Notes under the pieces: model-generated
The model's database searches: none
The model's input: only the letters and a program-made list of their open reading frames with translations
What the model was told of the DNA's origin: nothing
Virus record (IMG/VR): IMGVR_UViG_3300018481_000027
Span: 1-54,002 of that record
DNA: 54,002 nucleotides
Reading direction: 5' to 3' (one strand)
From: a virus
Taxonomy: Duplodnaviria > Caudoviricetes
Made by a program: the position numbers and the translations under genes
Shown: one piece after another, positions 1 through 54,002 of the stretch
How the letters are laid out: the number at the start of each line of letters is the position of its first letter
Numbering within the stretch: the first letter of the stretch is position 1

Positions 1-205
1 GGGTGTATAAATTTTACCCCCTCCCCCCTACCTTTTGTTTCCTCTTCTCTCCTTCTCTTTCCGTTCTCTGTGTTGCTGCATCAAAGAACGAACGAGATCG
101 ATTCGTTGTTTCATACGATGTCGAGCCCGCTGGTCTGGTGACCAAACAGATCTGTTGAGTTGAGGAAACCTTCTTCTGTGCTTCCTTGACTTACCGATTT
201 AGAAC

Positions 206-499
206 CTATCCTTCAGGTTGAGCTTGAGCAGAAAGCGCTTGTACTTCTCCTTGTTGAACCTTGCGATGAACACCACTAACGTTCTCTCGCACGATCTCGT
301 CTATGGCTTGCTGGATTGCGAAGCTTTGATCAGCTTCAGAGAGGTTGGTGGAGGTGCGTGCCACCCTTGCCAGGAGGCCGGGGGTGTTGTAACCAGCATT
401 CAGATCCCAGGCAAACCACTCATCCCACTGTGTCCATGGGTCGAATGGATTGTCCATCGTCGTCAGCATGTGCTCAGCACGTCCTTCGGTATCAGTCAC
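206..499 (-). CDS. conserved phage hypothetical protein, last gene of the RNAP operon
   Basis: 97-aa ORF coupled to the stop of 499..3387; LTTMDNPFDPWTQWDEW motif. Confidence 0.8.
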   Translation of the reverse strand: MTDTEGRAEHMLTTMDNPFDPWTQWDEWFAWDLNAGYNTPGLLARVARTSTNLSEADQSFAIQQAIDEIVRENVSGVHRKVQQGEVQALSAQAQPEG

Positions 500-3387
500 T
501 ATCCACCTCCATCTGCGATACCTGACATCAAGGTGGACACCGCAATGCCCAAGGCCCTTGACACCTCAGAGGGAGTAGCACCCGATGCCAACATCTGCTT
601 GGCACGTGCTGTTGCAACAGGAGTCATCACTGGATTGACTCGAGGCGTAGCCCGCTCACGGATCACGTCCAGATCAGAGTTCTTGAGAATCCTCTCCAAC
701 ATGTGATTGGAGATAGCCCCGTTCTGGATAGCGTCCCATTCCTTGTCGGTGATGGGGGAGTCCTTAGATCCAAGACGTACCTTGCCTGCACCTGTACGCA
801 GTCGAGCTTCGTTCAGTGCTTGACCCTTGATCTTCCTCTCTTCATCCTTCTCCATGCCAGGATTGGCACGCTTACGATCCGCCACTATGCGTCGGGCTAC
901 CGCCTGGGCCTGCCTCTCTAGGGGGGCATTCTTCTCAGCACGAAGCAACTTCGCTGACAGCGAATCAACCTCATGCTTGTACACCTTGTTGGCTGAAGGT
1001 GAGTAGGGCACGGGCTTGACGCTAATCAGTTCCCTACGTGTCTCGTTGGCCAAGGCCTTGAGTCGGTTGGAATGATCAGCATAGATCTGCTCCATACGTG
1101 TACCTCTACCAGGTGTAGAGACCAACGTATAGGCATCGTCCGTTTCAGCCAGCTTCTGAGAACGGAACGTAGCGTCCTTACCGTCTTTCCTCTTCTCACC
1201 CGTAGGGTCCCAGAGCTTCTTACCAGTACGGTTGTCTACCGTACCAGAAGAGATTCGAGTACGTCCAGGACCAGCGGCCTTAGCCTTCCTCTTCTTGGGA
1301 TGTGTCTGTGCCGTAGCACGGGTGATGAGAGTAGCCGCACCACGGGCTTGCCCAGTCTTCGGGTTCACCCCTTGATACGTCTTCTTCAGATCCAAGATTC
1401 CGTTAGCGCGTTCAGACGCCTTGAAATCAAGGTTGTGCTTCTCAGAATCAATGACCACCATAGAGTGCTTTACCGCACGAGCAAGCTCGTCGTTTGAGGC
1501 ACCCCTGATTGTCATGTCTGAGATGAGGTTTGTTACGTTCCCCATCTCATTCTGTTTTCTGACCTTGTTGGGGTTCTTCGGGTTTCCCTTGGAATCCACC
1601 CCGTAATCGACAGACCTGGACTTGGCGTTGTAGACGCCCCCATCGATCGTACGCATCCCGTCATAGGGACCGTAGTCAGCTTGCGGATCGAAGCCTTTCA
1701 GCTTTTCGAGTGCCGGGGTATGAGTGATCTGTCCCTTGTTGTTCGGAATGACCACCACATGGTCACCATCAAAGTCGGCGCCCGACAACCTCTCGGCTAC
1801 CTTGGGATGGATGGCCACGGCATCCGGGACTTCGCTATCCCGGAACATCTTCTTGGCCTCACGCGACCGGTTGTTGACGACCAGTTCCGGAATCTCGAAC
1901 TTTCCGGCATGCGGGAAGCGTACGAGAGCCACTCGTTCGCCGTTCTCGAACGTAGGCGCGTAGATTTCGTTTGGCTTGACGTGATTCGACGGAAGAATCA
2001 CCTTGGTTGCCTGATTCGGCATATTGACCGCTTTGAGATGCACGGCCGCCGCATCAGTTTCTTCCGCAAACGTTTCGAGAAGCTTCCTCTTGATCTGCGG
2101 GTTGGTGAGACTTCTGATCTGCTCGAGCTCTTCACGACGACGCTCATAAGTCAGATTCAGCTGTGTTTCAGCCAATTCTGGCTTCTGCTTGGAAAGCACT
2201 TGGCTGGACAGAGTTCGCGACCACTTGTCCCAGTCGCCTTCTTCGTTGATAAGATTCATCGCCGAAGAAACCTTGCCCTTGCTGTTCAGGATCTGACCGC
2301 CATCCTTGATCACAGCACCAAACGGATTACCCTTATCGACCTCTCCCGTTTCCGGATCCACTTTGAGCGGCTTCATCGCCTCGAGCTTGTTACCCGTACT
2401 CGACTTGTTGGTGTTGAACTGCAGGTCCACACCGTCAGGGAGATCGTCCTTATAGACGGCCATACCCTTGAGGTAGTGTGTCCCATTCACCGCGATTCGA
2501 ACCTGGGCGTAGCGAGACTTACCGAGAGAGACATCCGGAACGCCGGGACGCACATAGATCACGCCGTCAGCGTCAGCTCCACCGTCTTCCTTATAGCGAA
2601 TAGCCACTCGCTTAGCGGAAATGTTCAACGGCGGCTGGATGCCAAGGTCTCCTCTGAAAGTCCGGCCGTTGTCATCGGACTTCTCCGAGATCAGGCGGAT
2701 TTCGTTACGCTGAGCCCAAGCTTGTTTCTGGGTAACGCCGGGAGGGACGAGGACCTTGTACTTCGTCATCTCGCCCGTACCGACTTGCGGAGCGTTGAAG
2801 GTATGAACTCGATAGCCCTCTTCCTTGAGCATGGAGAGAGCGGTAGCGAACTTGTCGTCGCTGATCCCGATTCTCGTGGCCGGATTGTCACCAATCGGCA
2901 GATCGAGATTGACCTTGGAACCAACGTCAATGATGCCCTTCTCATCGACTTGACGCTTGAGCATGTCTGCCGTTTGCTGGAGAATATCCAACTTCTCCTG
3001 ACGACCCGGCTCCAGAAGCGAACGAACAGTGGACTCGTTGATGTCCATCTGCCTTGCAATCGCAGATGCACCCATGCCCTTATCCCGCAACTTCTGAGCA
3101 GTACGAATCTGTTCGATCTTCGTTTCCGTAACCGCACGAGACTTCAGAGCCCGAAGATCAGCGACGGTCATCTGCTGATCCTTGATGATGTTCCCGTCCT
3201 TGTCAACGGGAGAATATGCCTTGGCGATCTGGGAATCCGACATCTTGTCGATCTTCCTGTGCTGCTCGATGGTCTCCAGGAAAGTCTTCGATCGCTGCAG
3301 AGGATTCTTTCCCGATCCCCACGGATAACGTCCTGACTTACGGAGGATACCGTAATGAGCCAGGTATTCCTCTTCTTGCATGCGCAC
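499..3387 (-). CDS. putative single-subunit two-barrel RNA polymerase (YonO/RdRP-like) with HTH domains
   Basis: SGADFDGD (DFDGD at nt 1762-1776, about aa 538-542), upstream RFP (about aa 490), YAQVR...YLKGM (about aa 295-308), MGNVTN and HSMVVIDSEK; HTH-like segments GMGASAIARQMDINESTVRSLL and GATPSEVSRALGIAVSTL. Confidence 0.8.
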   Translation of the reverse strand: MRMQEEEYLAHYGILRKSGRYPWGSGKNPLQRSKTFLETIEQHRKIDKMSDSQIAKAYSPVDKDGNIIKDQQMTVADLRALKSRAVTETKIEQIRTAQKLRDKGMGASAIARQMDINESTVRSLLEPGRQEKLDILQQTADMLKRQVDEKGIIDVGSKVNLDLPIGDNPATRIGISDDKFATALSMLKEEGYRVHTFNAPQVGTGEMTKYKVLVPPGVTQKQAWAQRNEIRLISEKSDDNGRTFRGDLGIQPPLNISAKRVAIRYKEDGGADADGVIYVRPGVPDVSLGKSRYAQVRIAVNGTHYLKGMAVYKDDLPDGVDLQFNTNKSSTGNKLEAMKPLKVDPETGEVDKGNPFGAVIKDGGQILNSKGKVSSAMNLINEEGDWDKWSRTLSSQVLSKQKPELAETQLNLTYERRREELEQIRSLTNPQIKRKLLETFAEETDAAAVHLKAVNMPNQATKVILPSNHVKPNEIYAPTFENGERVALVRFPHAGKFEIPELVVNNRSREAKKMFRDSEVPDAVAIHPKVAERLSGADFDGDHVVVIPNNKGQITHTPALEKLKGFDPQADYGPYDGMRTIDGGVYNAKSRSVDYGVDSKGNPKNPNKVRKQNEMGNVTNLISDMTIRGASNDELARAVKHSMVVIDSEKHNLDFKASERANGILDLKKTYQGVNPKTGQARGAATLITRATAQTHPKKRKAKAAGPGRTRISSGTVDNRTGKKLWDPTGEKRKDGKDATFRSQKLAETDDAYTLVSTPGRGTRMEQIYADHSNRLKALANETRRELISVKPVPYSPSANKVYKHEVDSLSAKLLRAEKNAPLERQAQAVARRIVADRKRANPGMEKDEERKIKGQALNEARLRTGAGKVRLGSKDSPITDKEWDAIQNGAISNHMLERILKNSDLDVIRERATPRVNPVMTPVATARAKQMLASGATPSEVSRALGIAVSTLMSGIADGGG

Positions 3388-3965
3388 TACGACACCTCCT
3401 CTCTCAGGGCATTGAGGACACCATCAAAATGTACGATCTTATCCATGATCCCCTTTATGTAGGCAGGATTGACAGTGTCCAAAGTAACACTACCATCCTT
3501 GTAGATTCGGAGCTCAATGGCTCTGAGGGAAAACGGGTCTATCCCATACTCGAGACAGAACAATGCCGCGTACACATACAGCTGGTACATCGAAACTCGA
3601 GTTACTCCTGTCTTGAGATCGCTGATACGAAGAATCCGATAGCGATAGGCGATGGCGTCTACCGTACCAAAAGCGTTCGGCGAATAGAACAGCACAACCT
3701 CAGGAGACATCTTGTACTGAATGCACTGGTTGATGTATAACCCAACCGTGGTTCGCTCATCGTCTTGGACGATGTTTTCTTCGATACAGATCGCAGCGTA
3801 GCGATGTTGCTCAACACCTTCCAGTGCCGCGCGCAGTGTCTTGTATCGAAACCTCAGTTTCTCTTCGTCGTAGTTGATCCAGTGGTACGAACTAGGACTG
3901 AGGAACGCATGCTGACCCTCGAGATGCGAATGCCTCTTGAAGCGCAGTGAGCACCTCCTCTTCAT
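3387..3965 (-). CDS. PD-(D/E)XK nuclease-like protein (Cas4/DUF2800-like); true start probably near 3947
   Basis: HAFLSPSS, FGTVDAI, ISDLKTG and QLYVYAALF motifs. Confidence 0.7.
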   Translation of the reverse strand: MKRRCSLRFKRHSHLEGQHAFLSPSSYHWINYDEEKLRFRYKTLRAALEGVEQHRYAAICIEENIVQDDERTTVGLYINQCIQYKMSPEVVLFYSPNAFGTVDAIAYRYRILRISDLKTGVTRVSMYQLYVYAALFCLEYGIDPFSLRAIELRIYKDGSVTLDTVNPAYIKGIMDKIVHFDGVLNALREEVS

Positions 3966-4209
3966 TCTCGGGGTAGATGAACGCCGCGAACGACATCTTG
4001 TTCATCAGATCCACGTAGTAGTCCTGGTTGGGACGCTTCTTGGCGGTAGCCGATGCCTTGACGTCCAGCATGGCCCAGAACGGACCCCAGAAGATCGTGA
4101 GGTCGAGAATTCCTTGTCGATAGTTCGGATCGTTCTTGAGGATCTCGCACCCAGGAAACAGCCGCTTCAGCCTACGAATCAACTTTGCCTGGTAAGTCGC
4201 TTCGGTCAC
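3892..4209 (-). CDS. VRR-NUC-like nuclease
   Basis: TEATYQ...GILDL...WAMLDVK...RPNQ...FIYPENEEEV; GTG start after AAAGGGGG. Confidence 0.7.
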   Translation of the reverse strand: MTEATYQAKLIRRLKRLFPGCEILKNDPNYRQGILDLTIFWGPFWAMLDVKASATAKKRPNQDYYVDLMNKMSFAAFIYPENEEEVLTALQEAFASRGSACVPQS

Positions 4210-4230
4210 GAAACCCCCTTTCACTGGTCG

Positions 4231-4269
4231 AAAAAAGAAAAGAGGAGATCGGAATATTACCCTCCTTCT
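4231..4269 (-). ncRNA. promoter-proximal hairpin plus U-tract (tiny RNA or attenuator)
   Basis: AGGAGG...TCTCCT stem followed by CTTTTCTTTTTT directly after the promoter motif at 4270-4295. Confidence 0.45.
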
Positions 4270-4295
4270 ATTATATGGCGCGAATTACATGCGTC
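4270..4295 (-). promoter_or_regulatory. phage promoter motif (variant GACGCA-N14-TATAAT) upstream of the nuclease/RNAP operon
   Basis: minus strand GACGCA TGTAATTCGCGCCA TATAAT. Confidence 0.65.
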
Positions 4296-4522
4296 CCAGT
4301 ATCTGAAAAAAAATAGGCCGTGTTTGGTCCGCTATTAGACGTTTTTTGGCTCTACGCCTCATCATCGTCAGGGTCATACGGCTGCAGAGAGACATGTACG
4401 GTGTCACCTCCTGCGGCTACCGCTTCCTTGAACACAGGAGCCAAGTGCTCTCCCAGAATTCGACGATCCGATTGGGGTAGGCGAAACGAAATATTCACCA
4501 AGATTTCGGGTTCCATAGGCTC

Positions 4523-5026
4523 CTACGCCATCTCGAAGTATTGATAGGTGGGCCAGGTAGGTGTCCGGTTGGCGATGGACAGAACCACCTCGCGCTCCAA
4601 CAACCCATAGCGGCACGCAGCCTCCAATGAGTTCCGGAATCGCTCTCCCTCGGTCACTTCACGCACCGGTTGCGTGATGGGATTCTCGTAACGATCCCCA
4701 TCGAACTGTCGGTTGTAGAGCACGGCGTACCAACGTGGACGCCACATGAGATTCTCGGCATGACAGTTCGACCGATCCCCATCAATCTGCACTGGAGTAT
4801 CGAAGATCTCTGACGGACGGGGTAGGAATGCTCGAGCCACCAACCTGGGTAGCGAGCGAATGCACTGTTGCCAGTCCCGCATGAGTCCCACGTAGGGAAC
4901 TCCGTACTGGTTGTATCGTTGAAGTAGCAACCGCCCGGTTGAGTCTCTCGCCACTTGTCCCAGGGGGTTTATGCTGTAACCGGGGAAGCCCTCGACCGGT
5001 ACCCAAGTATCAGACTCGCCTGACAC
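4523..5026 (-). CDS. NUMOD4/HNH-like protein with a degenerate HNH motif
   Basis: WVPVEGFPGYSINPLGQV (NUMOD4-like), RLVARAFL, QIDGDRSNCHAENLMW. Confidence 0.7.
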   Translation of the reverse strand: MSGESDTWVPVEGFPGYSINPLGQVARDSTGRLLLQRYNQYGVPYVGLMRDWQQCIRSLPRLVARAFLPRPSEIFDTPVQIDGDRSNCHAENLMWRPRWYAVLYNRQFDGDRYENPITQPVREVTEGERFRNSLEAACRYGLLEREVVLSIANRTPTWPTYQYFEMA

Positions 5027-5324
5027 GAATTCCTCCCTCGAATGGTTCTACTACTGATTCTGGAATATGCCCCATCTTCGCCATGGCAATCATCGCTGAC
5101 ATCAGATCGATAGCTGCCTCTCGCGTAGCACATCGACCCACAACATCGTGCGCGATCTTGATGGGTTTCACTCCCGCTTCGATGGCTGAGTTGATTTCCG
5201 TCTTCAGCCGTTCTTCGGCTTTCATGAAGGTTGCGTGAGCTCGAGAAGTGTCTCGACCAAAGTTTGCCAGACGTGAAGCGCTGTACTCAAAATCCGTCAC
5301 ACCGCCTCCTTTGTGATTTTCCAT
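5010..5324 (-). CDS. hypothetical protein
   Basis: co-oriented ORF, tightly packed with neighbours. Confidence 0.6.
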   Translation of the reverse strand: MENHKGGGVTDFEYSASRLANFGRDTSRAHATFMKAEERLKTEINSAIEAGVKPIKIAHDVVGRCATREAAIDLMSAMIAMAKMGHIPESVVEPFEGGIRVRRV

Positions 5325-5572
5325 CCCTTCTTGGTCAGCGTCTCCACCGCCTCGTCGACATCTAGCACCAACAGAGCTCCTCCGTACCCATCGAGATGAT
5401 TGAGGTTACCTATGTCAAACATCTCCTTGACTAGCTCTGCGACAAAGTCGCGACGGTTCTCCATCAGTCTCCTCTTCTTTGTCGTCTGCTTCGAGGTGTT
5501 TGTCGATGATCTCGTGAATCGGATCGAGTGGGTTCTGCAGAGCGAGATGTACTTCCCAATCCTTGTCGTACA

Positions 5573-5851
5573 TCAGTCATCCGCCAGCAGAGCCTTGAGG
5601 TAGTGCCTTCCGTACTTCGTGAGCGCCCGGTTGTGTGTATCGACCACGATCTCGGCCAACTCCATGGATTCCATCACTCCCACCAGAGGGTCGAACTCGG
5701 ACCGCTTCTCGATGTCGTTGGACACCAGAGCATAAATACCTCGGCCTCGTCTGTCATCCGTACGCCACAAACGCATCTCCGGATCGTTCAAGGGGGCCAT
5801 CGTCTCTCCTATCGTTTGAAGAACAGCGCCCAGATCACTACGCCGAGGCAA
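5573..5851 (-). CDS. hypothetical protein
   Basis: co-oriented ORF. Confidence 0.55.
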   Translation of the reverse strand: MPRRSDLGAVLQTIGETMAPLNDPEMRLWRTDDRRGRGIYALVSNDIEKRSEFDPLVGVMESMELAEIVVDTHNRALTKYGRHYLKALLADD

Positions 5852-6119
5852 ACCAGAGACAAACCCAGGAATATGACTCCGTAGACGTCCTTCCCTTCAA
5901 AATCGAAAAGTATCTCTCCGATCACGCTGGTGCACCTCCTTTCGAATTTCCTTCTCGAGCCCGTCTCCATACTCGCAGAAGCCTCAAGTACTCAAACCGA
6001 GGACGATCCCCGATATGGGGTCCATCATGGCCTTCGGGACCGACTTCACAGTATCTGATTGTCTGTCGACCGAAGACCTTTCCTTTTGAGTTCCAGGGAC
6101 ACGGTTTTTCGGGTGGCAT

Positions 6120-6600
6120 GGACCTCCGATCTTGGCAAATCTTGGCAAATGGGTCGAAAAGGGCCTAAATCGCGTCTCGCCCGAGAGCATAATATCTGAA
6201 AAAACCACGCAATTTGCGAGAAAACCGTTCACCCCGGACAATCCCAGTATCTGCCAAGATTTTTGAGGTAAAAAGTTTTTGTATATTACATTCCCAGTAT
6301 CTGTCCCAATATCTGTCGTTATTACGTATGTATCTATATACTTCTGCGCGCGCGTGCGTAGGTAGAATAGACATATCTAGGCAATATGATTTACCCAAGA
6401 AAACAGATACTGAGAACTTCGGATGAAAAAGTTTTTTGCCCTAAAATCTTGGCATGACATTTAGCCAAGAAAAACCGCGTATTTGCAGGGAGTTTACAAC
6501 TGAGATTTGCCAAAATAAAATCTTGGCAAAATGCTTGGCAAGCCCAAAATGAGCGTTTACGCGCCAACTTTAGGCTCAAAACAGTCCTCCCAGTATCTGA
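6120..6600. repeat. AT-rich region with iteron-like repeats (candidate replication origin)
   Basis: ATCTTGGCA/TGCCAA repeats at about 6129, 6139, 6252, 6446, 6508, 6520, 6534; TCCCAGTATCTG at about 6242, 6292, 6588 and a partial inverted copy near 6404. Confidence 0.6.
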
Positions 6601-6858
6601 TTATCCCCTTTTGACCCCCTTCAACCCCCTGGGCCGTCGCTGCGGACCTCTCATCCTCACCAGCTCCTCCCTATGAAGGGCCGTAACCGTCTCCTGCGAC
6701 CTGACCAGACGGGTCAGATACCCCACCCTGCGGTCCAGCTTCTTCTCGTGGGCGAAGAGGTTCACCGCCCCGATCAGGTGGGTCTCCGCCTCTCTCAGGT
6801 GTTCGGCCAGCTGGTCATCGACTGACAACGCCTTTTTACGCTTTTGTGTCATATCCAT
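6601..6858 (-). CDS. hypothetical protein
   Basis: 85-aa co-oriented ORF. Confidence 0.6.
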   Translation of the reverse strand: MDMTQKRKKALSVDDQLAEHLREAETHLIGAVNLFAHEKKLDRRVGYLTRLVRSQETVTALHREELVRMRGPQRRPRGLKGVKRG

Positions 6859-6928
6859 ACCTTTTCATCAGTTTTCTCTCGGATGGCCTCTAAGGGGCCT
6901 TTACGTGGCTCTCAGAGGGTGTCTAGAC

Positions 6929-7198
6929 CTAGTCTCCCCTTTTCTTCCGCTCTCGGTAGTGCAACATACCCCGAAACAGCTCGGCTTCGATGAATACCTC
7001 GTCGTCTGACTCGTTGGAGTTGGTCAACGCGCGACCCAGAGCGCGACCGAGATCGAAGGCCGTCATTCCCGGCGGAAAACTTCCATGACGGGTGTACTCA
7101 GCCACCGTATCCAATTGATCAGCCGCCCAGTCCCGCTGGGTCATGATCATCCCCTCACCCACAGCGGCTTCACCTTCAAGCAAGCCTTCGGATTCCAT
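6929..7198 (-). CDS. hypothetical protein
   Basis: co-oriented ORF abutting its neighbour. Confidence 0.55.
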   Translation of the reverse strand: MESEGLLEGEAAVGEGMIMTQRDWAADQLDTVAEYTRHGSFPPGMTAFDLGRALGRALTNSNESDDEVFIEAELFRGMLHYRERKKRGD

Positions 7199-7423
7199 CT
7201 ATGTCCCCTTTGCTAGTAGGTGAGCAGACTGTGCCGTTCTGAACCCGGTTTGCCACATATAGGCCGTCTCCCCGTTGAAAAACGAGCAGAAGATCCGGTC
7301 CCAAGCGCCCCAGCGCTCGACCACCCGATAGGTTCCGCCACCCCCTAATGGAAACCGTACGCCGACGAGCTCCTTGGGTACGTTGGTGAACAGAGTGAGC
7401 TGCTCGAATTCATGATCAGGCAT
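7199..7423 (-). CDS. hypothetical protein
   Basis: ORF with RBS just after the helicase. Confidence 0.55.
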   Translation of the reverse strand: MPDHEFEQLTLFTNVPKELVGVRFPLGGGGTYRVVERWGAWDRIFCSFFNGETAYMWQTGFRTAQSAHLLAKGT

Positions 7424-7424
7424 C

Positions 7425-8645
7425 TCACTCCCTTTCGTGTTGGTAGGCGAACTCGTAGAACTCGTCGCCGGTCATGTCGAAATGCTTGGTCTGGAAGCTC
7501 CGCTTCGACTTGAGCGAACGCCAGATGGCCCAGTCGATGGCTGCCTTGGACCGAAGGGCGTAGTAGAAGAGATCGGTGAACGGAGTGTTGATCCGGTCCG
7601 TACGTCCATGACTCTGTTCCCACAGCTTGTACGAATAGGTCAACGACCAGAACACCGTGGTATCCGTGGTGATGCAGTTCCAGCCTTCCGCCCCCGCCAC
7701 GTACTGAACGGCGTAGACCCACTCTTCCGTCTCGGGAATCTCCTCATGCTTGTGCCCATTCCACTCCGCGTAGTTGGTCACGTGCTTCAGCGATCGGAGA
7801 ATTTCCAGCTCGTAGTCGAAGTTGTAGAAGACGATCAACCGTGGATGCTTGGCCATCAGCTTCCGCAACTCTTTCATCCTCGATGGATGAGTGTTGGCCA
7901 CTCGCCGCATCTGCTGGAAGAGATCGGCCACATCGCGGATAGGTTTGTCATCGAACGGATTCCAGCGCCCATGCGATACTCGAGCCATGAGCAGCTCATC
8001 ATGCTCACACCACACGTTGATGGGATGCCGCACGGTTTCCTTGGCGTACGGCATGTGCACCAAAATGGCGTTACGGTGCTTGACCAAGCGGTTGACGTTG
8101 ACGTAGCGCTCGACCTTGAAGTACTTTACGAAGGGGGCCTGGATGACGTGCTCGCCCTTGAACTCAGTCCGGTTTCGGTAGAAGCCGTTGGCTACGAATA
8201 CGGGTATATAGTCTAACCACGTATCGCCGGGTGTCGCCGACAGCATTATCCAGCGGTTCGATTTCGCAATCTTCAGAAACGATTTCGACCACTTCCCAGA
8301 CCCAACCAGTCTCTGTTCGTCGAAGATAAAGAATGCGTTTTTCACCCCCACGTACTTCTCGATGTTGTTCCAGGAATCGACGGTGAGGACACCGTGCAGA
8401 GTAGCTTCTGGATCTCTGCCGATGCCGAACTTGGAGGCTTCCATCTCCCAGTCCAGAGAGTCTCGCTTCTTGGCGGTGGTGATCACGTAAATATCTTCAT
8501 GTTCTTCGGTCAGCGCGTAGAAAGCCAGCCCCACCCGGGTCTTACCTGAGCCCACGCCGCCCCAGAGGATGTTGCCGTCTTCCAGCTTGGCCAGTGCCTT
8601 CTTCTGGTGATCGGCCAGCTCCACCGCCGTGCGAATCTCTCCCAT
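7425..8645 (-). CDS. SF2 (SNF2-like) DNA helicase
   Basis: GGVGSGKT Walker A, FIFDEQ motif II, LSATP motif III, AEGWN motif V, QSHGRTDR motif VI. Confidence 0.9.
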
Positions 8646-8821
8646 ACCGTCACCTCCTTTCTAATTATTGATCTTGGGTTCCTCCGTGCGTACAAGGAGA
8701 ATCGAGTAACCGCATGCCTTGCAGCGAATATGTCCTTCGTGAGCCACGATCTGCTCGAAGATGGGAGCTTCCCAACCCCCGCATTCATCACAGAACACGG
8801 TATGGATGGTCATTGACTCCA

Positions 8822-9022
8822 TTATCTATGTACCTCGGGGTCGTAGTAAGCCAGAGGAGTTATCCCCACTACAGCCAGACGATGAATTTCGGCGTTGTAG
8901 TACACACTGACTTCGCCTCGAGCATAAGCCCGCTTAGCCCCCTGGGCTTCTTCCTCGCTCTCCCAAGGTCCCCGTACCTCAACTTCTTCGGTCTCGGGGT
9001 TGAATATCACCAGGACCCACAT
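8822..9022 (-). CDS. hypothetical protein
   Basis: small co-oriented ORF with RBS. Confidence 0.55.
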   Translation of the reverse strand: MWVLVIFNPETEEVEVRGPWESEEEAQGAKRAYARGEVSVYYNAEIHRLAVVGITPLAYYDPEVHR

Positions 9023-9037
9023 TACCTCGCCTCCTTG

Positions 9038-9262
9038 CTAGGTGTTGGACATCTCCAAAGTAGCTTCCCGGTCTTCTTCGTCCTTGATCCGTTTAGCTTC
9101 TTCTCGCTGCGCCTTCTGATACTGCTGGATGAGCTTCTCGACGCGCTGATGGTCTTCCTTCTGAGCCGCGGCGTAGAGCGCCTGGAGTCGACCCAACTTG
9201 TTCAGCGTCCTGTCGATCTCGGTACCGATCTCATCCAGAGTTGCGTTGCTCACGTCGAACAT
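9038..9262 (-). CDS. hypothetical coiled-coil protein
   Basis: co-oriented ORF. Confidence 0.6.
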   Translation of the reverse strand: MFDVSNATLDEIGTEIDRTLNKLGRLQALYAAAQKEDHQRVEKLIQQYQKAQREEAKRIKDEEDREATLEMSNT

Positions 9263-9536
9263 TCTCGAGGACTTCCGGTTGATCGATGGGTGGCCATACC
9301 GTCCCTTCCGCTACGGGATGTTCTGCCGCGCTACCAGTGTCTAGCCCCGCCTTCTCCAGCGCTGCCTTCGGAGCCCGTACAATCCAGGCTCCGCCCACCT
9401 CGGGACCGAAGTGCATGGCACTGAATCCCTCAAGATCCGGCCACAGCAACTCCAAGCGAGCCCCGTGCATCGCTGCCCTATTCGGCAGCATGTCCGGAAA
9501 AATCCACACCGGACCGAAGGGAGTCTCTTGTCTCAC
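9231..9536 (-). CDS. hypothetical protein
   Basis: co-oriented ORF with RBS. Confidence 0.5.
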   Translation of the reverse strand: MRQETPFGPVWIFPDMLPNRAAMHGARLELLWPDLEGFSAMHFGPEVGGAWIVRAPKAALEKAGLDTGSAAEHPVAEGTVWPPIDQPEVLENVRREQRNSG

Positions 9537-9548
9537 GTCACCACCTTT

Positions 9549-9869
9549 CTAACTTTGCAGTATGAGACCGCGTCTTCGTTCGATGATGTTGCAAATCGGA
9601 CAGCTGTCACCGTCGTAGAAACCATGCTCCAGACATGACGAGCGGAGAAGATTTCGATGTACCTTCACCGCTCGCTGCGACCACATCCGATACTTGTACT
9701 GGAAGCAGACGTGACAGAACTTCGGTCCATCATGCCCTTGCCTCTGCCTACGCACGAAGCGAATGCGAAAACGCGTACGCAGTCCGCACACCGTGGTTCC
9801 ATCGATGTACATCCGATGAGTGCGACGTGGGCGTTGGCCCGTGGTGAGAGCTACCCACGCTGTGTACAT
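9549..9869 (-). CDS. hypothetical Cys-rich (zinc-binding?) protein
   Basis: CG, CHVC, CLEH and CPIC motifs. Confidence 0.5.
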   Translation of the reverse strand: MYTAWVALTTGQRPRRTHRMYIDGTTVCGLRTRFRIRFVRRQRQGHDGPKFCHVCFQYKYRMWSQRAVKVHRNLLRSSCLEHGFYDGDSCPICNIIERRRGLILQS

Positions 9870-10135
9870 CAGAAATTGACCTCCTGGTTGCTGGTCACCC
9901 GCCCATTGCGGTGGACGCTGATCGAGCAGTGAAAGAGACCGATGATCACCACTCCGTTGTCGGGGCGCTGCGAGTAGAACAGACCGTCGGGCAAATATCC
10001 GCTTCCCCCCGGCGCCCGTGGCAGCTCACTCATCATGTACCACACCCCGTCCAGGGTGGCTTTTTGCGTCTTGGTGACCGGGTAGTCGTAGGCCCCCCAG
10101 GTCAGATCTCCTTTCCGACCTGCAAACTTGGCCAT
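9869..10135 (-). CDS. hypothetical protein
   Basis: ATG at 10135 after AAAGGAG. Confidence 0.55.
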   Translation of the reverse strand: MAKFAGRKGDLTWGAYDYPVTKTQKATLDGVWYMMSELPRAPGGSGYLPDGLFYSQRPDNGVVIIGLFHCSISVHRNGRVTSNQEVNF

Positions 10136-10336
10136 ACTTCTCCTTTCTTGCATCGCGGGATGTACTACTGGCCAATACAACTGAGTCAGTAGTACAATGT
10201 TGCCTCCTACCGGCGGCAGGAAGCCCAGAACTTCAGATACCAGGCCTTCTCCTCCGGGGTCTTCGACTCCCACCACCCCGCGGCGAGCAAGGGAAGGCAC
10301 TTCCTCAGTTCCTCGTTGCTGATCATGTTTCACCTC

Positions 10337-10570
10337 CTATCTACCGATCTCCTGTACTACCAAATATCCCTTGTGGGCTTCCAGGATGTTGTCGGTCTTG
10401 TCCTCATGCCCGATCAATACCTGAGCTGACCCGGGATGTCGAGACCGAATGGCCAGATACTCCTCTTCCTTGATCGGTAGGCACTCAAGGCAGTCGGAGT
10501 CGTTGCATTCGCAGAAGATGAGCGTCTCCGAGGTAGTGGCCCGCTTCAACAATCGATCAAGCCACCTCAT
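10337..10570 (-). CDS. small Cys-rich protein (FCEC-x4-C...GHE type)
   Basis: IFCECNDSDCLECLPIKEEEYLAIR...LIGHE; resembles a small-protein family recalled from Thermoleophilia (unverified). Confidence 0.6.
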   Translation of the reverse strand: MRWLDRLLKRATTSETLIFCECNDSDCLECLPIKEEEYLAIRSRHPGSAQVLIGHEDKTDNILEAHKGYLVVQEIGR

Positions 10571-10851
10571 TTCATCATCCCCTCCACCTCGATGCGCAGA
10601 CGCTGAAGCGTCTGGTAGGTTCCCTTCTTGTCTGACATCATGGCGCGCCACGCCGCTTCGGTAGCGATGTTGAGCGGCTCTACCAGCTGTACTACCATCT
10701 GGTTGATGGCTTCTCTGTCGGTGTCGTCGACCCCCAGCTGCCGGGCCATACCCCGCGTGTAGGCCGTCAAATATGCCACGGCGCCGAGATACTGCGCCCG
10801 CTTGAGATCGTCGTCACTCAGCTCGGGCTGATCCCCGTTGGGTCCGATCAC
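10567..10851 (-). CDS. hypothetical protein
   Basis: coupled to both flanking genes. Confidence 0.6.
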   Translation of the reverse strand: MIGPNGDQPELSDDDLKRAQYLGAVAYLTAYTRGMARQLGVDDTDREAINQMVVQLVEPLNIATEAAWRAMMSDKKGTYQTLQRLRIEVEGMMK

Positions 10852-11384
10852 TTCATGCTCTCCTTGAACATCTTGTCCAAGTGCTTCCCTCGGCGCCACT
10901 CAACGGCTTCGAGGAAATCGATGCCCGCGTTCTCGGCGCATTCCCGATCTTCGGACCGGTCGCCGACGAAGAGCGCCATCCCCATGGGATATGACTCTCC
11001 GTGGTTGGCGAACAACCACTGCCGAGCGTTGTAGATCATGCCCGGCGCGGGCTTACGGCAGTCGCACTGGGCATCAGGCTTGTGCGGGCAGTAGACGATC
11101 TTGTCGATCGTGTTGTTGCTCTGCCGGATGGTCTCGTTCATGGCATCGACGCAGGTCTGCTCGTCCATGAAGCCGAGTCCAATGCCGCCCTGGTTGGAGA
11201 TACCGACAATCCTCCACCCGAGATCCCGATACCCCTGGAGCAAATCGGGGACCCCGGGGAAGATCACCACGTCCTCCTTGGTATTGACGAACCGCCCCAG
11301 CTCGTCCTTGCCGTAGCGGACAGTTCCGTCGATGTCGCAGTACAGCACGGGTACCTTCTTCCCACCAATCGTGGGTGCGTTCAT
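10848..11384 (-). CDS. HAD-IIIA phosphatase (GmhB/HisB-like)
   Basis: DIDGT, SNQGG, CPHKPDAQCDCRKPAPGM and VGDRSED motifs. Confidence 0.9.
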   Translation of the reverse strand: MNAPTIGGKKVPVLYCDIDGTVRYGKDELGRFVNTKEDVVIFPGVPDLLQGYRDLGWRIVGISNQGGIGLGFMDEQTCVDAMNETIRQSNNTIDKIVYCPHKPDAQCDCRKPAPGMIYNARQWLFANHGESYPMGMALFVGDRSEDRECAENAGIDFLEAVEWRRGKHLDKMFKESMK

Positions 11385-11659
11385 CTTCGTATTGCCTCCT
11401 CATCGATTGCGTCCTGTTTTGTACCGATGGCGTCACCGGTCCACATCTCCGACACGATATGCATGAGCATCGTGTCGTTCAGGCGGTCGAACGTACTGGT
11501 GATCTGGGTTCCCGGACTGAGAGCCCAGAGTTCACCCTCGGCCACCCGAAGATGAAATTCCTGCGGGTGATCCACGCTGCGGTAGAGCACGACCTTCTCA
11601 TCGTCCTTGGACTTTCCGGCGAACACCGGGACGTATCGGAAGGGCGAAAGATCGTTCAC
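11381..11659 (-). CDS. hypothetical protein
   Basis: 4-bp overlaps with both neighbours. Confidence 0.6.
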   Translation of the reverse strand: MNDLSPFRYVPVFAGKSKDDEKVVLYRSVDHPQEFHLRVAEGELWALSPGTQITSTFDRLNDTMLMHIVSEMWTGDAIGTKQDAIDEEAIRR

Positions 11660-11877
11660 GAGCGTCTTCTCCTGTTCGTTCGCGTGACCCCCCGCAGGAT
11701 GCGACGGGCCTCGGCTTCGTTCTCCTCCGGGGTACCGGAGAAGTCACCCGAGATGAGGAACGCGCTTCCGTTCTTCTGGGTGATCAGTGCTGCATGCCTC
11801 GAGATGCTCGCGATGAACATCTCTTCGTGCTGCCCCTCCAGTTCATCAAGGATATCGTCAAGATCTCCGTGGAACAT
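11656..11877 (-). CDS. hypothetical protein
   Basis: RBS AAGGAGG; coupled downstream. Confidence 0.6.
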   Translation of the reverse strand: MFHGDLDDILDELEGQHEEMFIASISRHAALITQKNGSAFLISGDFSGTPEENEAEARRILRGVTRTNRRRRS

Positions 11878-11894
11878 GGGGCCCCACCTCCTTG

Positions 11895-11923
11895 AAAAAA
11901 GAGAAGCCGTGTATGGGCTTCTC
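11895..11923 (-). terminator. intrinsic terminator, ACACGG type
   Basis: GAGAAGCC CATACAC GGCTTCTC TTTTTT. Confidence 0.8.
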
Positions 11924-11930
11924 TAATGGA

Positions 11931-12173
11931 TTACTGCTGTCGTTCGATGTTGGTTAGCACCATCAGGTCGAATTCGTCGAGCTCCACCTTGTTCTCGTTG
12001 AGTACGTGACACAGGTAGGCGATCTGCTCGTTGAGAGAGTGCACCGTCTGCGCCTGCATGACATTGCAGCAGGCGATATGGCGAATTCTCTTTCGGAGCT
12101 TGCGGCCAACCAGTAGTTCGTACGCGGCGAGGGCACCAAGGGTGGCGCCGACGATTTGAATATGATCGGGCAT
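11931..12173 (-). CDS. cassette gene, small protein with an N-terminal TM helix
   Basis: lies between promoter 12205-12230 and terminator 11895-11923. Confidence 0.7.
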   Translation of the reverse strand: MPDHIQIVGATLGALAAYELLVGRKLRKRIRHIACCNVMQAQTVHSLNEQIAYLCHVLNENKVELDEFDLMVLTNIERQQ

Positions 12174-12204
12174 AACTTCCTTTCTAGGGATAGCGAGTGG
12201 TCTC

Positions 12205-12230
12205 ACTATATGCCCAGTTTTTGCCGCGAA
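12205..12230 (-). promoter_or_regulatory. phage promoter motif
   Basis: TTCGCG-N14-TATAGT, abutting terminator 12229-12258. Confidence 0.8.
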
Positions 12231-12266
12231 AAAAGAGAAGCCGTGATGGCTCCTCTCCTTGAACTA

Positions 12267-12521
12267 CTAGAGCTGGGGGTGCTCCGTGTTGACGAGGTAC
12301 AGATCTCCTCCGCGTGCGAGGGGAAATACGATACCGCCGCCCGGCTTGTCGATCAGATGCTGAAGCTGCTCGGGGGTAGCGAAGGCCCAGATGTTTCCAC
12401 CGCGCATGTTTAGCGCGATGGCGACGAGGGCGCCTGCTCCCACGAGGGCTCCAGAAGTGAATGCGATGGCCGTGCGATGGTTCTGTACGAACGCTCGGGT
12501 GCGGGTAATCTGGTTCTTCAT
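12267..12521 (-). CDS. cassette gene, small membrane protein
   Basis: TM segment; own promoter and terminator. Confidence 0.75.
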   Translation of the reverse strand: MKNQITRTRAFVQNHRTAIAFTSGALVGAGALVAIALNMRGGNIWAFATPEQLQHLIDKPGGGIVFPLARGGDLYLVNTEHPQL

Positions 12522-12549
12522 GGATACTCCTTGGGGTAGTAGTTGTTCT

Positions 12550-12575
12550 ATTACACCCCGTGATTTTCCCGCGAT
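12550..12575 (-). promoter_or_regulatory. phage promoter motif
   Basis: ATCGCG-N14-TGTAAT. Confidence 0.75.
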
Positions 12576-12744
12576 TACGGCTTGAGCATCTCCTTCACGG
12601 GAGGATATACATCCATCCCGATCTGCGAGAACTCGCGTATGGCCAAGGCCCCAAATCCCGCAGCCAGGATTCCGAAGCCCAGAGATATAGCCCCAGCCAC
12701 TAGTCCCTTGGCCAGGTGACTGGGGTAGAACTCCATCGATTCGT

Positions 12745-12999
12745 TCACTGCTTTCGCTTCTCCTCTTCCTTGAGTAGCAACTCCATGTCTTCGCGGAACG
12801 GCTCGATCGCCTTTACCAGCGACTTGAGCGTGGCCTGCATGGCTGCCGCCAGCTGTCGTCCGAAATCCCCCATAACTGCGAGGAAGTTGACAAGGAAGGC
12901 CTCTACTTCTTCATCCGTAGCCTCGAGTGCCGTACGCCCGTCCTTGAACCTGAAACCCGCTTCGTGCATGATCTGACGAACTTCGTCGTGCTTGGTCAC
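12745..12999 (-). CDS. hypothetical protein
   Basis: coupled to the ArsR gene. Confidence 0.6.
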   Translation of the reverse strand: MTKHDEVRQIMHEAGFRFKDGRTALEATDEEVEAFLVNFLAVMGDFGRQLAAAMQATLKSLVKAIEPFREDMELLLKEEEKRKQ

Positions 13000-13589
13000 G
13001 ACAGGTTCCCGTTGGACAGTCGGGTCGCCTCGAACATCAGCACGCTGAGGGCGGCCTCCTTGGTCTCCGTCTCGGGCTTCTTGGCCACGCGTAAGGCCGA
13101 GGCAGCCTCGATCTTCTCAGCCTGCTCGAGAAGCTTGTCGCAGGCCTTGGATAGCTGCTCGAAGCCCTTCTCATCGAGTCGAACCAGCGATCGACGCAGC
13201 TGCGAATCGGGGTTGTCGAAACCTCCGGCCCCTGCTGCGATCTGTGCGTAGGTGCTGATCACCTGTAGCGACGAACCAACCGCTGACTGCTTGGCGATCG
13301 GTGCCGCAGCCGCCCACTGTTCAGCGGTGATGGTCGGGCGTGCCTTCGCCCGATAGTGGTGTTCCACCGCTCCGCGGACCCGAGTCTCGTCCACCAGAGT
13401 GATCATCCCGAGCTCTTCGAGCGTTCTGACGTGGTAGGCGACGGTACCCAGACTCGCACTGAGCCACCCTGCCAGCTGATTCGGTGAGGCCTTACGCTCG
13501 TCGAGCATCGCGAGAATGCGCACGCGCAACGGGTGACCCATCGCCTTCACGTAGCGCGGATCATCGATCGAGGTGATAGCCTTGCTCAT
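12996..13589 (-). CDS. ArsR-family winged-helix regulator
   Basis: KAMGHPLRVRILAML...SPNQLA...GTVAYHVRTL...RGAVEHHYRA; ATG at 13589 with RBS. Confidence 0.9.
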   Translation of the reverse strand: MSKAITSIDDPRYVKAMGHPLRVRILAMLDERKASPNQLAGWLSASLGTVAYHVRTLEELGMITLVDETRVRGAVEHHYRAKARPTITAEQWAAAAPIAKQSAVGSSLQVISTYAQIAAGAGGFDNPDSQLRRSLVRLDEKGFEQLSKACDKLLEQAEKIEAASALRVAKKPETETKEAALSVLMFEATRLSNGNLS

Positions 13590-13612
13590 ACTGTCCTTCC
13601 TTTCAGTATCTG

Positions 13613-13648
13613 TCGAAAAAGGGGGACCCGGAGGCCCCCCTTCTCGAC
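13613..13648 (-). terminator. intrinsic terminator
   Basis: GAAGGGGGGCC TCCG GGTCCCCC TTTTT. Confidence 0.75.
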
Positions 13649-13653
13649 TTAGC

Positions 13654-14115
13654 TTACCCGCAGGCGGCCCAGGGGGCCGTACCGTTTGCCCAGAACTCAC
13701 GACGGGCCGCGATCTCTTGATCTAGCGGAGACCAATCGTGATACGTAGCACGGTTATGATACGTACCAGGCATGAACTGAAATTTGCCGTAGGCGCCGGA
13801 TCCTCCCGCATTCGGCGTCGTATAGCGAATCGGGTCATACTCCGGACTCGTGCCGCTTTCCCCGTACCAGGTACAGTCGGGAATATAGAGATTCGTCCAG
13901 TGCTTCCACTGTCGGAGGCGCCTATTGTTATGGCGCTCGATCCGTCGGTGGTGACGGCGCTTCTCCTTCAAATATGCCTTCTTGAGCTCCTTGAAGTTTG
14001 TGTACTTGATCTTGACCTTGTGTTCCTTGGTTGGTGGTGCCCACCGCCAGTCCGCCGCTGCGGACGAGGTACACGTAAAGGTGAACAACAACAGCAGTAA
14101 TGCGAAGCGCTTCAC
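13654..14115 (-). CDS. secreted transglycosylase (Rpf-like lysozyme fold)
   Basis: signal peptide; CTWYGESG, GAYGKFQF..GTY, DQEIAA and GTAPWAACG motifs. Confidence 0.8.
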   Translation of the reverse strand: MKRFALLLLLFTFTCTSSAAADWRWAPPTKEHKVKIKYTNFKELKKAYLKEKRRHHRRIERHNNRRLRQWKHWTNLYIPDCTWYGESGTSPEYDPIRYTTPNAGGSGAYGKFQFMPGTYHNRATYHDWSPLDQEIAARREFWANGTAPWAACG

Positions 14116-14209
14116 AAATATCCCCCTTCTGGTTTAGCAGGGGTGTCCAACTTATGGGCAGAGTCAGACACCCCCGTTCCTTCTTTTCTTCGCCCAAAAA
14201 ATCAACCAT

Positions 14210-14950
14210 CGACTAGGTTCGTAATGGCTAGAACGTAGGCCCTTTACTAACGGCCCATAGGTCCTCCTTTGTCCTATTGGCAGAAATCTGTGGAACCGCC
14301 ATGAAACATGCTGGAGTCTCCCGTGTAGGTCGCTGCCCCACATCCCCTATCCAGCTTCACCCTCTTACGCATCTCCTAGTGACCTGGACAAGCCGGTAGA
14401 GACGAAAGGGTTCCCTCCTACAAATATGCCTATCCTGAGGGGCGACTCGTAGCCTACCTCGTACGAGAGCCCGCAGTCGCAGACCCTCAGGAGTCGGACT
14501 TCCTGAAATAGTAGAGCAGGCCTACTTTCCTTGCCGAGGATGACCCGGGGCTGGGGTTACAACCCTCCAGGTTTTACGCCGATCGTCAAAACAACCTCTG
14601 GCAAAGCTTATATGCGGGCGTCCCACGCTTCCCCCATGGGCGGGAGAAAGCTCCGTCATCCCGCGCCAGCCCGTCATCCACCCCCGATCAATAGGGGCCG
14701 AGCCTCCCGATCTTTCTATGATAATATGCTGGAGTCACCCTATCCGGACCGCGGCTTCTCTCCCCGCGCGGACAATCCCCTATCCAGCTTCGTCCTCTTA
14801 CTATGCGTATTAGCCCGGAAGGCATGATCACACCTAGGACTCCCTACCCTCACCCCAACTAAGCTTTCCTCTGCGCTGGCACAACCGGGGTGATCGGTTG
14901 AATCCCGCCTGCCAGCGCGTGCTTCGGCTCCTACGAAGCCGGGCACCCAC
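14210..14950 (-). ncRNA. large structured non-coding region with two copies of a conserved motif
   Basis: no credible ORF; many stems; the motif TAAGAGG..GAAGCTGGATAGGGGAT[var]GGG.GACTCCAGCAT occurs twice. Confidence 0.55.
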
Positions 14951-14964
14951 ACAAATATGAACGG

Positions 14965-15294
14965 TTACCGAAGCATCGAGACGAGTTCAGTCCGTTGCCG
15001 CACACTCAATCCCCCGACGGTCTTCGCGGGAGAGATGCGACACTGCTGGAGTACTTTGTTTGTCTTGACCCGCCCGTACTTAGGGCAGCTAATGAGCAGG
15101 TCAAATATCTTCATGGTCTCTAGCCACGTTGGTGGTGGTTCCAGTAGCAGATTTTTGATCTGCACTTTCCTGGCCTTCAAGTCGCGCTTCAGTTGCGCAC
15201 GCTTGCCTCGGACTTCGTTGGCGCGGGCCAACGCTTCCATTCTCTGAACCAGGGATCGGTCTGGAACTCCAGTCTTCTTCGTTTTGACGGCCAT
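14965..15294 (-). CDS. mihF: actinobacterial integration host factor (mIHF/sIHF-like)
   Basis: QRMEALARANEVRGKRAQLKRDLK...DLLISCPKYGRVKTNKVL...ISPAKTVGGLSVRQRTEL. Confidence 0.85.
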   Translation of the reverse strand: MAVKTKKTGVPDRSLVQRMEALARANEVRGKRAQLKRDLKARKVQIKNLLLEPPPTWLETMKIFDLLISCPKYGRVKTNKVLQQCRISPAKTVGGLSVRQRTELVSMLR

Positions 15295-15900
15295 TTAGGC
15301 CGCCTTCTCGACGCCTGCCTGTTCTCCCGCCTCAGCCTCCTCCGGCGCGGGCCCCTGCAGACCCTCTCCTCGCTGCTCTTCCACGGCTTCGGCTTCCCGC
15401 GCCGCTTCGGTCACCTCGCTGTGGGTACCGTTCCCCTGCAGAGACGCGACCACCTCGTCGTAATCCTGCGGCTCCTGGGGCACGTAGTTCATGCCCTTCC
15501 AGGAGAGCACCGACCCGTCTGCTTGCGCGAAGCATTCCGGGCCGATGACCACGATGTTGGGATCGTCTTGGATCTCGGAGAGCTTCTCTCCGGGGTCTGC
15601 CTCCTGCTCGAGCTGGACCACCTCGTCGAACGAGAGATGGAACGCCTTGTTGGTGTAGATCTTGTAGCCCCGCTCCGTGTAGAGGATCCAGTCGCCGACC
15701 ATGGCCTTGGTCTGACGAGGATTCTTGGGGTGATGGACCCGCACCTTGATGTACTTCTTCCCGGTTCCCTTTCCGGGAATCTCGTCCTGGCAGATCTCGC
15801 CTTGACACCAGGCGGCGACCTCATCGAAGTTGTCCCGCGCGACACGGATCGCTTCGACATAAAGCGGCTTCCGGATGAACTTCGTTGTTGTGACACTCAT
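15295..15900 (-). CDS. hypothetical protein (RKP..VEA / GDWI family)
   Basis: FIRKPLYVEAI and VGDWILY motifs; acidic tail. Confidence 0.7.
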   Translation of the reverse strand: MSVTTTKFIRKPLYVEAIRVARDNFDEVAAWCQGEICQDEIPGKGTGKKYIKVRVHHPKNPRQTKAMVGDWILYTERGYKIYTNKAFHLSFDEVVQLEQEADPGEKLSEIQDDPNIVVIGPECFAQADGSVLSWKGMNYVPQEPQDYDEVVASLQGNGTHSEVTEAAREAEAVEEQRGEGLQGPAPEEAEAGEQAGVEKAA

Positions 15901-16032
15901 GAAACTGACTAGAATGTCCTTTCGTATGGTTGGCTTGCCTGCGGATGTACTACTCGTCTGAGCTGCTGGAGATCCGTGCGAGCACGAAGCCCACAAGGAT
16001 CCCCACGAGCATGATGGCGGCGCCGGTGATCA

Positions 16033-16512
16033 CTACGAACTGCTCTCCTCCATCTCCGAGTACTTCCGTTCGAGCTGGTCTTCCTCGATCGTGATGTACA
16101 TGGTCTGGACATAGGCCGAGATGCCGGTTCGGCCGTGCACTTCGTAGTTGTAGGGACGGACGATGAGATCGACATTGGTGATGTCGGCCCAGTCGAGGGT
16201 TTCCGCCGTCTCCTCAGTGATCGGGACCTTCTTCCCCAGATCGTTGATCGTCATGATCTTCGGGGGTCGGCCCTTTCCGTAACCCACCTTGACCGGGAGC
16301 CACGGGGTCGGCTCCTCTTCCTCCTCGACGTCATCGCGCGGCTGGAGGTACTTGACGTTCCAGCCGTCGGCCAGCATGGCCTCGGCGACGTCGTTCGGAA
16401 GGATTACTCCGAAGTTGCGGTCGCCCTCCCGGTTGTACTGCCCCTCCTTGCCCGTGAAATTGCGGAAGACGAGTCTCACGCCCTCCATGACTACAGTTTG
16501 ATCCGCTGGCAT
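16033..16512 (-). CDS. putative single-stranded DNA-binding protein
   Basis: FRNFTGKEGQYNREGDRNF, VDLIVRPYNY, GISAY; acidic C-terminus. Confidence 0.7.
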   Translation of the reverse strand: MPADQTVVMEGVRLVFRNFTGKEGQYNREGDRNFGVILPNDVAEAMLADGWNVKYLQPRDDVEEEEEPTPWLPVKVGYGKGRPPKIMTINDLGKKVPITEETAETLDWADITNVDLIVRPYNYEVHGRTGISAYVQTMYITIEEDQLERKYSEMEESSS

Positions 16513-16537
16513 AGCTCTCCTTCTTCTTGAACTTGGC

Positions 16538-16750
16538 TTACTTCTTTGCCTGCAGGAGTATCAACGAAGCATACGCCTGCGTCTTGGCCAACAGCAACGG
16601 AACCATCACCCAGTTGCCGCTGGAGTCACGCATCTTCTCCGGAGGAAAGCCCAGTCTCTCGGCTTCCCTTGTCACCTCGTCGATCTGTAGGTCGATCTGG
16701 TTGATCAACTTGATCGTGTCCCGGCGCAGAGTATCGGGGCTGATGATCAC
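16538..16750 (-). CDS. hypothetical protein
   Basis: co-oriented ORF. Confidence 0.6.
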   Translation of the reverse strand: MIISPDTLRRDTIKLINQIDLQIDEVTREAERLGFPPEKMRDSSGNWVMVPLLLAKTQAYASLILLQAKK

Positions 16751-16939
16751 TGAGACTCCCTTTGAGGTACGCGTCTACCTCTTTGTCGGTAACGGAGAAA
16801 TCGGCGAATAACCCTCGAGAATCTACGCACATCGTAGCCTCCCCGACGACGCGACGTTCGCCTCCGTAGTTTACCACCAGAGGGACGGTCTTGCCGTCTA
16901 ACTCTGCCAGAGCTTCCTTGGTGAATATGACGTGCTCCA

Positions 16940-17305
16940 TCATCCCTCGGTTCGTGACGATGGGTGGGCGGGTGGCTCGTACACCTCGTACTGAGCTTCG
17001 AAGTCTGCCGCTTTCATCCTGTACAGCTCGCCCCGCCGATTGGTGACGATATAATCACCTGGGCAGACGGTCTCCTCGCCGTTCACTCCGTCGAGAATGC
17101 CGTGCTTCTGCATGACATTGCCGCACTCGGGGCAAAATCTCTCCCCGGGAATTTTGAGGGATCGGAAATATCGAACGACCTCCCCCTCTGACAAGGCGTC
17201 GGAACCCTCAGACAACTTGATCGGCTTCGACTTGTCTTGCGGATGATCTCCGTTGGTAAACCACTGCGAGGCCTCGGTGAGGACCGGCTTCTTTCGATAC
17301 TTCAT
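16940..17305 (-). CDS. zinc-ribbon protein, paralog 1
   Basis: KYRKKP..EASQW.TNGDHP, CPECG..MQKHG, CPGDYIVT. Confidence 0.8.
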   Translation of the reverse strand: MKYRKKPVLTEASQWFTNGDHPQDKSKPIKLSEGSDALSEGEVVRYFRSLKIPGERFCPECGNVMQKHGILDGVNGEETVCPGDYIVTNRRGELYRMKAADFEAQYEVYEPPAHPSSRTEG

Positions 17306-17312
17306 TGTCTCC

Positions 17313-17732
17313 TTATCTTAGAGGGGTCTCGTGACGGTCGCGTTGTTGCCTGCGCTGTTCGCGATCGGAAGGGGGTATCTTCTTTCCGTCACGCGGCGGC
17401 GGCGCCCAACGCTCGTACTGCGACTCGAATTCACCCCTACTGAGTCGGTAGTAGAACCCGTTTCGATCGGTGACAATATAGTCACCAGGGCAGATGGTCT
17501 GCTCGCCGTCTCGTCCATCCGGAAGAAACCCATGCCTCTGCATCAGGTTACCACACTCAGAGCAGAACGGGATGTTTTCGACAAGAGCTTCCGGGGGAAA
17601 GAATCGCACTATCTTTCCCTCGGTCAGTTTTGAAGTCTCACCCTCGATCAGCTCTGACCCATCTTCGGGATGATCGCCGTTGGTAAGCCACTGGGTAGCT
17701 TCCAGTAGGAGGGACTTTTTACGGTACTTCAC
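17313..17732 (-). CDS. zinc-ribbon protein, paralog 2
   Basis: same motifs as 16940..17305. Confidence 0.8.
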   Translation of the reverse strand: MKYRKKSLLLEATQWLTNGDHPEDGSELIEGETSKLTEGKIVRFFPPEALVENIPFCSECGNLMQRHGFLPDGRDGEQTICPGDYIVTDRNGFYYRLSRGEFESQYERWAPPPRDGKKIPPSDREQRRQQRDRHETPLR

Positions 17733-17914
17733 TCGGCTCCTTTCATCTTATACCCCAGATGACCTCGCCGATGTCGTCCCGGGAATTAGCTGCCTCGATC
17801 GTAGCGTCTCTCGAGGATTCGGACGCGTGTTTTGTTTCGATAGCCAGTTCACCCGGAACTTTGGGGTATTTGGCCTCAGAGCCGTAGTAAGCCCGAACCC
17901 AATATGGAAACTCC

Positions 17915-18214
17915 CTATCCACCTTCTGGTTTCCTTTTCATCCCGGCGAAGCCAAGCGCTTTCAGCTCGAAAACCTCGTCGAGCTTCTTGAGCTGTTCGC
18001 TGGCCTCGGGGTCGAGGGTTATGATGATGGTGGTAGTACCGTCATCCTTGGTCCGGTAAGCGAATGCATTACCGATGATTGTGGTGTCGCTTCCAGGCCC
18101 ACCCAGCATCTGAGGAAACCCGACGTTGAGGGTGACGGGGAGATTGGAGAAGACTCGCTCGATATCGAGCATACCCTCCGTATCCACCCCCTCCAGCCCT
18201 TCGAAGTCCTCCAT
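17915..18214 (-). CDS. hypothetical protein
   Basis: coupled ORF. Confidence 0.6.
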   Translation of the reverse strand: MEDFEGLEGVDTEGMLDIERVFSNLPVTLNVGFPQMLGGPGSDTTIIGNAFAYRTKDDGTTTIIITLDPEASEQLKKLDEVFELKALGFAGMKRKPEGG

Positions 18215-18498
18215 CAGGCGCCTTCGTCCTTCTCGCGATAGAGCTCGACCTGCAGCTCGTGCGAAATATCGAGGCCGTGCTTCCTGGCTGCAGCGACCAG
18301 CTCCTCGACTTCGTACATCTTGCTCTCCGCGCCTGCGCCGAGCCAGAGGATGATGCGATCATCCTCGTCCGGGCGATTGCCGTCATGCTTCTGCAGGTAG
18401 AAGGTCATCAGCATCTGATCCCAACCAAAGACCCACTTGATGTCCTCCCAGTTCTCTCCGACCTTCGTCGGTCCCTGGATGATGACGTGCTGCGACAT
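18214..18498 (-). CDS. hypothetical protein
   Basis: coupled ORF; GWD..L.TFY motif. Confidence 0.65.
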   Translation of the reverse strand: MSQHVIIQGPTKVGENWEDIKWVFGWDQMLMTFYLQKHDGNRPDEDDRIILWLGAGAESKMYEVEELVAAARKHGLDISHELQVELYREKDEGA

Positions 18499-18832
18499 CA
18501 GATCGTCTTCTCAGAGGAAATGGAGATCTCCTTCACGTTCGGGTTGTCAGCGATCCCGTAGGAATCGAATTCCTCCTGAGCCTTCTGGACGGACTCGACG
18601 AGATTTTCCGCGGTGACTTCCACCTGACGAGTCTGAGTCACCATATAGCGATAGATCGCTGGCAACAGCTTTCCTTTCTACTTATCCAGCTGACACAACG
18701 GGCACTCTCGTCGCATGCTCCCCCACGGGTGTTCCCCACGGCGATGAGCAGCGATCAGAGTTGCCTGAAGTGCCTCTAGAGCTAGGACTTCCCGATTGGG
18801 TTCGGGGTTGATGAGAATATGGAGGTTGTGAA

Positions 18833-19093
18833 TCATGACTCCTCCACCTTGGTCAGCTTGGCCTCTCCACCCCACGAGGAGATGTAGAGATTCCTGAACT
18901 TCGAGAACTGAGCCCCAATCCATGTCCAGTAGTACTGGGTCCAGGATTGAGACCCACCTCCGTCGTAGGCGAGGTTTATGAACTCCACTCGCCAACGACA
19001 GGTGTGTTCGTTCTTCCTCATCGTCGCACCGCCCATGGTCCTAAGACCACCGTCGTGGACTGTGAGATCGAAGCTGCGAGTTCCGTTAGCCAT
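18833..19093 (-). CDS. hypothetical protein
   Basis: co-oriented ORF. Confidence 0.5.
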   Translation of the reverse strand: MANGTRSFDLTVHDGGLRTMGGATMRKNEHTCRWRVEFINLAYDGGGSQSWTQYYWTWIGAQFSKFRNLYISSWGGEAKLTKVEES

Positions 19094-19100
19094 ATCGGAA

Positions 19101-19286
19101 TCATGAGACGAGCTCCTCGAAGGCCTCGAACGTTAGTAGTACTCCCACCATCTTGCCGTGCCTCATGAGCACGAACTTCTCTTGTTCGCCGAGTTCGAGT
19201 CGCCGAATAAGACTGGGCAGTGTCCGTGAAACATCGCGAACACCGACCAATTCTTCGTTCTGCACTCGGATAGACGGGGGCGTCAT
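19101..19286 (-). CDS. Phd/YefM-like antitoxin domain protein (orphan)
   Basis: VGVRDVSRTLPSLIRRL...EKFVLMRHGKMVGVLLTFEAFEEL matches the Phd/YefM N-terminal pattern. Confidence 0.65.
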   Translation of the reverse strand: MTPPSIRVQNEELVGVRDVSRTLPSLIRRLELGEQEKFVLMRHGKMVGVLLTFEAFEELVS

Positions 19287-22200
19287 GTCACGAAGTCCTC
19301 AAAGCTACCGAACTGCTCAATCGCCTTGACGGCGTCTTCTCGTAGCTTCTCGAAATATGACGTATCGATTTGTAGGTCATCCTTCTCACCGAGCTCAATC
19401 GCAGCATCGGCTTCCATCCACAGATGACCCTTGGTACCGGCCACCGCGTAGTACTTGTCTTCGAAGACACGATATAGAGTGCCTCCGTCCTTCTCCACCG
19501 GCACGAAAAGGCCCGTTCGACCCACGTGGCGCATGTGCGCCGCATCGCCGTCGAGAACCCCCTTTACGGGCTTCTCAGGGCCTGTGTAGATGTACATGGT
19601 TCCCTTGATCACGCTGCGAGCTTCGCAGTAGTCGTCGAACCCGGGTTCCTCACCCGCGAACAACGTCTTGAACACGTAGGGATGCTGGAATTGCGCACCC
19701 ACCGTCGTCCACTGGATCTTGGGATAGGGCTCCTCCCACGGAACGGGATGGATCCCGGCCACGTAAACAGCGTCGTTGACCAGGCAGAACCGGTCGTACG
19801 TCGCCTCATGCTCGAAGTCATAGCCATACTTGGCTCCGAAATCGATGACGAACTGGATGATCTCCGACGTAGCATCGGGAATCTTCACGGAATCCGTCTT
19901 GATGTGAACGACCTTGACACCCTTCTCCCACAAGGCGTGCTTCAAGTCGATCATGAAGAGCGCGCCGCGCTTGGCGACGATGTTGTCCCGGTTGCGAATA
20001 TCCCGGAACGGGTTGTCGAACTTGGCAGAAGTGAGACCATAGACGATGTTGATCACGATCTTCAAGGCGTAGGCAAGCTGATCCGCACCTTCCAGGTCGT
20101 AACCTGTATGGGGGTCGCTCAAAAATGGTGTAAGACGTCCGTCCAGCATGGCTGCTGCGGCGTCGAAATCTTTACGCTTGATCGCAATACGAGCTTTGAT
20201 GAGGTCTTCAAACTTCTCCGTGTACGGACCGAAGGCGTTCAACTGGATGATCGACGTCGGATGCATCGACGCGACGTCCAGGACCGCAACGTTCTGGTAC
20301 ATACCAGGTTCGGCATAGACGTAGCCGCCCTCTCCCGGGTTCTCTCCCTTGTACTGACTCTTGCCCATCTCGAAGGTATACCCGGGAAACTCCTCCGAGA
20401 GATCGGTGTAGACGAACTGCTTGTGCGCCGTCTTGACCTTGTCGCCGAAGAGGATCTTGGCGGTGTGGTTCTGCGTGGTGTCGTTCACCGTGAGTCCTGA
20501 CAACTCAGCCAGGATCTGCCGTGCCACGTAGTCACCCTTGCGATCCTCAAACACGGCTTCGGTAGCGTTCACGTCGTTGGCGCAGTACTCCACGACACGC
20601 TCCCAGTCCTCTTCGGGCACATCCTGGTCCCACGGAATATCCAACTCCATGTGTAGGATGCCGAGATCTATCTCGAACTTCTTCAGCGATTGCTTCACCG
20701 AAGAGAGATCCCAAATATCGGCGTAGGACAGGTTGTAAGCCTGAGCGAAAGTAGCCGAGCGATTGCCCTCCACGATCTTGGCGCTCAGCTTGAACAGCTC
20801 GAGGGGTGTGGCGCCCATAGCTGCGGCGTAGAGAATATGGTTGTCGTAGCGGCGGTTGTAGAACCCCACCAGCTTCATCTTGAACAACTCCGCAACCTCG
20901 TGAGGCTTCGGGTTGATCATTCTCACCACGGTGTCTGACCCCTGGAACTTCCAGCAGATCACCAACAGATTGGGGTAGACCTCTACGTCGAAAAAGACAA
21001 GCCGTTCATCGGACACGTCCACCGAATGTTCTCCGGTAAACGCCTCCTCCTTGGTTTCCATCGCTTCCTTCGACGCCCACTTCATCTCCGTGACTACCTT
21101 CAGAGATATCGCTGCCTGGTTGGACGAGTTGTTGGCGAAGGCGACGATCTTGCTACGCAAGTCGGTCACGTCGTACTTGACGTCCGACTCATAGGCGTCG
21201 TCGAGGATCTTCTTGATGAAGTCGATCGACGGCTTGGTTCCTGGATGAATCTCCTTGCGGAGATTGCGTTGGATCAGTGCCCGCAGTCCTTGTTCGCTCT
21301 GAATCGTCTTGTCCTTGAGCATCTTGTCCTTTCGCTCTCGGAGCGGCAACCCCGAGCTGATCTTTGCCACGGGCACCCGGTTACAGCGCGACAACTTTCG
21401 TCGTAGCGCAGCATCACCAGAATATACCTTGACCTCGATGCCCTCGGCGAACACGGGCGCGAGTTCAGAGACGTCACCTTGGTACGTGTAGTGCAGATGA
21501 ATCCCTGAACCAGACTTGCTGATCTCAGCGTAAGTCGCGGGCCACTGAGAAGCAACTTCCAGGTTTCGTTCCAAAGCTTTGTGACCATTCTGGTCCTTCA
21601 GGTCGAAGTCGATCACCACGTGATTTTCTGGGACTTTTACGAAGTGAATTTTTCGCGAGTCAATATCTGACAGCGTCGTTTCGACTTTGGCCCACCTCTG
21701 CGTGGGCATACCTTCTGCGCTTGCCAGTTGTGCTGGCTGTCCCGCCAGGGCCTCATCCAGGATAGAGACCTTCTCTTCCATGACGAGAGAGAACACGGTC
21801 TTGTCATCCGTGGGCATCTTGAACTTCTCGGCCGTAAACCCCTTGTACACGCTGCGCACCGTTTCCCCGTCGACTTCGCCCCGGTCCCGGAACTCGTCGA
21901 AGTAGTTGCGCAGCTCTTCACGCATCTTGTATTGGGGCAGGGGACGTTCGATTCCGCTCTCGGCGCAGTACTCCCGATAGAGCAAATATGCCTGCTTCAA
22001 CGTGGTGTAGTCTTGAGACCGGAACACGTCGTAGTTGGCCTCGATGAAATTGAAGAAGACGTCGGTCTGCAACATCATCTCCAACGGGCGGTACGAGTTG
22101 TAGTAGTTCTTGCCCATCGACAAATATACCTCGAGGCAGTGGTGCGCTATGGCCCCGAGCTCGAAGCTGATCTGCGTCAGGAGGGTGTGGTAGTGCTTGG

Positions 22201-23119
22201 CCCCGAACTTGATTCCCGTGGGGTGAATATCGATCAAGCGACGAATGATGCCTGACTTGGCGTCAGAGATCCTTACTGGCTGGTTCGAGCCAATAAACAG
22301 CATCGCATCGATCCGAGAAGAATAGCTCGACTTGTACTTCTCGTTCATGACCATCTCTTCGTGGGCGATGATCGAATTCAGTCGAGCATTGTCCTCGATC
22401 CGGCTGAGGTCTCCGTCGTGCTGGATGGCCACCAAGGGATTGAATCTGAACACCTCCGTGGCGAAGGATGCGTTCGAACTCCCGAGCGCTTTCCCGTCGA
22501 AGGTTGTAGTATACCCCTCGAACAATGCTTGGATGATGTTCAAGATCGTACTCTTGCCCGTACCAGGCGGACCATAGAGCACGAAGAACTTCTGAATCTT
22601 CTTCGAGTCCCCGGAGACGATAGAGCCGATGGCCCATTCGATTTTGGCTCGTTCGGCCGGAGAGTACAACGTAGAGGTCAACTCGTCCCACGCCGAAATA
22701 TCCCCTTGACCGATAGCGTACGGAAGCTTCCGACTGGCGTAGTCTTTCTTCTTCACGTCCGTGTTGGCGAACACCAGCTTGTTGTCCAGCGGCTTGCTGT
22801 TGTCCGAGATTTGGTACATGAACTTCCGGAACTGTGACCACGAGAAGGAGCCGAACGACCGCATGGACTTTACGGTGTACTTCTGCCCAGTCTCCCGCTG
22901 TAGGCGATCTTTCTCCCGGTGTAGATCTTCGTCGACGAGTCGCTGTACGTCGTACTCATCTCGAGACCACAGTTCCTTCTCAGGATCCCAGATGGCGTAG
23001 AACTTTCCGCCCTGAACCATCAGATCCTCGGACCGCCCGACAACGAAATCAGGATATAGCTCTAGATGAGGATCCTCCTTGTTCTTCGATTCTTTCGCAA
23101 GGATCTGATAGAAATCCAT
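19283..23119 (-). CDS. fused replicase: SF3-like helicase, primase (PrimPol), 3'-5' exonuclease and family B DNA polymerase
   Basis: GPPGTGKS; VIDFD and SKSGSGIHLHY; FFDVEV and FYNRRYD; DVASMHP, KIVINIVYG, KTDS. Confidence 0.9.
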   Translation of the reverse strand: MDFYQILAKESKNKEDPHLELYPDFVVGRSEDLMVQGGKFYAIWDPEKELWSRDEYDVQRLVDEDLHREKDRLQRETGQKYTVKSMRSFGSFSWSQFRKFMYQISDNSKPLDNKLVFANTDVKKKDYASRKLPYAIGQGDISAWDELTSTLYSPAERAKIEWAIGSIVSGDSKKIQKFFVLYGPPGTGKSTILNIIQALFEGYTTTFDGKALGSSNASFATEVFRFNPLVAIQHDGDLSRIEDNARLNSIIAHEEMVMNEKYKSSYSSRIDAMLFIGSNQPVRISDAKSGIIRRLIDIHPTGIKFGAKHYHTLLTQISFELGAIAHHCLEVYLSMGKNYYNSYRPLEMMLQTDVFFNFIEANYDVFRSQDYTTLKQAYLLYREYCAESGIERPLPQYKMREELRNYFDEFRDRGEVDGETVRSVYKGFTAEKFKMPTDDKTVFSLVMEEKVSILDEALAGQPAQLASAEGMPTQRWAKVETTLSDIDSRKIHFVKVPENHVVIDFDLKDQNGHKALERNLEVASQWPATYAEISKSGSGIHLHYTYQGDVSELAPVFAEGIEVKVYSGDAALRRKLSRCNRVPVAKISSGLPLRERKDKMLKDKTIQSEQGLRALIQRNLRKEIHPGTKPSIDFIKKILDDAYESDVKYDVTDLRSKIVAFANNSSNQAAISLKVVTEMKWASKEAMETKEEAFTGEHSVDVSDERLVFFDVEVYPNLLVICWKFQGSDTVVRMINPKPHEVAELFKMKLVGFYNRRYDNHILYAAAMGATPLELFKLSAKIVEGNRSATFAQAYNLSYADIWDLSSVKQSLKKFEIDLGILHMELDIPWDQDVPEEDWERVVEYCANDVNATEAVFEDRKGDYVARQILAELSGLTVNDTTQNHTAKILFGDKVKTAHKQFVYTDLSEEFPGYTFEMGKSQYKGENPGEGGYVYAEPGMYQNVAVLDVASMHPTSIIQLNAFGPYTEKFEDLIKARIAIKRKDFDAAAAMLDGRLTPFLSDPHTGYDLEGADQLAYALKIVINIVYGLTSAKFDNPFRDIRNRDNIVAKRGALFMIDLKHALWEKGVKVVHIKTDSVKIPDATSEIIQFVIDFGAKYGYDFEHEATYDRFCLVNDAVYVAGIHPVPWEEPYPKIQWTTVGAQFQHPYVFKTLFAGEEPGFDDYCEARSVIKGTMYIYTGPEKPVKGVLDGDAAHMRHVGRTGLFVPVEKDGGTLYRVFEDKYYAVAGTKGHLWMEADAAIELGEKDDLQIDTSYFEKLREDAVKAIEQFGSFEDFVT

Positions 23120-23130
23120 TCCCCTCCTTT

Positions 23131-23364
23131 CTATTCGTGTGAAAGATCGACGTAGTCGAACACGTTGCGAGCCCGATGCGGCCTTTTACTCGGCTGTTCT
23201 CGAGCCCGCAACGTTCCCCACTTCTCGCGACGCTCTTCTTCCCGCTGGAGTCGGATCGGATCCGGCTTGGCTTCTGGCTGTTCCGCCTCTCTCGCCGCCT
23301 GAGCAGCAAGACGGCGGTTCTGAGCCTCGAGTAACTCGATAAATCGCTCAGTGCTGTTGTCCAT
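23131..23364 (-). CDS. hypothetical protein
   Basis: co-oriented ORF with RBS. Confidence 0.6.
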   Translation of the reverse strand: MDNSTERFIELLEAQNRRLAAQAAREAEQPEAKPDPIRLQREEERREKWGTLRAREQPSKRPHRARNVFDYVDLSHE

Positions 23365-23370
23365 TCTCCG

Positions 23371-23580
23371 TCACTCTTCATCGTCCGGGTTGTCGTCGCT
23401 GTAGTACCGGATCGGATCCCTTCCGGGATCGCGGTGAGCCGCCCGAGCCAAAGGGCAGTGCTTGCACAATGTCCACCACTCGCCTCGCGGTTCGAACGCG
23501 TGGTCAGTGATCTGGGACGGGGTGGTGTCGTGCAGGACTTCCTTCGGCCGAGCCGCCTTGGTTTCGTCTAGGCTCATCAT
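23371..23580 (-). CDS. hypothetical protein
   Basis: DHAF...CKHC...AH motif. Confidence 0.55.
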   Translation of the reverse strand: MMSLDETKAARPKEVLHDTTPSQITDHAFEPRGEWWTLCKHCPLARAAHRDPGRDPIRYYSDDNPDDEE

Positions 23581-23581
23581 C

Positions 23582-24127
23582 TCAGTGCCCCGGGTGGAGT
23601 TCTTCGATGTATGCGCTCATCTGATACCAGATTTCGATCCTTGTCTGATCTTCATCCGGCCAGGCCAGCGGGAAGAATCCGCCCGTACCGTCGGGCAAAT
23701 ATGTTCTGGCGATCACGTGATCCATGACCTCCTGAACCTTCCTTTGTTTCTGCCGCGTGAGTGGATCTGACATGCGATGAAACTCAAGATTTCTCAAGAG
23801 TTGCCAGGCCCATCCGGGCGCCTCTCCTCCTGCGTCGAACGCAAGACGCCGGGAGAGGGCGATGAGTACCTCAAGAAACGAACATGGTCCCAGATCGGAA
23901 AGAAGATCCGGTCGTCGACGGTGTTCTCGAGCAAACTCCACTCGTAGATCCAACCCGTCACCGATACGATTTCGATCCATCTCCAGAACCCACCCGAATT
24001 CTCTCTCGAACATGAGACCAATCAGGTCCCAGTACGATTTACCTTGGGTGGAATGCTCATCTCGGAGCTGAGGCTCTAGCCACCGAAGGTAATCCTCCGG
24101 GAGGTTTAGGCTAGGCCTCCGGGTCAT
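23582..24127 (-). CDS. conserved phage hypothetical protein
   Basis: YLRWL, DRNR..DGLDLR, CSFLEVLIAL, GGFFPL, EIWYQM. Confidence 0.8.
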   Translation of the reverse strand: MTRRPSLNLPEDYLRWLEPQLRDEHSTQGKSYWDLIGLMFEREFGWVLEMDRNRIGDGLDLRVEFAREHRRRPDLLSDLGPCSFLEVLIALSRRLAFDAGGEAPGWAWQLLRNLEFHRMSDPLTRQKQRKVQEVMDHVIARTYLPDGTGGFFPLAWPDEDQTRIEIWYQMSAYIEELHPGH

Positions 24128-24965
24128 CCCGCTCCCTCGCTCGCATACGTTCGAGGTTCCCACGGTCGTAGGACTCGTGGGAGAACCCGTGCACCTCTTC
24201 CGCGAAATGGTTCGGAGACTTCACCACTTCGTAGACGAGCTCGAGCTGGTCGTTGCGCACGTAGACGACGGAGGCGTCTCCGGAACCGTGACCAAACCGA
24301 TTCAGGTTGGCTTCGCCGATCAGTCGTTCGCGATCCGCCTCGTCGAGGGGCTCGTCACGATCGGTGCACAGTACGTCGTCACCCTCGTAGTAGGTGAGAG
24401 TGGCCTCCGTGTACTCCATCTCGTGTAGCTCATCCTGGTGGATGACGTACGGAATATCCGGCGACCTCTTGCGCCGTTCCTCATGCCAGTCCCACTCGTG
24501 GGTGACTTGGGCTTCCTCGAAGATGTTCTTCGTCTTCGGTTCGTCCTTCTCGACCTTCTCATCCTCCGCCACGTCGGCCGGAGGCTGAACCGCCATCGGC
24601 GGCCTGATGTGGGTTCGAGCGTCAGGTGAGGAATATCCCCGGTCCTTGACGATCTCCTCGACCGGCTTCTTCGCGTACTCGGCTTCGAGTGCCACGCCTT
24701 TGGCTCGGTAGTGCTCACGCATCTCAGCGACTTCGGCGTCGGCGATCTGAGAGTACTTCGTCTCCGCCTTGCGGTAGGCGATGACGAAGCCAGCCAGAGC
24801 TCCGGCCGTCGCTCCGATCGCAACGCCGAGAAGACCGTACTGGATCTTCACCTTGCTCATTTGCCGAGCGAACTCAGCAAAATCGATGGCCTGTTCGGCA
24901 ACCTCTTCGGCAATATCAGCCACGACTTCCTGTGCGGTTTCGACCGCCTTCTCCGAGGCGCTCAC
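24111..24965 (-). CDS. membrane-anchored conserved phage protein
   Basis: TM helix; PYVI, LTYY.GDDVL, VYVRN motifs. Confidence 0.8.
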   Translation of the reverse strand: MSASEKAVETAQEVVADIAEEVAEQAIDFAEFARQMSKVKIQYGLLGVAIGATAGALAGFVIAYRKAETKYSQIADAEVAEMREHYRAKGVALEAEYAKKPVEEIVKDRGYSSPDARTHIRPPMAVQPPADVAEDEKVEKDEPKTKNIFEEAQVTHEWDWHEERRKRSPDIPYVIHQDELHEMEYTEATLTYYEGDDVLCTDRDEPLDEADRERLIGEANLNRFGHGSGDASVVYVRNDQLELVYEVVKSPNHFAEEVHGFSHESYDRGNLERMRARERDDPEA

Positions 24966-25909
24966 GAGTTCCGCTCCACCGACTCGTCGATGAGATCCCA
25001 GATGGGGCCGTCGACGTTGAAGTCGAGCATGATGCCGCCCTCGCGCCCTCCGTAGAACTCAAGCGGTACGCCTTCGTACTGCTCCCAGCACCCGAAGTCG
25101 ACGTAGTTGTCGCCTTCGCCGTCGCGCTTGTAGACCCAGCCGACGATGGCCCCCGCCGAGGTGTGCGACAGACCGAGCATGCCGTAGACCTCGTTGAGGA
25201 AAATATGCCCACGATAGTGAAGCATGTCGTTGGCATTGTTCTGCTGCTGGCGCAGGAACCGCCAGTTGTTCGCCGCGAAGGCCGGAGAATTCCAGTTGCG
25301 GTTCTCCTCGTCGAACCAACGGGCGTAGCCCGACGGCGCACCCGGCGCCACAATCGTCGTGTCGTAGGCCTTGCCCGTCTCCTCGTCGATGACCGTGACG
25401 TCCTCGGTCTCGAAGCGGAGTTCGCGATCCGTCTGCTCGCCGTATCGATCGACGACCCGGGCTCGGTACTCCCGGAATGCCGTGTCAATGGCGATATACG
25501 CCGCGGTCAGCGCCGCGTTTCGTTGCATGAGGATCTTGTGCGACTTGGTCAGGCAGAGGATGCCGACGCCACCGGTGATGATCGCCGGAGCGTAGAGCTT
25601 GACGACCTTCCAAGCCCCGCGGATGAGGATGACCGTGGTGTCCTGCCGGGCCTCGTCATCGGAATATGTGATGCCCTCAGGCACCTCTCCGGAGTCGACC
25701 TGCTCCTTGATGCGAGCCTGCTCGCGCTTGTCGTGCTCGATCGCGTCGACCACGCCTTCCAGCTTGAGGGTGGCGCGGCAAGCCAGGACGGTGGACCCCA
25801 CCATGCTCACCACACCCACGCCGAACAGAATCGACGGTGAGTTCTTACGGGCAAGCAGAGCTTGCTGCGCGATCGTTCGACTGACCGCGCTTGGAACGAA
25901 TCTCATCAA
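24962..25909 (-). CDS. DUF6353-like membrane-associated phage protein, paralog A
   Basis: SPSIL.GVG, RNAALTAAY, YARWFDE, FLNEVY..LG, LDFNVDG. Confidence 0.75.
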   Translation of the reverse strand: MMRFVPSAVSRTIAQQALLARKNSPSILFGVGVVSMVGSTVLACRATLKLEGVVDAIEHDKREQARIKEQVDSGEVPEGITYSDDEARQDTTVILIRGAWKVVKLYAPAIITGGVGILCLTKSHKILMQRNAALTAAYIAIDTAFREYRARVVDRYGEQTDRELRFETEDVTVIDEETGKAYDTTIVAPGAPSGYARWFDEENRNWNSPAFAANNWRFLRQQQNNANDMLHYRGHIFLNEVYGMLGLSHTSAGAIVGWVYKRDGEGDNYVDFGCWEQYEGVPLEFYGGREGGIMLDFNVDGPIWDLIDESVERNS

Positions 25910-26078
25910 CTCTCCTTACTGAGGTTCAAGGTTTTCGCGCCCGATCTCTTCATTCGTGAGGAGCGCGTTGCAGTTGGTGCACTGCGAGCGGAACTTACCC
26001 ACTCGAGAATATCCCTTGGTGCTGGCACACTCGGGACATGGGATCGGCCGTGCTTGCCGTTCCTCTTCAGGACTCGGG

Positions 26079-26267
26079 TCAGAAGGGGATGTCATCGTCA
26101 GACTTCTCCTCTTTCTTCTTGTCCTTGGCTTCTTCTTCGGCCTTCTTTCGTTCCCGAAAGAATATGGCCATGACTTGATCATCAGCCATTCTTCGGACTC
26201 TCCTTCTCCACCTAGCGCCCTTGTAGAGGTCGCTCACTTCTTGACGCATGACTTCCATGTTGGCCAT
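26079..26267 (-). CDS. hypothetical protein
   Basis: Y..A.W..RV..M.D.QV.AI motif. Confidence 0.6.
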   Translation of the reverse strand: MANMEVMRQEVSDLYKGARWRRRVRRMADDQVMAIFFRERKKAEEEAKDKKKEEKSDDDIPF

Positions 26268-26451
26268 CACGTCCTCTCCCTTAGATGGGAATGACGGCTG
26301 CAATAGACTGGCCCAGAATATGGGTAAGCCCATCGCGCGACGATGTTTGAGCATCCTTCCGGAGCTTCGCAGTTACGAAACGGATCCGGCTTAGGTACCA
26401 ACCGAGGATTACGGCGCTCCATAAGGCTGGGGCGCTCTCTCGGCTTCTTGG

Positions 26452-27096
26452 TCATCGTTGATCGATTGGTTCTGGGGCTGGGAGATCCAGCAAATATCCC
26501 CGACCTCGCATTGTGACGATTCTCGCCCCCCGCAAGGAAGTCCAACCCCACTTGTGATCGACATGACTGCTCTGAATGCCGGTGAGCTCATAGAGCACTG
26601 CGACCGACACCCGCCCATAGCGAGAAAGCTCGTCGTAGAGAATCTCGAGAACCTCTTCGGCCTCTTGGCGATTTACGATCACGATTTCGCCGAAATCATG
26701 ACGTGCTCGAGAACGCTGGGACAGCGAACGAGACGTGGTCGGCTTGCCCGTGCTGATCGCAGAGTAATTCACCTGAGGGCCCTGATTTTGACCAGGATAT
26801 CCCGGAGGACGTCCACCTCGTTGAATGCGCGAATCGCCGAAGATCAGCTTCTGCATGCCCTCGTGGAACGCTTCGAAGAGCATTTCCCGAATCGTCGGAA
26901 CGAAGACGTCGGTCACCACGTACTCGGCTGCCCCACGAGCCGTGCCACCGATGAACGTCTCCTTGACCTTCTGACCAAGTCCGCGCTTTCGCACCTTGGC
27001 TTCGGTGGAAGTGATCTGCTCCCGCCGCTTGGGTTCACCCGGCGGTTCGTCAGATCCTTGCTGCGTCCTTCGACTGTTGCCGGGGAAATCGTGCAT
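26452..27096 (-). CDS. conserved phage hypothetical protein
   Basis: YG.VSVA.LYEL.G, KWGWTSL, GYLLDLP.P. Confidence 0.8.
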   Translation of the reverse strand: MHDFPGNSRRTQQGSDEPPGEPKRREQITSTEAKVRKRGLGQKVKETFIGGTARGAAEYVVTDVFVPTIREMLFEAFHEGMQKLIFGDSRIQRGGRPPGYPGQNQGPQVNYSAISTGKPTTSRSLSQRSRARHDFGEIVIVNRQEAEEVLEILYDELSRYGRVSVAVLYELTGIQSSHVDHKWGWTSLRGARIVTMRGRGYLLDLPAPEPIDQR

Positions 27097-27198
27097 ATAA
27101 ATCCTCGAATTTTGGGTTGGGCAAAAATGAAAGGAGATGATCTTTTCCGAGTTCATCAGTCGGCGACCCCTGGCGGGGTCCTTATCTGGTATCCTTTC

Positions 27199-27224
27199 AC
27201 TATAAGGCGTGGATTCCGCGCGAA
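27199..27224 (-). promoter_or_regulatory. phage promoter motif
   Basis: TTCGCG-N14-TATAGT, abutting a terminator. Confidence 0.8.
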
Positions 27225-27264
27225 AAAAGAGAAGCCGTGTTAGGGCTTCCCTTTCGAGGCGGAA

Positions 27265-27420
27265 CTACTTGGATTGCGCGATACGACGGGCAACTTCCTG
27301 CTTCCAGGCCAGCGAGTTCATGAACTTGCTCCCGGCGGTCAGCAGTCCAGCTGCGACGGCGAGGGCAAGAACAGGATTCTCTTCGGCCTGCTTCTTCAGG
27401 TTGTTGAGGAACTCGTTCAT
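27265..27420 (-). CDS. cassette gene, 51-aa membrane protein
   Basis: translated by hand (MNEFLNNLKKQAEENPVLALAVAAGLL...); RBS AAGGAG; own promoter and terminator. Confidence 0.75.
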   Translation of the reverse strand: MNEFLNNLKKQAEENPVLALAVAAGLLTAGSKFMNSLAWKQEVARRIAQSK

Positions 27421-27446
27421 GGGTCTCCTTAGATTGGTTCTTTCTC

Positions 27447-27472
27447 ATTACATGACGTGTTTTACGCGCGAA
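27447..27472 (-). promoter_or_regulatory. phage promoter motif
   Basis: TTCGCG-N14-TGTAAT. Confidence 0.8.
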
Positions 27473-27507
27473 AAAGAGAAGCCGTGTTATGGGCTTCTCT
27501 TCCGAGA

Positions 27508-27834
27508 TTAGTCCTTCTTCTCGTCAGTCTCTTCAGCGGCCTTCTTGGCTGCGCGATTGGTCTTGTAGTTCTCGTAGCGCTTGGCGGCGTAGTCGAAACT
27601 TGCATCGACGAGCTTGTCCGTATAGGGCTGGGCATTCGCCGCAACTCCCCAGCCAACCATCGGGGATCCGACCTTGACGATCATGTCGTCCTTGTCGAAA
27701 CCGGTGTAGTTGGTGGCGAGGTTTGCGGTAATTACCGTAACCTTGTACGAAACAAGTCCGAAGACAAGCTTCTTCACGGCGTTGCGCGCGGTGAACTGCG
27801 ACTCGTTGTCGTCAGTCTTTTCGGGCTGGGTCAT
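27508..27834 (-). CDS. cassette gene, hypothetical protein
   Basis: between promoter 27870-27895 and a terminator at about 27471-27500. Confidence 0.8.
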   Translation of the reverse strand: MTQPEKTDDNESQFTARNAVKKLVFGLVSYKVTVITANLATNYTGFDKDDMIVKVGSPMVGWGVAANAQPYTDKLVDASFDYAAKRYENYKTNRAAKKAAEETDEKKD

Positions 27835-27869
27835 GAAAATACTTCCTTTCAGAGGGGTTTGTAGGTCTC

Positions 27870-27895
27870 ATTATACAGCGTGAAATATGCGCGAA
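27870..27895 (-). promoter_or_regulatory. phage promoter motif
   Basis: TTCGCG-N14-TATAAT. Confidence 0.8.
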
Positions 27896-27904
27896 CCGCG
27901 TGTC

Positions 27905-28385
27905 AAACCATCCCACCGTTCGCACTCTACTGGCGCCGTCGCAGGAGACTAAAGCCGGTCTTTCGTAGAGCAAATCATCAAGAGGGCGCAATGCGGGGAA
28001 CCTTGAGCCAGGCTCCCCAATTTAGCTGTCATTTGAGATCGAGCGTGTTCGCTGGCGGGGAGGTTTCATGACCCCACGAAGACGCAGATCCCCTCTTGGT
28101 GCGTGTAAATATGGTCCCGATGATCGCTCTGAGTTATGCATACGCGATTGAACACTCAGATAAAGTCAAGGACTCCGTCGTTACGAACCTTGACCCACGA
28201 CCATCGGGCTGAGACCCACCCCATCCTTTACCAGGAAGGCTTTGGGTCCTAAAGAAGATAGACTTGAGTGGACGCGTACGGACGATTCCTCCCAGGCGCC
28301 TGACGGCTGCACCCAGATCGTGCCATTTGCTGTCGTTGACTACTACCGAGCGCATTAGCCGCTGGTATCCACTCAGGTTGACCCT
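27905..28385 (-). ncRNA. large structured non-coding region
   Basis: nested inverted repeats; no credible ORF. Confidence 0.5.
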
Positions 28386-28391
28386 ATCTCT

Positions 28392-28997
28392 CTAGGAGAG
28401 CTTGTAGCGGCCGTCTGCCAGACCGGCCTTCAAATCTTCGGCGTCCATGTCGCCCATCTCGGCGACCGTGATGACGCGTGGTTCGGTGACGGCGGGCGTA
28501 ACCGTGTCACCGTTGGCGAAGGCTGCCTCGACCGCCGCTTCTTCCGACGAGGGCCCGTCCTTGGCCTGCTTCTCCGCGATCGCGCGCACCTCCGCAGCGA
28601 TCTTGTCGAGGTTGTGCGGGATGATGCCGTTCATGAACTCGGCGGCTGCTTCGGCGCTCGTGCAGAGATCGAAGATGAGCTGGGAATACGCCTCCGTGGA
28701 GGAGAAATCATCCCAGATCGCCTGGTTCTTGATGAACCGGTCACCTTCCTTCTTGCCGTAGGAGCGCCGGATGATGTCCCGCATCTCCTCCATGATCGCC
28801 TTGCCGTCCTGGGCGTCGACGATACGTTGAAGCTTGGCCTGCATGCCGGTGAGCGTCTTGCCCTCGCTCTCGTACTTGGTGCCGTGCTCTTCCATCTCCA
28901 TCTGGACCAGATCGGCCTTGGAGATATGGAAGTAGTGTTCCTCCGTCACCTCCTGCTGGGTGAACGGGTTCTCGTAGACGATCGTCTTCTTCAGCAA
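28392..28997 (-). CDS. conserved phage hypothetical protein
   Basis: LKKTIVY, YFHISKA, SYGKK..DRF.K, F..TEAYS.L, AAEF.NGI. Confidence 0.8.
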   Translation of the reverse strand: MLKKTIVYENPFTQQEVTEEHYFHISKADLVQMEMEEHGTKYESEGKTLTGMQAKLQRIVDAQDGKAIMEEMRDIIRRSYGKKEGDRFIKNQAIWDDFSSTEAYSQLIFDLCTSAEAAAEFMNGIIPHNLDKIAAEVRAIAEKQAKDGPSSEEAAVEAAFANGDTVTPAVTEPRVITVAEMGDMDAEDLKAGLADGRYKLS

Positions 28998-29462
28998 AGC
29001 GAAATATCCCCCTGGTTGGATTCGCGAAGCCTTTGCTCGGTATTGTGCGCTTCACGCATTAGCCGCCATAGACTCCGAGGCGACACCCTGCTAGTACTAC
29101 TTCTCGGCGAGCAGCTTGTCGGCGAGAAACGCCAGCCCGGCGAGGGCGGCGATCACGGAGATGATGATGAGCACGAGCTTCATGTAGCAGTCACCTCCTC
29201 CTCGGACGTAGGCTCGTCGGGCTCTTCGGAAGCGGTCTTGGCACAGAGTGCCGTGATGGCTCCGGCGATGAAGCCACCGACCGTGCCGATGGCGAGAAGT
29301 GCTCCCAGCACGATGCCGACGAGAGCGCCGATGGTGAACCTCACGGCGTCGTCACCGTCTCGTCTCCGGGGGCCTTCGGGTCGTCGCCGAGGAAGACCCG
29401 GATATAGCCGGTGTGGTAGCCCATGGCGATGGCTCCGACGGCCACGCCGAACAGGAAGTGCT

Positions 29463-29744
29463 TCATGGCGTCTCCTTCGCGAGCTTCTTGAGCTCCCGCT
29501 TCGCCTTCAGATCCTTGACGATCGTGCGACCGCCGTGGATGGCCAGCAGGGTGACGCCGGTGGCGACGATGCCGCTGGCGATGGCGATGGGGGTGCTGTG
29601 GGTGCGGAAGTTGAAACCGATGAGCTCCACGGCGTGGTCCTTCGCGTGCTCCGCGGCCTCCGCAATATTGCTGGCAGCGTAACCTGCCTGTCGAGCAGCC
29701 AGCTCAGCGTGCTCCTGAGCCAGCTCCTTGGTTGCTTCGGACAT
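29463..29744 (-). CDS. small membrane protein
   Basis: C-terminal TM helix. Confidence 0.7.
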   Translation of the reverse strand: MSEATKELAQEHAELAARQAGYAASNIAEAAEHAKDHAVELIGFNFRTHSTPIAIASGIVATGVTLLAIHGGRTIVKDLKAKRELKKLAKETP

Positions 29745-29777
29745 TTACTCTCCTGTGTTGGTGAAATATGACGGTGT

Positions 29778-30086
29778 TCAGGACCCAGTGCGACCGGCCA
29801 TGTAGCGGAAGGCGCCGACGACGAACATGCTCGCGCCCAGCCCCATGAGGGTGCCGCCCCACACCCGGTTGTCCTGCGCGGCCATTTCGGCCGTCTTGTT
29901 GACGACAGTCCGGTTGATCACCGGAGGCTCGTTTCGGAGCCGGGTGATCTGCTGGTTGAGACCGCTGATCGAGACCTTCTGGTCGGCGATCGTCTCGGTC
30001 ATCTCGTTGTACTTCTCGATCGCGATCTTCACGAACCCGTCACTTGCCGTCTTGAGGGTCTCGACGGTTTCGTTGGTCTCAGCCAT
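29778..30086 (-). CDS. small coiled-coil membrane protein
   Basis: coiled coil plus C-terminal TM; RBS. Confidence 0.7.
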   Translation of the reverse strand: MAETNETVETLKTASDGFVKIAIEKYNEMTETIADQKVSISGLNQQITRLRNEPPVINRTVVNKTAEMAAQDNRVWGGTLMGLGASMFVVGAFRYMAGRTGS

Positions 30087-30381
30087 TGTACTCTCCTTGT
30101 GCTGTGACTCGTGTTCTAGTCGTGGAAGAACTTTTTGGACATGGATATGCCGGGCAAGTGGTAGTACTCCTCCTTGAGCGGAGTGGGTAGACTTACCCGA
30201 AGCGGTAGCTCCGCGATACCTTTAGGGGCACCTTGCGGAGGCTCCCAGCGCCGAGCGTCGTCACGCTTTTGATCACGCATGGCGGCTAGAAGTTTGGACC
30301 GAGGATCTTTAGACCGACCCCTCCGACTGTGCCATGATCTGTGCCATGACATCAGCCGGAGCTCGGGTTCTGCGAGACGGT

Positions 30382-31188
30382 CTAGTTGTGGTTTGGGCGG
30401 ATGAAATCCTGTCGCGGGAAGGCCGCGAAGTCGATCGCGAGACAGGGACGACCGTCAGGAGCTTCCGCCGTGGTGATCTTCAGCTCCAGAAGGTGATCAC
30501 GATTCCAGCCGACCTCCTCCGACCAGACGGTCTTCTCGAGGCCGAGTTCGTTGTAGAAGAACGTCGCATCGGCGTAGTCGTGATTGTGGATCTCCGCGTT
30601 GGTCGCGTTCTGCGCCCGCTTGATCCCCTCCATCGTGCCGCGGAAATATCGGTTCGTGGCCTCGTCGTAGCAGAGGATCTCGCCCTCGATGATGACCAGG
30701 TTCTGGAAACCGTCGGACTTGTTCACCCGATCCTGGGCGAGCTCGTCGTCGATGGCGATCTTCTTCGGGCCGGTGAGCTTCTCGGCGACCTTCTCCTTGT
30801 ACTCGGAGAGGTTACGCTCGGCCAGCCCGTAGGCAGCAGCGAGGGCAGCGGCCTTCTGAGCCGACACCCGGTTGGACATGATGATCGCCGCGATCGTGGT
30901 GCCGCCGACGAGGACCGGCGGGAGGAAATACGGAATGGCGATCCGAGCCTTCGCCCAGTTGTCGAGCTGCGGACGAGGCTGATCGACATCGATGACGGTG
31001 TCACCGGTCTCCTCAGTCATCATCTTGTACTGCGTTGCGCGGACGATCTCGGCGTACTTGTATCCGCCTCGTCCAGCGAGCACGGCGGTGGCGACGGTTC
31101 CGACGACACCTCCCGCGGTGAGGAGAGCGGCGGCATTGTCCTCAGCGAACTGAGACACCGTCTCCTTGATTCCACTTAGAAACTGCAC
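30382..31188 (-). CDS. DUF6353-like phage protein, paralog B
   Basis: LLTAGGVVG.VATAVLA, AALAAAY, YD..T.RYF, FY.ELGL, VGW, PCLAIDF. Confidence 0.75.
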   Translation of the reverse strand: MQFLSGIKETVSQFAEDNAAALLTAGGVVGTVATAVLAGRGGYKYAEIVRATQYKMMTEETGDTVIDVDQPRPQLDNWAKARIAIPYFLPPVLVGGTTIAAIIMSNRVSAQKAAALAAAYGLAERNLSEYKEKVAEKLTGPKKIAIDDELAQDRVNKSDGFQNLVIIEGEILCYDEATNRYFRGTMEGIKRAQNATNAEIHNHDYADATFFYNELGLEKTVWSEEVGWNRDHLLELKITTAEAPDGRPCLAIDFAAFPRQDFIRPNHN

Positions 31189-31227
31189 TCTCCTGAACTC
31201 CTTGAGATTGGGGTTGGGTCTCACGAC

Positions 31228-31283
31228 AAAAAAAGAGAAACCTCGCATTGGCATGCGATTGCGTTTTTACGCTGGTCTCTCCT
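31228..31283 (-). ncRNA. small RNA cassette A (three-way junction)
   Basis: GAGAGACC/GGTTTCTC outer stem, GCGT-AAAA-ACGC and TCGCAT-GCCA-ATGCGA hairpins, T7, directly after a promoter. Confidence 0.65.
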
Positions 31284-31309
31284 ATTAGATGACGTGAATT
31301 TCCCGCGAA
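31284..31309 (-). promoter_or_regulatory. phage promoter motif
   Basis: TTCGCG-N14-TCTAAT. Confidence 0.8.
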
Positions 31310-31635
31310 TTCGGGTCAACCCAGAAAACGCAGAAACGACGGGTGGTTCGAGGCGGCCGATTCATCCATCGAACCTCCGCCATGTCCCACCCTCTCTCGC
31401 CTGTTGCTCGCTGTTTACGGAGTTCTTCGAACGCTTCGTCAGGATCATCCGTAGTAAGCAAAATATGGTGTACAAGCTGTTTAGGCGGTGGGCCAAGACG
31501 ACCTTCTCGTCTCAAGCGATCGAGTCTTTTACGAGTCGCTTGCTCCTCGATGTCCCGGCTCCTCCGGCGCTTGTCCTGAAGATATAGGCTTTCAGGAGTC
31601 ACCGGAGGAGCAATGAGCCTTGTCGGGTACTGCAC
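31285..31635 (-). CDS. hypothetical protein
   Basis: co-oriented ORF; 3' end overlaps the promoter. Confidence 0.55.
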   Translation of the reverse strand: MQYPTRLIAPPVTPESLYLQDKRRRSRDIEEQATRKRLDRLRREGRLGPPPKQLVHHILLTTDDPDEAFEELRKQRATGERGWDMAEVRWMNRPPRTTRRFCVFWVDPNSREIHVI

Positions 31636-31638
31636 TCG

Positions 31639-32022
31639 TTAGGCGACGACGGGCTGCGGCTTCTTGCTCACCCAGGTCGAAGCGATGAGGAATAGCGCCG
31701 CGAGCATCGAGACGTAGAGCCCCCAGCTCGGCGAGATGAACTCCGCCGCAGCCTCCTCAGCGCCACCGAGGTTGATCAGGCAGCGAACGCCTTCGCCGAT
31801 GACCGCCAAGCCGACGATGATCGAGACGGGCCGCATGAACTTGCCGGTGAGAGCGGAGGCGATGATGAGCGCGGTGCCGCCGAAAACGACGAGACCGAGC
31901 TCGATGCTGTTGGTGGGGCCGACGCCGAGGATGCCGAAGACGCTGAACCAGGGGCCGATGCCACCGAAGATCAGTACAACGGCGCCGATGGCCAGCGCAG
32001 TGTTACGGTTGAAATTGAACAT
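31639..32022 (-). CDS. multi-pass membrane protein
   Basis: about 4 hydrophobic segments; GPW and WGLY motifs. Confidence 0.8.
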   Translation of the reverse strand: MFNFNRNTALAIGAVVLIFGGIGPWFSVFGILGVGPTNSIELGLVVFGGTALIIASALTGKFMRPVSIIVGLAVIGEGVRCLINLGGAEEAAAEFISPSWGLYVSMLAALFLIASTWVSKKPQPVVA

Positions 32023-32032
32023 GTTGGTCTCC

Positions 32033-32326
32033 TTAGTGCTGTCGATGCCCGGGATCGGGCGTGATTGGATGGGGCTTGTCGGACTCGGGTAGATCGTATG
32101 CCTCCCGATACTGCTCTTCGATCCGCTTCATCGCCCGACGATCAGACGAGTCTACGGATATGAAGGTGACGCGGTCCCTTTGACCCTTGAACGTGATGTC
32201 CACGAGTCTAAGGAACTTCCTCTGGCGCCGTTCGATCACGATTTGGTTGATCGCGACCAGTAGAAGCTTGGCGATCTGCCAAGCAACGACGCCGAGAATG
32301 AAATATGCGATGTCTCCGTCGTTCAT
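32033..32326 (-). CDS. small membrane-anchored protein
   Basis: N-terminal TM. Confidence 0.65.
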   Translation of the reverse strand: MNDGDIAYFILGVVAWQIAKLLLVAINQIVIERRQRKFLRLVDITFKGQRDRVTFISVDSSDRRAMKRIEEQYREAYDLPESDKPHPITPDPGHRQH

Positions 32327-32541
32327 CCCTGCGGTCTCCCTCGTCGATCGACGTAAAGCCCCTCGGGGAGCGCTGCTTGTGCTACTTTCAGCGCTTCGTC
32401 GAGGAGCAAAAGCACGTTCTCCGGTTCTCCCCGGAAGACTATGTAGAAGCCACTGCCTTCTTTCATGTCTCCCAGGGAGATACGGGTCTTCATCAGTTTG
32501 TCATCCGACTCGCGGATGATGGACACCGGAGTGGGAGTCAT
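32323..32541 (-). CDS. hypothetical protein
   Basis: coupled ORF. Confidence 0.6.
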   Translation of the reverse strand: MTPTPVSIIRESDDKLMKTRISLGDMKEGSGFYIVFRGEPENVLLLLDEALKVAQAALPEGLYVDRRGRPQG

Positions 32542-32793
32542 TGGTGCTCGCGATCGACCTTAGTCGTATTGGAAAACTGCTTCTTCTCCCGGTACTCACG
32601 GCACGGACAAACTCGGCACGGCCAAGCGAAGGGCTTCTCAAGATCTGGAGGATGTGCTCCCAAATCGTGACCGCATTCGCAGGCCATCAGTAGAACCTCC
32701 GAAATCGTCTCGGGAGGCCCTGGATCTTGCGTCGGGTGCTGCGGCGACCGGCCAGAAATCCAGCCCAGTACGCCACCTTGATGAGCGAGAGCT

Positions 32794-33060
32794 TCATGAT
32801 TCTATCACCGGTCCTCCTCCGCGCTCGAGATCGGGGCGAACTATCAACGTGGGCGGAGATGTGGTCATGTCATAGGCACGCATGGCGTAATAAGCGCGCA
32901 CCTCGACATCGCTTTCCCGAAGCCAATTCTCGATGGCTTCGGGCCCACTGCAGGCCATCTCCAAGGCCTCGCGTGCGGTACTACCGACTCCTGCGAACGT
33001 CGGAGGAGGACCTGACCAATCGATGCTGTTTCGGAGAACGATATAGACGACGTTGGTCAT
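32794..33060 (-). CDS. hypothetical protein
   Basis: coupled ORF. Confidence 0.55.
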   Translation of the reverse strand: MTNVVYIVLRNSIDWSGPPPTFAGVGSTAREALEMACSGPEAIENWLRESDVEVRAYYAMRAYDMTTSPPTLIVRPDLERGGGPVIES

Positions 33061-33353
33061 CGCGGTACCACCAGACGGACCGCTCTGACATCGAGACGCA
33101 GATGGTCGGCGATTGCGAAATCTGTGTAACCAGCCTCTCGCATTTCCCGAATCACACCGGGTATCGCCGCTTCTTCGATCTGAGCTCCGTCGAGAAGATA
33201 CTTCATGATCTCTACGGCGCTCATCGACTTAGTCACCTTCTCATTCTCATTCGTGAGTAACGTACCCGCTCGAGCGAAGAGCCCGTCCGAGTAGGCACCC
33301 AGAAAATTAGAAGCGACGAAACCGACGAAGAATCCTGCAACGAGCTTCTTCAC
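33057..33353 (-). CDS. hypothetical protein with an HTH-like C-terminus
   Basis: GYTDFAIADHLRLDVRAV. Confidence 0.6.
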   Translation of the reverse strand: MKKLVAGFFVGFVASNFLGAYSDGLFARAGTLLTNENEKVTKSMSAVEIMKYLLDGAQIEEAAIPGVIREMREAGYTDFAIADHLRLDVRAVRLVVPR

Positions 33354-33628
33354 GGCTTATCCCCCCTGAGGAGAGCGGCGAAGTTCAGGAGCTTCTTGCC
33401 CCGCTCCTCCAGATCGGCGGCAATCTGGTCAGCCGTCTTCGTCGTGGCCAGAACGGGCATGCCGTTCTTGAGCAGTTGGTACACCCAGCTCTCGCTGATG
33501 CCCATCTCCTGAGCGATGGCACGGTTGGTCATACCTTTGTCCTTGAGCTCTCGCACCTTGGTCAGGCGCTCCTGCATGCGCTGCTTCTGCTCGGCGGCCC
33601 TCTGGGCTCGTTCTTCGGTGATCTTCAT
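33350..33628 (-). CDS. helix-turn-helix DNA-binding protein
   Basis: ELKDKGMTNRAIAQEMGISESWVYQLLK. Confidence 0.8.
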   Translation of the reverse strand: MKITEERAQRAAEQKQRMQERLTKVRELKDKGMTNRAIAQEMGISESWVYQLLKNGMPVLATTKTADQIAADLEERGKKLLNFAALLRGDKP

Positions 33629-33900
33629 TGACCTCTCACTTTCTGGATAAGTTTGCGAGTGACGATGGCGAACGGGCCGAAGAACACGATGCAGGTTATC
33701 GTGAAGGCTGAGTAATCCCTGAACAGCTCTTCGACGGTATACCTTTCATCTTTCTTTCCTGCAGCGATCCGTTCCTCGACGATCTTGTCCGTCAGTTTGT
33801 AGACGTAGATCGTACCCACAATCACAACCGTGATCATGAATATCCACAGGTTTGCGCTCATCGGTTTCTCATCTCGCGGACGAAGATCCAGAGCAACCAC
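33625..33900 (-). CDS. two-TM membrane protein
   Basis: two hydrophobic segments. Confidence 0.6.
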   Translation of the reverse strand: MVALDLRPRDEKPMSANLWIFMITVVIVGTIYVYKLTDKIVEERIAAGKKDERYTVEELFRDYSAFTITCIVFFGPFAIVTRKLIQKVRGQ

Positions 33901-34023
33901 AGGCCACCAGAGAGCATGACCATGAAGCAGTCGAACAGGAAGCGCATGACGCCATAGCGTCGCGGCGGACGAGACGTGATATAGACACGGTCGCGCGGCG
34001 CCTTGCCGTCGTAGTAGAAGACC

Positions 34024-34329
34024 TTAGGCATCGGGATTCTCCTCGGGATACTTGTCGGCGATCTCCTTCAAACTGGCTTGAATGCCCTCCAGGATGACCT
34101 TGTCGAACTCGCTGGGCTCGACGTCGTTCTCGTGGATAATCCGCCACAGCTGGTTGGCCTCCTGGATCAATTCCTTGATCACCAACGTTAGATCGTCTCG
34201 TTCGTCTATGACCATCTTGAGCGACTTGAGAAGCCGCTTGATCTGGAATATCGCGATGATGTTGAGGCCATACGATCCGCCGACGAGCACCCACGGATAT
34301 GTATCCGACATGATGAAACGCCTAAGCAC
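34024..34329 (-). CDS. membrane-anchored coiled-coil protein
   Basis: TM plus ENDVEPSEFD, similar to the C-terminus of 11931..12173. Confidence 0.65.
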   Translation of the reverse strand: MLRRFIMSDTYPWVLVGGSYGLNIIAIFQIKRLLKSLKMVIDERDDLTLVIKELIQEANQLWRIIHENDVEPSEFDKVILEGIQASLKEIADKYPEENPDA

Positions 34330-34502
34330 CGTACTTCACTCCCTTGGCGGAGGGGTTGCGCTTGAGAGCGCGCCGTTCGGCAACCTCTCGCGACGCGGCC
34401 CGGACCTTGACAGTACGGGTCATGTTGTTCTCGTAGACGAGTACGATCGAGAACACCTGCTTGGACTTCTTGGTCCGCATGGCGGATCCTTTCTGTTGGG
34501 TG

Positions 34503-34586
34503 AAAAAAAGAGAGACCCATGTTGTCTCAGTGCCTCATAAAGGCTCTTCAACTCTGGTGCCTCATAAAGGCTCCAGCATGGGTCTC
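34503..34586 (-). ncRNA. small RNA cassette B with two identical hairpins
   Basis: GAGACCCATG/CATGGGTCTC outer stem enclosing the 17-nt direct repeat GAGCCTTTATGAGGCAC twice; T7. Confidence 0.7.
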
Positions 34587-34612
34587 ATTATGTGGCGTGA
34601 ATTTCCCGCGAA
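34587..34612 (-). promoter_or_regulatory. phage promoter motif
   Basis: TTCGCG-N14-CATAAT. Confidence 0.8.
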
Positions 34613-35035
34613 CTAACCCGCGGCCAATCCTTCGATGACGTAGTGCATCTCCTGGAGATTGTCCAGATGACCGTTACAATGCCGGGACATAGCATGCAAC
34701 GTGTTTCCTGTTGCTTCCGCAGCCGCCTTCATAGACGGCCACATCTGATCAGTCTCGAGACACCGGATGATCTTCCGCGAATAACCACCGTTGTTCACGA
34801 TGTTGTTGATTATCGGAGCCACCGTGTTGTTGAACACCGGGGCAATAGCCGGAGCCTCGATGACGTTGGTGATCATCGTCGGCCGAGCGAACTGCCTGGT
34901 CACGATGACGCTGACTATCGCGGTGGCTCCGCAGGCGTAGACCACCTGATACTTCACGACATGAGCCTTGACACTGCGGAAGGTCTCGTTAGTCTCCTCG
35001 AGCTTCTCGATCCGTGCCTTGAACTTATCGAACAT
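34613..35035 (-). CDS. membrane-anchored protein with a NUMOD1-like DNA-binding domain
   Basis: TM plus IIRCLETDQMWPSMKAAAEATG...MSRHCNG; start reassigned to ATG 35035 after AGGAG. Confidence 0.7.
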   Translation of the reverse strand: MFDKFKARIEKLEETNETFRSVKAHVVKYQVVYACGATAIVSVIVTRQFARPTMITNVIEAPAIAPVFNNTVAPIINNIVNNGGYSRKIIRCLETDQMWPSMKAAAEATGNTLHAMSRHCNGHLDNLQEMHYVIEGLAAG

Positions 35036-35065
35036 CCTTGCTCCTAGTTTGGGGTATGGTCTCAG

Positions 35066-35129
35066 AAAAAAGAGAAGAGGATCGGGAGGATTAGGTTTCC
35101 GATCATGCCGACTGGGTCGGTCTCTTCTC
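35066..35129 (-). ncRNA. small RNA cassette C (three-way junction)
   Basis: GAGAAGAG/CTCTTCTC outer stem, CCGAC-CCA-GTCGG and GATCGG-13nt-CCGATC hairpins, T6. Confidence 0.65.
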
Positions 35130-35155
35130 ATTAGGTGACGTGAATTTCCCGCGAA
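35130..35155 (-). promoter_or_regulatory. phage promoter motif
   Basis: TTCGCG-N14-CCTAAT. Confidence 0.8.
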
Positions 35156-35596
35156 CTACTGGCTCGCCTTGATCGAAGCCTTGGTGCCGAGCATCCGGCA
35201 GAGCAGATTGATCGAGTCGTGCCCGTGAAGTGGCTTGTAGCCTGGGTTGAGATTGTCCTGCTGGTTGCGATGAATCACCTGATCGAAATCGCGCTTGAAC
35301 TCTGGTGAGCGGTAGTAGTTGACCACCTCTCCGAGAGTGTGCTGGTAACGAGTGAGAAACATCGAATCCGCATGTTCCTTGACCTTCTCGGCCCACTCGC
35401 GAGAGGGACGCGGCTCCTCGCCGTGCTCGACGAACTGCATGGCGTCGTTATAGATGCGATCGACCACGAGCTGCTTGAGCTGCTCGACGGTATACATGTG
35501 CGTGGCCTGCAGCAGCGGCAGGTTCCAGATGGGCTCCGGGCGTCCGTGATGAATGCCAACGGTGAGGCAGTTGTAGCCCCAGTTGATTTCAGTCAT
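35156..35596 (-). CDS. hypothetical protein
   Basis: ATG 35596 after AAGGAG. Confidence 0.7.
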   Translation of the reverse strand: MTEINWGYNCLTVGIHHGRPEPIWNLPLLQATHMYTVEQLKQLVVDRIYNDAMQFVEHGEEPRPSREWAEKVKEHADSMFLTRYQHTLGEVVNYYRSPEFKRDFDQVIHRNQQDNLNPGYKPLHGHDSINLLCRMLGTKASIKASQ

Positions 35597-35598
35597 GG

Positions 35599-35907
35599 TT
35601 ACTCTCCTTGCGTTATGTTGTAAAAATAGTACTTGATTCCCCGTCGATCCGAAAAACTCCAAGGATGGGGGAGGAAGGTTACGTCAACGACATCGTCTGA
35701 AATATCGTTGAATTGCTCAACGGCAGTGTTCCAGTAATGGTGTCCGACGGTGATCTTACGAACTTCGCCGTTTAGCTCGACCGAAAACTCGCCTCTACCT
35801 ACACGTTGCGGGGTTTTTATACCCTTGATCTCCCGAACTTCTAGATCGGGACGCGAGAGAAGTTTTGCTCCTTTCCACGTCACCAACTCTTCCGGATTCC
35901 AGTCCAT
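35599..35907 (-). CDS. hypothetical protein
   Basis: coupled ORF. Confidence 0.65.
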   Translation of the reverse strand: MDWNPEELVTWKGAKLLSRPDLEVREIKGIKTPQRVGRGEFSVELNGEVRKITVGHHYWNTAVEQFNDISDDVVDVTFLPHPWSFSDRRGIKYYFYNITQGE

Positions 35908-36413
35908 TACTGTCGTTGTTCTCCTGGTCGACGTTTACGCGGAATTCGATTTATCGCCAAATCACGCGCGTCACTGGTACTCAAATATGGTGTATCCGGC
36001 CAGATTCCCTTGCGATAAAGATCTAGCCGATCGGCGTCCCAGCACACAGCGATGGTGGGATCGGTGCTGATCAGTCCATCACTGTGCTCTACACAGGCCT
36101 CGAAAAACAGCTCTTGCCGTCGCTCAGTGAGCAGCTGTCCGAGGATGAGTTCGTGACGCTGGTTGATGCGCTCCCACAGCGTGAAGCCACGCATGCCGTG
36201 ACCCGGGTCGTCTCCGTCGTTCACGCGCATGGAGTCGTGAAACAGCGCATATAGAGCCACGACCTCGAGGTCTGCGGTGATCTCCGTCCCGGTCAGTAGT
36301 TCAGCATTCTTCCAAACGCGGAACCAGTGATCGAGTCCGTGCATTCGACTCTGCAGAATATTCAACGTGCTTGACTCCATCAGCACGTAAGGCAGACACC
36401 GAGCAGCGATCAC
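35907..36413 (-). CDS. HD-domain phosphohydrolase
   Basis: HGLDHWFRV, ALFHDS, HG..G, EH, CWDADRLDL. Confidence 0.85.
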   Translation of the reverse strand: MIAARCLPYVLMESSTLNILQSRMHGLDHWFRVWKNAELLTGTEITADLEVVALYALFHDSMRVNDGDDPGHGMRGFTLWERINQRHELILGQLLTERRQELFFEACVEHSDGLISTDPTIAVCWDADRLDLYRKGIWPDTPYLSTSDARDLAINRIPRKRRPGEQRQ

Positions 36414-36640
36414 GGCTTAGCCGGGCTTTGCCAGGTGTGTGGCGTGGCTTCAGCCCCCTTGTCGTGCCCCTTGGGTAGGTAGCAAGGGATGTTCGTTCCT
36501 GGATGACAGGTTGGATCGCTATGATCCGGAGGGACGAGGCACTGCTCCTCCCGGGAAATAAGATCGGTCATGCTGCTCCTAAGATTGGTCAGGGGGTCTC
36601 AGAAAAAATGAGAGCCCGTGTGAGGGGCTCTCATTGGGCA

Positions 36641-36859
36641 CTACGCGGGGTGGTTGATGCGTGCGGTCTCGAGGTTGAGGCGAGCGGTCTCGAGGTTCAT
36701 CCGACCGGTCTTGATGGACACGATCACGGGAACCGCCGTCAGGGCCAGCGGAATCGTGGTGACTCCGACGGTGACAGCGATGCTCTTGATGCGGTCCAGC
36801 TTGGACGGCTTGATGGCCTCGACGTTGCGCTCGGCCTGCGACTCGTTGTGCGGGGGCAT
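36641..36859 (-). CDS. cassette gene, small membrane protein
   Basis: TM; internal repeat NLETARLNLETAR. Confidence 0.7.
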   Translation of the reverse strand: MPPHNESQAERNVEAIKPSKLDRIKSIAVTVGVTTIPLALTAVPVIVSIKTGRMNLETARLNLETARINHPA

Positions 36860-36951
36860 AGCAACTCTCCTAGAGTTAGTAGTGGCTTTCATTATGTGGC
36901 GTGAAATTTTCGCGAAAACGAAAAAGGAAAGCCCCTGTGTGGGGCCTACCT

Positions 36952-37113
36952 TTAGGCGTAGATCTGAACAATGCCGGGGACGAGCGTGGTCTCCTCCAGC
37001 TTGGCCTGTGACGTAGCGATCATCTTCTCGTAACGGTACGCGGCGACGAAGTCGCGGATACGGCTACGGTTCTCGGTGATCTCGGTCTTGATGGCCGTGA
37101 TGGGGTTGAACAT
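36952..37113 (-). CDS. cassette gene, 53-aa protein
   Basis: translated by hand (MFNPITAIKTEITENRSRIRDF...); RBS AGGAG. Confidence 0.7.
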   Translation of the reverse strand: MFNPITAIKTEITENRSRIRDFVAAYRYEKMIATSQAKLEETTLVPGIVQIYA

Positions 37114-37216
37114 AATAGTCTCCTAAGTTTGTGTTTAGTCTTCTATTATACCCCGTGAAAAACACGCGAATTGCAGGGAAAAACCTAGAGACCGTGTTAG
37201 GGTCTCTTGGTTTGAA

Positions 37217-37408
37217 CTAGAACTTGCGGGCGAGGATGACGGTGGCGTTCGGCTCAAGTGTGGCCAGAGCATCGACATGTTCCTGGATCTTGCGCTGACG
37301 CTCCTGCTCCTCCCCAGCTGCAGCGAATGCAGTGAGGACGAAGAGGGCGGCGCAACCCAGGCCAGTGCCGGTGTTACGGGCGTACTTCTTGGCGGTTTCC
37401 TTGGTCAT
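37217..37408 (-). CDS. cassette gene, small membrane protein
   Basis: TM; RBS. Confidence 0.75.
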   Translation of the reverse strand: MTKETAKKYARNTGTGLGCAALFVLTAFAAAGEEQERQRKIQEHVDALATLEPNATVILARKF

Positions 37409-37500
37409 GGTTTTCTCCTTTTGAGTTTGATTTAGTTCTCATTAGAGGCCATGAAATTCCCGCGAAACTGAAAGCCCGTGTTAGGGGCTTTCGAGTTTGA

Positions 37501-37620
37501 TTAGCTCTTCTTCGCGAGGCGAAGGTCGTTCAGAGCGATCAGGGACATGAGGGCCATGCCGACCCACGGGCCGGTCTTACGGGCGATGGGGGCGGCAACA
37601 GCGATCTGGTCCTTGAGCAT
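37501..37620 (-). CDS. cassette gene, 39-aa membrane peptide
   Basis: ATG 37620 after AAGGAG. Confidence 0.7.
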   Translation of the reverse strand: MLKDQIAVAAPIARKTGPWVGMALMSLIALNDLRLAKKS

Positions 37621-37717
37621 TTGAATCTCCTTGCGTTTGAGGTTGATACTTCTCACTATAGGGGGTGAAAAATACGCGAAGCCCAAAAACCAAAGGCCCG
37701 GATTAGGGGCCTCAGGT

Positions 37718-37801
37718 TTAGAGGAAAATCTTCCACTGGATGAAGATTCCATTACCGAAGTCTTCGATCATGATGATCGGCTTGGGCTTCTTGGTATGCA
37801 T
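37718..37801 (-). CDS. cassette gene, 27-aa peptide
   Basis: MHTKKPKPIIMIEDFGNGIFIQWKIFL fills the space between promoter and terminator. Confidence 0.55.
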   Translation of the reverse strand: MHTKKPKPIIMIEDFGNGIFIQWKIFL

Positions 37802-37899
37802 GGGGGTCTTTCTGGTAGAGGGGATTGGTCTCATTAGATCCCGTGAATTCTACGCGAATGCAAAAAAAGAGAAGCCGTGTTTTGGCTCCTCTCTTGAGG

Positions 37900-38136
37900 T
37901 CAGTCGAGGGGGTTGTTAGCTTGTGCGTTGTGTAGCTCTATCTGAAGTCTCAGCTTCTCCACTTCGAGTTCAAGTACGTACACTTGCGCATTGGCTTCAA
38001 ACTTCGCCGTCTTCATCTTCGCGTATTGCTTGTGAAGTTCGGTGAGGGTGAAATATGCGGCAGTGCCGTACACGATCTCTTTGGGGACCTTGTTGAGGCT
38101 TTCGAGAAAGCTACCCAGAAACAATAGGTCGAACAT
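37900..38136 (-). CDS. cassette gene, hypothetical protein
   Basis: RBS; flanked by the motifs. Confidence 0.75.
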   Translation of the reverse strand: MFDLLFLGSFLESLNKVPKEIVYGTAAYFTLTELHKQYAKMKTAKFEANAQVYVLELEVEKLRLQIELHNAQANNPLD

Positions 38137-38218
38137 AATCTCCTTTCGTTTGATCTCATTAGAGGCCGTGAAATAGACGCGAAAAAGGAAAGACCGTGTA
38201 TGGTCTCTCCTCTTGAAT

Positions 38219-38434
38219 CTAGAACTGCAGAATATGCAGATCGCTGTCGTTCTTGAATGCTTCGAACATCGACTCCTGGTCCATGATCTGCAGGTTGAAC
38301 TCGGTATTGCTGAGGGGCGTTAGGACCATGTAAACATCGTCTCCAAACACCTCGCTAACAGCATCGTTACCGGTCAACTGACTGATCACACCACGGATGT
38401 CGTCTCCGAGCATAATAGCAAAGCGGGTAGGCAT
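38219..38434 (-). CDS. cassette gene, hypothetical protein
   Basis: ATG 38434 after AAGGAG. Confidence 0.75.
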   Translation of the reverse strand: MPTRFAIMLGDDIRGVISQLTGNDAVSEVFGDDVYMVLTPLSNTEFNLQIMDQESMFEAFKNDSDLHILQF

Positions 38435-38516
38435 AAAGTCTCCTTGGGTTATAGGTTCATTATATGCCCTGAAAAACCCGCGAAAAAGGAAAGCCCGTGT
38501 GGACTCTCCTATGGAA

Positions 38517-38741
38517 CTACTCGATGATCTTGAAGATGATGTAGGTAATGTTGTGGCCAGCGATGGGTACATCGATGACGATTCCATACTTACCAGGCTC
38601 GATGATTACTCCTTCCTGGATGGCATCGACAAGAGCCATTGCGTATGGCTTCTCGTCGGGCGTGTTCCAGGTAATGGGTAACGTAGGCATGGTGTCGAAA
38701 TCGACGACGAACACTTCGCGACCGTCAACGGTCTGCAACAT
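38517..38741 (-). CDS. cassette gene, hypothetical protein
   Basis: ATG 38741 after AAGGAG. Confidence 0.75.
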   Translation of the reverse strand: MLQTVDGREVFVVDFDTMPTLPITWNTPDEKPYAMALVDAIQEGVIIEPGKYGIVIDVPIAGHNITYIIFKIIE

Positions 38742-38935
38742 GTTATCTCCTTGTTTGAGTGGGTTCATTATAAACCGTGAAATATACGCGACCGCGGGTC
38801 AGTATCTATTCGAATTACGAGTCAATATCTGAGCCTTTCACGGAAATTTCCCCCCGGGAATTTTTCAATTTTCGAAAAAAGAGAGGACGTGTTTTTCACA
38901 CGATCCTCTCCTTCGTAGCCTTTCGTGAGGCTAGC

Positions 38936-39226
38936 TTACCGTGGTCTCGCGATGAAACCAAAGGCTTTCGGCGCTTTGATCACATTCTCCTTCTCGTAGC
39001 GAGCGAGCCAGAGGATGCCGAAGATGTTGGCGGCGACGAGCAACACGGTGTCCGGGCTGACACGCAGCTTGGGCCGTTCTTCGGCCTTGAGCTTGTGCAG
39101 CTTGGACACCCTGTCGATCATTGCCGAATATTCATTCGACGACTTGTCCTCCATCTCGCGCAGCTTGGCGAGCAGAGTGTTGATCTCAGCATCGAGCTTT
39201 GATTCGGTTTGAGTTTTGGTAAACAT
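38936..39226 (-). CDS. cassette gene, conserved membrane-associated phage protein
   Basis: VSPDT.L.VAANI.GIL....YEK..VI...KAFGF. Confidence 0.8.
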   Translation of the reverse strand: MFTKTQTESKLDAEINTLLAKLREMEDKSSNEYSAMIDRVSKLHKLKAEERPKLRVSPDTVLLVAANIFGILWLARYEKENVIKAPKAFGFIARPR

Positions 39227-39425
39227 TACTCTCCTTGATAGGGTCTATTATACGGCGTGTTTACGCCGCGAACCCCTTCCCCATCCTGTTTACCCCTACC
39301 TCACGACATTGACTACAACCCGGGGAGGTTGACCACCGCTGCTATAAGCGCAATCAGGAAAAGTGCGCAAAGGCAGACGAAGAATATACCGAACCCACTC
39401 AATTCGCCTAGATCGTAGCCCCCCT

Positions 39426-39812
39426 TCAGCGAGCTCTGGAACGCTTCGCTCGAGGCTTCTTGGGCGTCTCGTCGACGTCCAAGATCCCCTTCGTCTTGTT
39501 GACCTTGAACACGACTCGATCCTTGCCCTCCAGGTCGTACTCAGGATCACCGTCCAGCTGCAGGTCGAAGGTCTTGCCCTCGTGGGTCTCGTGAACGTTC
39601 AGAGTCCCCTGCGCTGTGGTGCTGTTGTAGTTCGTGGACGAGATCTGCAGGATCACGCCCAAGAACGTGTCCACCGCCACGATCGAGCCGACCACCTGTT
39701 CGGCCGCGGGAAGACCCCAGATCGCAGCCAAGGTGAAATACAGGGTGCCCGCCGCCGGGAAGGCGACGAGCGCGAGGAATTTCAGAACGTTGTACATCTT
39801 GCCGGTGATCAT
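39426..39812 (-). CDS. holin (Dp-1-like)
   Basis: MYNVLKFLALVAFPAAGTLYFTLAAIWGLP...VDTFLGVILQISS. Confidence 0.85.
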   Translation of the reverse strand: MITGKMYNVLKFLALVAFPAAGTLYFTLAAIWGLPAAEQVVGSIVAVDTFLGVILQISSTNYNSTTAQGTLNVHETHEGKTFDLQLDGDPEYDLEGKDRVVFKVNKTKGILDVDETPKKPRAKRSRAR

Positions 39813-40027
39813 GGACTCTCCTTGGTCTTGCTTTGCTGTTCTCGCTCTTTCCGCGCGTCGTCGAGCCGTTGTTTCGAATATACGGCTCCCGCAGTGATCA
39901 GCCCGACGACGATCCCCCCGAGAAACTGAACCCGGTCACCCGGATCCAGAATATCGATCGCCCCGATGGCCAGGACGGTGCTGAAGAACGCAGCTATCCC
40001 CGCCCATAAAGCGACCTGATGATTCAT
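39809..40027 (-). CDS. small two-TM protein, lysis cluster
   Basis: two TM segments next to the holin. Confidence 0.7.
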   Translation of the reverse strand: MNHQVALWAGIAAFFSTVLAIGAIDILDPGDRVQFLGGIVVGLITAGAVYSKQRLDDARKEREQQSKTKESP

Positions 40028-40491
40028 CAGGGCTCAGGTGGTGGTTCCATCGGAGGCGGTGTGATCTGTGGTTCGATCAACTTGACCTCACCCGGGTCTT
40101 CGCAGTTCGTCTTAGGCGAAATCCCATGGATGATGCCGATGGTGACATCCCGCCGACGACGAATTTCCGCCTTGGCTGCTTCGGTTGGTGCATTCTCCTG
40201 ATCGAGATTCGACCCCGCCATCAGTTGCGTAATGGCGTTGTCATGACGGATGTTTCGGTTCTCACAGGCTTGTTTGGCATCTGCTGCTTCGTCACGCAGC
40301 AAATATCCGAACCCAGCCAGAGACACGGTGCACATGAGGCCAATGAAGCCGAAGCCGATGAGGCCACGTACGATCCATGTACGGATCACGCCCTTGATGT
40401 CGAGAAGGTGGTTGTCCAACTTCTCCTCAAGGGCTTTGTACGTGTTCTTCCTGCGATCAGGTAGTTCCATTCGCCTCCCGCCTTGCTCCAT
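40027..40491 (-). CDS. membrane protein, lysis cluster
   Basis: TM plus Pro-rich tail. Confidence 0.7.
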   Translation of the reverse strand: MEQGGRRMELPDRRKNTYKALEEKLDNHLLDIKGVIRTWIVRGLIGFGFIGLMCTVSLAGFGYLLRDEAADAKQACENRNIRHDNAITQLMAGSNLDQENAPTEAAKAEIRRRRDVTIGIIHGISPKTNCEDPGEVKLIEPQITPPPMEPPPEP

Positions 40492-40702
40492 TTATTCCAC
40501 CTCCCTTGCTCATCGCGATCTCCTTGAGTACGTTGAGCCCTTGTCCCACCCCCGCCATCGTTCCGAAGAAGGGGAGGAAGGAAAACTCAACTCTGCCGGT
40601 GATCGCCCAGAACACTGGTACAAAAACAATCCCCAGAATTCCGATGACGATCAACGTGAAACTGGCCGTCCTCGACCAGCTCTCGTACTTCGCTTGCTCC
40701 AT
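40457..40702 (-). CDS. small membrane protein
   Basis: hydrophobic segments. Confidence 0.7.
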   Translation of the reverse strand: MEQAKYESWSRTASFTLIVIGILGIVFVPVFWAITGRVEFSFLPFFGTMAGVGQGLNVLKEIAMSKGGGINGARREANGTT

Positions 40703-40724
40703 CCCGCCCCCTTTCCCTACCTCC

Positions 40725-41924
40725 TCAGATGACGGATATGGTTGGGTATTCCCTTTCCCCGGTCACGTCCTCGGACCGAATGTACTCCGTTATACGCGCT
40801 TTGGTGATCCCTCCAGTGATCCCCTCAAGCTCGATCAGATCACCGAGCCCGTAGTCCACGCCGTACTTGTAGTCGTTGTTCGGCGAGGTCTCGCCATCAA
40901 TGGCGAGAATATAGTTGTTGTTCGCCAACGCATCCTTGGCGTTCTGCGCACGGAAAGCGGCGATCTCGGAAGCTCCGACAACGTACTTGGTGTACCCGCC
41001 GAAATATCCACCAGGATACTGCACCTTGCGTCCCACCGGCTCGCCCTCGGCGTCGATGACCATGACGCGACGCTCGAAACCTTCCGGCTTGGGTGCGGTG
41101 GGGTCGAGGTAGTGAATCGACCGTTCGCCCTTGTACCAGACGTAGACCACGTTCTTGAAGTTGGCCCTGCTCCTTACCTCTTTGAGGTTGGAGAGCGAGT
41201 CCATGTCCGGTGTAAGGCGCACAAGCGAGTGCGTACCTCCGGTGGTTCTGTCCACACCCCGGTAAGTCTTGAACTTCAGGACATACCCCGAGGATATGTC
41301 GGCATGATCGAGATAGAGCGTAAAGCCCATTCCTTCTTGTTGGGCAATGGTCTCGATCCCTTTGTACAGCGGACCAATGGGGAAGGTGAAACGCTCAGGG
41401 TCTCCCGAAATATCGACCTCACCGATCTCGAGATTCGGAATGATCTCGAACTCCCAGTCGAGATTGGACTCGTCACCGGTTCCGTTGAAGTCGGCTCCCG
41501 GGATGGGTACCGGGTTGATGACCATCTTGTCCACCACATACGCGACGAACTCTCCGGCTCGCAACGTCGGCTCCTCATCCTCAGGAGGTAAGGTGAAGTC
41601 CACGATCTTATCCGGTTGATCCGTAGAGTCGTAATCCGGATTCTTGAACCAGGCGATGCGATTGTCGAGAAACCCGGGCAAGGTCTGCCCCACGACGGTG
41701 ATCAGATTGTCCTTGATGTCCTGAGTTTCCAGGATCATGACTTCATCGGTCCCGCGAAGCGCCAGGAACGTCCCGTCGGCCAGCTTGGTCAGGTTCTCAT
41801 GCGAGAACGGCACGACGAGTTGTACCTCGCCCTTGGAGGAATATCGCTCGGTCCAGATAGCTGACACGTACTCGTCGACCGGCTGGTCGCTGAGAAACTG
41901 GTCGGTGAGCGTGTAGAGATCCAT
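40725..41924 (-). CDS. minor tail protein (ReqiPepy6 Gp37-like baseplate hub)
   Basis: SAIWTERY, GFERR, YKYGVDYGLGD, RITEYIRS; follows Dit. Confidence 0.85.
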   Translation of the reverse strand: MDLYTLTDQFLSDQPVDEYVSAIWTERYSSKGEVQLVVPFSHENLTKLADGTFLALRGTDEVMILETQDIKDNLITVVGQTLPGFLDNRIAWFKNPDYDSTDQPDKIVDFTLPPEDEEPTLRAGEFVAYVVDKMVINPVPIPGADFNGTGDESNLDWEFEIIPNLEIGEVDISGDPERFTFPIGPLYKGIETIAQQEGMGFTLYLDHADISSGYVLKFKTYRGVDRTTGGTHSLVRLTPDMDSLSNLKEVRSRANFKNVVYVWYKGERSIHYLDPTAPKPEGFERRVMVIDAEGEPVGRKVQYPGGYFGGYTKYVVGASEIAAFRAQNAKDALANNNYILAIDGETSPNNDYKYGVDYGLGDLIELEGITGGITKARITEYIRSEDVTGEREYPTISVI

Positions 41925-41925
41925 C

Positions 41926-42774
41926 CTACAAGCCCCCGAACCGGTTGAAATATGCCATGGTCCAGGCTTGACCAAACTCGGCTGCAGCCACCGAGAGAAC
42001 GTTCAGTCCTGGCTTGATCACCGGCCACACCGAAGTGTCGGTCATCTTGGACAGGATGTTGGTCGGAACGCCGTCGATCACGGATATGACCTGAACTCGT
42101 TTGGCTCTCGGGACAGAGCTGATCTTGAGGTATTGTGTATGATCGATGACCACACCTTCCACCTCGAGGATTTGCGGGGTTTCCGGGGACAACAAGGTGA
42201 AGGTGACATCCCCAGAATATGCGACATTGTCGACCGTACGATCGACACGGATCTCGAGTCCAGTGTCGGCAGTACCGATGTAGTCGAACTCGAGCTCGAG
42301 GGTACCGTCGTCGACGACACCCTCGTAGATCGTGGCGTCGGGTTCGATGAAGTCTGGTTTATGGCACAGGATGGAGATCTGAATCTCCGGATCCTGCGAG
42401 AACATGTTGGGTTCGAAGCTCTCGACGGTGCCCTCGATGTCCACCACGGGAAGCTCATCGCTGAAGAAGCGGAGCTTGGTCCACTGCTCGGGCATGAAAT
42501 ATCGGTAGAGCATGTGCCGGAGCGTGGTCATCGTCTGTTCGTTCCAATCTGGGTTTAGTCCCAGAGTCATGACGATGTTGCGCTTACCGGTCGAAGTGCC
42601 CTGCAAAGTTTCCCCTCGACCCGTGGCGAGAGCGGTGGAGGTGATGTCAGCCTTGACCGGCTCCAGTCCGGTGATGTTTCGAACCTGCACCGGATCGTCG
42701 CTCGGCATGAAGCCGCCCAGAGGGAGCTCTGGCGCAGACGGATTTGCACTGAACACTTCCATCCTTCTTAGCAC
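41926..42774 (-). CDS. distal tail protein (Dit)
   Basis: directly after the TMP; ITGL.P, RNIV, IEG.VE, QISILC..P, W..I.PG.N. Confidence 0.85.
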   Translation of the reverse strand: MLRRMEVFSANPSAPELPLGGFMPSDDPVQVRNITGLEPVKADITSTALATGRGETLQGTSTGKRNIVMTLGLNPDWNEQTMTTLRHMLYRYFMPEQWTKLRFFSDELPVVDIEGTVESFEPNMFSQDPEIQISILCHKPDFIEPDATIYEGVVDDGTLELEFDYIGTADTGLEIRVDRTVDNVAYSGDVTFTLLSPETPQILEVEGVVIDHTQYLKISSVPRAKRVQVISVIDGVPTNILSKMTDTSVWPVIKPGLNVLSVAAAEFGQAWTMAYFNRFGGL

Positions 42775-42871
42775 TCAGACCTCCTTCTGAAATATAGAGA
42801 CTCAAGCAGGGCCCTGCGGAGGCGCGGAACGTGTAGAACCATTCCCCACAGGGCCCATGCTGAGCCTAGGT

Positions 42872-45800
42872 TTACGACACCAGGCCCAGTCCCTCCTTGA
42901 CTTGTGAGAGCTGGTTCCTGGTCTGGCGGTAGATCTCAACATCCGACAACGCCTCAGGCGAGTAGTTGTTCTGCTCGTAGTTGAACGACACTCCGGCAGC
43001 GGCAGCTTCCTCTGCGGCTACTCGTTGGGCGGCGGAGACCTCCTGGGACACGGTGGAAGCCTGTCCGAAGGAAGCCGCGGCAGATATCGGCACCACGTTG
43101 GTCAGGTCGCTCAGCTTCTGGGCGTCCTTCTCGACGGTGGACAGATCCAGGACCGGTGTGATCGTAGGATCCATGTCGATGATTCCGCTCAACGCACTGG
43201 GCACCTTCGCCAGCGCGCTCTTGGTGGCGTCCACCAGGTTGTTCGCGGTGTTCGCCATCGTGGTCTTGACCGAAGCGCTTCCTTCGCTGAGACCCTGTGC
43301 CAGACCCTCCATCGTGAGACGGCCGATCTCCACAAATATCTGCGAAGGCGACTTCATCTTGAGACGCTTCCGGATGGCCTGGACCATCATCTTGGCCATG
43401 AAATCCATCTCGGCAGCCAGGTTCTGTCGCTCGCTCTTCAAGCCCTCAACGAGGCTCTTGGCTGCCTGGATACCTGCGTCGTAGAGCTCCTTGGAGGCAT
43501 TCTCGGCCAGCGTCTTGGACGCAGCCAGAAGCTCCTTGTCCAGAGTTCCGAGTTCCGCGATCGCGGTCTCTCCTCCGGCCAGAAGCCGTTCAGCGAACTC
43601 CTTACCAGCCAACCCCTCGTCGAGAAGCTTCCGGTAGGTGGTGTCATCCAACCCGGCCTCGCGCAACGCCGCCAGCGTCTCGGTGTACGACTTGGTCGCA
43701 TCGATCTGCGCTTGCAACGCATCGACGTAGTCCCAGACCATGGTCTCGGACTCCTTATCGATGGTCGGCGTCGCTGAATACTTGTCGGTATAGGACGAAA
43801 GTGCTTGGTCCTTATCCGACCTGAGTTTGTCGAGTGCCGACTTGGCCGCCTCGAGCTTCTTGGTGAGACTGTCATACTCACCCTTGAGCCCCATGAGCTT
43901 GCCCTTCTGGACAACCAGGCTTCCGATCAGCGTCCTCTGCGCGGATTCGGTTCGACGCAGAACCTCCTCGTTCCGGGCGATGGCCGCTTCCGCAGCTCGG
44001 ATCGCCTCGTAGTCGGGCTGAGCTTGGCTCCGCTCTTCGTCGAGGATTCTCTGGTTTTCCTGAATGGCCTTACGAGCGCCTCTTTGCGCTTCGTTGAGCT
44101 TGGTGTTCATCTCCTTGAACGCTCGGTTGACATCAGCCTGTCCACCGCGGAGGCCCTGTGCGAACCCCTTCATGGTGTCCTGGCCGATCTCCTCCATCAC
44201 CGTCGACGGAGAATGTACGCCGAGAACGGACTTGACCAACCCGACGAAACCCTTACCACTGGCTCCGAATGAGTTGTCGACGGCCTTCTTCGTTGCCGGG
44301 GCTTGCTTCTCGAGTCCCTTCTGGAAGCCGACCATCGTCATGACACCAATATCCATGAACACCTTGGACGGCGACTTGATACCGAGGAAGTTCTTGGCCT
44401 TGTCCACCGCGCCACCCATGACGTCGACGATTGCGTCCTTGATGGCGCCTCCGCCTTCGCTGATGGCCTTGGCAATAGCGTCGACGATGGCATCTCCGAC
44501 ACCCTTACCAGCCTTGATGAGCACATCGTCGTTCTCTCGAATCGAGCGCTCGAGCCCGTTGAGAAGGCGAATGACGGCCTTGAAGCCAATATCCGCCAAC
44601 CCCACCATGCCGTCGGCAATACCGTTCATAAACGCTCTAGCGACCGCAAGACCCTTGGTGACAAGCCTCGGAATCGCCTTCTGGATGCCGTCCAAGAAGC
44701 CCAGGATGATGTTGGTACCCGCGCGAATAAACCGCGGCACAGCCTGAGCGATAGCGTTCAAGAACCCGACGATCAGACGGACACCTGCCGCCGTGACCTT
44801 CGGAATTTGACGAGTCACCGCGTTGAGGAACGTGGTGATGATCTTGCCCACGGATTCGACGATGCGCCCAACGTTCTGGGCGACGCCTTGGAGGAACGTG
44901 ACCAGAAGGTCCGCACCAGCCTTGATCACCGCAGGTGCTTGCGCGGTGAGAGCTTGGAGGAACTTGGTGATGATCTCGGCCACCTTGGTGGTGATGGCGC
45001 CGATATTTTGCGAGAGCCCGTTGAGGAAACCCATCAACAACGTGACACCCGTTGCTATGAGCTTCGGCACGTTTTCGATCAGCACCTGGACGATGGAGTC
45101 CACCAATATGCCGATGGCGATGGCCAGCTTGGGAGCATTCTCGATGAGGAACAGAATGATCGTGTCGATGATGACGCCCAGAGCGACAACGACCTTGGGG
45201 AGCAGCTCCGTCAGCTGATCGACGATGCTCAGCAACCCCTTGACGAACTCGATGACGAGGGTTGGAATAAGCGCGACAAAGGCTGTCAACGCCGTGACCA
45301 TGACGGCCACACCCTTCCCACCGTCGGCACCCAGAAGCGACAGCGCCTTGGCGAACAGGAATACCGCTCCTGCTGTCACCACGAACGCCCCAGCCAAGGG
45401 CAACAACGCCACACCGAGAGCACTGAGCGGAGCGGCGGCCAGTGCACCCACTAGAGCGAGGGTGCCCAAAACCAGCGCAATCGCCATCAAGCCCTTGAAT
45501 ATGGTCGAGAACTTCAACTGCCCCATGAACGCCAATGTTGGCGCCAGGATGGCCAAGGCAGCTGCAGCTGCCAACAACGCAACCGAGCCGCCCAGCGTAC
45601 CTTGCATGAATATGAGGCCGACCGCCAGGATCCCCAGCGTCAGACCCAGAGCGGTGAGGCCCTTGATCAGGCCCCAGATGCTGATCCCGCCCATGATCTC
45701 GATGGCCTTGCCGATGGCGCTGAGTCCTATCCCGACAAGAATAAGCCCCGCTCCGATGGCGACCATGTTCGGCGGCATGAGCCACATAGCGATTCCGATG

Positions 45801-48730
45801 CCCGTGAGGGCAATCATCATCGAGCCGAGGCCCTTGATGATCGTCATGAAGTCCAGCTCGCCCATCTTCTTGATCGCTCCAGCGATGAACGACAGAGCGA
45901 TCCCCATGAGAATAAGACCGGCGGCGATGAGCGGAAGCGTCGAAGGCATCATGCTGACACCCAGAGCAATCCCACCCAGTGCGTCGACCAGGACGAAGAG
46001 TCCCTTGCCAATCTCGTCCCACGAGAGGCTGCCAAAAGCCATGATCGCGGCAGCGATGAGATTGAGTGCCACGCCAACCAGGATCAGACCAGCCGCGGTA
46101 ACAGGGAGCGTCGGGGGCATCAACAACATGCCCGCGGCAATCGCTGCAAGACCGCCAGCCACTCCGGTCAGACCCTTCCCGATGTCCTCCCAGCTCATGG
46201 TGGCGAATATCTTCATCGCCGCCGAGAGGATGAGTACCGCGGTAGCCACACCGATCAGACCGGCCGCAATGACCGGGAGCTGCAAGACTCCCATCTTGCC
46301 CATGCCGGTGGTCATCAACTTCAGGGCGCCCATGAGCTCGGCGAGACCAATGGCCACAGCGGTCATCGCCTTGGCCATCTTATCCCCATCGATGGTGGAG
46401 AGAACGTAGATACCGGCCGCCAGAATCGCGATAGCTCCAGCGATGGCCAGCAGAGCTTCGGCGTGAAGCTTGCTCTGCATAGCTTCCATCTTTCCGGTGA
46501 AGCTGCCGATCAACTCGTTGACTCCCCCGAGGGATTCGCTGAGTGAACCGAGAACACCTCCGCCGCCCAATGCCTTCTTGAGCATGATGAATATACCACC
46601 AATGAACCCCGTCTGCAGAGCTTGCAAGGCAGTATTGAAGTCGAAGTTCTCGAACGCCTGAGCGAGAATATCGCCGAGACCCTTGAGCTTCTCGACCACG
46701 CCGGAGAACCACGGTTCGAGGACATTCTTAGCCGCCTCAAACGCGCCGACCAATTTCTGCCAAGCGTTCTTGACGTTCATGACCAGCCGCTCAACCGGCG
46801 TGAGCACCTTGCCAAACTTCAGAAGCTCTTCCCGCCTGTCCATCAACGGACGAGTATCTTCACCGCCGCCACCGAACAGGCTGGCAAAGGCTGAGGCGAG
46901 ATTCTGAATAACCCGCAGCGGAGCTTGGAGAATTGCCGAGAGACCGTTGAAGAATCCCTCGAGCAACCTGCCTTCGACCAGAGCATCCCGGATCGATACC
47001 ACGAAGTCCGCGATGTTGGCGACGAATTCCAGGAATCCGCCGGAGCCTTTTCCGACTACGCCAAGGAGGTCACCGATAACTCCAGCCAACTGCTTGATGA
47101 TCTCCCAGCCGATGTCGACGACTGCGAAGAGCCCCGCAAATATCCGCTGAAGCCGGTCCAACAACTCTGGAGACGGCGTCAGCTTTGACATCAACTCACC
47201 AAACGCCAAGGTGAGATCGAACAGTTGAGCGCTGGTCGTCGGCGGGAAGATCTGCCGGAAGCCGTCCTTGACGGCACTGAGAACCTTCGACAGATTGTCC
47301 CAGGCGATGGTAATGCCGTCGATGAGGGCCTGTCGACCCCCCATGTCGCTCCAACCCTTCAGGAGCTCGTTACGGGCATCCGACGTCTTGTTGACGAACC
47401 CGTTGATGAAGTTCGACATCGCCGTGAAGGTCTTCTTGGCCTGCTCGAAGTCACCGAAGACCAGCTCGAACGTCTTCGCCCACCCGGAACCGATCGTTTC
47501 CCGAGCAATATCGAAGACCTGCGAGATGTTCTTGACCTCGGTGGCCGCAGCCTTGGCCGTCTTGGCCTGCTGCATGATCGCCTTGGCCTGATTCGCGCTG
47601 AAGCCCTGAGCGATGAGATCGGCTTCCTTCATGTCGCCCGTGAAGTTCTTCAGCGTGGTCGTGAGAACCTCGGACGTCAGCCAGGACTCTTCGCCCGGCT
47701 TGGCCATGATGGAGTTGCGGAAATTCTCGCCGTTGATCGTGGCCTTACCGGTGGCCTTGTCGATCTTGACGGCGCCCTTCTCGATTGAGCCCATGGTCTC
47801 GGCCGTACGCATGAGCGCCTTCTGGAAGACGGCACCACCCATACCAGCGTTGACCACTGAGTTCCAGTCCTGAAGACCCACCCGACCCGCGGCGATGGCC
47901 TGAGACAGCTGATACATGGCTGTGGAGGCCTGCTGTGAGTTCGAGCCCGAGAGCGCCGCAAGGTTCGCAATACCCTTGATCGACTGGGTTGAAGTCTCGA
48001 GATCCACACCGGCGGCCGTGAAGGTACCGATGTTCTTCGCCATCTCGGAGAAGTTGTAGATCGTCTGGTCCGAGTACTCGTTCAACTCGCCCAGATGCTG
48101 TTTGACCGCTTCCAGACCCGAGACCTGCTGACCCTCGGTGTTAGCGAGAATCGTCTGGATCGAGCTGAGATTGGTCTTGTACTCCTCGAAACCCTGCTGT
48201 GCCGGACCGAGAGCGAACGATTTGGCGAAAGCGGCGCCCTTCATCGCTGCCTGAGAAGCGATGTTACCCAGCGCCACTGTGGCGACACCCTGGAGCATGG
48301 TGAACTTGTTAGCGACGATGTCCAGCGCCGAAGTCAGACCCCTCAGCTCGACCTGTTGAGAAGCCTTCTCGATATCGCTGAAGGTCGAACCAGCACCGAG
48401 CTGATCAAGCTTGGCCTGAGTTTTATCAATCGCCTTGCCCGTACCTTCGAGCGTGACCTTGTTGCTGGCCCTCTCGATCTCGCTGAACCCGTCAGACGAG
48501 CCCTTGCCGAATATGCTGAGCTTGGCCTTGAGCTTGTCCAGCGCCGACATGGGGCCTTGAAGGGTGACCTTGTTGGCCGCCGCTTCGATGTTCGCCAGTC
48601 CTTGGGTCGAACCGATGTTCTTGATCGCCACATCCAGCTTGCCCAACGTCGTCATGGTCTGCGCCACGCGCTGTTCGAAAACCTGATTCTCGAACGCCAT
48701 TGAGACGACACGCTCATCGATGGTCGGCAC
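42872..48730 (-). CDS. tape measure protein
   Basis: about 1950 aa, Ala/Gly/Leu-rich helical repeats, LNEYSDQTIYNF, three I(H/K)SPS-type motifs. Confidence 0.95.
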   Translation of the reverse strand: MPTIDERVVSMAFENQVFEQRVAQTMTTLGKLDVAIKNIGSTQGLANIEAAANKVTLQGPMSALDKLKAKLSIFGKGSSDGFSEIERASNKVTLEGTGKAIDKTQAKLDQLGAGSTFSDIEKASQQVELRGLTSALDIVANKFTMLQGVATVALGNIASQAAMKGAAFAKSFALGPAQQGFEEYKTNLSSIQTILANTEGQQVSGLEAVKQHLGELNEYSDQTIYNFSEMAKNIGTFTAAGVDLETSTQSIKGIANLAALSGSNSQQASTAMYQLSQAIAAGRVGLQDWNSVVNAGMGGAVFQKALMRTAETMGSIEKGAVKIDKATGKATINGENFRNSIMAKPGEESWLTSEVLTTTLKNFTGDMKEADLIAQGFSANQAKAIMQQAKTAKAAATEVKNISQVFDIARETIGSGWAKTFELVFGDFEQAKKTFTAMSNFINGFVNKTSDARNELLKGWSDMGGRQALIDGITIAWDNLSKVLSAVKDGFRQIFPPTTSAQLFDLTLAFGELMSKLTPSPELLDRLQRIFAGLFAVVDIGWEIIKQLAGVIGDLLGVVGKGSGGFLEFVANIADFVVSIRDALVEGRLLEGFFNGLSAILQAPLRVIQNLASAFASLFGGGGEDTRPLMDRREELLKFGKVLTPVERLVMNVKNAWQKLVGAFEAAKNVLEPWFSGVVEKLKGLGDILAQAFENFDFNTALQALQTGFIGGIFIMLKKALGGGGVLGSLSESLGGVNELIGSFTGKMEAMQSKLHAEALLAIAGAIAILAAGIYVLSTIDGDKMAKAMTAVAIGLAELMGALKLMTTGMGKMGVLQLPVIAAGLIGVATAVLILSAAMKIFATMSWEDIGKGLTGVAGGLAAIAAGMLLMPPTLPVTAAGLILVGVALNLIAAAIMAFGSLSWDEIGKGLFVLVDALGGIALGVSMMPSTLPLIAAGLILMGIALSFIAGAIKKMGELDFMTIIKGLGSMMIALTGIGIAMWLMPPNMVAIGAGLILVGIGLSAIGKAIEIMGGISIWGLIKGLTALGLTLGILAVGLIFMQGTLGGSVALLAAAAALAILAPTLAFMGQLKFSTIFKGLMAIALVLGTLALVGALAAAPLSALGVALLPLAGAFVVTAGAVFLFAKALSLLGADGGKGVAVMVTALTAFVALIPTLVIEFVKGLLSIVDQLTELLPKVVVALGVIIDTIILFLIENAPKLAIAIGILVDSIVQVLIENVPKLIATGVTLLMGFLNGLSQNIGAITTKVAEIITKFLQALTAQAPAVIKAGADLLVTFLQGVAQNVGRIVESVGKIITTFLNAVTRQIPKVTAAGVRLIVGFLNAIAQAVPRFIRAGTNIILGFLDGIQKAIPRLVTKGLAVARAFMNGIADGMVGLADIGFKAVIRLLNGLERSIRENDDVLIKAGKGVGDAIVDAIAKAISEGGGAIKDAIVDVMGGAVDKAKNFLGIKSPSKVFMDIGVMTMVGFQKGLEKQAPATKKAVDNSFGASGKGFVGLVKSVLGVHSPSTVMEEIGQDTMKGFAQGLRGGQADVNRAFKEMNTKLNEAQRGARKAIQENQRILDEERSQAQPDYEAIRAAEAAIARNEEVLRRTESAQRTLIGSLVVQKGKLMGLKGEYDSLTKKLEAAKSALDKLRSDKDQALSSYTDKYSATPTIDKESETMVWDYVDALQAQIDATKSYTETLAALREAGLDDTTYRKLLDEGLAGKEFAERLLAGGETAIAELGTLDKELLAASKTLAENASKELYDAGIQAAKSLVEGLKSERQNLAAEMDFMAKMMVQAIRKRLKMKSPSQIFVEIGRLTMEGLAQGLSEGSASVKTTMANTANNLVDATKSALAKVPSALSGIIDMDPTITPVLDLSTVEKDAQKLSDLTNVVPISAAASFGQASTVSQEVSAAQRVAAEEAAAAGVSFNYEQNNYSPEALSDVEIYRQTRNQLSQVKEGLGLVS

Positions 48731-49116
48731 TACCTGGTCACCTCCTTCCACATGTCGTTCACCATTTGGTCAAATATCGGCCGCATGGCGGGGTTGATGT
48801 AGTCACGCCCTTCGACCCAACCACCGGTGCGGGTGGCGTGGCCGTACTGGAGAATCGCGGCGATCGAGACCCGTCCCGGATCTTCCACATGTCCGTTGTA
48901 CCAGTGGATAGCGAAATATCCCGGTCGGTTGACAATCTCGTAGTACCACGATTCGGAAGTCACAGCTGAATCCACCGGCGTAGCGCTCTTGAGCGCAGTC
49001 ACCCCGATAGGTCCATACTTCTCAAGCACTCGGAACTGCTCCCGGTTCCCCATACGCGTCAAAAATGACAGCGTCTTGTCGAAGGAGCCGCGAGACGTCA
49101 CCTTGATCATTCCCAC
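48730..49116 (-). CDS. HK97 gp10-like tail/neck protein
   Basis: ATPVDS, SWYY, ILQYGHAT..GG.V.G.DYINPA. Confidence 0.75.
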   Translation of the reverse strand: MGMIKVTSRGSFDKTLSFLTRMGNREQFRVLEKYGPIGVTALKSATPVDSAVTSESWYYEIVNRPGYFAIHWYNGHVEDPGRVSIAAILQYGHATRTGGWVEGRDYINPAMRPIFDQMVNDMWKEVTR

Positions 49117-49129
49117 GGCTCCTCCTTTC

Positions 49130-50431
49130 TCAGTCGAGCTTCATCAGGCGAAGCAGTACGACTCCTTTGTCCGAATATGTCAGAGCATCAGAGCCGTAGG
49201 GGAGCTTGCGTTTGGCCCTCGCTCCTCCCCCTCCTCCGGGAACCACGATGATCTGGGAAGGAACAACCACTTCCTCGATCAGTTCACCGGTGTTGTAGTC
49301 GTACGTACGACGAATATCGACCCAGGCTGACGTCTCCTGGCCTTTCCCGTAGACCGTGGTGTCTATGTAGGAGAACGATCCCTTACCGCCTCGGGTAGGC
49401 GGAGTCGTAGAACCCGGGGTTATCGGCGCTCCAGAATGACCAGTACTGGGAACGTTCTTACCACCACGCCCGCCACCGCCGCCCTGACCGATGACTCCGT
49501 TCCAGGTACCGTCAAGACCATTGGCTGTGTTGTTGCTACCGGCAGCTCCTCCTCCAGCCTCGAGTCGATCGCCGACACCGCCAGCGCCACCAGCTCGGTC
49601 TTCTACGAGAACGCCCCCCACCCACTTCACAGCGGGGTTACCACCCTTGCCGCCTGACGCTCGACAAATATCACCGAACGCCGACGCACCGCCATCTCCT
49701 CCTAGCGCTGGCGGGTAGAAGCTGGGATGTGGTTCAGGGTAGCGCTCCTGCGTATCGGGTATATACGATTGATATGGAGAAGGCGTCAACGGGCCGTCGA
49801 CTTGTGTCTGACCGTAACCGGCATCAACCCCCGCTTGACCCACGAGCACCGGACACTCCTCAGGCAGCTCTTCCAGCTCACCAGCCGCTACATGCATTCC
49901 ACCGCCACCGCCTCCGCCGCCGATAGCGCTGGCGCTCGGCGACATATACGGCGTCTTGTAGGTATAGACCGGAAGTAGGTGTGTGGGGTTGTAGTACTCG
50001 ACGTACTGCGCGTGAGTGAACGGCCACCCGTAGTCCACTCCCGGAACTCCACCAACCGGATAGTTGGGGTTTCCCGGAATATAGACCGTGGTGTAGTAGT
50101 CGGTGTAGAAGTTCTTGGGTGGATTCAACTGAGAATCCCAGTAGGCCAACTGTGCAAGGTGCGCGTTCCAGTCCGCCGGAGATGCCACCTCGTAGGTATG
50201 CGCGGTAGGGAATACGATCCCCCCACCTACGCTGCCACCGAGACCCCCTGCGCCACCGATGCACCAGACTTCGTAGTGGGTATACCCGAGGCTGGTATAC
50301 GCCTCCTTCACGAACGGTACTCCATCCTCGAGTAACAGCTCCACAGTAGGTCGCTCGCCGGAAGCGTTGGGATCCGGCAAGGATATGGTCGGGATCGGAT
50401 CTCCGTAACCAGCGAGAAGAAGACGACTCAT
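49130..50431 (-). CDS. glycine-rich minor tail/fibre protein (candidate receptor binding)
   Basis: CIGGAGG, GGGGGGG and GG.GG repeats. Confidence 0.7.
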   Translation of the reverse strand: MSRLLLAGYGDPIPTISLPDPNASGERPTVELLLEDGVPFVKEAYTSLGYTHYEVWCIGGAGGLGGSVGGGIVFPTAHTYEVASPADWNAHLAQLAYWDSQLNPPKNFYTDYYTTVYIPGNPNYPVGGVPGVDYGWPFTHAQYVEYYNPTHLLPVYTYKTPYMSPSASAIGGGGGGGGMHVAAGELEELPEECPVLVGQAGVDAGYGQTQVDGPLTPSPYQSYIPDTQERYPEPHPSFYPPALGGDGGASAFGDICRASGGKGGNPAVKWVGGVLVEDRAGGAGGVGDRLEAGGGAAGSNNTANGLDGTWNGVIGQGGGGGRGGKNVPSTGHSGAPITPGSTTPPTRGGKGSFSYIDTTVYGKGQETSAWVDIRRTYDYNTGELIEEVVVPSQIIVVPGGGGGARAKRKLPYGSDALTYSDKGVVLLRLMKLD

Positions 50432-51063
50432 GCCGGAACCATCGCCAAAAGATCGACAATATCGGGGAGCACGGGATCAGCGTCTTCAGTCCCGTAGATG
50501 AGCTCCTCGATGCTAGTGAGGAGATACTCATCGATGAGACGAGAGTCAAGCGAAATATGACTCGTCGGCCGGATGCCGAACATCGTCGCCGGAGTTCCCG
50601 TCAAGTTGAAGTCGAATGGCTTGAAATTGACGGAATCGCTAATCGTCTCGAACGCCGCGTCGGCCTGGACAGCCAATACGTTGTAGACGATGTGAAGTTT
50701 GTAACCGTGCTCCTGGCCTTCGGTGTCGTTACCGACCAGTGTCCGATAGGCCAGATGGAAGCTTTTTGCGGATTGGTCATGCAGAAATACCCCAGGGGCG
50801 TACTGCGGGTTCCCGAGGAGCCCATCAAGTTCGTCCGGATATGTAAACGCCGAAAGCGTCGCCGCGTATGAACCCGGAATGTGATGGTCAAGATACTTCA
50901 CCCCGTCGAGGTAGTACGACTTGACTTCGCGAGACTTGACCTCGTTGACCGAAGTCAACCCATTCCAAGGAACGGCACCTCCCTCTCGTAGATAGAGGAC
51001 GCCGCGATCGATGCCAGTCTGATACCGGCGGTCACCCACCTTGTCCCACTCAAGTGCGGTCAT
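50428..51063 (-). CDS. second major-tail-protein paralog
   Basis: LEWDKVGDRRYQTGIDRGVLY..PWNGLT..AFTYPDE..GYKLH, collinear with 51773..52660. Confidence 0.85.
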   Translation of the reverse strand: MTALEWDKVGDRRYQTGIDRGVLYLREGGAVPWNGLTSVNEVKSREVKSYYLDGVKYLDHHIPGSYAATLSAFTYPDELDGLLGNPQYAPGVFLHDQSAKSFHLAYRTLVGNDTEGQEHGYKLHIVYNVLAVQADAAFETISDSVNFKPFDFNLTGTPATMFGIRPTSHISLDSRLIDEYLLTSIEELIYGTEDADPVLPDIVDLLAMVPA

Positions 51064-51075
51064 GCGGCCTCCTTT

Positions 51076-51618
51076 CTATCCCTTTGTACCCAACTGCGAC
51101 TTACGTCGGGCGTTGAGTTCTCGGTTGTGAGCGGCGATTTCTCTACGACCCATCTTCTTCGGCTTGGACTGCTTGATGTTGCAGATCCGGATAAGGGTGA
51201 ACAGCCGATTCAAATGCCATTCTTCACACTCGAACGGAATGTGAAACACCGTCATCCAGTAGTAGATGAGCTCTGCCGTGATGACCTCGCGGGAAGCTGG
51301 AGCCCCAGGCTGCTCCGAGAACCAGGTAGCCGTCATCTTGGCTTCGATGTAGGCGTTTACGGCTTCCAGATTCTCTTTAGAAAGCTTGTCCAGAAAATCC
51401 CCCGGGGGGTTTTTGGCCAAAACCATGCACTGAACGTAGTCCAGAACCTCTTCCGGCGTCTTAGTTTCTTTGCCCAAAAAGGGCTTTTCGTGTTTTGACT
51501 CCCATTTTGAAAGGGAAACCAGGGAATGCTCCAGTTGGAGCTCGAAGCCGCCCTCGTCAACGAATTCCTGCTTTTCGTCATCGAATGACTGCGTTCCTCC
51601 AACTGTTATGGTGAGCAT
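51076..51618 (-). CDS. tail assembly chaperone-like protein
   Basis: follows the MTP; LEHSLVSLSKWES, ITAELIYYWM, WHLNRL. Confidence 0.75.
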   Translation of the reverse strand: MLTITVGGTQSFDDEKQEFVDEGGFELQLEHSLVSLSKWESKHEKPFLGKETKTPEEVLDYVQCMVLAKNPPGDFLDKLSKENLEAVNAYIEAKMTATWFSEQPGAPASREVITAELIYYWMTVFHIPFECEEWHLNRLFTLIRICNIKQSKPKKMGRREIAAHNRELNARRKSQLGTKG

Positions 51619-51772
51619 TCCCTGGTCCTCCTTTCATCTTTAGTTGTGCACGCGGTAGTCCGGTTACGACTTCTCCCGCCGCTTCAACAACCCCGGAGAG
51701 TAGTAGGATCGTTTCGACGACACCCCGCGACCTTTACCTGGGAGTCACGACTGCGTGCACATTTGGCGCCGA

Positions 51773-52660
51773 CTAGACCGGGTTCTGGAACGTCCAGCGA
51801 TCGTCGCCGGACAGGTCGAAACCCGCCAGAGCCGTGGCCCGGACCGTTGCCTGCGCTCCCTCGGCGAGAGCGGGCTGGGCACCCGGGGCCCGGTTGGCGT
51901 TGCCGACCTTCCACTGAACGCCGACGACGTTCGGGAGGGTGATGACGCCGGTGGCCTCGACGAACGTCGGCTGGTTGGCCGCGAGAGTCAGGTCGACCTC
52001 GACCACGCCACCCTCGAAGATGGCGATGACCTCGTCGGGGCTGGGCAGACGGGCGTCGTCGACGTCGGTACCGAACAGGATGTCCTCGAGCTGCTCGAGG
52101 GCGTCCGGATCCGACTTGGTGGAGTCGATCGTGAGGACGGAGGTCGGCTTCCGGTCGGTGACCGGGACCGGCGTGGTCGAGAACTCCCACGAAAGCGCTG
52201 CCGCTTCGGGCGAATCGTTGACCGTCGCGTACGCACGCTCCGACGGCGAGGCCTGCGCGCCGTAGATGAGGTGCAGCTTGTAGCCGTGCTCCGTGCCCTC
52301 GGTGTCGTTGCCCACGAGCGAGCGGTAGACCAGGCCGAAGGGACGTCGTCCCTGCTGCCCGACCAGCACGCCCGCGGCGGGCTCGTCCGAGCCGTCGTTC
52401 TGGCCGAACTCGTCCGGGTACGTGAAGGCCTCGATCGTGCCGCCGAACTCCTCGGCCGAGATGAGGTTCACGTAGACGATGTTGTCCGCGTACTGCTTGT
52501 TCGACTCGGCTCCCGAAGGCGACTCCGTGACGGTCGTGAGACCGTTCCACGGAACGCCGTCGACGAACTGGCCGTTCTCGTCGATCTGGTAGAGGACACC
52601 GTGGTCGACGCCGGTCTCGTAGAGACGCTCGCCCACCTGGTCCCACTGCAGGACTGTCAT
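51773..52660 (-). CDS. major tail protein with a C-terminal Ig-like domain
   Basis: WDQVGERLYETGVDHGVLY, YADNI.Y, EAFTYPDEF. Confidence 0.9.
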   Translation of the reverse strand: MTVLQWDQVGERLYETGVDHGVLYQIDENGQFVDGVPWNGLTTVTESPSGAESNKQYADNIVYVNLISAEEFGGTIEAFTYPDEFGQNDGSDEPAAGVLVGQQGRRPFGLVYRSLVGNDTEGTEHGYKLHLIYGAQASPSERAYATVNDSPEAAALSWEFSTTPVPVTDRKPTSVLTIDSTKSDPDALEQLEDILFGTDVDDARLPSPDEVIAIFEGGVVEVDLTLAANQPTFVEATGVITLPNVVGVQWKVGNANRAPGAQPALAEGAQATVRATALAGFDLSGDDRWTFQNPV

Positions 52661-52676
52661 GCTCAGGGGCTCCTTT

Positions 52677-52979
52677 TCAGAAGTAGACGCTGAAGACGTA
52701 GTGATTGAGATCGTCAGACGGGAAGAAACGCTCGAAACTGCTGTACTTCAACGCTTCCACCACGTCTGCGAGCTCGGTATCGGGATCTCGATCGATCACC
52801 GTGACCTGGTACCGCTTGGCGTGACGATACAGCTCGTTGTCCGCGTGGTCGTTCAAACTTCCGTTCCGTTCATACCTGATGCACGGATACTCCATTCGGA
52901 AGTTCTCCGGAGGCTGGAAATAGACGTGCTCCGTAATCCCTTCGAGAAGGGTTTGGAGCTCAACCCGGGGTCGGGCCAT
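52677..52979 (-). CDS. tail terminator
   Basis: VYFQPP...YPCI.Y, Y.VTVIDRDPD; position. Confidence 0.75.
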   Translation of the reverse strand: MARPRVELQTLLEGITEHVYFQPPENFRMEYPCIRYERNGSLNDHADNELYRHAKRYQVTVIDRDPDTELADVVEALKYSSFERFFPSDDLNHYVFSVYF

Positions 52980-53286
52980 TGTACACCTCCCCCAGGTGAA
53001 GAATAAGGCGGGGAGCCTGGATCTCGACGTCAGTCACAGACCAAAGCTGCCCCGCCCATTCCACGTATCTGATGGCGAAGAAATGCTCACGTGCGTAAGC
53101 ATCGCCCACGATGCTGATCGAATTACTGACAGAGAGATCCCTGTTCAGGTTCTCTCCTTGTCGCAGAACTCTCCTATTTTGAATGACATCTCCATAGAAG
53201 ATGTGTTCCACGACAACGTCAGTATGAACGCCCGGCTTGGACTCGGTAGTCTCGCCGAACCCGACCCGTCCGTGGAACCTCGCCAT
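52960..53286 (-). CDS. head-tail connector/stopper
   Basis: ISIV.DAYA, IRYVEW.G..W.V..V...PRLIL; position. Confidence 0.7.
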   Translation of the reverse strand: MARFHGRVGFGETTESKPGVHTDVVVEHIFYGDVIQNRRVLRQGENLNRDLSVSNSISIVGDAYAREHFFAIRYVEWAGQLWSVTDVEIQAPRLILHLGEVYNGPTPG

Positions 53287-53301
53287 GGTCAGCTCAGCGA
53301 A

Positions 53302-54002
53302 CTACGCGCCAGCCGTGCCGCGGAAGGTCCACTCGTCCTCGACGTTGTTGTCGAAGAAGTAGCCCGCGTTGGAGACGGCGTAGATCGTGAGGTCCACGCC
53401 CTCCTCGACCGTGTACGGCGAGCCCGCGGCGGTCACGGCCGCGTTGGTGTCGCCGCGCCGGTAGGTGACGCCGGTGGTGTCGGTGATCGTGATCGTCGAC
53501 GCGTCCGGGTCGAACTCCGGTTCCGCCGGGGTGGCCTTGCTGGCGCCCGCCGCGGCCTGCTTGATGACCAGTGCCGACCGGATCTTGGTGAGGGCACCGC
53601 TTGCGCGGGACTCGATCAGGTACTTGTACTGGTTGTAGTCGATGTCGAAGTCATCGAAGAACGAGACCTCGCCACCGCGGTCGGCGCCGACCGTGTAGTC
53701 CTGCAGGTTGACGACGATGCCGACCAGGTCGGGCTCGTCCTCCATGACCTCGACGGTCACGACCTTGGACACGCCGAGCTCGGCGGCCAGGTCGGTTGCC
53801 GTGCGGTAGAAGCGGCGGCCCTGCGTGTCGCGGGCGAGCAGCATCTGGGTCATGACCGGCAACGTCGTGTAGAACGTCGGCAGGCTCGAGCCCTTGTAGA
53901 ACCGCATCGACTCGAGGATCTTGTCGACGAGGTCCGTCTTGCGCAGATCGCCGTCGACGTCGATGGTGATGACCGCGGCGTAGAGGTCGTCGTCGTTGAG
54001 GA
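53302..54002 (-). CDS. major capsid protein, C-terminal part (truncated by the window edge)
   Basis: YKGS..PT, IVVNL.DY.VG..GG....FDDFDIDYNQYKYLIE.R.SGAL; the frame is open to the window edge. Confidence 0.85.
   Translation of the reverse strand, partial: LNDDDLYAAVITIDVDGDLRKTDLVDKILESMRFYKGSSLPTFYTTLPVMTQMLLARDTQGRRFYRTATDLAAELGVSKVVTVEVMEDEPDLVGIVVNLQDYTVGADRGGEVSFFDDFDIDYNQYKYLIESRASGALTKIRSALVIKQAAAGASKATPAEPEFDPDASTITITDTTGVTYRRGDTNAAVTAAGSPYTVEEGVDLTIYAVSNAGYFFDNNVEDEWTFRGTAGA

What the first reader, a model, noticed from the sequence alone, without database searches (positions are those of the whole stretch)
499..3387. Hidden single-subunit two-barrel RNA polymerase fused to HTH domains
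Seen: this 962-aa protein would easily be labelled only as an HTH protein, but it carries SGADFDGD (about aa 538-542) preceded about 48 aa earlier by VRFPH, plus YAQVR...LKGM, MGNVTNL and HSMVVIDSEK. Established: DFDGD and RxP form the catalytic double-psi barrel of multisubunit RNAPs. The Q-x-R...KG, G-x-x-x-N and HS..VD..K motifs, in this order, are typical of eukaryotic RdRPs (QDE-1/RDR) and SPbeta YonO-type enzymes. Inference: the phage encodes its own DNA-dependent RNAP, and the N- and C-terminal HTHs may act as built-in promoter-recognition modules.
Basis: partly seen in the sequence, partly recalled or inferred. Interest (0 to 1): 0.93.

Follow-up and report, generated by a model that had tools for sequence, protein, structure and literature searches.

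The report
Phage single-chain two-barrel RNA polymerase
The 962-residue "helix-turn-helix protein" at the end of this soil phage genome is very probably a one-chain RNA polymerase of the cellular (two-barrel) type with DNA-binding modules at both ends; the family was already predicted in print but I found no bench test of it.

Summary
ORF 499-3387 (minus strand, 962 aa) carries every motif named, at the stated positions, and all are invariant in 131 of 131 aligned relatives.

The reading as a two-barrel RNA polymerase holds:
- AlphaFold models are confident (pLDDT 89.4 whole, 92.5 core).
- Foldseek ranks QDE-1, plant RDR2 and Thermus phage gp62/gp64 first, then beta-prime/Rpb1 subunits.

It is not hidden or new. 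PHROG 4291 matches full length. A 2010 paper and a 2021 preprint already describe the family, including both HTH ends and DxDGD. This scan has reported the family on at least six other genomes.

I found no bench test in four literature searches. Membership in the YonO family was not shown: profile-profile probability is 1.9%.

Two leads:
- A roughly 30-nt promoter-like motif lies on the coding strand only. It is conserved across polymerase-bearing phages of different host phyla and absent from two host-matched phages that lack the gene.
- The N-terminus resembles the DUF7211 tag found on head-module proteins, and a rare portal-polymerase fusion exists. Both hint at delivery in the virion.

The parts
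499..3387 (-). Gene for the 962-aa single-chain two-barrel RNA polymerase (phrog_4291 family)
   Evidence: ORF. phrog_4291 matches at E=0 over residues 2-958. AlphaFold pLDDT 89.4, pTM 0.83. Foldseek top hits are QDE-1, RDR2 and P74 gp62.
3307..3369 (-). N-terminal peptide, residues 7-27 (EYLAHYGILRKSGRYPWGSGK): nearly invariant, predicted disordered, resembles the DUF7211 tag
   Evidence: G13, S18, G19 and R20 are identical in 131/131 sequences. pLDDT is below 50 for residues 9-25. A profile of 11 DUF7211 segments has its best hit in the whole polymerase profile here: E=9.9e-5, probability 58%.
2938..3297 (-). N-terminal helical DNA-binding region (residues 31-150), containing the HTH at 97-124 (window 3016-3099)
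   Evidence: Pfam HTH_23 scores 27.9 bits, above the 24.6 cut-off, at residues 97-124; weaker hits to HTH_7, HTH_38 and Sigma70_r4_2. Helices are seen in the model. In homolog P0139 the N-terminal HTH passes the Sigma70_r4_2 cut-off; in P0137 the passing hit is at the C-terminal HTH.
2398..2625 (-). First (beta-like) double-psi barrel, residues about 255-330, with D274-G275, Q295, R297 and K307-G308
   Evidence: Five strands at 261-325 in the model. The residues are invariant. The barrel boundaries are my reading of the secondary structure, not a residue-level superposition.
1744..2016 (-). Second (beta-prime-like) double-psi barrel, residues about 458-548, with R490-x-P492-H493 (window 1909-1923) and the Mg-binding loop D538-x-D540-G-D542 (window 1762-1785 for SGADFDGD)
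   Evidence: Six strands at 460-548. The residues are identical in 131/131 sequences. hhalign puts R-x-PH and D-x-DGD in register with the same motifs of the YonO family. Pfam RdRP touches 529-652.
1435..1566 (-). Helical hairpin after the catalytic barrel (residues 608-651) carrying MGNVTNL and HSMVVIDSEK
   Evidence: Helices 608-627 and 632-651. M615, G616, N620, D647 and K650 are invariant. The equivalent G...N and D..K are invariant in the YonO family. Its role (bridge-helix-like) is inferred, not tested.
508..747 (-). C-terminal helical DNA-binding region: residues 881-913 plus the HTH at 923-960
   Evidence: The family profile hits HTH chains of the PDB at profile positions 850-898 (8vd6 E=4e-13, 2lvs E=5e-4). 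Weak Pfam HTH_20 and HTH_24 hits at 933-953. In homolog P0137 the C-terminal HTH passes the HTH_23 and Sigma70_r4_2 cut-offs.
3387..3965 (-). Upstream gene in the same operon: RecB-type exonuclease (192 aa)
   Evidence: phrog_3953 E=6.7e-61. The same position is seen in ReqiPoco6, GirlPower and IMG/VR contigs.
3892..4224 (-). VRR-NUC-type endonuclease (110 aa), first gene of the operon
   Evidence: phrog_93 E=1.6e-12. The syntenic gene in GirlPower is annotated VRR-Nuc.
206..499 (-). Small conserved gene (97 aa) after the polymerase; its start overlaps the polymerase stop by 1 nt
   Evidence: phrog_4303 E=1.6e-36. A gene sits in the same position in P118, ReqiPoco6, D_HF4_2 and GirlPower. Junction shown.
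4266..4298 (-). Divergent copy of the promoter-like motif, upstream of the nuclease-polymerase operon
   Evidence: Member of repeat family D1 at 67% identity; sequence. It has TTCGCG-CCA-TATAAT but lacks the upstream half.
36889..39272 (-). Cluster of 9 copies of the promoter-like motif TTCGCG-N5/6-TTCACG-N3-5-TATAAT-GAGA, most preceded by a terminator-like hairpin and followed by a small ORF
   Evidence: Pattern hits: 16 in the window, all on the minus strand, 0.24 expected. Downstream ORFs with an RBS at 19-33 nt in most cases. Terminator-like hairpins.
27197..35155 (-). Six further copies of the motif, at 27197-27224, 27445-27472, 27868-27895, 31282-31309, 34585-34612 and 35128-35155
   Evidence: (0-2 mismatches each).
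12203..12575 (-). Two weaker copies of the motif, at about 12203-12233 and 12548-12575
   Evidence: Repeat family D1 at 70% identity; pattern hit with 3 mismatches.

Best explanation
The gene encodes a single-chain, two-barrel (double-psi beta-barrel) RNA polymerase. It belongs to the family typified by Lactococcus phage 1706 orf75 and by the 'HTH DNA-binding domain protein' found at the right genome end of a large actinophage lineage (PHROG 4291).

Shown here:
- the fold
- the invariant active-site residues: a DG acid, QxR...KG in the first barrel, RxPH and DxDGD in the second
- HTH modules at both ends
- conserved gene order

Inferred:
- It copies the phage's double-stranded DNA into RNA without host core enzyme or sigma factor.
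- It starts at the roughly 30-nt motif (variable upstream half, N5, TWCAYR, N3, TATAATGAGA) that precedes the phage's small-gene cassettes and several middle genes. The terminal HTH modules would supply promoter recognition.

More tentative (about 40%): the first molecules arrive with the DNA. On this view the N-terminal DUF7211-like peptide loads the enzyme into the capsid, as it may do for the tagged proteins encoded beside the portal gene in relatives.
For: Family: phrog_4291 at E=0, full length. 250 phage records match, 249 of them over at least 80% of the length. 1,995 representatives at 50% clustering have E<=1e-3, and 829 have E<=1e-30. P118, of the 1706 group, aligns end to end at 34% identity with all motifs kept.

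Fold: the whole-protein model has pLDDT 89.4 and pTM 0.83. Foldseek against the PDB gives QDE-1 at E=9e-9, maize RDR2 at 1.3e-7 and P74 gp62 at 1e-5, all with probability 1.00, followed by beta-prime/Rpb1 chains. The core-only model (residues 250-700, pLDDT 92.5) gives QDE-1 at 4.5e-10 with query-normalised TM 0.51-0.53, gp62 at 8.4e-9, gp64 at 9.5e-9 and RDR2 at 7e-8. All rows listed are two-barrel polymerases. BFVD agrees: phage 'RdRP' at 2.4e-7 and a P23-45 protein at 1.3e-5.

Active site: 17 motif positions are identical in 131/131 sequences. They correspond in order to the eight residues that PMC2919709 calls invariant in all two-barrel polymerases (passages seen).

DNA-dependence by analogy: YonO and P23-45 gp64 are tested DNA-dependent enzymes of dsDNA phages (passages).

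Promoter:
- The full pattern gives 16 hits, all on the coding strand, against 0.24 expected.
- None of the copies in 26-40 kb is picked up as a TTGACA-17-TATAAT promoter. That scan found 4 sites against 5.5 expected, and none uses the motif's TATAAT box.
- The same architecture, in register, appears in Streptomyces phage GirlPower and Lactococcus phage P118.
- The core pattern TWCAYRNNNTNTAATGA with up to 1 mismatch gives, forward/reverse: window 10/0, GirlPower 9/0, P118 10/0, ReqiPoco6 11/0, two IMG/VR contigs 5/0 and 2/0, oral phage 2/0. In phages without this polymerase it gives phiC31 0/0, sk1 1/0, the SPbeta 50-kb stretch 1/0 and the whole SPbeta record 1/1.
- All 7 of sk1's annotated host-type promoters have a TTGACA-like box at 16-17 nt. 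P118's motif has none.

Virion hint:
- The ReqiPoco6 record calls its homolog similar to '1706_gp75 structural protein'.
- DUF7211 tags mark GirlPower genes 9-11, checked against Pfam (gene 8 by the peptide pattern only), and proteins in three other relatives; one of these was checked against Pfam, the rest by the pattern.
- The tag resemblance scores E=9.9e-5.
- P0168 joins a complete portal domain (PF04860, 2.9e-29) to the polymerase core.
Against: No activity, template preference or promoter use has been measured for any member that I could find.

Pfam RdRP is below its cut-off (16.7 vs 23.8 bits). A sequence profile of the family finds no polymerase in the PDB: only HTH chains, plus 8h2n at a non-significant E=0.51.

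Profile-profile comparison with YonO is not significant.

Global TM-scores for the whole protein are low (0.31, rmsd about 20 A). The match rests on Foldseek's local scores and on the core-only model.

The promoter-polymerase link is correlative. All motif-bearing phages are relatives, so the motif could be read by another conserved phage factor. Its TATAAT box could also serve the host primary sigma factor; actinobacterial promoters often lack a -35 box (my own knowledge).

The motif does not precede the structural genes within the window.

Virion evidence is indirect. The polymerase N-terminus does not reach Pfam DUF7211 on its own. The portal fusions are two singletons whose DNA I could not inspect, and they are not reproduced in 11 related IMG/VR loci, of which I checked ORFs in 3.
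Confidence: 0.8

Rival explanations
1. It is a real two-barrel polymerase, but the repeated motif is read by the host RNA polymerase with its primary sigma factor. The phage enzyme transcribes something else, for example late genes from an unseen promoter, as YonO does in SPbeta.
For: The motif contains a near-perfect TATAAT box. YonO transcribes only the late operon (passages). No motif copy precedes the head and tail genes in the window, so another promoter class must exist or lie in the missing 8% of the genome.
Against: The conserved positions extend well beyond a -10 box (TWCAYR-N3 upstream and GAGA downstream) and hold across host phyla and GC contents. There is no -35 box at 16-18 nt, whereas host-dependent Lactococcus phage sk1 has one in 7 of 7 annotated promoters. 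Two host-matched phages without the polymerase lack the motif.
Confidence: 0.22
2. It acts in DNA replication rather than gene expression, making primers or an origin R-loop on phage DNA. [quoted passage not shown]
For: It sits with a helicase, HNH, VRR-NUC and RecB-type nuclease. The preprint places it in the replication block. Its closest solved relative, QDE-1, works on single-stranded templates (abstract of PMC9508822 seen in the listing).
Against: The phage already encodes a 1,278-aa fused primase-polymerase (phrog_4210 at E=0, with primase families matching residues 132-566). Two sequence-specific HTH modules and a dispersed promoter-like motif fit transcription better than priming.
Confidence: 0.08
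3. It is an RNA-dependent RNA polymerase, as the PHROG and some GenBank labels say. It would copy or amplify phage or host RNA.
For: The label of phrog_4291 and of 3 of the 40 listed records. The best structural matches are eukaryotic RNAi polymerases.
Against: The label comes from the Pfam family name, not from an assay. Every tested phage member of this fold class that I read about is DNA-dependent. QDE-1 itself has both activities (abstract). A dsDNA phage with DNA-binding HTH modules on the enzyme has no obvious RNA template.
Confidence: 0.05
4. It is only a DNA-binding regulator whose polymerase-like core is a catalytically dead relic.
For: Most database labels say HTH protein. Only the HTH passes Pfam's cut-off.
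Against: All metal-binding and substrate-binding positions are identical in 131 of 131 sequences at 42-67% identity and in the 34%-identical P118 protein. A dead domain would not show this.
Confidence: 0.02

Closest known systems
Lactococcus phage 1706 orf75 group (tested here with P118 gp79) and the actinophage 'HTH DNA-binding domain protein' (PHROG 4291; described in PMC2919709 and bioRxiv 10.1101/842583)
   Same: Full-length homology: phrog_4291 at E=0; P118 at 34% identity end to end; isolated actinophages up to 51%. It has the same N-terminal tag, HTH at both ends and all catalytic motifs. The gene order is the same (nucleases, polymerase, small phrog_4303 gene, genome end), as is the promoter-like motif.
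   Different: Only sequence divergence. The nearest relatives are uncultured (84% identity at most), and the host is unknown. This is a new member, not a new kind.
Neurospora QDE-1 and plant RDR2 (eukaryotic RNA-silencing polymerases; PDB 7y7t, 2j7n, 7w82)
   Same: These are the best structural matches: core model E=4.5e-10, query-normalised TM 0.51-0.53. Pfam RdRP touches the catalytic loop region.
   Different: Identity is 9-13%. They are eukaryotic, have no terminal HTH modules, and play a different biological role. The Pfam score is below the family cut-off.
Thermus phage P23-45 gp64 / P74-26 gp62 non-virion RNA polymerase (PDB 8f72, 8f5m; PMC10770324)
   Same: A phage-encoded single-chain two-barrel enzyme that reads its own promoter motif on dsDNA (passages). 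The structural match scores E about 9e-9 with 15-16% identity.
   Different: They are about 600 residues long, and neither Foldseek row covers the HTH ends of my model. They do not appear in the sequence-profile search of the PDB, and their promoter is a different, GC-rich motif. In that phage the virion enzyme is a separate protein fused to the tape measure.
Bacillus prophage SPbeta YonO (PMC5467207)
   Same: The YonO family has the same ordered series of invariant motifs: DG, xR, KG, RxPH, DxDGD, G...N, D..K. hhalign places RxPH and DxDGD in register. YonO is a tested DNA-dependent phage polymerase.
   Different: Not detectably the same family: probability 1.0% and 1.9%. In the YonO family an invariant four-cysteine cluster (C799, C802, C816, C819) occupies the C-terminal region, and no HTH came up there. 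The SPbeta genome lacks the promoter-like motif.
crAss-like phage phi14:2 gp66, virion-packaged two-barrel polymerase (PDB 6vr4)
   Same: Same fold class, and a precedent for a two-barrel polymerase carried in the particle (entry title; cited).
   Different: Only a weak structural match: E=2.8e-2, probability 0.23. It is a 2,166-residue protein with no shared accessory domains seen.

Membership tests
Two-barrel (double-psi beta-barrel) RNA polymerase superfamily | Metal-binding D-x-D-G-D loop in the beta-prime-like barrel | tested here: met
   D538, D540, G541 and D542 are identical in 131/131 sequences. The loop lies between strands 523-526 and 543-548 of a six-strand unit.
Two-barrel (double-psi beta-barrel) RNA polymerase superfamily | Invariant Arg and Pro (Rpb1 R446/P448 equivalents) upstream of the Asp loop | tested here: met
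   R490 and P492 are identical in 131/131 sequences, 48 residues before D538. The residue list is taken from PMC2919709. Equivalence is by motif order and by register with YonO, not by superposition.
Two-barrel (double-psi beta-barrel) RNA polymerase superfamily | Two basic residues and one acidic residue in the beta-like barrel (Rpb2 K979, K987, D837 equivalents) | tested here: inconclusive
   R297 and K307 are identical in 131/131 sequences and D274 in 129/131, and they are in the right order. However, the first basic residue is Arg rather than Lys, and I had no residue-level structural alignment to prove equivalence (the VIA-align libraries were unavailable).
Two-barrel (double-psi beta-barrel) RNA polymerase superfamily | Overall fold matches solved two-barrel polymerases | tested here: met
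   Foldseek probability is 1.00 to QDE-1, RDR2, gp62 and gp64, and beta-prime/Rpb1 chains follow. 27 matches have E<=1e-3 for the core model, and all listed rows are polymerases of this class.
Two-barrel (double-psi beta-barrel) RNA polymerase superfamily | Template-dependent NTP polymerisation | not testable with these tools
   Needs purified protein. I found no published assay for this family.
PHROG 4291 / phage 1706 orf75-like HTH-flanked polymerase | Full-length match to the family profile | tested here: met
   E=0, 1157.5 bits, residues 2-958 on profile positions 5-906 of 909.
PHROG 4291 / phage 1706 orf75-like HTH-flanked polymerase | HTH modules at both termini | tested here: met
   N-terminal HTH_23 is above its cut-off. 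The C-terminal HTH is seen through the family profile against PDB HTH chains and through Pfam cut-off passes in homolog P0137, with sub-threshold hits in P0139. The preprint reports the same.
PHROG 4291 / phage 1706 orf75-like HTH-flanked polymerase | Conserved position: after the RecB-type exonuclease, before a small conserved gene, near the genome end | tested here: met
   Window; P118, ReqiPoco6 (with a cos end 530 nt after), D_HF4_2 and GirlPower; IMG/VR loci.
YonO family (SPbeta-type) | Detectable sequence-profile homology to YonO | tested here: not met
   hhalign probability is 1.0% against a single YonO sequence and 1.9%, E=0.025, against a 38-sequence YonO profile. The one aligned stretch is the catalytic barrel, in correct register.
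Pfam RdRP (PF05183, eukaryotic-type RNA-dependent RNA polymerase) | Score at or above the curated gathering cut-off | tested here: not met
   16.7 bits against 23.8, E=0.0031, residues 529-652 only. The preprint reports HHpred probability 95.68% with an alignment, which I could not repeat.
Virion-packaged phage RNA polymerases (as a functional class) | Protein present in purified particles | not testable with these tools
   There are only hints: a 'structural protein' note for 1706 gp75 in a GenBank record, the DUF7211-like tag and the portal fusion P0168. The original 1706 paper and Summer et al. 2011 were not readable.
Pfam DUF7211 (PF23847) tagged proteins | Match to the DUF7211 model | tested here: inconclusive
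   There was no Pfam hit for the polymerase itself at E<=1. A profile of 11 DUF7211 segments does find the polymerase N-terminus as its best hit (E=9.9e-5, probability 58%), with a 4-residue insertion.

The most novel reading that the evidence does not exclude
The enzyme is a self-sufficient, sigma-independent transcription machine that rides in the capsid. On this reading its DUF7211-like N-terminal peptide loads it into the procapsid; in a rare lineage a direct fusion to the portal protein replaces that peptide. It enters the cell with the DNA. Its built-in HTH modules then recognise a private promoter whose core (TWCAYR-N3-TATAATGAGA) has been kept across phages of Actinobacteria and Firmicutes, firing the small-gene cassettes before any host enzyme is needed.
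Probability: 0.3. Interest if true: 0.75.

Novelty: new member of a known kind. Interest (0 to 1): 0.4.

Why it matters
Two-barrel polymerases are the enzymes that transcribe all cellular genomes. Small single-chain versions show how little of that machine is essential, and only a few have been studied at the bench (YonO, crAss gp66, P23-45 gp64/gp96).

This family is very large: 1,995 cluster representatives and 250 isolated phage genomes. It occurs in phages that many teaching and dairy laboratories already grow, yet most records call it an HTH protein.

It seems to come with a defined promoter and with built-in DNA-binding modules. That would make it a convenient system for asking how a minimal two-barrel enzyme finds and opens a promoter without sigma. 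It would also correct a widespread annotation.

For this particular window the result is ordinary: one more member of a family already predicted in print and already met several times in this scan.

Tried and rejected
- **Sequence search of the PDB.** The single protein found nothing relevant. The family profile found only HTH chains and a non-significant touch on the P23-45 tape-measure polymerase (8h2n, E=0.51).
- **YonO kinship.** Negative with a single YonO sequence and not significant with a YonO-family profile.
- **DNA-level search of phage records.** Megablast found no match.
- **N-terminal tag on unrelated shorter proteins.** The 111 hits look like contig-end fragments of the same family, many with the same HTH. 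Two carry unrelated Pfam domains and are probably chimeric. So this search gave no support. The tag occurs once in the window. The window's own record has no DUF7211 match, but that search also rang in none of the controls, so it says little.
- **Portal fusion.** I could not see its DNA. The 11 related IMG/VR loci match only the core, and the 3 whose ORFs I listed have the ordinary standalone gene.
- **Expression.** No RNA holder is listed for window 34000-40000, and I did not lay reads.
- **Literature strings.** Searches for the promoter and tag motifs returned nothing relevant, and DUF7211/PF23847 returned no paper.
- **Supplements** of the papers were not opened. Figure S1 of the preprint and the family alignments of PMC2919709 and PMC10770324 may already contain this family's motif alignment.
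- **Ideas rejected.** A dead polymerase domain is rejected because of the conservation. A canonical sigma-70 promoter is rejected because no -35 box is present.

Full report
**What is there.** The window is a 54,002-base IMG/VR virus record, classed as linear and estimated 92% complete. Nearly all its genes are on the minus strand. ORF 499..3387 (minus) encodes 962 residues. Its GTG start shares one base with the stop of the upstream exonuclease gene, and its stop shares one base with the start of a 97-codon downstream gene.

**Which family, and what is already known.**
- PHROGs holds a full-length family, phrog_4291, labelled 'RNA-dependent RNA polymerase', which matches at E=0 over residues 2-958.
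- Pfam passes only the N-terminal HTH_23 (27.9 bits against a 24.6 cut-off). RdRP PF05183 touches residues 529-652 at 16.7 bits, below its 23.8 cut-off.
- tblastn finds the protein in 250 phage records, 249 of them over at least 80% of its length and all below 60% identity: Arthrobacter 95, Gordonia 55, Streptomyces 54, Lactococcus 13, and others. The gene lies at the right end of the genome. Of the 40 records listed, 22 call it an HTH DNA-binding protein and only 3 an RNA-dependent RNA polymerase.
- In metagenomes the family is huge. 7,986 of 8,000 scored candidates match. 1,995 representatives at 50% clustering have E<=1e-3, and 829 have E<=1e-30.
- Ruprich-Robert and Thuriaux 2010 (PMC2919709, passages read) already placed the phage 1706 protein among five families of YonO-like two-barrel polymerases, and listed eight residues invariant in all such enzymes.
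- The preprint 10.1101/842583 (passages read) describes exactly this protein as the signature gene of an actinophage supercluster plus the Lactococcus 1706 group and a Faecalibacterium phage. It notes HTH domains at both ends, an HHpred match to Pfam RdRP and the DxDGD loop.
- P118, a member of the 1706 group, aligns with the query end to end at 34% identity with all motifs kept.
- Four literature searches turned up no biochemical test of this family.
- This scan has reported the same family on at least six other genomes with the same reading.

**Conservation.** I aligned the query with 130 representatives at 42-67% identity. I left out four of the 150 listed because they are fragments or long fusions, and sixteen others unseen to stay within the size limit. 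Q295, R297, K307, G308, R490, P492, S535, G536, D538, D540, G541, D542, M615, G616, N620, D647 and K650 are identical in 131 of 131 sequences. D274 is identical in 129, H641 in 118 and S642 in 125. In order, these fit the published invariant set: an acid and two basic residues in the beta-like barrel, then Arg-x-Pro and three Asp in the beta-prime-like barrel. One caveat is that the first basic residue here is Arg. I also could not make a residue-level superposition, because the VIA-align libraries were unavailable.

**Structure.**
- With that alignment AlphaFold2 gives a confident model: mean pLDDT 89.4, pTM 0.83. Only residues 1-25 and two short loops fall below 50.
- The model shows two strand-rich units at about 255-330 and 458-548, joined by long helices. 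A helical hairpin at 608-651 follows the second unit, and helical regions sit at both ends.
- Foldseek against the PDB ranks QDE-1 first (E=9e-9), then maize and Arabidopsis RDR2 and Thermus phage P74 gp62, all at probability 1.00. Beta-prime and Rpb1 chains follow at E of 4e-3 to 3e-2, and crAss gp66 at 2.8e-2. Global TM-scores are low (0.31), as expected for a multi-domain protein.
- A second model of the core alone (residues 250-700, pLDDT 92.5, pTM 0.88) gives QDE-1 at 4.5e-10 with query-normalised TM 0.51-0.53, gp62 at 8.4e-9, P23-45 gp64 at 9.5e-9 and RDR2 at 7e-8. Bacterial beta-prime, plant Pol IV and poxvirus large subunits follow. Every listed row is a two-barrel polymerase.
- The viral library agrees.

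**Relation to YonO.** I fetched YonO from the SPbeta record. A profile of my family against the single YonO sequence finds nothing (probability 1.0%). Against a 38-sequence YonO-family profile the only aligned stretch is the catalytic barrel. There R-x-PH and D-x-DGD are in correct register, but the probability is 1.9% and E=0.025. The YonO family does keep the same ordered series invariant: D249-G250, R266, K271-G272, R492-x-P494-H495, D535-x-D537-G-D539, G593...N597 and D625..K628. But this protein is not a member of the YonO family. The YonO family has an invariant four-cysteine cluster in its C-terminal region where this family has an HTH.

**Context.** The neighbours are a VRR-NUC endonuclease, a RecB-type exonuclease, the polymerase and a small phrog_4303 protein. 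An HNH endonuclease and a helicase lie upstream, then a 1,278-residue fused primase-polymerase, and further on the tail and head genes. The same order is seen in P118, ReqiPoco6 (where a cos end follows 530 nt after the small gene), an oral phage, GirlPower and IMG/VR contigs.

**A promoter-like motif that travels with the gene.** I followed a lead in the first-stage notes on this window.
- I found a repeat family of at least 15 copies. On the coding strand it reads: terminator-like hairpin, T-run, TTCGCG, five or six bases, TTCACG, three to five bases, TATAAT-like box, GAGA.
- A pattern for it gives 16 hits, all on the coding strand, against 0.24 expected.
- Most copies sit 19-33 nt before a ribosome-binding site and a small ORF. 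Nine lie within 36.9-39.3 kb, just after the tail genes.
- A consensus scan for TTGACA-16/18-TATAAT promoters in 26-40 kb finds 4 sites against 5.5 expected, and none uses the motif's TATAAT box.
- Streptomyces phage GirlPower and Lactococcus phage P118, whose polymerases are 51% and 34% identical to the query, carry repeated motifs of the same architecture, in register: TCGCA-N5-TACAyG-gCC-TATAATGAGACCC and ATTTTA-N5-TACATA-CCC-TATAATGAaAG. They too lie after the tail and lysis genes and before small genes.
- The core pattern TWCAYRNNNTNTAATGA with at most one mismatch gives, forward/reverse: window 10/0, GirlPower 9/0, P118 10/0, ReqiPoco6 11/0, two IMG/VR contigs 5/0 and 2/0, and an oral phage 2/0. 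The reversed-pattern control gives 0/0 in each except P118 (1/3).
- Phages without this polymerase give: phiC31 0/0, sk1 1/0, and SPbeta 1/0 (50-kb stretch, control 1/0) and 1/1 (whole record, control 3/1).
- The seven annotated host-type early promoters of sk1 all have a TTGACA-like box at 16-17 nt. P118's motif has only A/T filler there.
- The preprint does not mention promoters or transcription.
- This is correlative evidence among related phages. But a non-coding element kept across host phyla and across GC contents, with conserved positions outside the -10 box, is best explained by a conserved phage-encoded reader, and the polymerase is the obvious candidate. I put this at about 60%.

**Hints of delivery in the virion.**
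- The ReqiPoco6 record describes its homolog as similar to '1706_gp75 structural protein'. I could not read the source papers.
- The polymerase's first 26 residues are almost invariant yet predicted disordered.
- In relatives, several unrelated proteins encoded between terminase and portal carry Pfam DUF7211, a 25-residue motif of unknown function, sometimes twice. Among them is a GNAT acetyltransferase.
- A profile of 11 such segments finds its best match, in the whole 906-column polymerase profile, exactly at the polymerase N-terminus: E=9.9e-5, probability 58%, with a 4-residue insertion.
- The window itself shows only the polymerase copy, plausibly because the record stops in the head protease gene and lacks the portal side.
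- Two metagenomic proteins carry the core behind long N-terminal extensions in place of the tag and first HTH. P0168 (1,789 aa) has a complete portal domain (PF04860 at 2.9e-29; phrog_12 at 2e-35) and a charged linker. P0166 shares parts of that linker. Their cores are 80% identical.
- Both are singletons. I could not inspect their DNA, and related IMG/VR contigs have the ordinary gene.
- Earlier agents of this scan reached the same tag hypothesis on other genomes.
- I rate virion carriage at about 40%.

**Verdict.** The finding is a new member of a family already predicted in print and already catalogued. What remains open, and worth a bench test, is whether the family is active, whether it reads the conserved motif through its HTH modules, and whether it is packaged.

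Noticed in passing
window 27197-39272 (also 12203-12575 and 4266-4298), minus strand: There are 16-17 copies of a roughly 30-nt promoter-like motif, most preceded by a terminator-like hairpin. They form terminator-promoter-small-gene cassettes. The motif core is conserved in Streptomyces, Rhodococcus and Lactococcus phages that carry the same polymerase.
   Followed up: yes
proteins P0168 and P0166 (metagenome cluster representatives; no window coordinates): In these two proteins the polymerase core is fused behind about 1,050 extra residues. P0168 starts with a complete phage portal domain, and both lack the N-terminal tag and first HTH. They are singletons, and I did not see their DNA.
   Followed up: partly
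protein P0137 (1,062 aa; metagenome cluster representative): A 2H-phosphoesterase (2'-5' RNA ligase superfamily, PF13563, 27.7 bits against a cut-off of 27) is fused in front of the polymerase. The DUF7211-like peptide is therefore internal in this protein.
   Followed up: no
L017 (Streptomyces phage GirlPower) 6-3357: Genes 8-11, just upstream of the portal gene, carry DUF7211 peptides (L.HYGVKGMKWG), some twice. Gene 9 is a GNAT acetyltransferase flanked by two copies.
   Followed up: partly
window 19283-23119, minus strand: A 1,278-residue fused primase-polymerase: phrog_4210 at E=0, with primase families on residues 132-566 and polymerase families on about 683-962.
   Followed up: no
window 53302-54000, minus strand: The record ends inside a head maturation protease gene whose family (phrog_3270) also matches a major head protein profile. 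In GirlPower the homolog is a 675-residue protease-capsid fusion. The missing part of the genome is therefore the portal/terminase side.
   Followed up: partly
alignment A5 (YonO family), positions 799-819 of YonO: The YonO family has four invariant cysteines (C799, C802, C816, C819) in its C-terminal region, which looks like a zinc ribbon. This family has an HTH at its C-terminus instead.
   Followed up: no
window 24962-25909 and 30382-31254, minus strand: Two paralogous genes of the same unknown family, phrog_2152 (E=4e-78 and 2.9e-58), lie about 5 kb apart.
   Followed up: no

What the first reader, a model, noticed from the sequence alone, without database searches (positions are those of the whole stretch)
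31228..35129. Family of ORF-less small RNA cassettes with a shared three-way-junction architecture
Seen: promoter copies at 31284, 34587 and 35130 are each followed not by an RBS and gene but by 55-85 nt that fold as an outer stem enclosing two hairpins and end in T6-7. A (31228-31283) closes with GAGAGACC/GGTTTCTC, B (34503-34586) with GAGACCCATG/CATGGGTCTC, and C (35066-35129) with GAGAAGAG/CTCTTCTC. The sequences differ but the topology is the same. Inference: dedicated phage sRNAs such as protein decoys, anti-defence RNAs or antisense regulators. C displays a C-rich loop (AAACCUAAUCCUC) that could pair with Shine-Dalgarno sequences.
Basis: partly seen in the sequence, partly recalled or inferred. 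Interest (0 to 1): 0.85.

Follow-up and report, generated by a model that had tools for sequence, protein, structure and literature searches.

The report
Promoter-clamped small RNA units in actinophage
An uncultured soil phage places tightly folded, terminator-ended RNA modules directly behind several of its own promoters; cultured Gordonia and Rhodococcus phages use the same unannotated design for conserved small RNAs and tRNA-like genes, whose job is unknown.

Summary
On the minus strand, promoter copies ending at 31284, 34587 and 35130 are each followed at once by an outer stem enclosing two hairpins, then T6-7 (z -4.8, -5.4, -3.3). I found a fourth unit (27123-27198) and a weak fifth (4231-4269). 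Among promoter sites, 4 of 17 pass my clamp-plus-T-run detector, against 26 of 5000 random positions.

The units are not stand-alone here. Each promoter is the only one seen for the genes behind it, so termination must be leaky or regulated.

Relatives give the best evidence. Gordonia DJ phages, Rhodococcus phages ReqiPepy6 and ReqiPoco6, and three uncultured relatives carry the same design. There it holds a conserved ~115-nt RNA, tRNA-like genes, and RNAs with 2-3 identical hairpins. Unit B shares its hairpin core CCUUUAUGAGG with Perkunas and ReqiPepy6. A, C and D have no sequence relatives.

The three-way junction is not defining: relatives have 0-4 inner hairpins. Pairing of C's loop with Shine-Dalgarno sites is no better than chance.

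There are no RNA data, and the transcription start is unknown. This scan noted the same class before on other DNA (e1-6089231, e1-6089233).

The parts
35130..35155 (-). Promoter copy ahead of unit C (TTCGCGGGAAATTCACGTCACCTAAT); the stop codon of the upstream gene abuts it
35066..35129 (-). Unit C RNA: clamp GAGAAGAG/CTCTTCTC, two inner hairpins, T6
   Evidence: (MFE -23.6, z -3.33)
34613..35035 (-). 140-aa gene behind C, with no promoter copy of its own; no Pfam or PHROG match
34587..34612 (-). Promoter copy ahead of unit B
34503..34586 (-). Unit B RNA: 10-bp clamp GAGACCCATG/CATGGGTCTC, two hairpins, TC then T7
   Evidence: MFE -38.8, z -5.39
34557..34573 (-). B hairpin copy 1 (GAGCCTTTATGAGGCAC); its core CCTTTATGAGG is shared with Perkunas and ReqiPepy6
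34530..34546 (-). B hairpin copy 2, identical to copy 1
34322..34480 (-). 52-aa basic protein gene, first gene behind B; no further copy of the promoter motif until 31309
31284..31309 (-). Promoter copy ahead of unit A
31228..31283 (-). Unit A RNA: clamp GAGAGACC/GGTTTCTC (31274-31281 with 31235-31242), two hairpins, T7
   Evidence: MFE -23.9, z -4.79
30382..31188 (-). DUF6353 / phrog_2152 gene behind A; the same gene has a promoter followed at once by a terminator in relatives G001 and G003
27199..27224 (-). Promoter copy ahead of unit D, itself preceded by an ordinary ACACGG-loop terminator
27123..27198 (-). Unit D RNA (not in the finding): clamp GAAAGGA/TCCTTTC, two hairpins, A then T5; heads the long replication operon
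   Evidence: MFE -25.6, z -2.27
4231..4295 (-). Variant promoter (box ends at 4270) plus a weak hairpin and TTTCTTTTTT; a doubtful fifth unit ahead of the last operon
   Evidence: z +0.23
36607..36635 (-). Ordinary terminator with no promoter behind it, followed by a GAGACC leader and four genes; this shows that terminator read-through is needed elsewhere too

Best explanation
A, B, C and D (and perhaps the weak unit at 4231-4269) are small non-coding RNA modules of a class that is common in actinophages encoding a YonO/crAss-like single-chain RNA polymerase. Each module is a phage-specific promoter followed by an RNA whose first bases, right after the TA(A/T)AT box, pair with its last bases. 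This clamp encloses 0-4 hairpins and abuts a U-tract, so it also serves as an intrinsic terminator.

Inferred mechanism:
- Transcription starts at or within 2 nt of the base after the box.
- Most transcripts end at the U-tract, giving 55-85-nt RNAs with both ends paired.
- A fraction reads through, or is helped through, and supplies the only mRNA for the genes behind.
- The same structure stops transcripts arriving from the upstream gene.

The units would thus be both sRNA genes and operon gates. B belongs to a sub-class that displays two or three identical small hairpins with an A/U-rich tip on a closing stem, most likely as docking sites for an unidentified protein.

Shown: the structures, their enrichment at promoters, the conserved design and conserved cargo RNAs in relatives, and clamp and hairpin covariation.
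Inferred: the transcription start, termination, read-through, and any action in trans.
For: 1. Structure and enrichment in the window: (4 of 17 promoter sites against 26 of 5000 random positions).

2. Fully insulated units with no ORF exist in relatives, laid out as [terminator][P1-RNA-U-tract][P2-gene]. Examples are G001 30444-30573 and G003 15004 and Gordonia phage Gravy L081 7651-7775. Homologues of the Gravy unit were extracted from 13 further cultured phages; in 7 of the 13 loci fetched, the stretch between the two flanking genes carries no annotated feature.

3. The cargo is real RNA.
- A ~115-nt RNA is conserved from Gordonia DJ phages to ReqiPepy6, ReqiPoco6 and G001. A model built from 11 of these sequences also found it in G002, which was not used for building (57.9 bits, E 2e-12).
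- In G002 that same RNA sits directly ahead of an RBS and gene with no second promoter, the layout seen in this window.
- In ReqiPepy6 a tRNA-like gene fills its own clamp; in Fazel one shares a clamp with the conserved RNA (Rfam tRNA 42.1 and 42.8 bits, gathering score 29).

4. Each clamp fits its own promoter-proximal bases. Across 26 units the mean ungapped helix is 6.65 bp with the unit's own 3' arm and 4.71 bp with other units' arms; 0 of 5000 permutations reached the observed mean. Where bases +1 to +4 depart from GAGA, the 3' arm follows: D has GAAAGGA/TCCTTTC, G001 has AGAAGAGAA/TTCTCTTCT, Secretariat has GAGAGG/CCTCTC.

5. B's hairpin: the 11-mer CCTTTATGAGG occurs 2 times in B, 3 times in Perkunas and 2 times in ReqiPepy6, and Avazak has CCGTTATACGG. 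On 10 hairpin units, 78.9% of cells pair against 57.1% in shuffles (0 of 500 reach it). The covariation score is 0.390 against 0.115 (0 of 500). Slid registers give 37-49% paired.

6. Deleting A or C in silico restores the usual junction TAAT|GAGACC...CCCAA leader. The units therefore look like modules set between promoter and leader.
Against: - No RNA run holds this phage, so no discrete transcript, start or end has been shown.
- If the box is read as a sigma70-type -10 element, with a start about 7 nt downstream, the 5' arm is not transcribed and the outer stem is lost: z falls to -1.35, -2.08 and -2.05.
- A, C and D have no sequence relatives in anything I fetched. Only topology and position are shared.
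- D is marginal (z -2.27) and the 4231-4269 hairpin is not significant.
- All units in the window are the sole promoter for the genes behind them, so a purely cis-acting role would be enough.
- At the place equivalent to A, relative G003 has only a plain 13-bp hairpin and G001 a single long hairpin. There the promoter-proximal terminator is conserved, not an RNA body.
- The covariation tests use few, related sequences. In one search my trimming of the 3' end was faulty for three rows.
Confidence: 0.55

Rival explanations
1. Overlapping terminator and promoter, acting as an insulator with no sRNA. The host sigma70-type holoenzyme starts about 7 nt after the box, inside the 5' arm. Promoter-born transcripts then lack the clamp and read on into the genes, carrying the inner hairpins as a 5' leader, perhaps as a stabiliser. 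Only transcripts arriving from upstream contain both arms and stop at the U-tract.
For: - The box is often a perfect TATAAT, and position 7 or 8 after it is usually A.
- Removing the first 6-7 nt abolishes the outer stem.
- A, B and C abut the upstream stop codon with no separate terminator.
- The downstream genes have no other promoter.
- At the A position, relatives keep only a hairpin plus T-run.
Against: - Several units already have an ordinary terminator just upstream, which makes a second one redundant. These are D, G001 30443, G003 5364 and 15004, G002 and all Gordonia family-1 units.
- Stand-alone units feed straight into a second promoter.
- Clamps made wholly of bases +1 to +6 (Secretariat GAGAGG/CCTCTC) would never form in the unit's own RNA, yet they covary.
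- The motif lacks a -35 element at 16-18 bp, and the consensus scan did not call these copies as sigma70-type promoters.
Confidence: 0.2
2. A cis-acting antitermination or attenuation leader, in the manner of lambda nut/N, HK022 put or lambda PR'-tR'/Q. The hairpins recruit a phage factor, or act on the polymerase directly. Polymerase that started at these promoters then ignores the clamp terminator and later terminators, which times the expression of the long operons. The short RNA is a by-product.
For: - The units head the multi-gene operons: B about 3.2 kb, A about 3.3 kb, D about 14.6 kb. The nine single-gene units at 36.6-39.3 kb have none.
- Genes behind the promoter-less terminator at 36607-36635 also need read-through.
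- Identical hairpins within a phage that differ between phages recall N-boxB specificity.
- A 52-aa basic protein is encoded right behind B.
Against: - The promoter at 12205 heads a 7.9-kb stretch without any unit.
- The hairpins of A, B, C and D are unrelated to one another, so no single factor could read them all.
- Stand-alone units in relatives end at a U-tract directly ahead of a fresh promoter. A tethered antitermination RNA would be pointless there.
- No N-, Q- or put-like family was detected in the proteins scanned.
Confidence: 0.15
3. Not RNA genes at all. The units are either empty cassettes left by deletion of a gene between the GAGACC leader and the similar GAGAG...CTCTC terminator stem, or DNA-level sites (operators or origin iterons) placed behind a promoter.
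For: - Ordinary terminators in this phage have 5' arms (GGAGAGACC, AGAGAAGCC) that resemble the leader start, so short-repeat deletion could fuse a promoter to a terminator.
- G003 10515 and the 4231-4269 unit are just such bare hairpins.
- B's repeats are small palindromes close to replication genes.
Against: - The inner parts fold far better than shuffles, and in relatives they are conserved RNAs and tRNA-like genes.
- All features are strand-specific: the U-tracts lie only on the sense strand.
- Stems use G-U pairs and covary.
- The position is kept in three genomes at the A site.
Confidence: 0.07

Closest known systems
The 50-bp intergenic promoter motif of cluster DJ Gordonia phages (Vardy genome announcement, PMC9671010; passages read)
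   Same: It is the same promoter family: TCGCA/TTCGCG, then an ACACG-type block, then TATAAT, then GAGACC. It repeats ahead of small genes in the middle of the genome of phages that carry the same YonO-like polymerase gene.
   Different: The paper describes the motif as a possible sigma70 -10 element ahead of genes. The passages I read do not mention units whose cargo is a folded RNA, clamps or identical-hairpin RNAs.
Lambda PR'-tR' unit (6S RNA) with Q antitermination (recalled, not read here)
   Same: A promoter is followed closely by an intrinsic terminator, giving a short RNA, and the long operon behind depends on read-through.
   Different: There is one site in lambda, against four or five here. 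No Q-like gene or Q-binding element was identified. Here the terminator stem starts at the first transcribed bases and encloses further hairpins, and relatives have the unit with no operon behind it.
Protein-sponge sRNAs with repeated hairpin motifs (CsrB/RsmY/RsmZ type; recalled)
   Same: Unit B and its relatives show several copies of one small hairpin on a single RNA that ends in a terminator.
   Different: The loops are A/U-rich (UAU tip) rather than GGA. There are 2-3 copies held by a closing stem. No binding protein is known. From recall, CsrA is not a feature of Actinobacteria.
Lambda nut boxB / HK022 put leader RNAs (recalled)
   Same: Promoter-proximal hairpins at the head of long phage operons, with hairpin sequences specific to each phage.
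   Different: Here a U-tract terminator follows at once, the hairpins of different units in one phage are unrelated, and stand-alone versions exist.
Intrinsic terminators and terminator-embedded sRNAs
   Same: A G+C-rich stem directly ahead of a U-tract, on the sense strand.
   Different: The stem closes a multi-branch loop of 40-110 nt, and its 5' arm begins right after the promoter box.

Membership tests
Intrinsic (Rho-independent) terminator | Stable G+C-rich stem followed within 0-2 nt by a run of U on the transcribed strand | tested here: met
   A has 8 bp then T7, B has 10 bp then TC and T7, C has 8 bp then T6. D has 7 bp then A and T5, which is weaker. The 4231-4269 unit is poor.
Intrinsic (Rho-independent) terminator | Simple hairpin with a short loop | tested here: not met
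   The stems close a three-way junction of 40-57 nt. The simple scan found only the inner hairpins.
Intrinsic (Rho-independent) terminator | Actually releases the transcript | not testable with these tools
   No RNA data.
Independent sRNA gene (own promoter, own terminator, no ORF, conserved) | Own promoter | tested here: inconclusive
   Each unit follows a copy of the 18-copy phage motif. Activity and the transcription start were not tested.
Independent sRNA gene (own promoter, own terminator, no ORF, conserved) | No protein-coding cargo between promoter and terminator | tested here: met
   Between box and T-run there are 49-77 nt. No credible RBS and start codon lie inside any unit.
Independent sRNA gene (own promoter, own terminator, no ORF, conserved) | Stand-alone: the next gene has its own promoter | tested here: not met
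   In the window 0 of 5 units are followed by a second promoter. In relatives several are: G001 30443 and 36376, G003 15004, and the Gordonia family-1 units.
Independent sRNA gene (own promoter, own terminator, no ORF, conserved) | Sequence or structure conserved in relatives | tested here: inconclusive
   B's hairpin core is shared with Perkunas and ReqiPepy6, and its clamp sequence with G001. For A, C and D only the design and position are shared, with no sequence match.
Conserved ~115-nt 'family 1' RNA of DJ, ReqiPepy6, G001 and G002 phages (defined here) | Match to covariance model R1 | tested here: not met
   There was no hit in the window at E up to 1. Hits were Gravy and G001 (both used for building) and G002 (new).
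Any Rfam 15 family (including tRNA, Y RNA, pRNA, 6S) | Covariance-model match | tested here: not met
   The whole window gave 0 hits at gathering score. Permissive searches of 30000-40000 and 26900-27400 gave nothing on the units. ARAGORN found 0 tRNA genes.
Identical-hairpin clamp RNAs (Avazak, Perkunas, ReqiPepy6, Odesza, Pherobrine, G001; defined here) | Closing stem that starts after the promoter box, plus 2-3 copies of one small hairpin | tested here: met
   B has a 10-bp clamp and two identical 17-nt hairpins. The 11-nt core is identical to those of Perkunas and ReqiPepy6.
Lambda N/nut or Q-type antitermination system | Recognisable antiterminator protein and a common recognition element in all leaders | tested here: not met
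   No such family appeared in the PHROG and Pfam scans of the proteins tried, 10 and 7 proteins and not the whole proteome. The hairpins of A-D are unrelated to each other.

The most novel reading that the evidence does not exclude
The clamp arms covary with the very first bases after the TATAAT-like box. This would mean that transcription starts immediately after the box, a geometry impossible for a sigma70 holoenzyme. The 18 promoter copies would then be read by the phage's own YonO/crAss-like single-chain polymerase. The units would be a dedicated small-RNA system of this phage supercluster, in which clamp RNAs carry tRNA-like bodies or 2-3 identical hairpins. Those RNAs would dock or sequester a specific partner, such as a phage antiterminator-like protein or a host defence or RNA-processing enzyme. 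The same structure would also gate entry into the middle and replication operons.
Probability: 0.3. Interest if true: 0.8.

Novelty: new variant of a known kind. Interest (0 to 1): 0.6.

Why it matters
This phage supercluster includes hundreds of cultured Arthrobacter, Gordonia, Streptomyces and Rhodococcus phages, with relatives in Lactococcus and Faecalibacterium phages. Its members carry an uncharacterised single-chain RNA polymerase, and their transcription programme is unknown.

If the units make discrete RNAs, two things follow:
- They define a set of unannotated phage sRNA genes that can be studied in BSL-1 Gordonia systems.
- The clamp rule, with the 5' arm starting at +1, gives a sequence-only handle on where this polymerase starts and stops.

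The identical-hairpin RNAs are candidates for protein docking or decoy functions. If the units are only nested terminators, they remain a tidy example of how a phage insulates operons.

Tried and rejected
- Close DNA relatives among cultured phages: megablast of 30000-36500 found none.
- Public RNA data: no RNA holder is listed for 30000-39500.
- Soil DNA contigs: laying four runs on 26900-39400 gave only short, low-depth pieces. No listed differences fell inside the units, so it gave no usable variation.
- More members by pattern scans of viral contigs:
  - The full promoter pattern gave 3 stretches.
  - A looser pattern gave 46 stretches, of which only the G001 locus had more than one copy.
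  - The B clamp pattern gave 7 stretches, only G001 related.
  - The doubled CCTTTATGAGG pattern gave 6 stretches. One is ReqiPepy6 itself and 5 lie in unrelated contexts.
- Metagenome scan with the gene between C and B: the 3 loci are all 99.9-100% identical to G001.
- Streptomyces BI phage Rima: it has the promoter and terminator array, but I saw no RNA unit in the intergenic regions I listed. My relaxed detector gave only whole-gene false positives there and missed the known Gravy unit.
- Antisense idea: duplex energies of seven loop or hairpin segments against 134 crude translation-initiation regions were no better than for 100 shuffles each. For C's loop 29% of shuffles were as good, and for B's hairpin 27%.
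- Anticodon-loop mimicry by the UUAUG loop: I considered it and dropped it, because other members have UUU, AUU or longer loops.
- Phi29 pRNA, Y RNA and 6S: no Rfam match.
- Literature: searches listed no paper on such RNAs in these phages. I saw only the listings, except as follows.
  - Passages read: bioRxiv 10.1101/842583, PMC5467207, PMC9671010.
  - The reference entry of PMC13313380.
  - The ReqiPepy6 genome paper (Summer et al. 2011) is not held. It may describe the tRNA-like gene or repeats.
  - Supplements were not consulted.

Full report
WHAT THE WINDOW IS. The window is a whole IMG/VR virus record of 54,002 bases, estimated 92% complete. Nearly all genes lie on the minus strand.
- It encodes a 962-aa protein matching phrog_4291 over its full length (E = 0) and a 1278-aa primase-polymerase.
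- The 962-aa protein has homologues in 250 cultured phage records, all below 60% identity: Arthrobacter 95, Gordonia 55, Streptomyces 54, Lactococcus 13 and others.
- A preprint on this supercluster reports that this protein carries the DxDGD motif of YonO/crAss-like two-barrel RNA polymerases plus terminal HTH domains (10.1101/842583, passages read).
- By DNA polymerase, the nearest cultured phages are Gordonia cluster DJ phages and Rhodococcus phages ReqiPepy6 and ReqiPoco6, at 61-62.5% identity.

THE OBSERVATION. On the minus strand a promoter-like motif, TTCGCG-N5-TTCACG-N4-TAAT-GAGA, recurs.
- The usual order in the early array at 36.6-39.3 kb is: terminator with an ACACGG loop, promoter, GAGACC...CCCAA leader, RBS, small gene.
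- At A, B and C the order differs. The promoter box is followed at once by an outer stem, two inner hairpins, the closing arm and T6-7.
- The minimum-energy folds are the three-way junctions described, with z -4.79, -5.39 and -3.33 and 0 of 200 shuffles as good.
- I found a fourth unit, D (27123-27198, z -2.27, 6 of 200 shuffles as good), and a weak fifth hairpin plus T-run behind the promoter ending at 4270 (z +0.23).
- With a fixed detector, 4 of 17 promoter sites pass, against 2 of 80 other TA[AG]T sites and 26 of 5000 random positions. The two 'other' sites are the 4270 unit and an ordinary gene with its terminator.
- No Rfam family and no tRNA matches.

After each T-run comes a normal leader, an RBS and a gene, with no further promoter copy.
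- C is followed by a 140-aa gene and then B.
- B is followed by about 3.2 kb of genes up to A.
- A is followed by the DUF6353 gene and about 3.3 kb.
- D heads about 14.6 kb that includes the DNA polymerase.
Termination at the units must therefore be incomplete or regulated. The same holds for four genes behind a promoter-less terminator at 36607-36635. Removing A or C in silico recreates the standard junction TAAT|GAGACC, so the units look like modules set between promoter and leader.

UNCULTURED RELATIVES. Four IMG/VR records share the promoter.
- G001 has five units. One is at the C-like place. Two tandem units share B's clamp, GAGACCCAT/ATGGGTCTC, and one of them carries a 19-nt hairpin repeated twice. 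One sits ahead of the DUF6353 gene. One is a fully insulated 130-nt unit laid out as [terminator][P1-RNA-T8][P2-gene].
- G003 has three units and G002 one by the detector. G003 15004 is again [terminator][P1-RNA-T][P2].
- At the place equivalent to A, G000 has a three-way junction, G001 a single long hairpin and G003 a plain 13-bp hairpin.
The three-way junction is therefore common but not defining. At that site the conserved feature is a promoter-proximal terminator.

CULTURED RELATIVES. This is the decisive comparative evidence.
- In Gordonia phage Gravy the 226-nt gap between gp35 and gp36 is [terminator][promoter][125-nt clamp RNA + T6][promoter][gene].
- blastn of this gap found 66 records, 21 covering at least 80% of it. 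I fetched 14 loci. In 7 of the 13 that hold the RNA, no feature is annotated between the two flanking genes. Pherobrine matched only through its promoter.
- The RNA, 'family 1', is present in 14 cultured phages including ReqiPepy6 and ReqiPoco6, and in G001.
- RNAalifold on 11 sequences gave 13 pairs, 8 of them with a compensatory change in at least one sequence.
- A covariance model built from those 11 found a further copy in G002 (57.9 bits, E 2.3e-12) and none in the window.
- In G002 this RNA sits directly ahead of an RBS and gene with no second promoter. The leader-type layout of the window and the stand-alone layout are thus two settings of one kind of RNA gene.
- In ReqiPepy6 a separate unit holds a tRNA-like gene whose acceptor stem is extended by the clamp. 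In Fazel a tRNA-like body shares a clamp with family 1 (Rfam tRNA 42.1 and 42.8 bits against a gathering score of 29; ARAGORN calls only the ReqiPepy6 one).

A SECOND LOCUS, AHEAD OF GRAVY GP55.
- It holds a further conserved clamp RNA, 'family 2', in Gravy, Pherobrine, Odesza and ReqiPepy6. Its clamps differ but stay complementary.
- It also holds RNAs with identical hairpins on a closing stem:
  - Avazak: CCCCGTTATACGGAG three times.
  - Perkunas: CCCCTTTATGAGGAG three times.
  - ReqiPepy6: two copies of the CCTTTATGAGGAG hairpin.
  - Pherobrine: a 21-nt unit twice.

UNIT B BELONGS TO THIS LAST GROUP.
- Its two hairpins (GAGCCTTTATGAGGCAC) share the 11-mer CCTTTATGAGG with Perkunas and ReqiPepy6. 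Avazak differs by changes on both sides of the stem.
- On 10 hairpin units from four phages, 78.9% of cells pair against 57.1 +/- 2.9% in shuffles (0 of 500 reach it).
- Five of 9 pairs have changes on both sides.
- The covariation score is 0.390 against 0.115 (0 of 500). Slid registers give 36.7-48.8% paired.
- The units are few and related, so this is supportive, not conclusive.
- A, C and D gave only trivial matches, such as T-runs.

WHERE DOES TRANSCRIPTION START? The 5' arm begins 0-2 nt after the box in nearly every unit.
- A sigma70-type start about 7 nt downstream would leave out the 5' arm. Folding the truncated RNAs loses the clamp.
- Against that reading, across 26 units the 3' arm fits its own promoter-proximal bases better than those of other units. 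The mean helix is 6.65 bp against 4.71 bp, and 0 of 5000 permutations reach it. Three rows were mis-trimmed, which lowers the 'own' value.
- Where bases +1 to +4 depart from GAGA, the 3' arm follows.
- Many units already have an ordinary terminator just upstream. The clamp is therefore unlikely to exist only to stop incoming transcripts.
This favours a start at the first bases after the box, which would point to a non-sigma70 enzyme. That is an inference; no 5' end has been mapped. [quoted passage not shown]

READING. I favour sRNA modules that double as operon gates (0.55). Rivals:
- A nested terminator and promoter with no sRNA (0.2).
- A nut-, put- or Q-like cis antitermination leader (0.15).
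- Relics or DNA-level sites (0.07).
The suggested pairing of C's loop with ribosome-binding sites is not better than chance.

WHAT IS KNOWN.
- The promoter motif is in print for cluster DJ as a 50-bp intergenic motif with a TATAAT element (PMC9671010).
- My six literature searches listed nothing on RNA cargo units or identical-hairpin RNAs in these phages.
- The ReqiPepy6 genome paper could not be read.
- Earlier agents of this scan reported the same class on other genomes (e1-6089231, e1-6089233). I read those notes only after reaching the comparison myself, and they agree with it.
This window adds four or five further members, a link between B and the CCUUUAUGAGG hairpin group, and the point that here every unit also gates an operon.

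Noticed in passing
window 36600-36640 (-): An ordinary ACACGG-loop terminator (z -5.2) is followed by a GAGACC leader and four genes (36571 to 35156) with no promoter copy. These genes seem to depend on terminator read-through.
   Followed up: partly
window, after each unit's T-run (e.g. 35040-35060, 31195-31222) and after ordinary promoters: A C/A-rich leader, GAGACC-N-(C)AACCCCAAAC, recurs both directly after TAAT and after the units' T-runs. Ordinary terminator 5' arms (GGAGAGACC, AGAGAAGCC) resemble it, which could drive module shuffling by short-repeat recombination.
   Followed up: partly
L081 13757-14023 (Gordonia phage Gravy, GenBank 35756-36022): A 267-nt gene-free region closed by a roughly 27-bp long-range stem (GACTGTTAACCCACCAGGCGCTAGGGA...), sitting behind a terminator. 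It is another large structured element and is not annotated.
   Followed up: no
L094 170-242 (ReqiPepy6) and L092 216-282 (Fazel): tRNA-like genes lie inside promoter-clamp-U-tract units. Their anticodon loops are unusually short, and in ReqiPepy6 the acceptor stem is extended to about 14 bp by the clamp. GenBank calls the ReqiPepy6 one tRNA-OTHER.
   Followed up: partly
L064 19048-19176 (-) (G002); L058 10444-10573 (G001): The conserved ~115-nt 'family 1' RNA of Gordonia DJ and Rhodococcus phages is also present in two uncultured relatives but absent from this window.
   Followed up: yes
window 27161-27180 (-): The first inner hairpin of unit D (GACCCCGCCAGGGGTC) resembles the standard terminator hairpin of Streptomyces BI phages (GACCCCGCAAGGGGTT in Rima).
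   Followed up: no
window 33350-33628 (-): A 92-aa HTH protein (HTH_23, E 2.7e-8, with weak sigma70 region 4 matches) is encoded in the operon behind unit B. It is a candidate regulator.
   Followed up: no
G002 minus strand, unit at 23529: This clamp RNA contains TTATGAGGCAC, the same 11-mer as the 3' half of B's hairpin, but in a different predicted pairing context. It may be a permuted relative or a coincidence.
   Followed up: no
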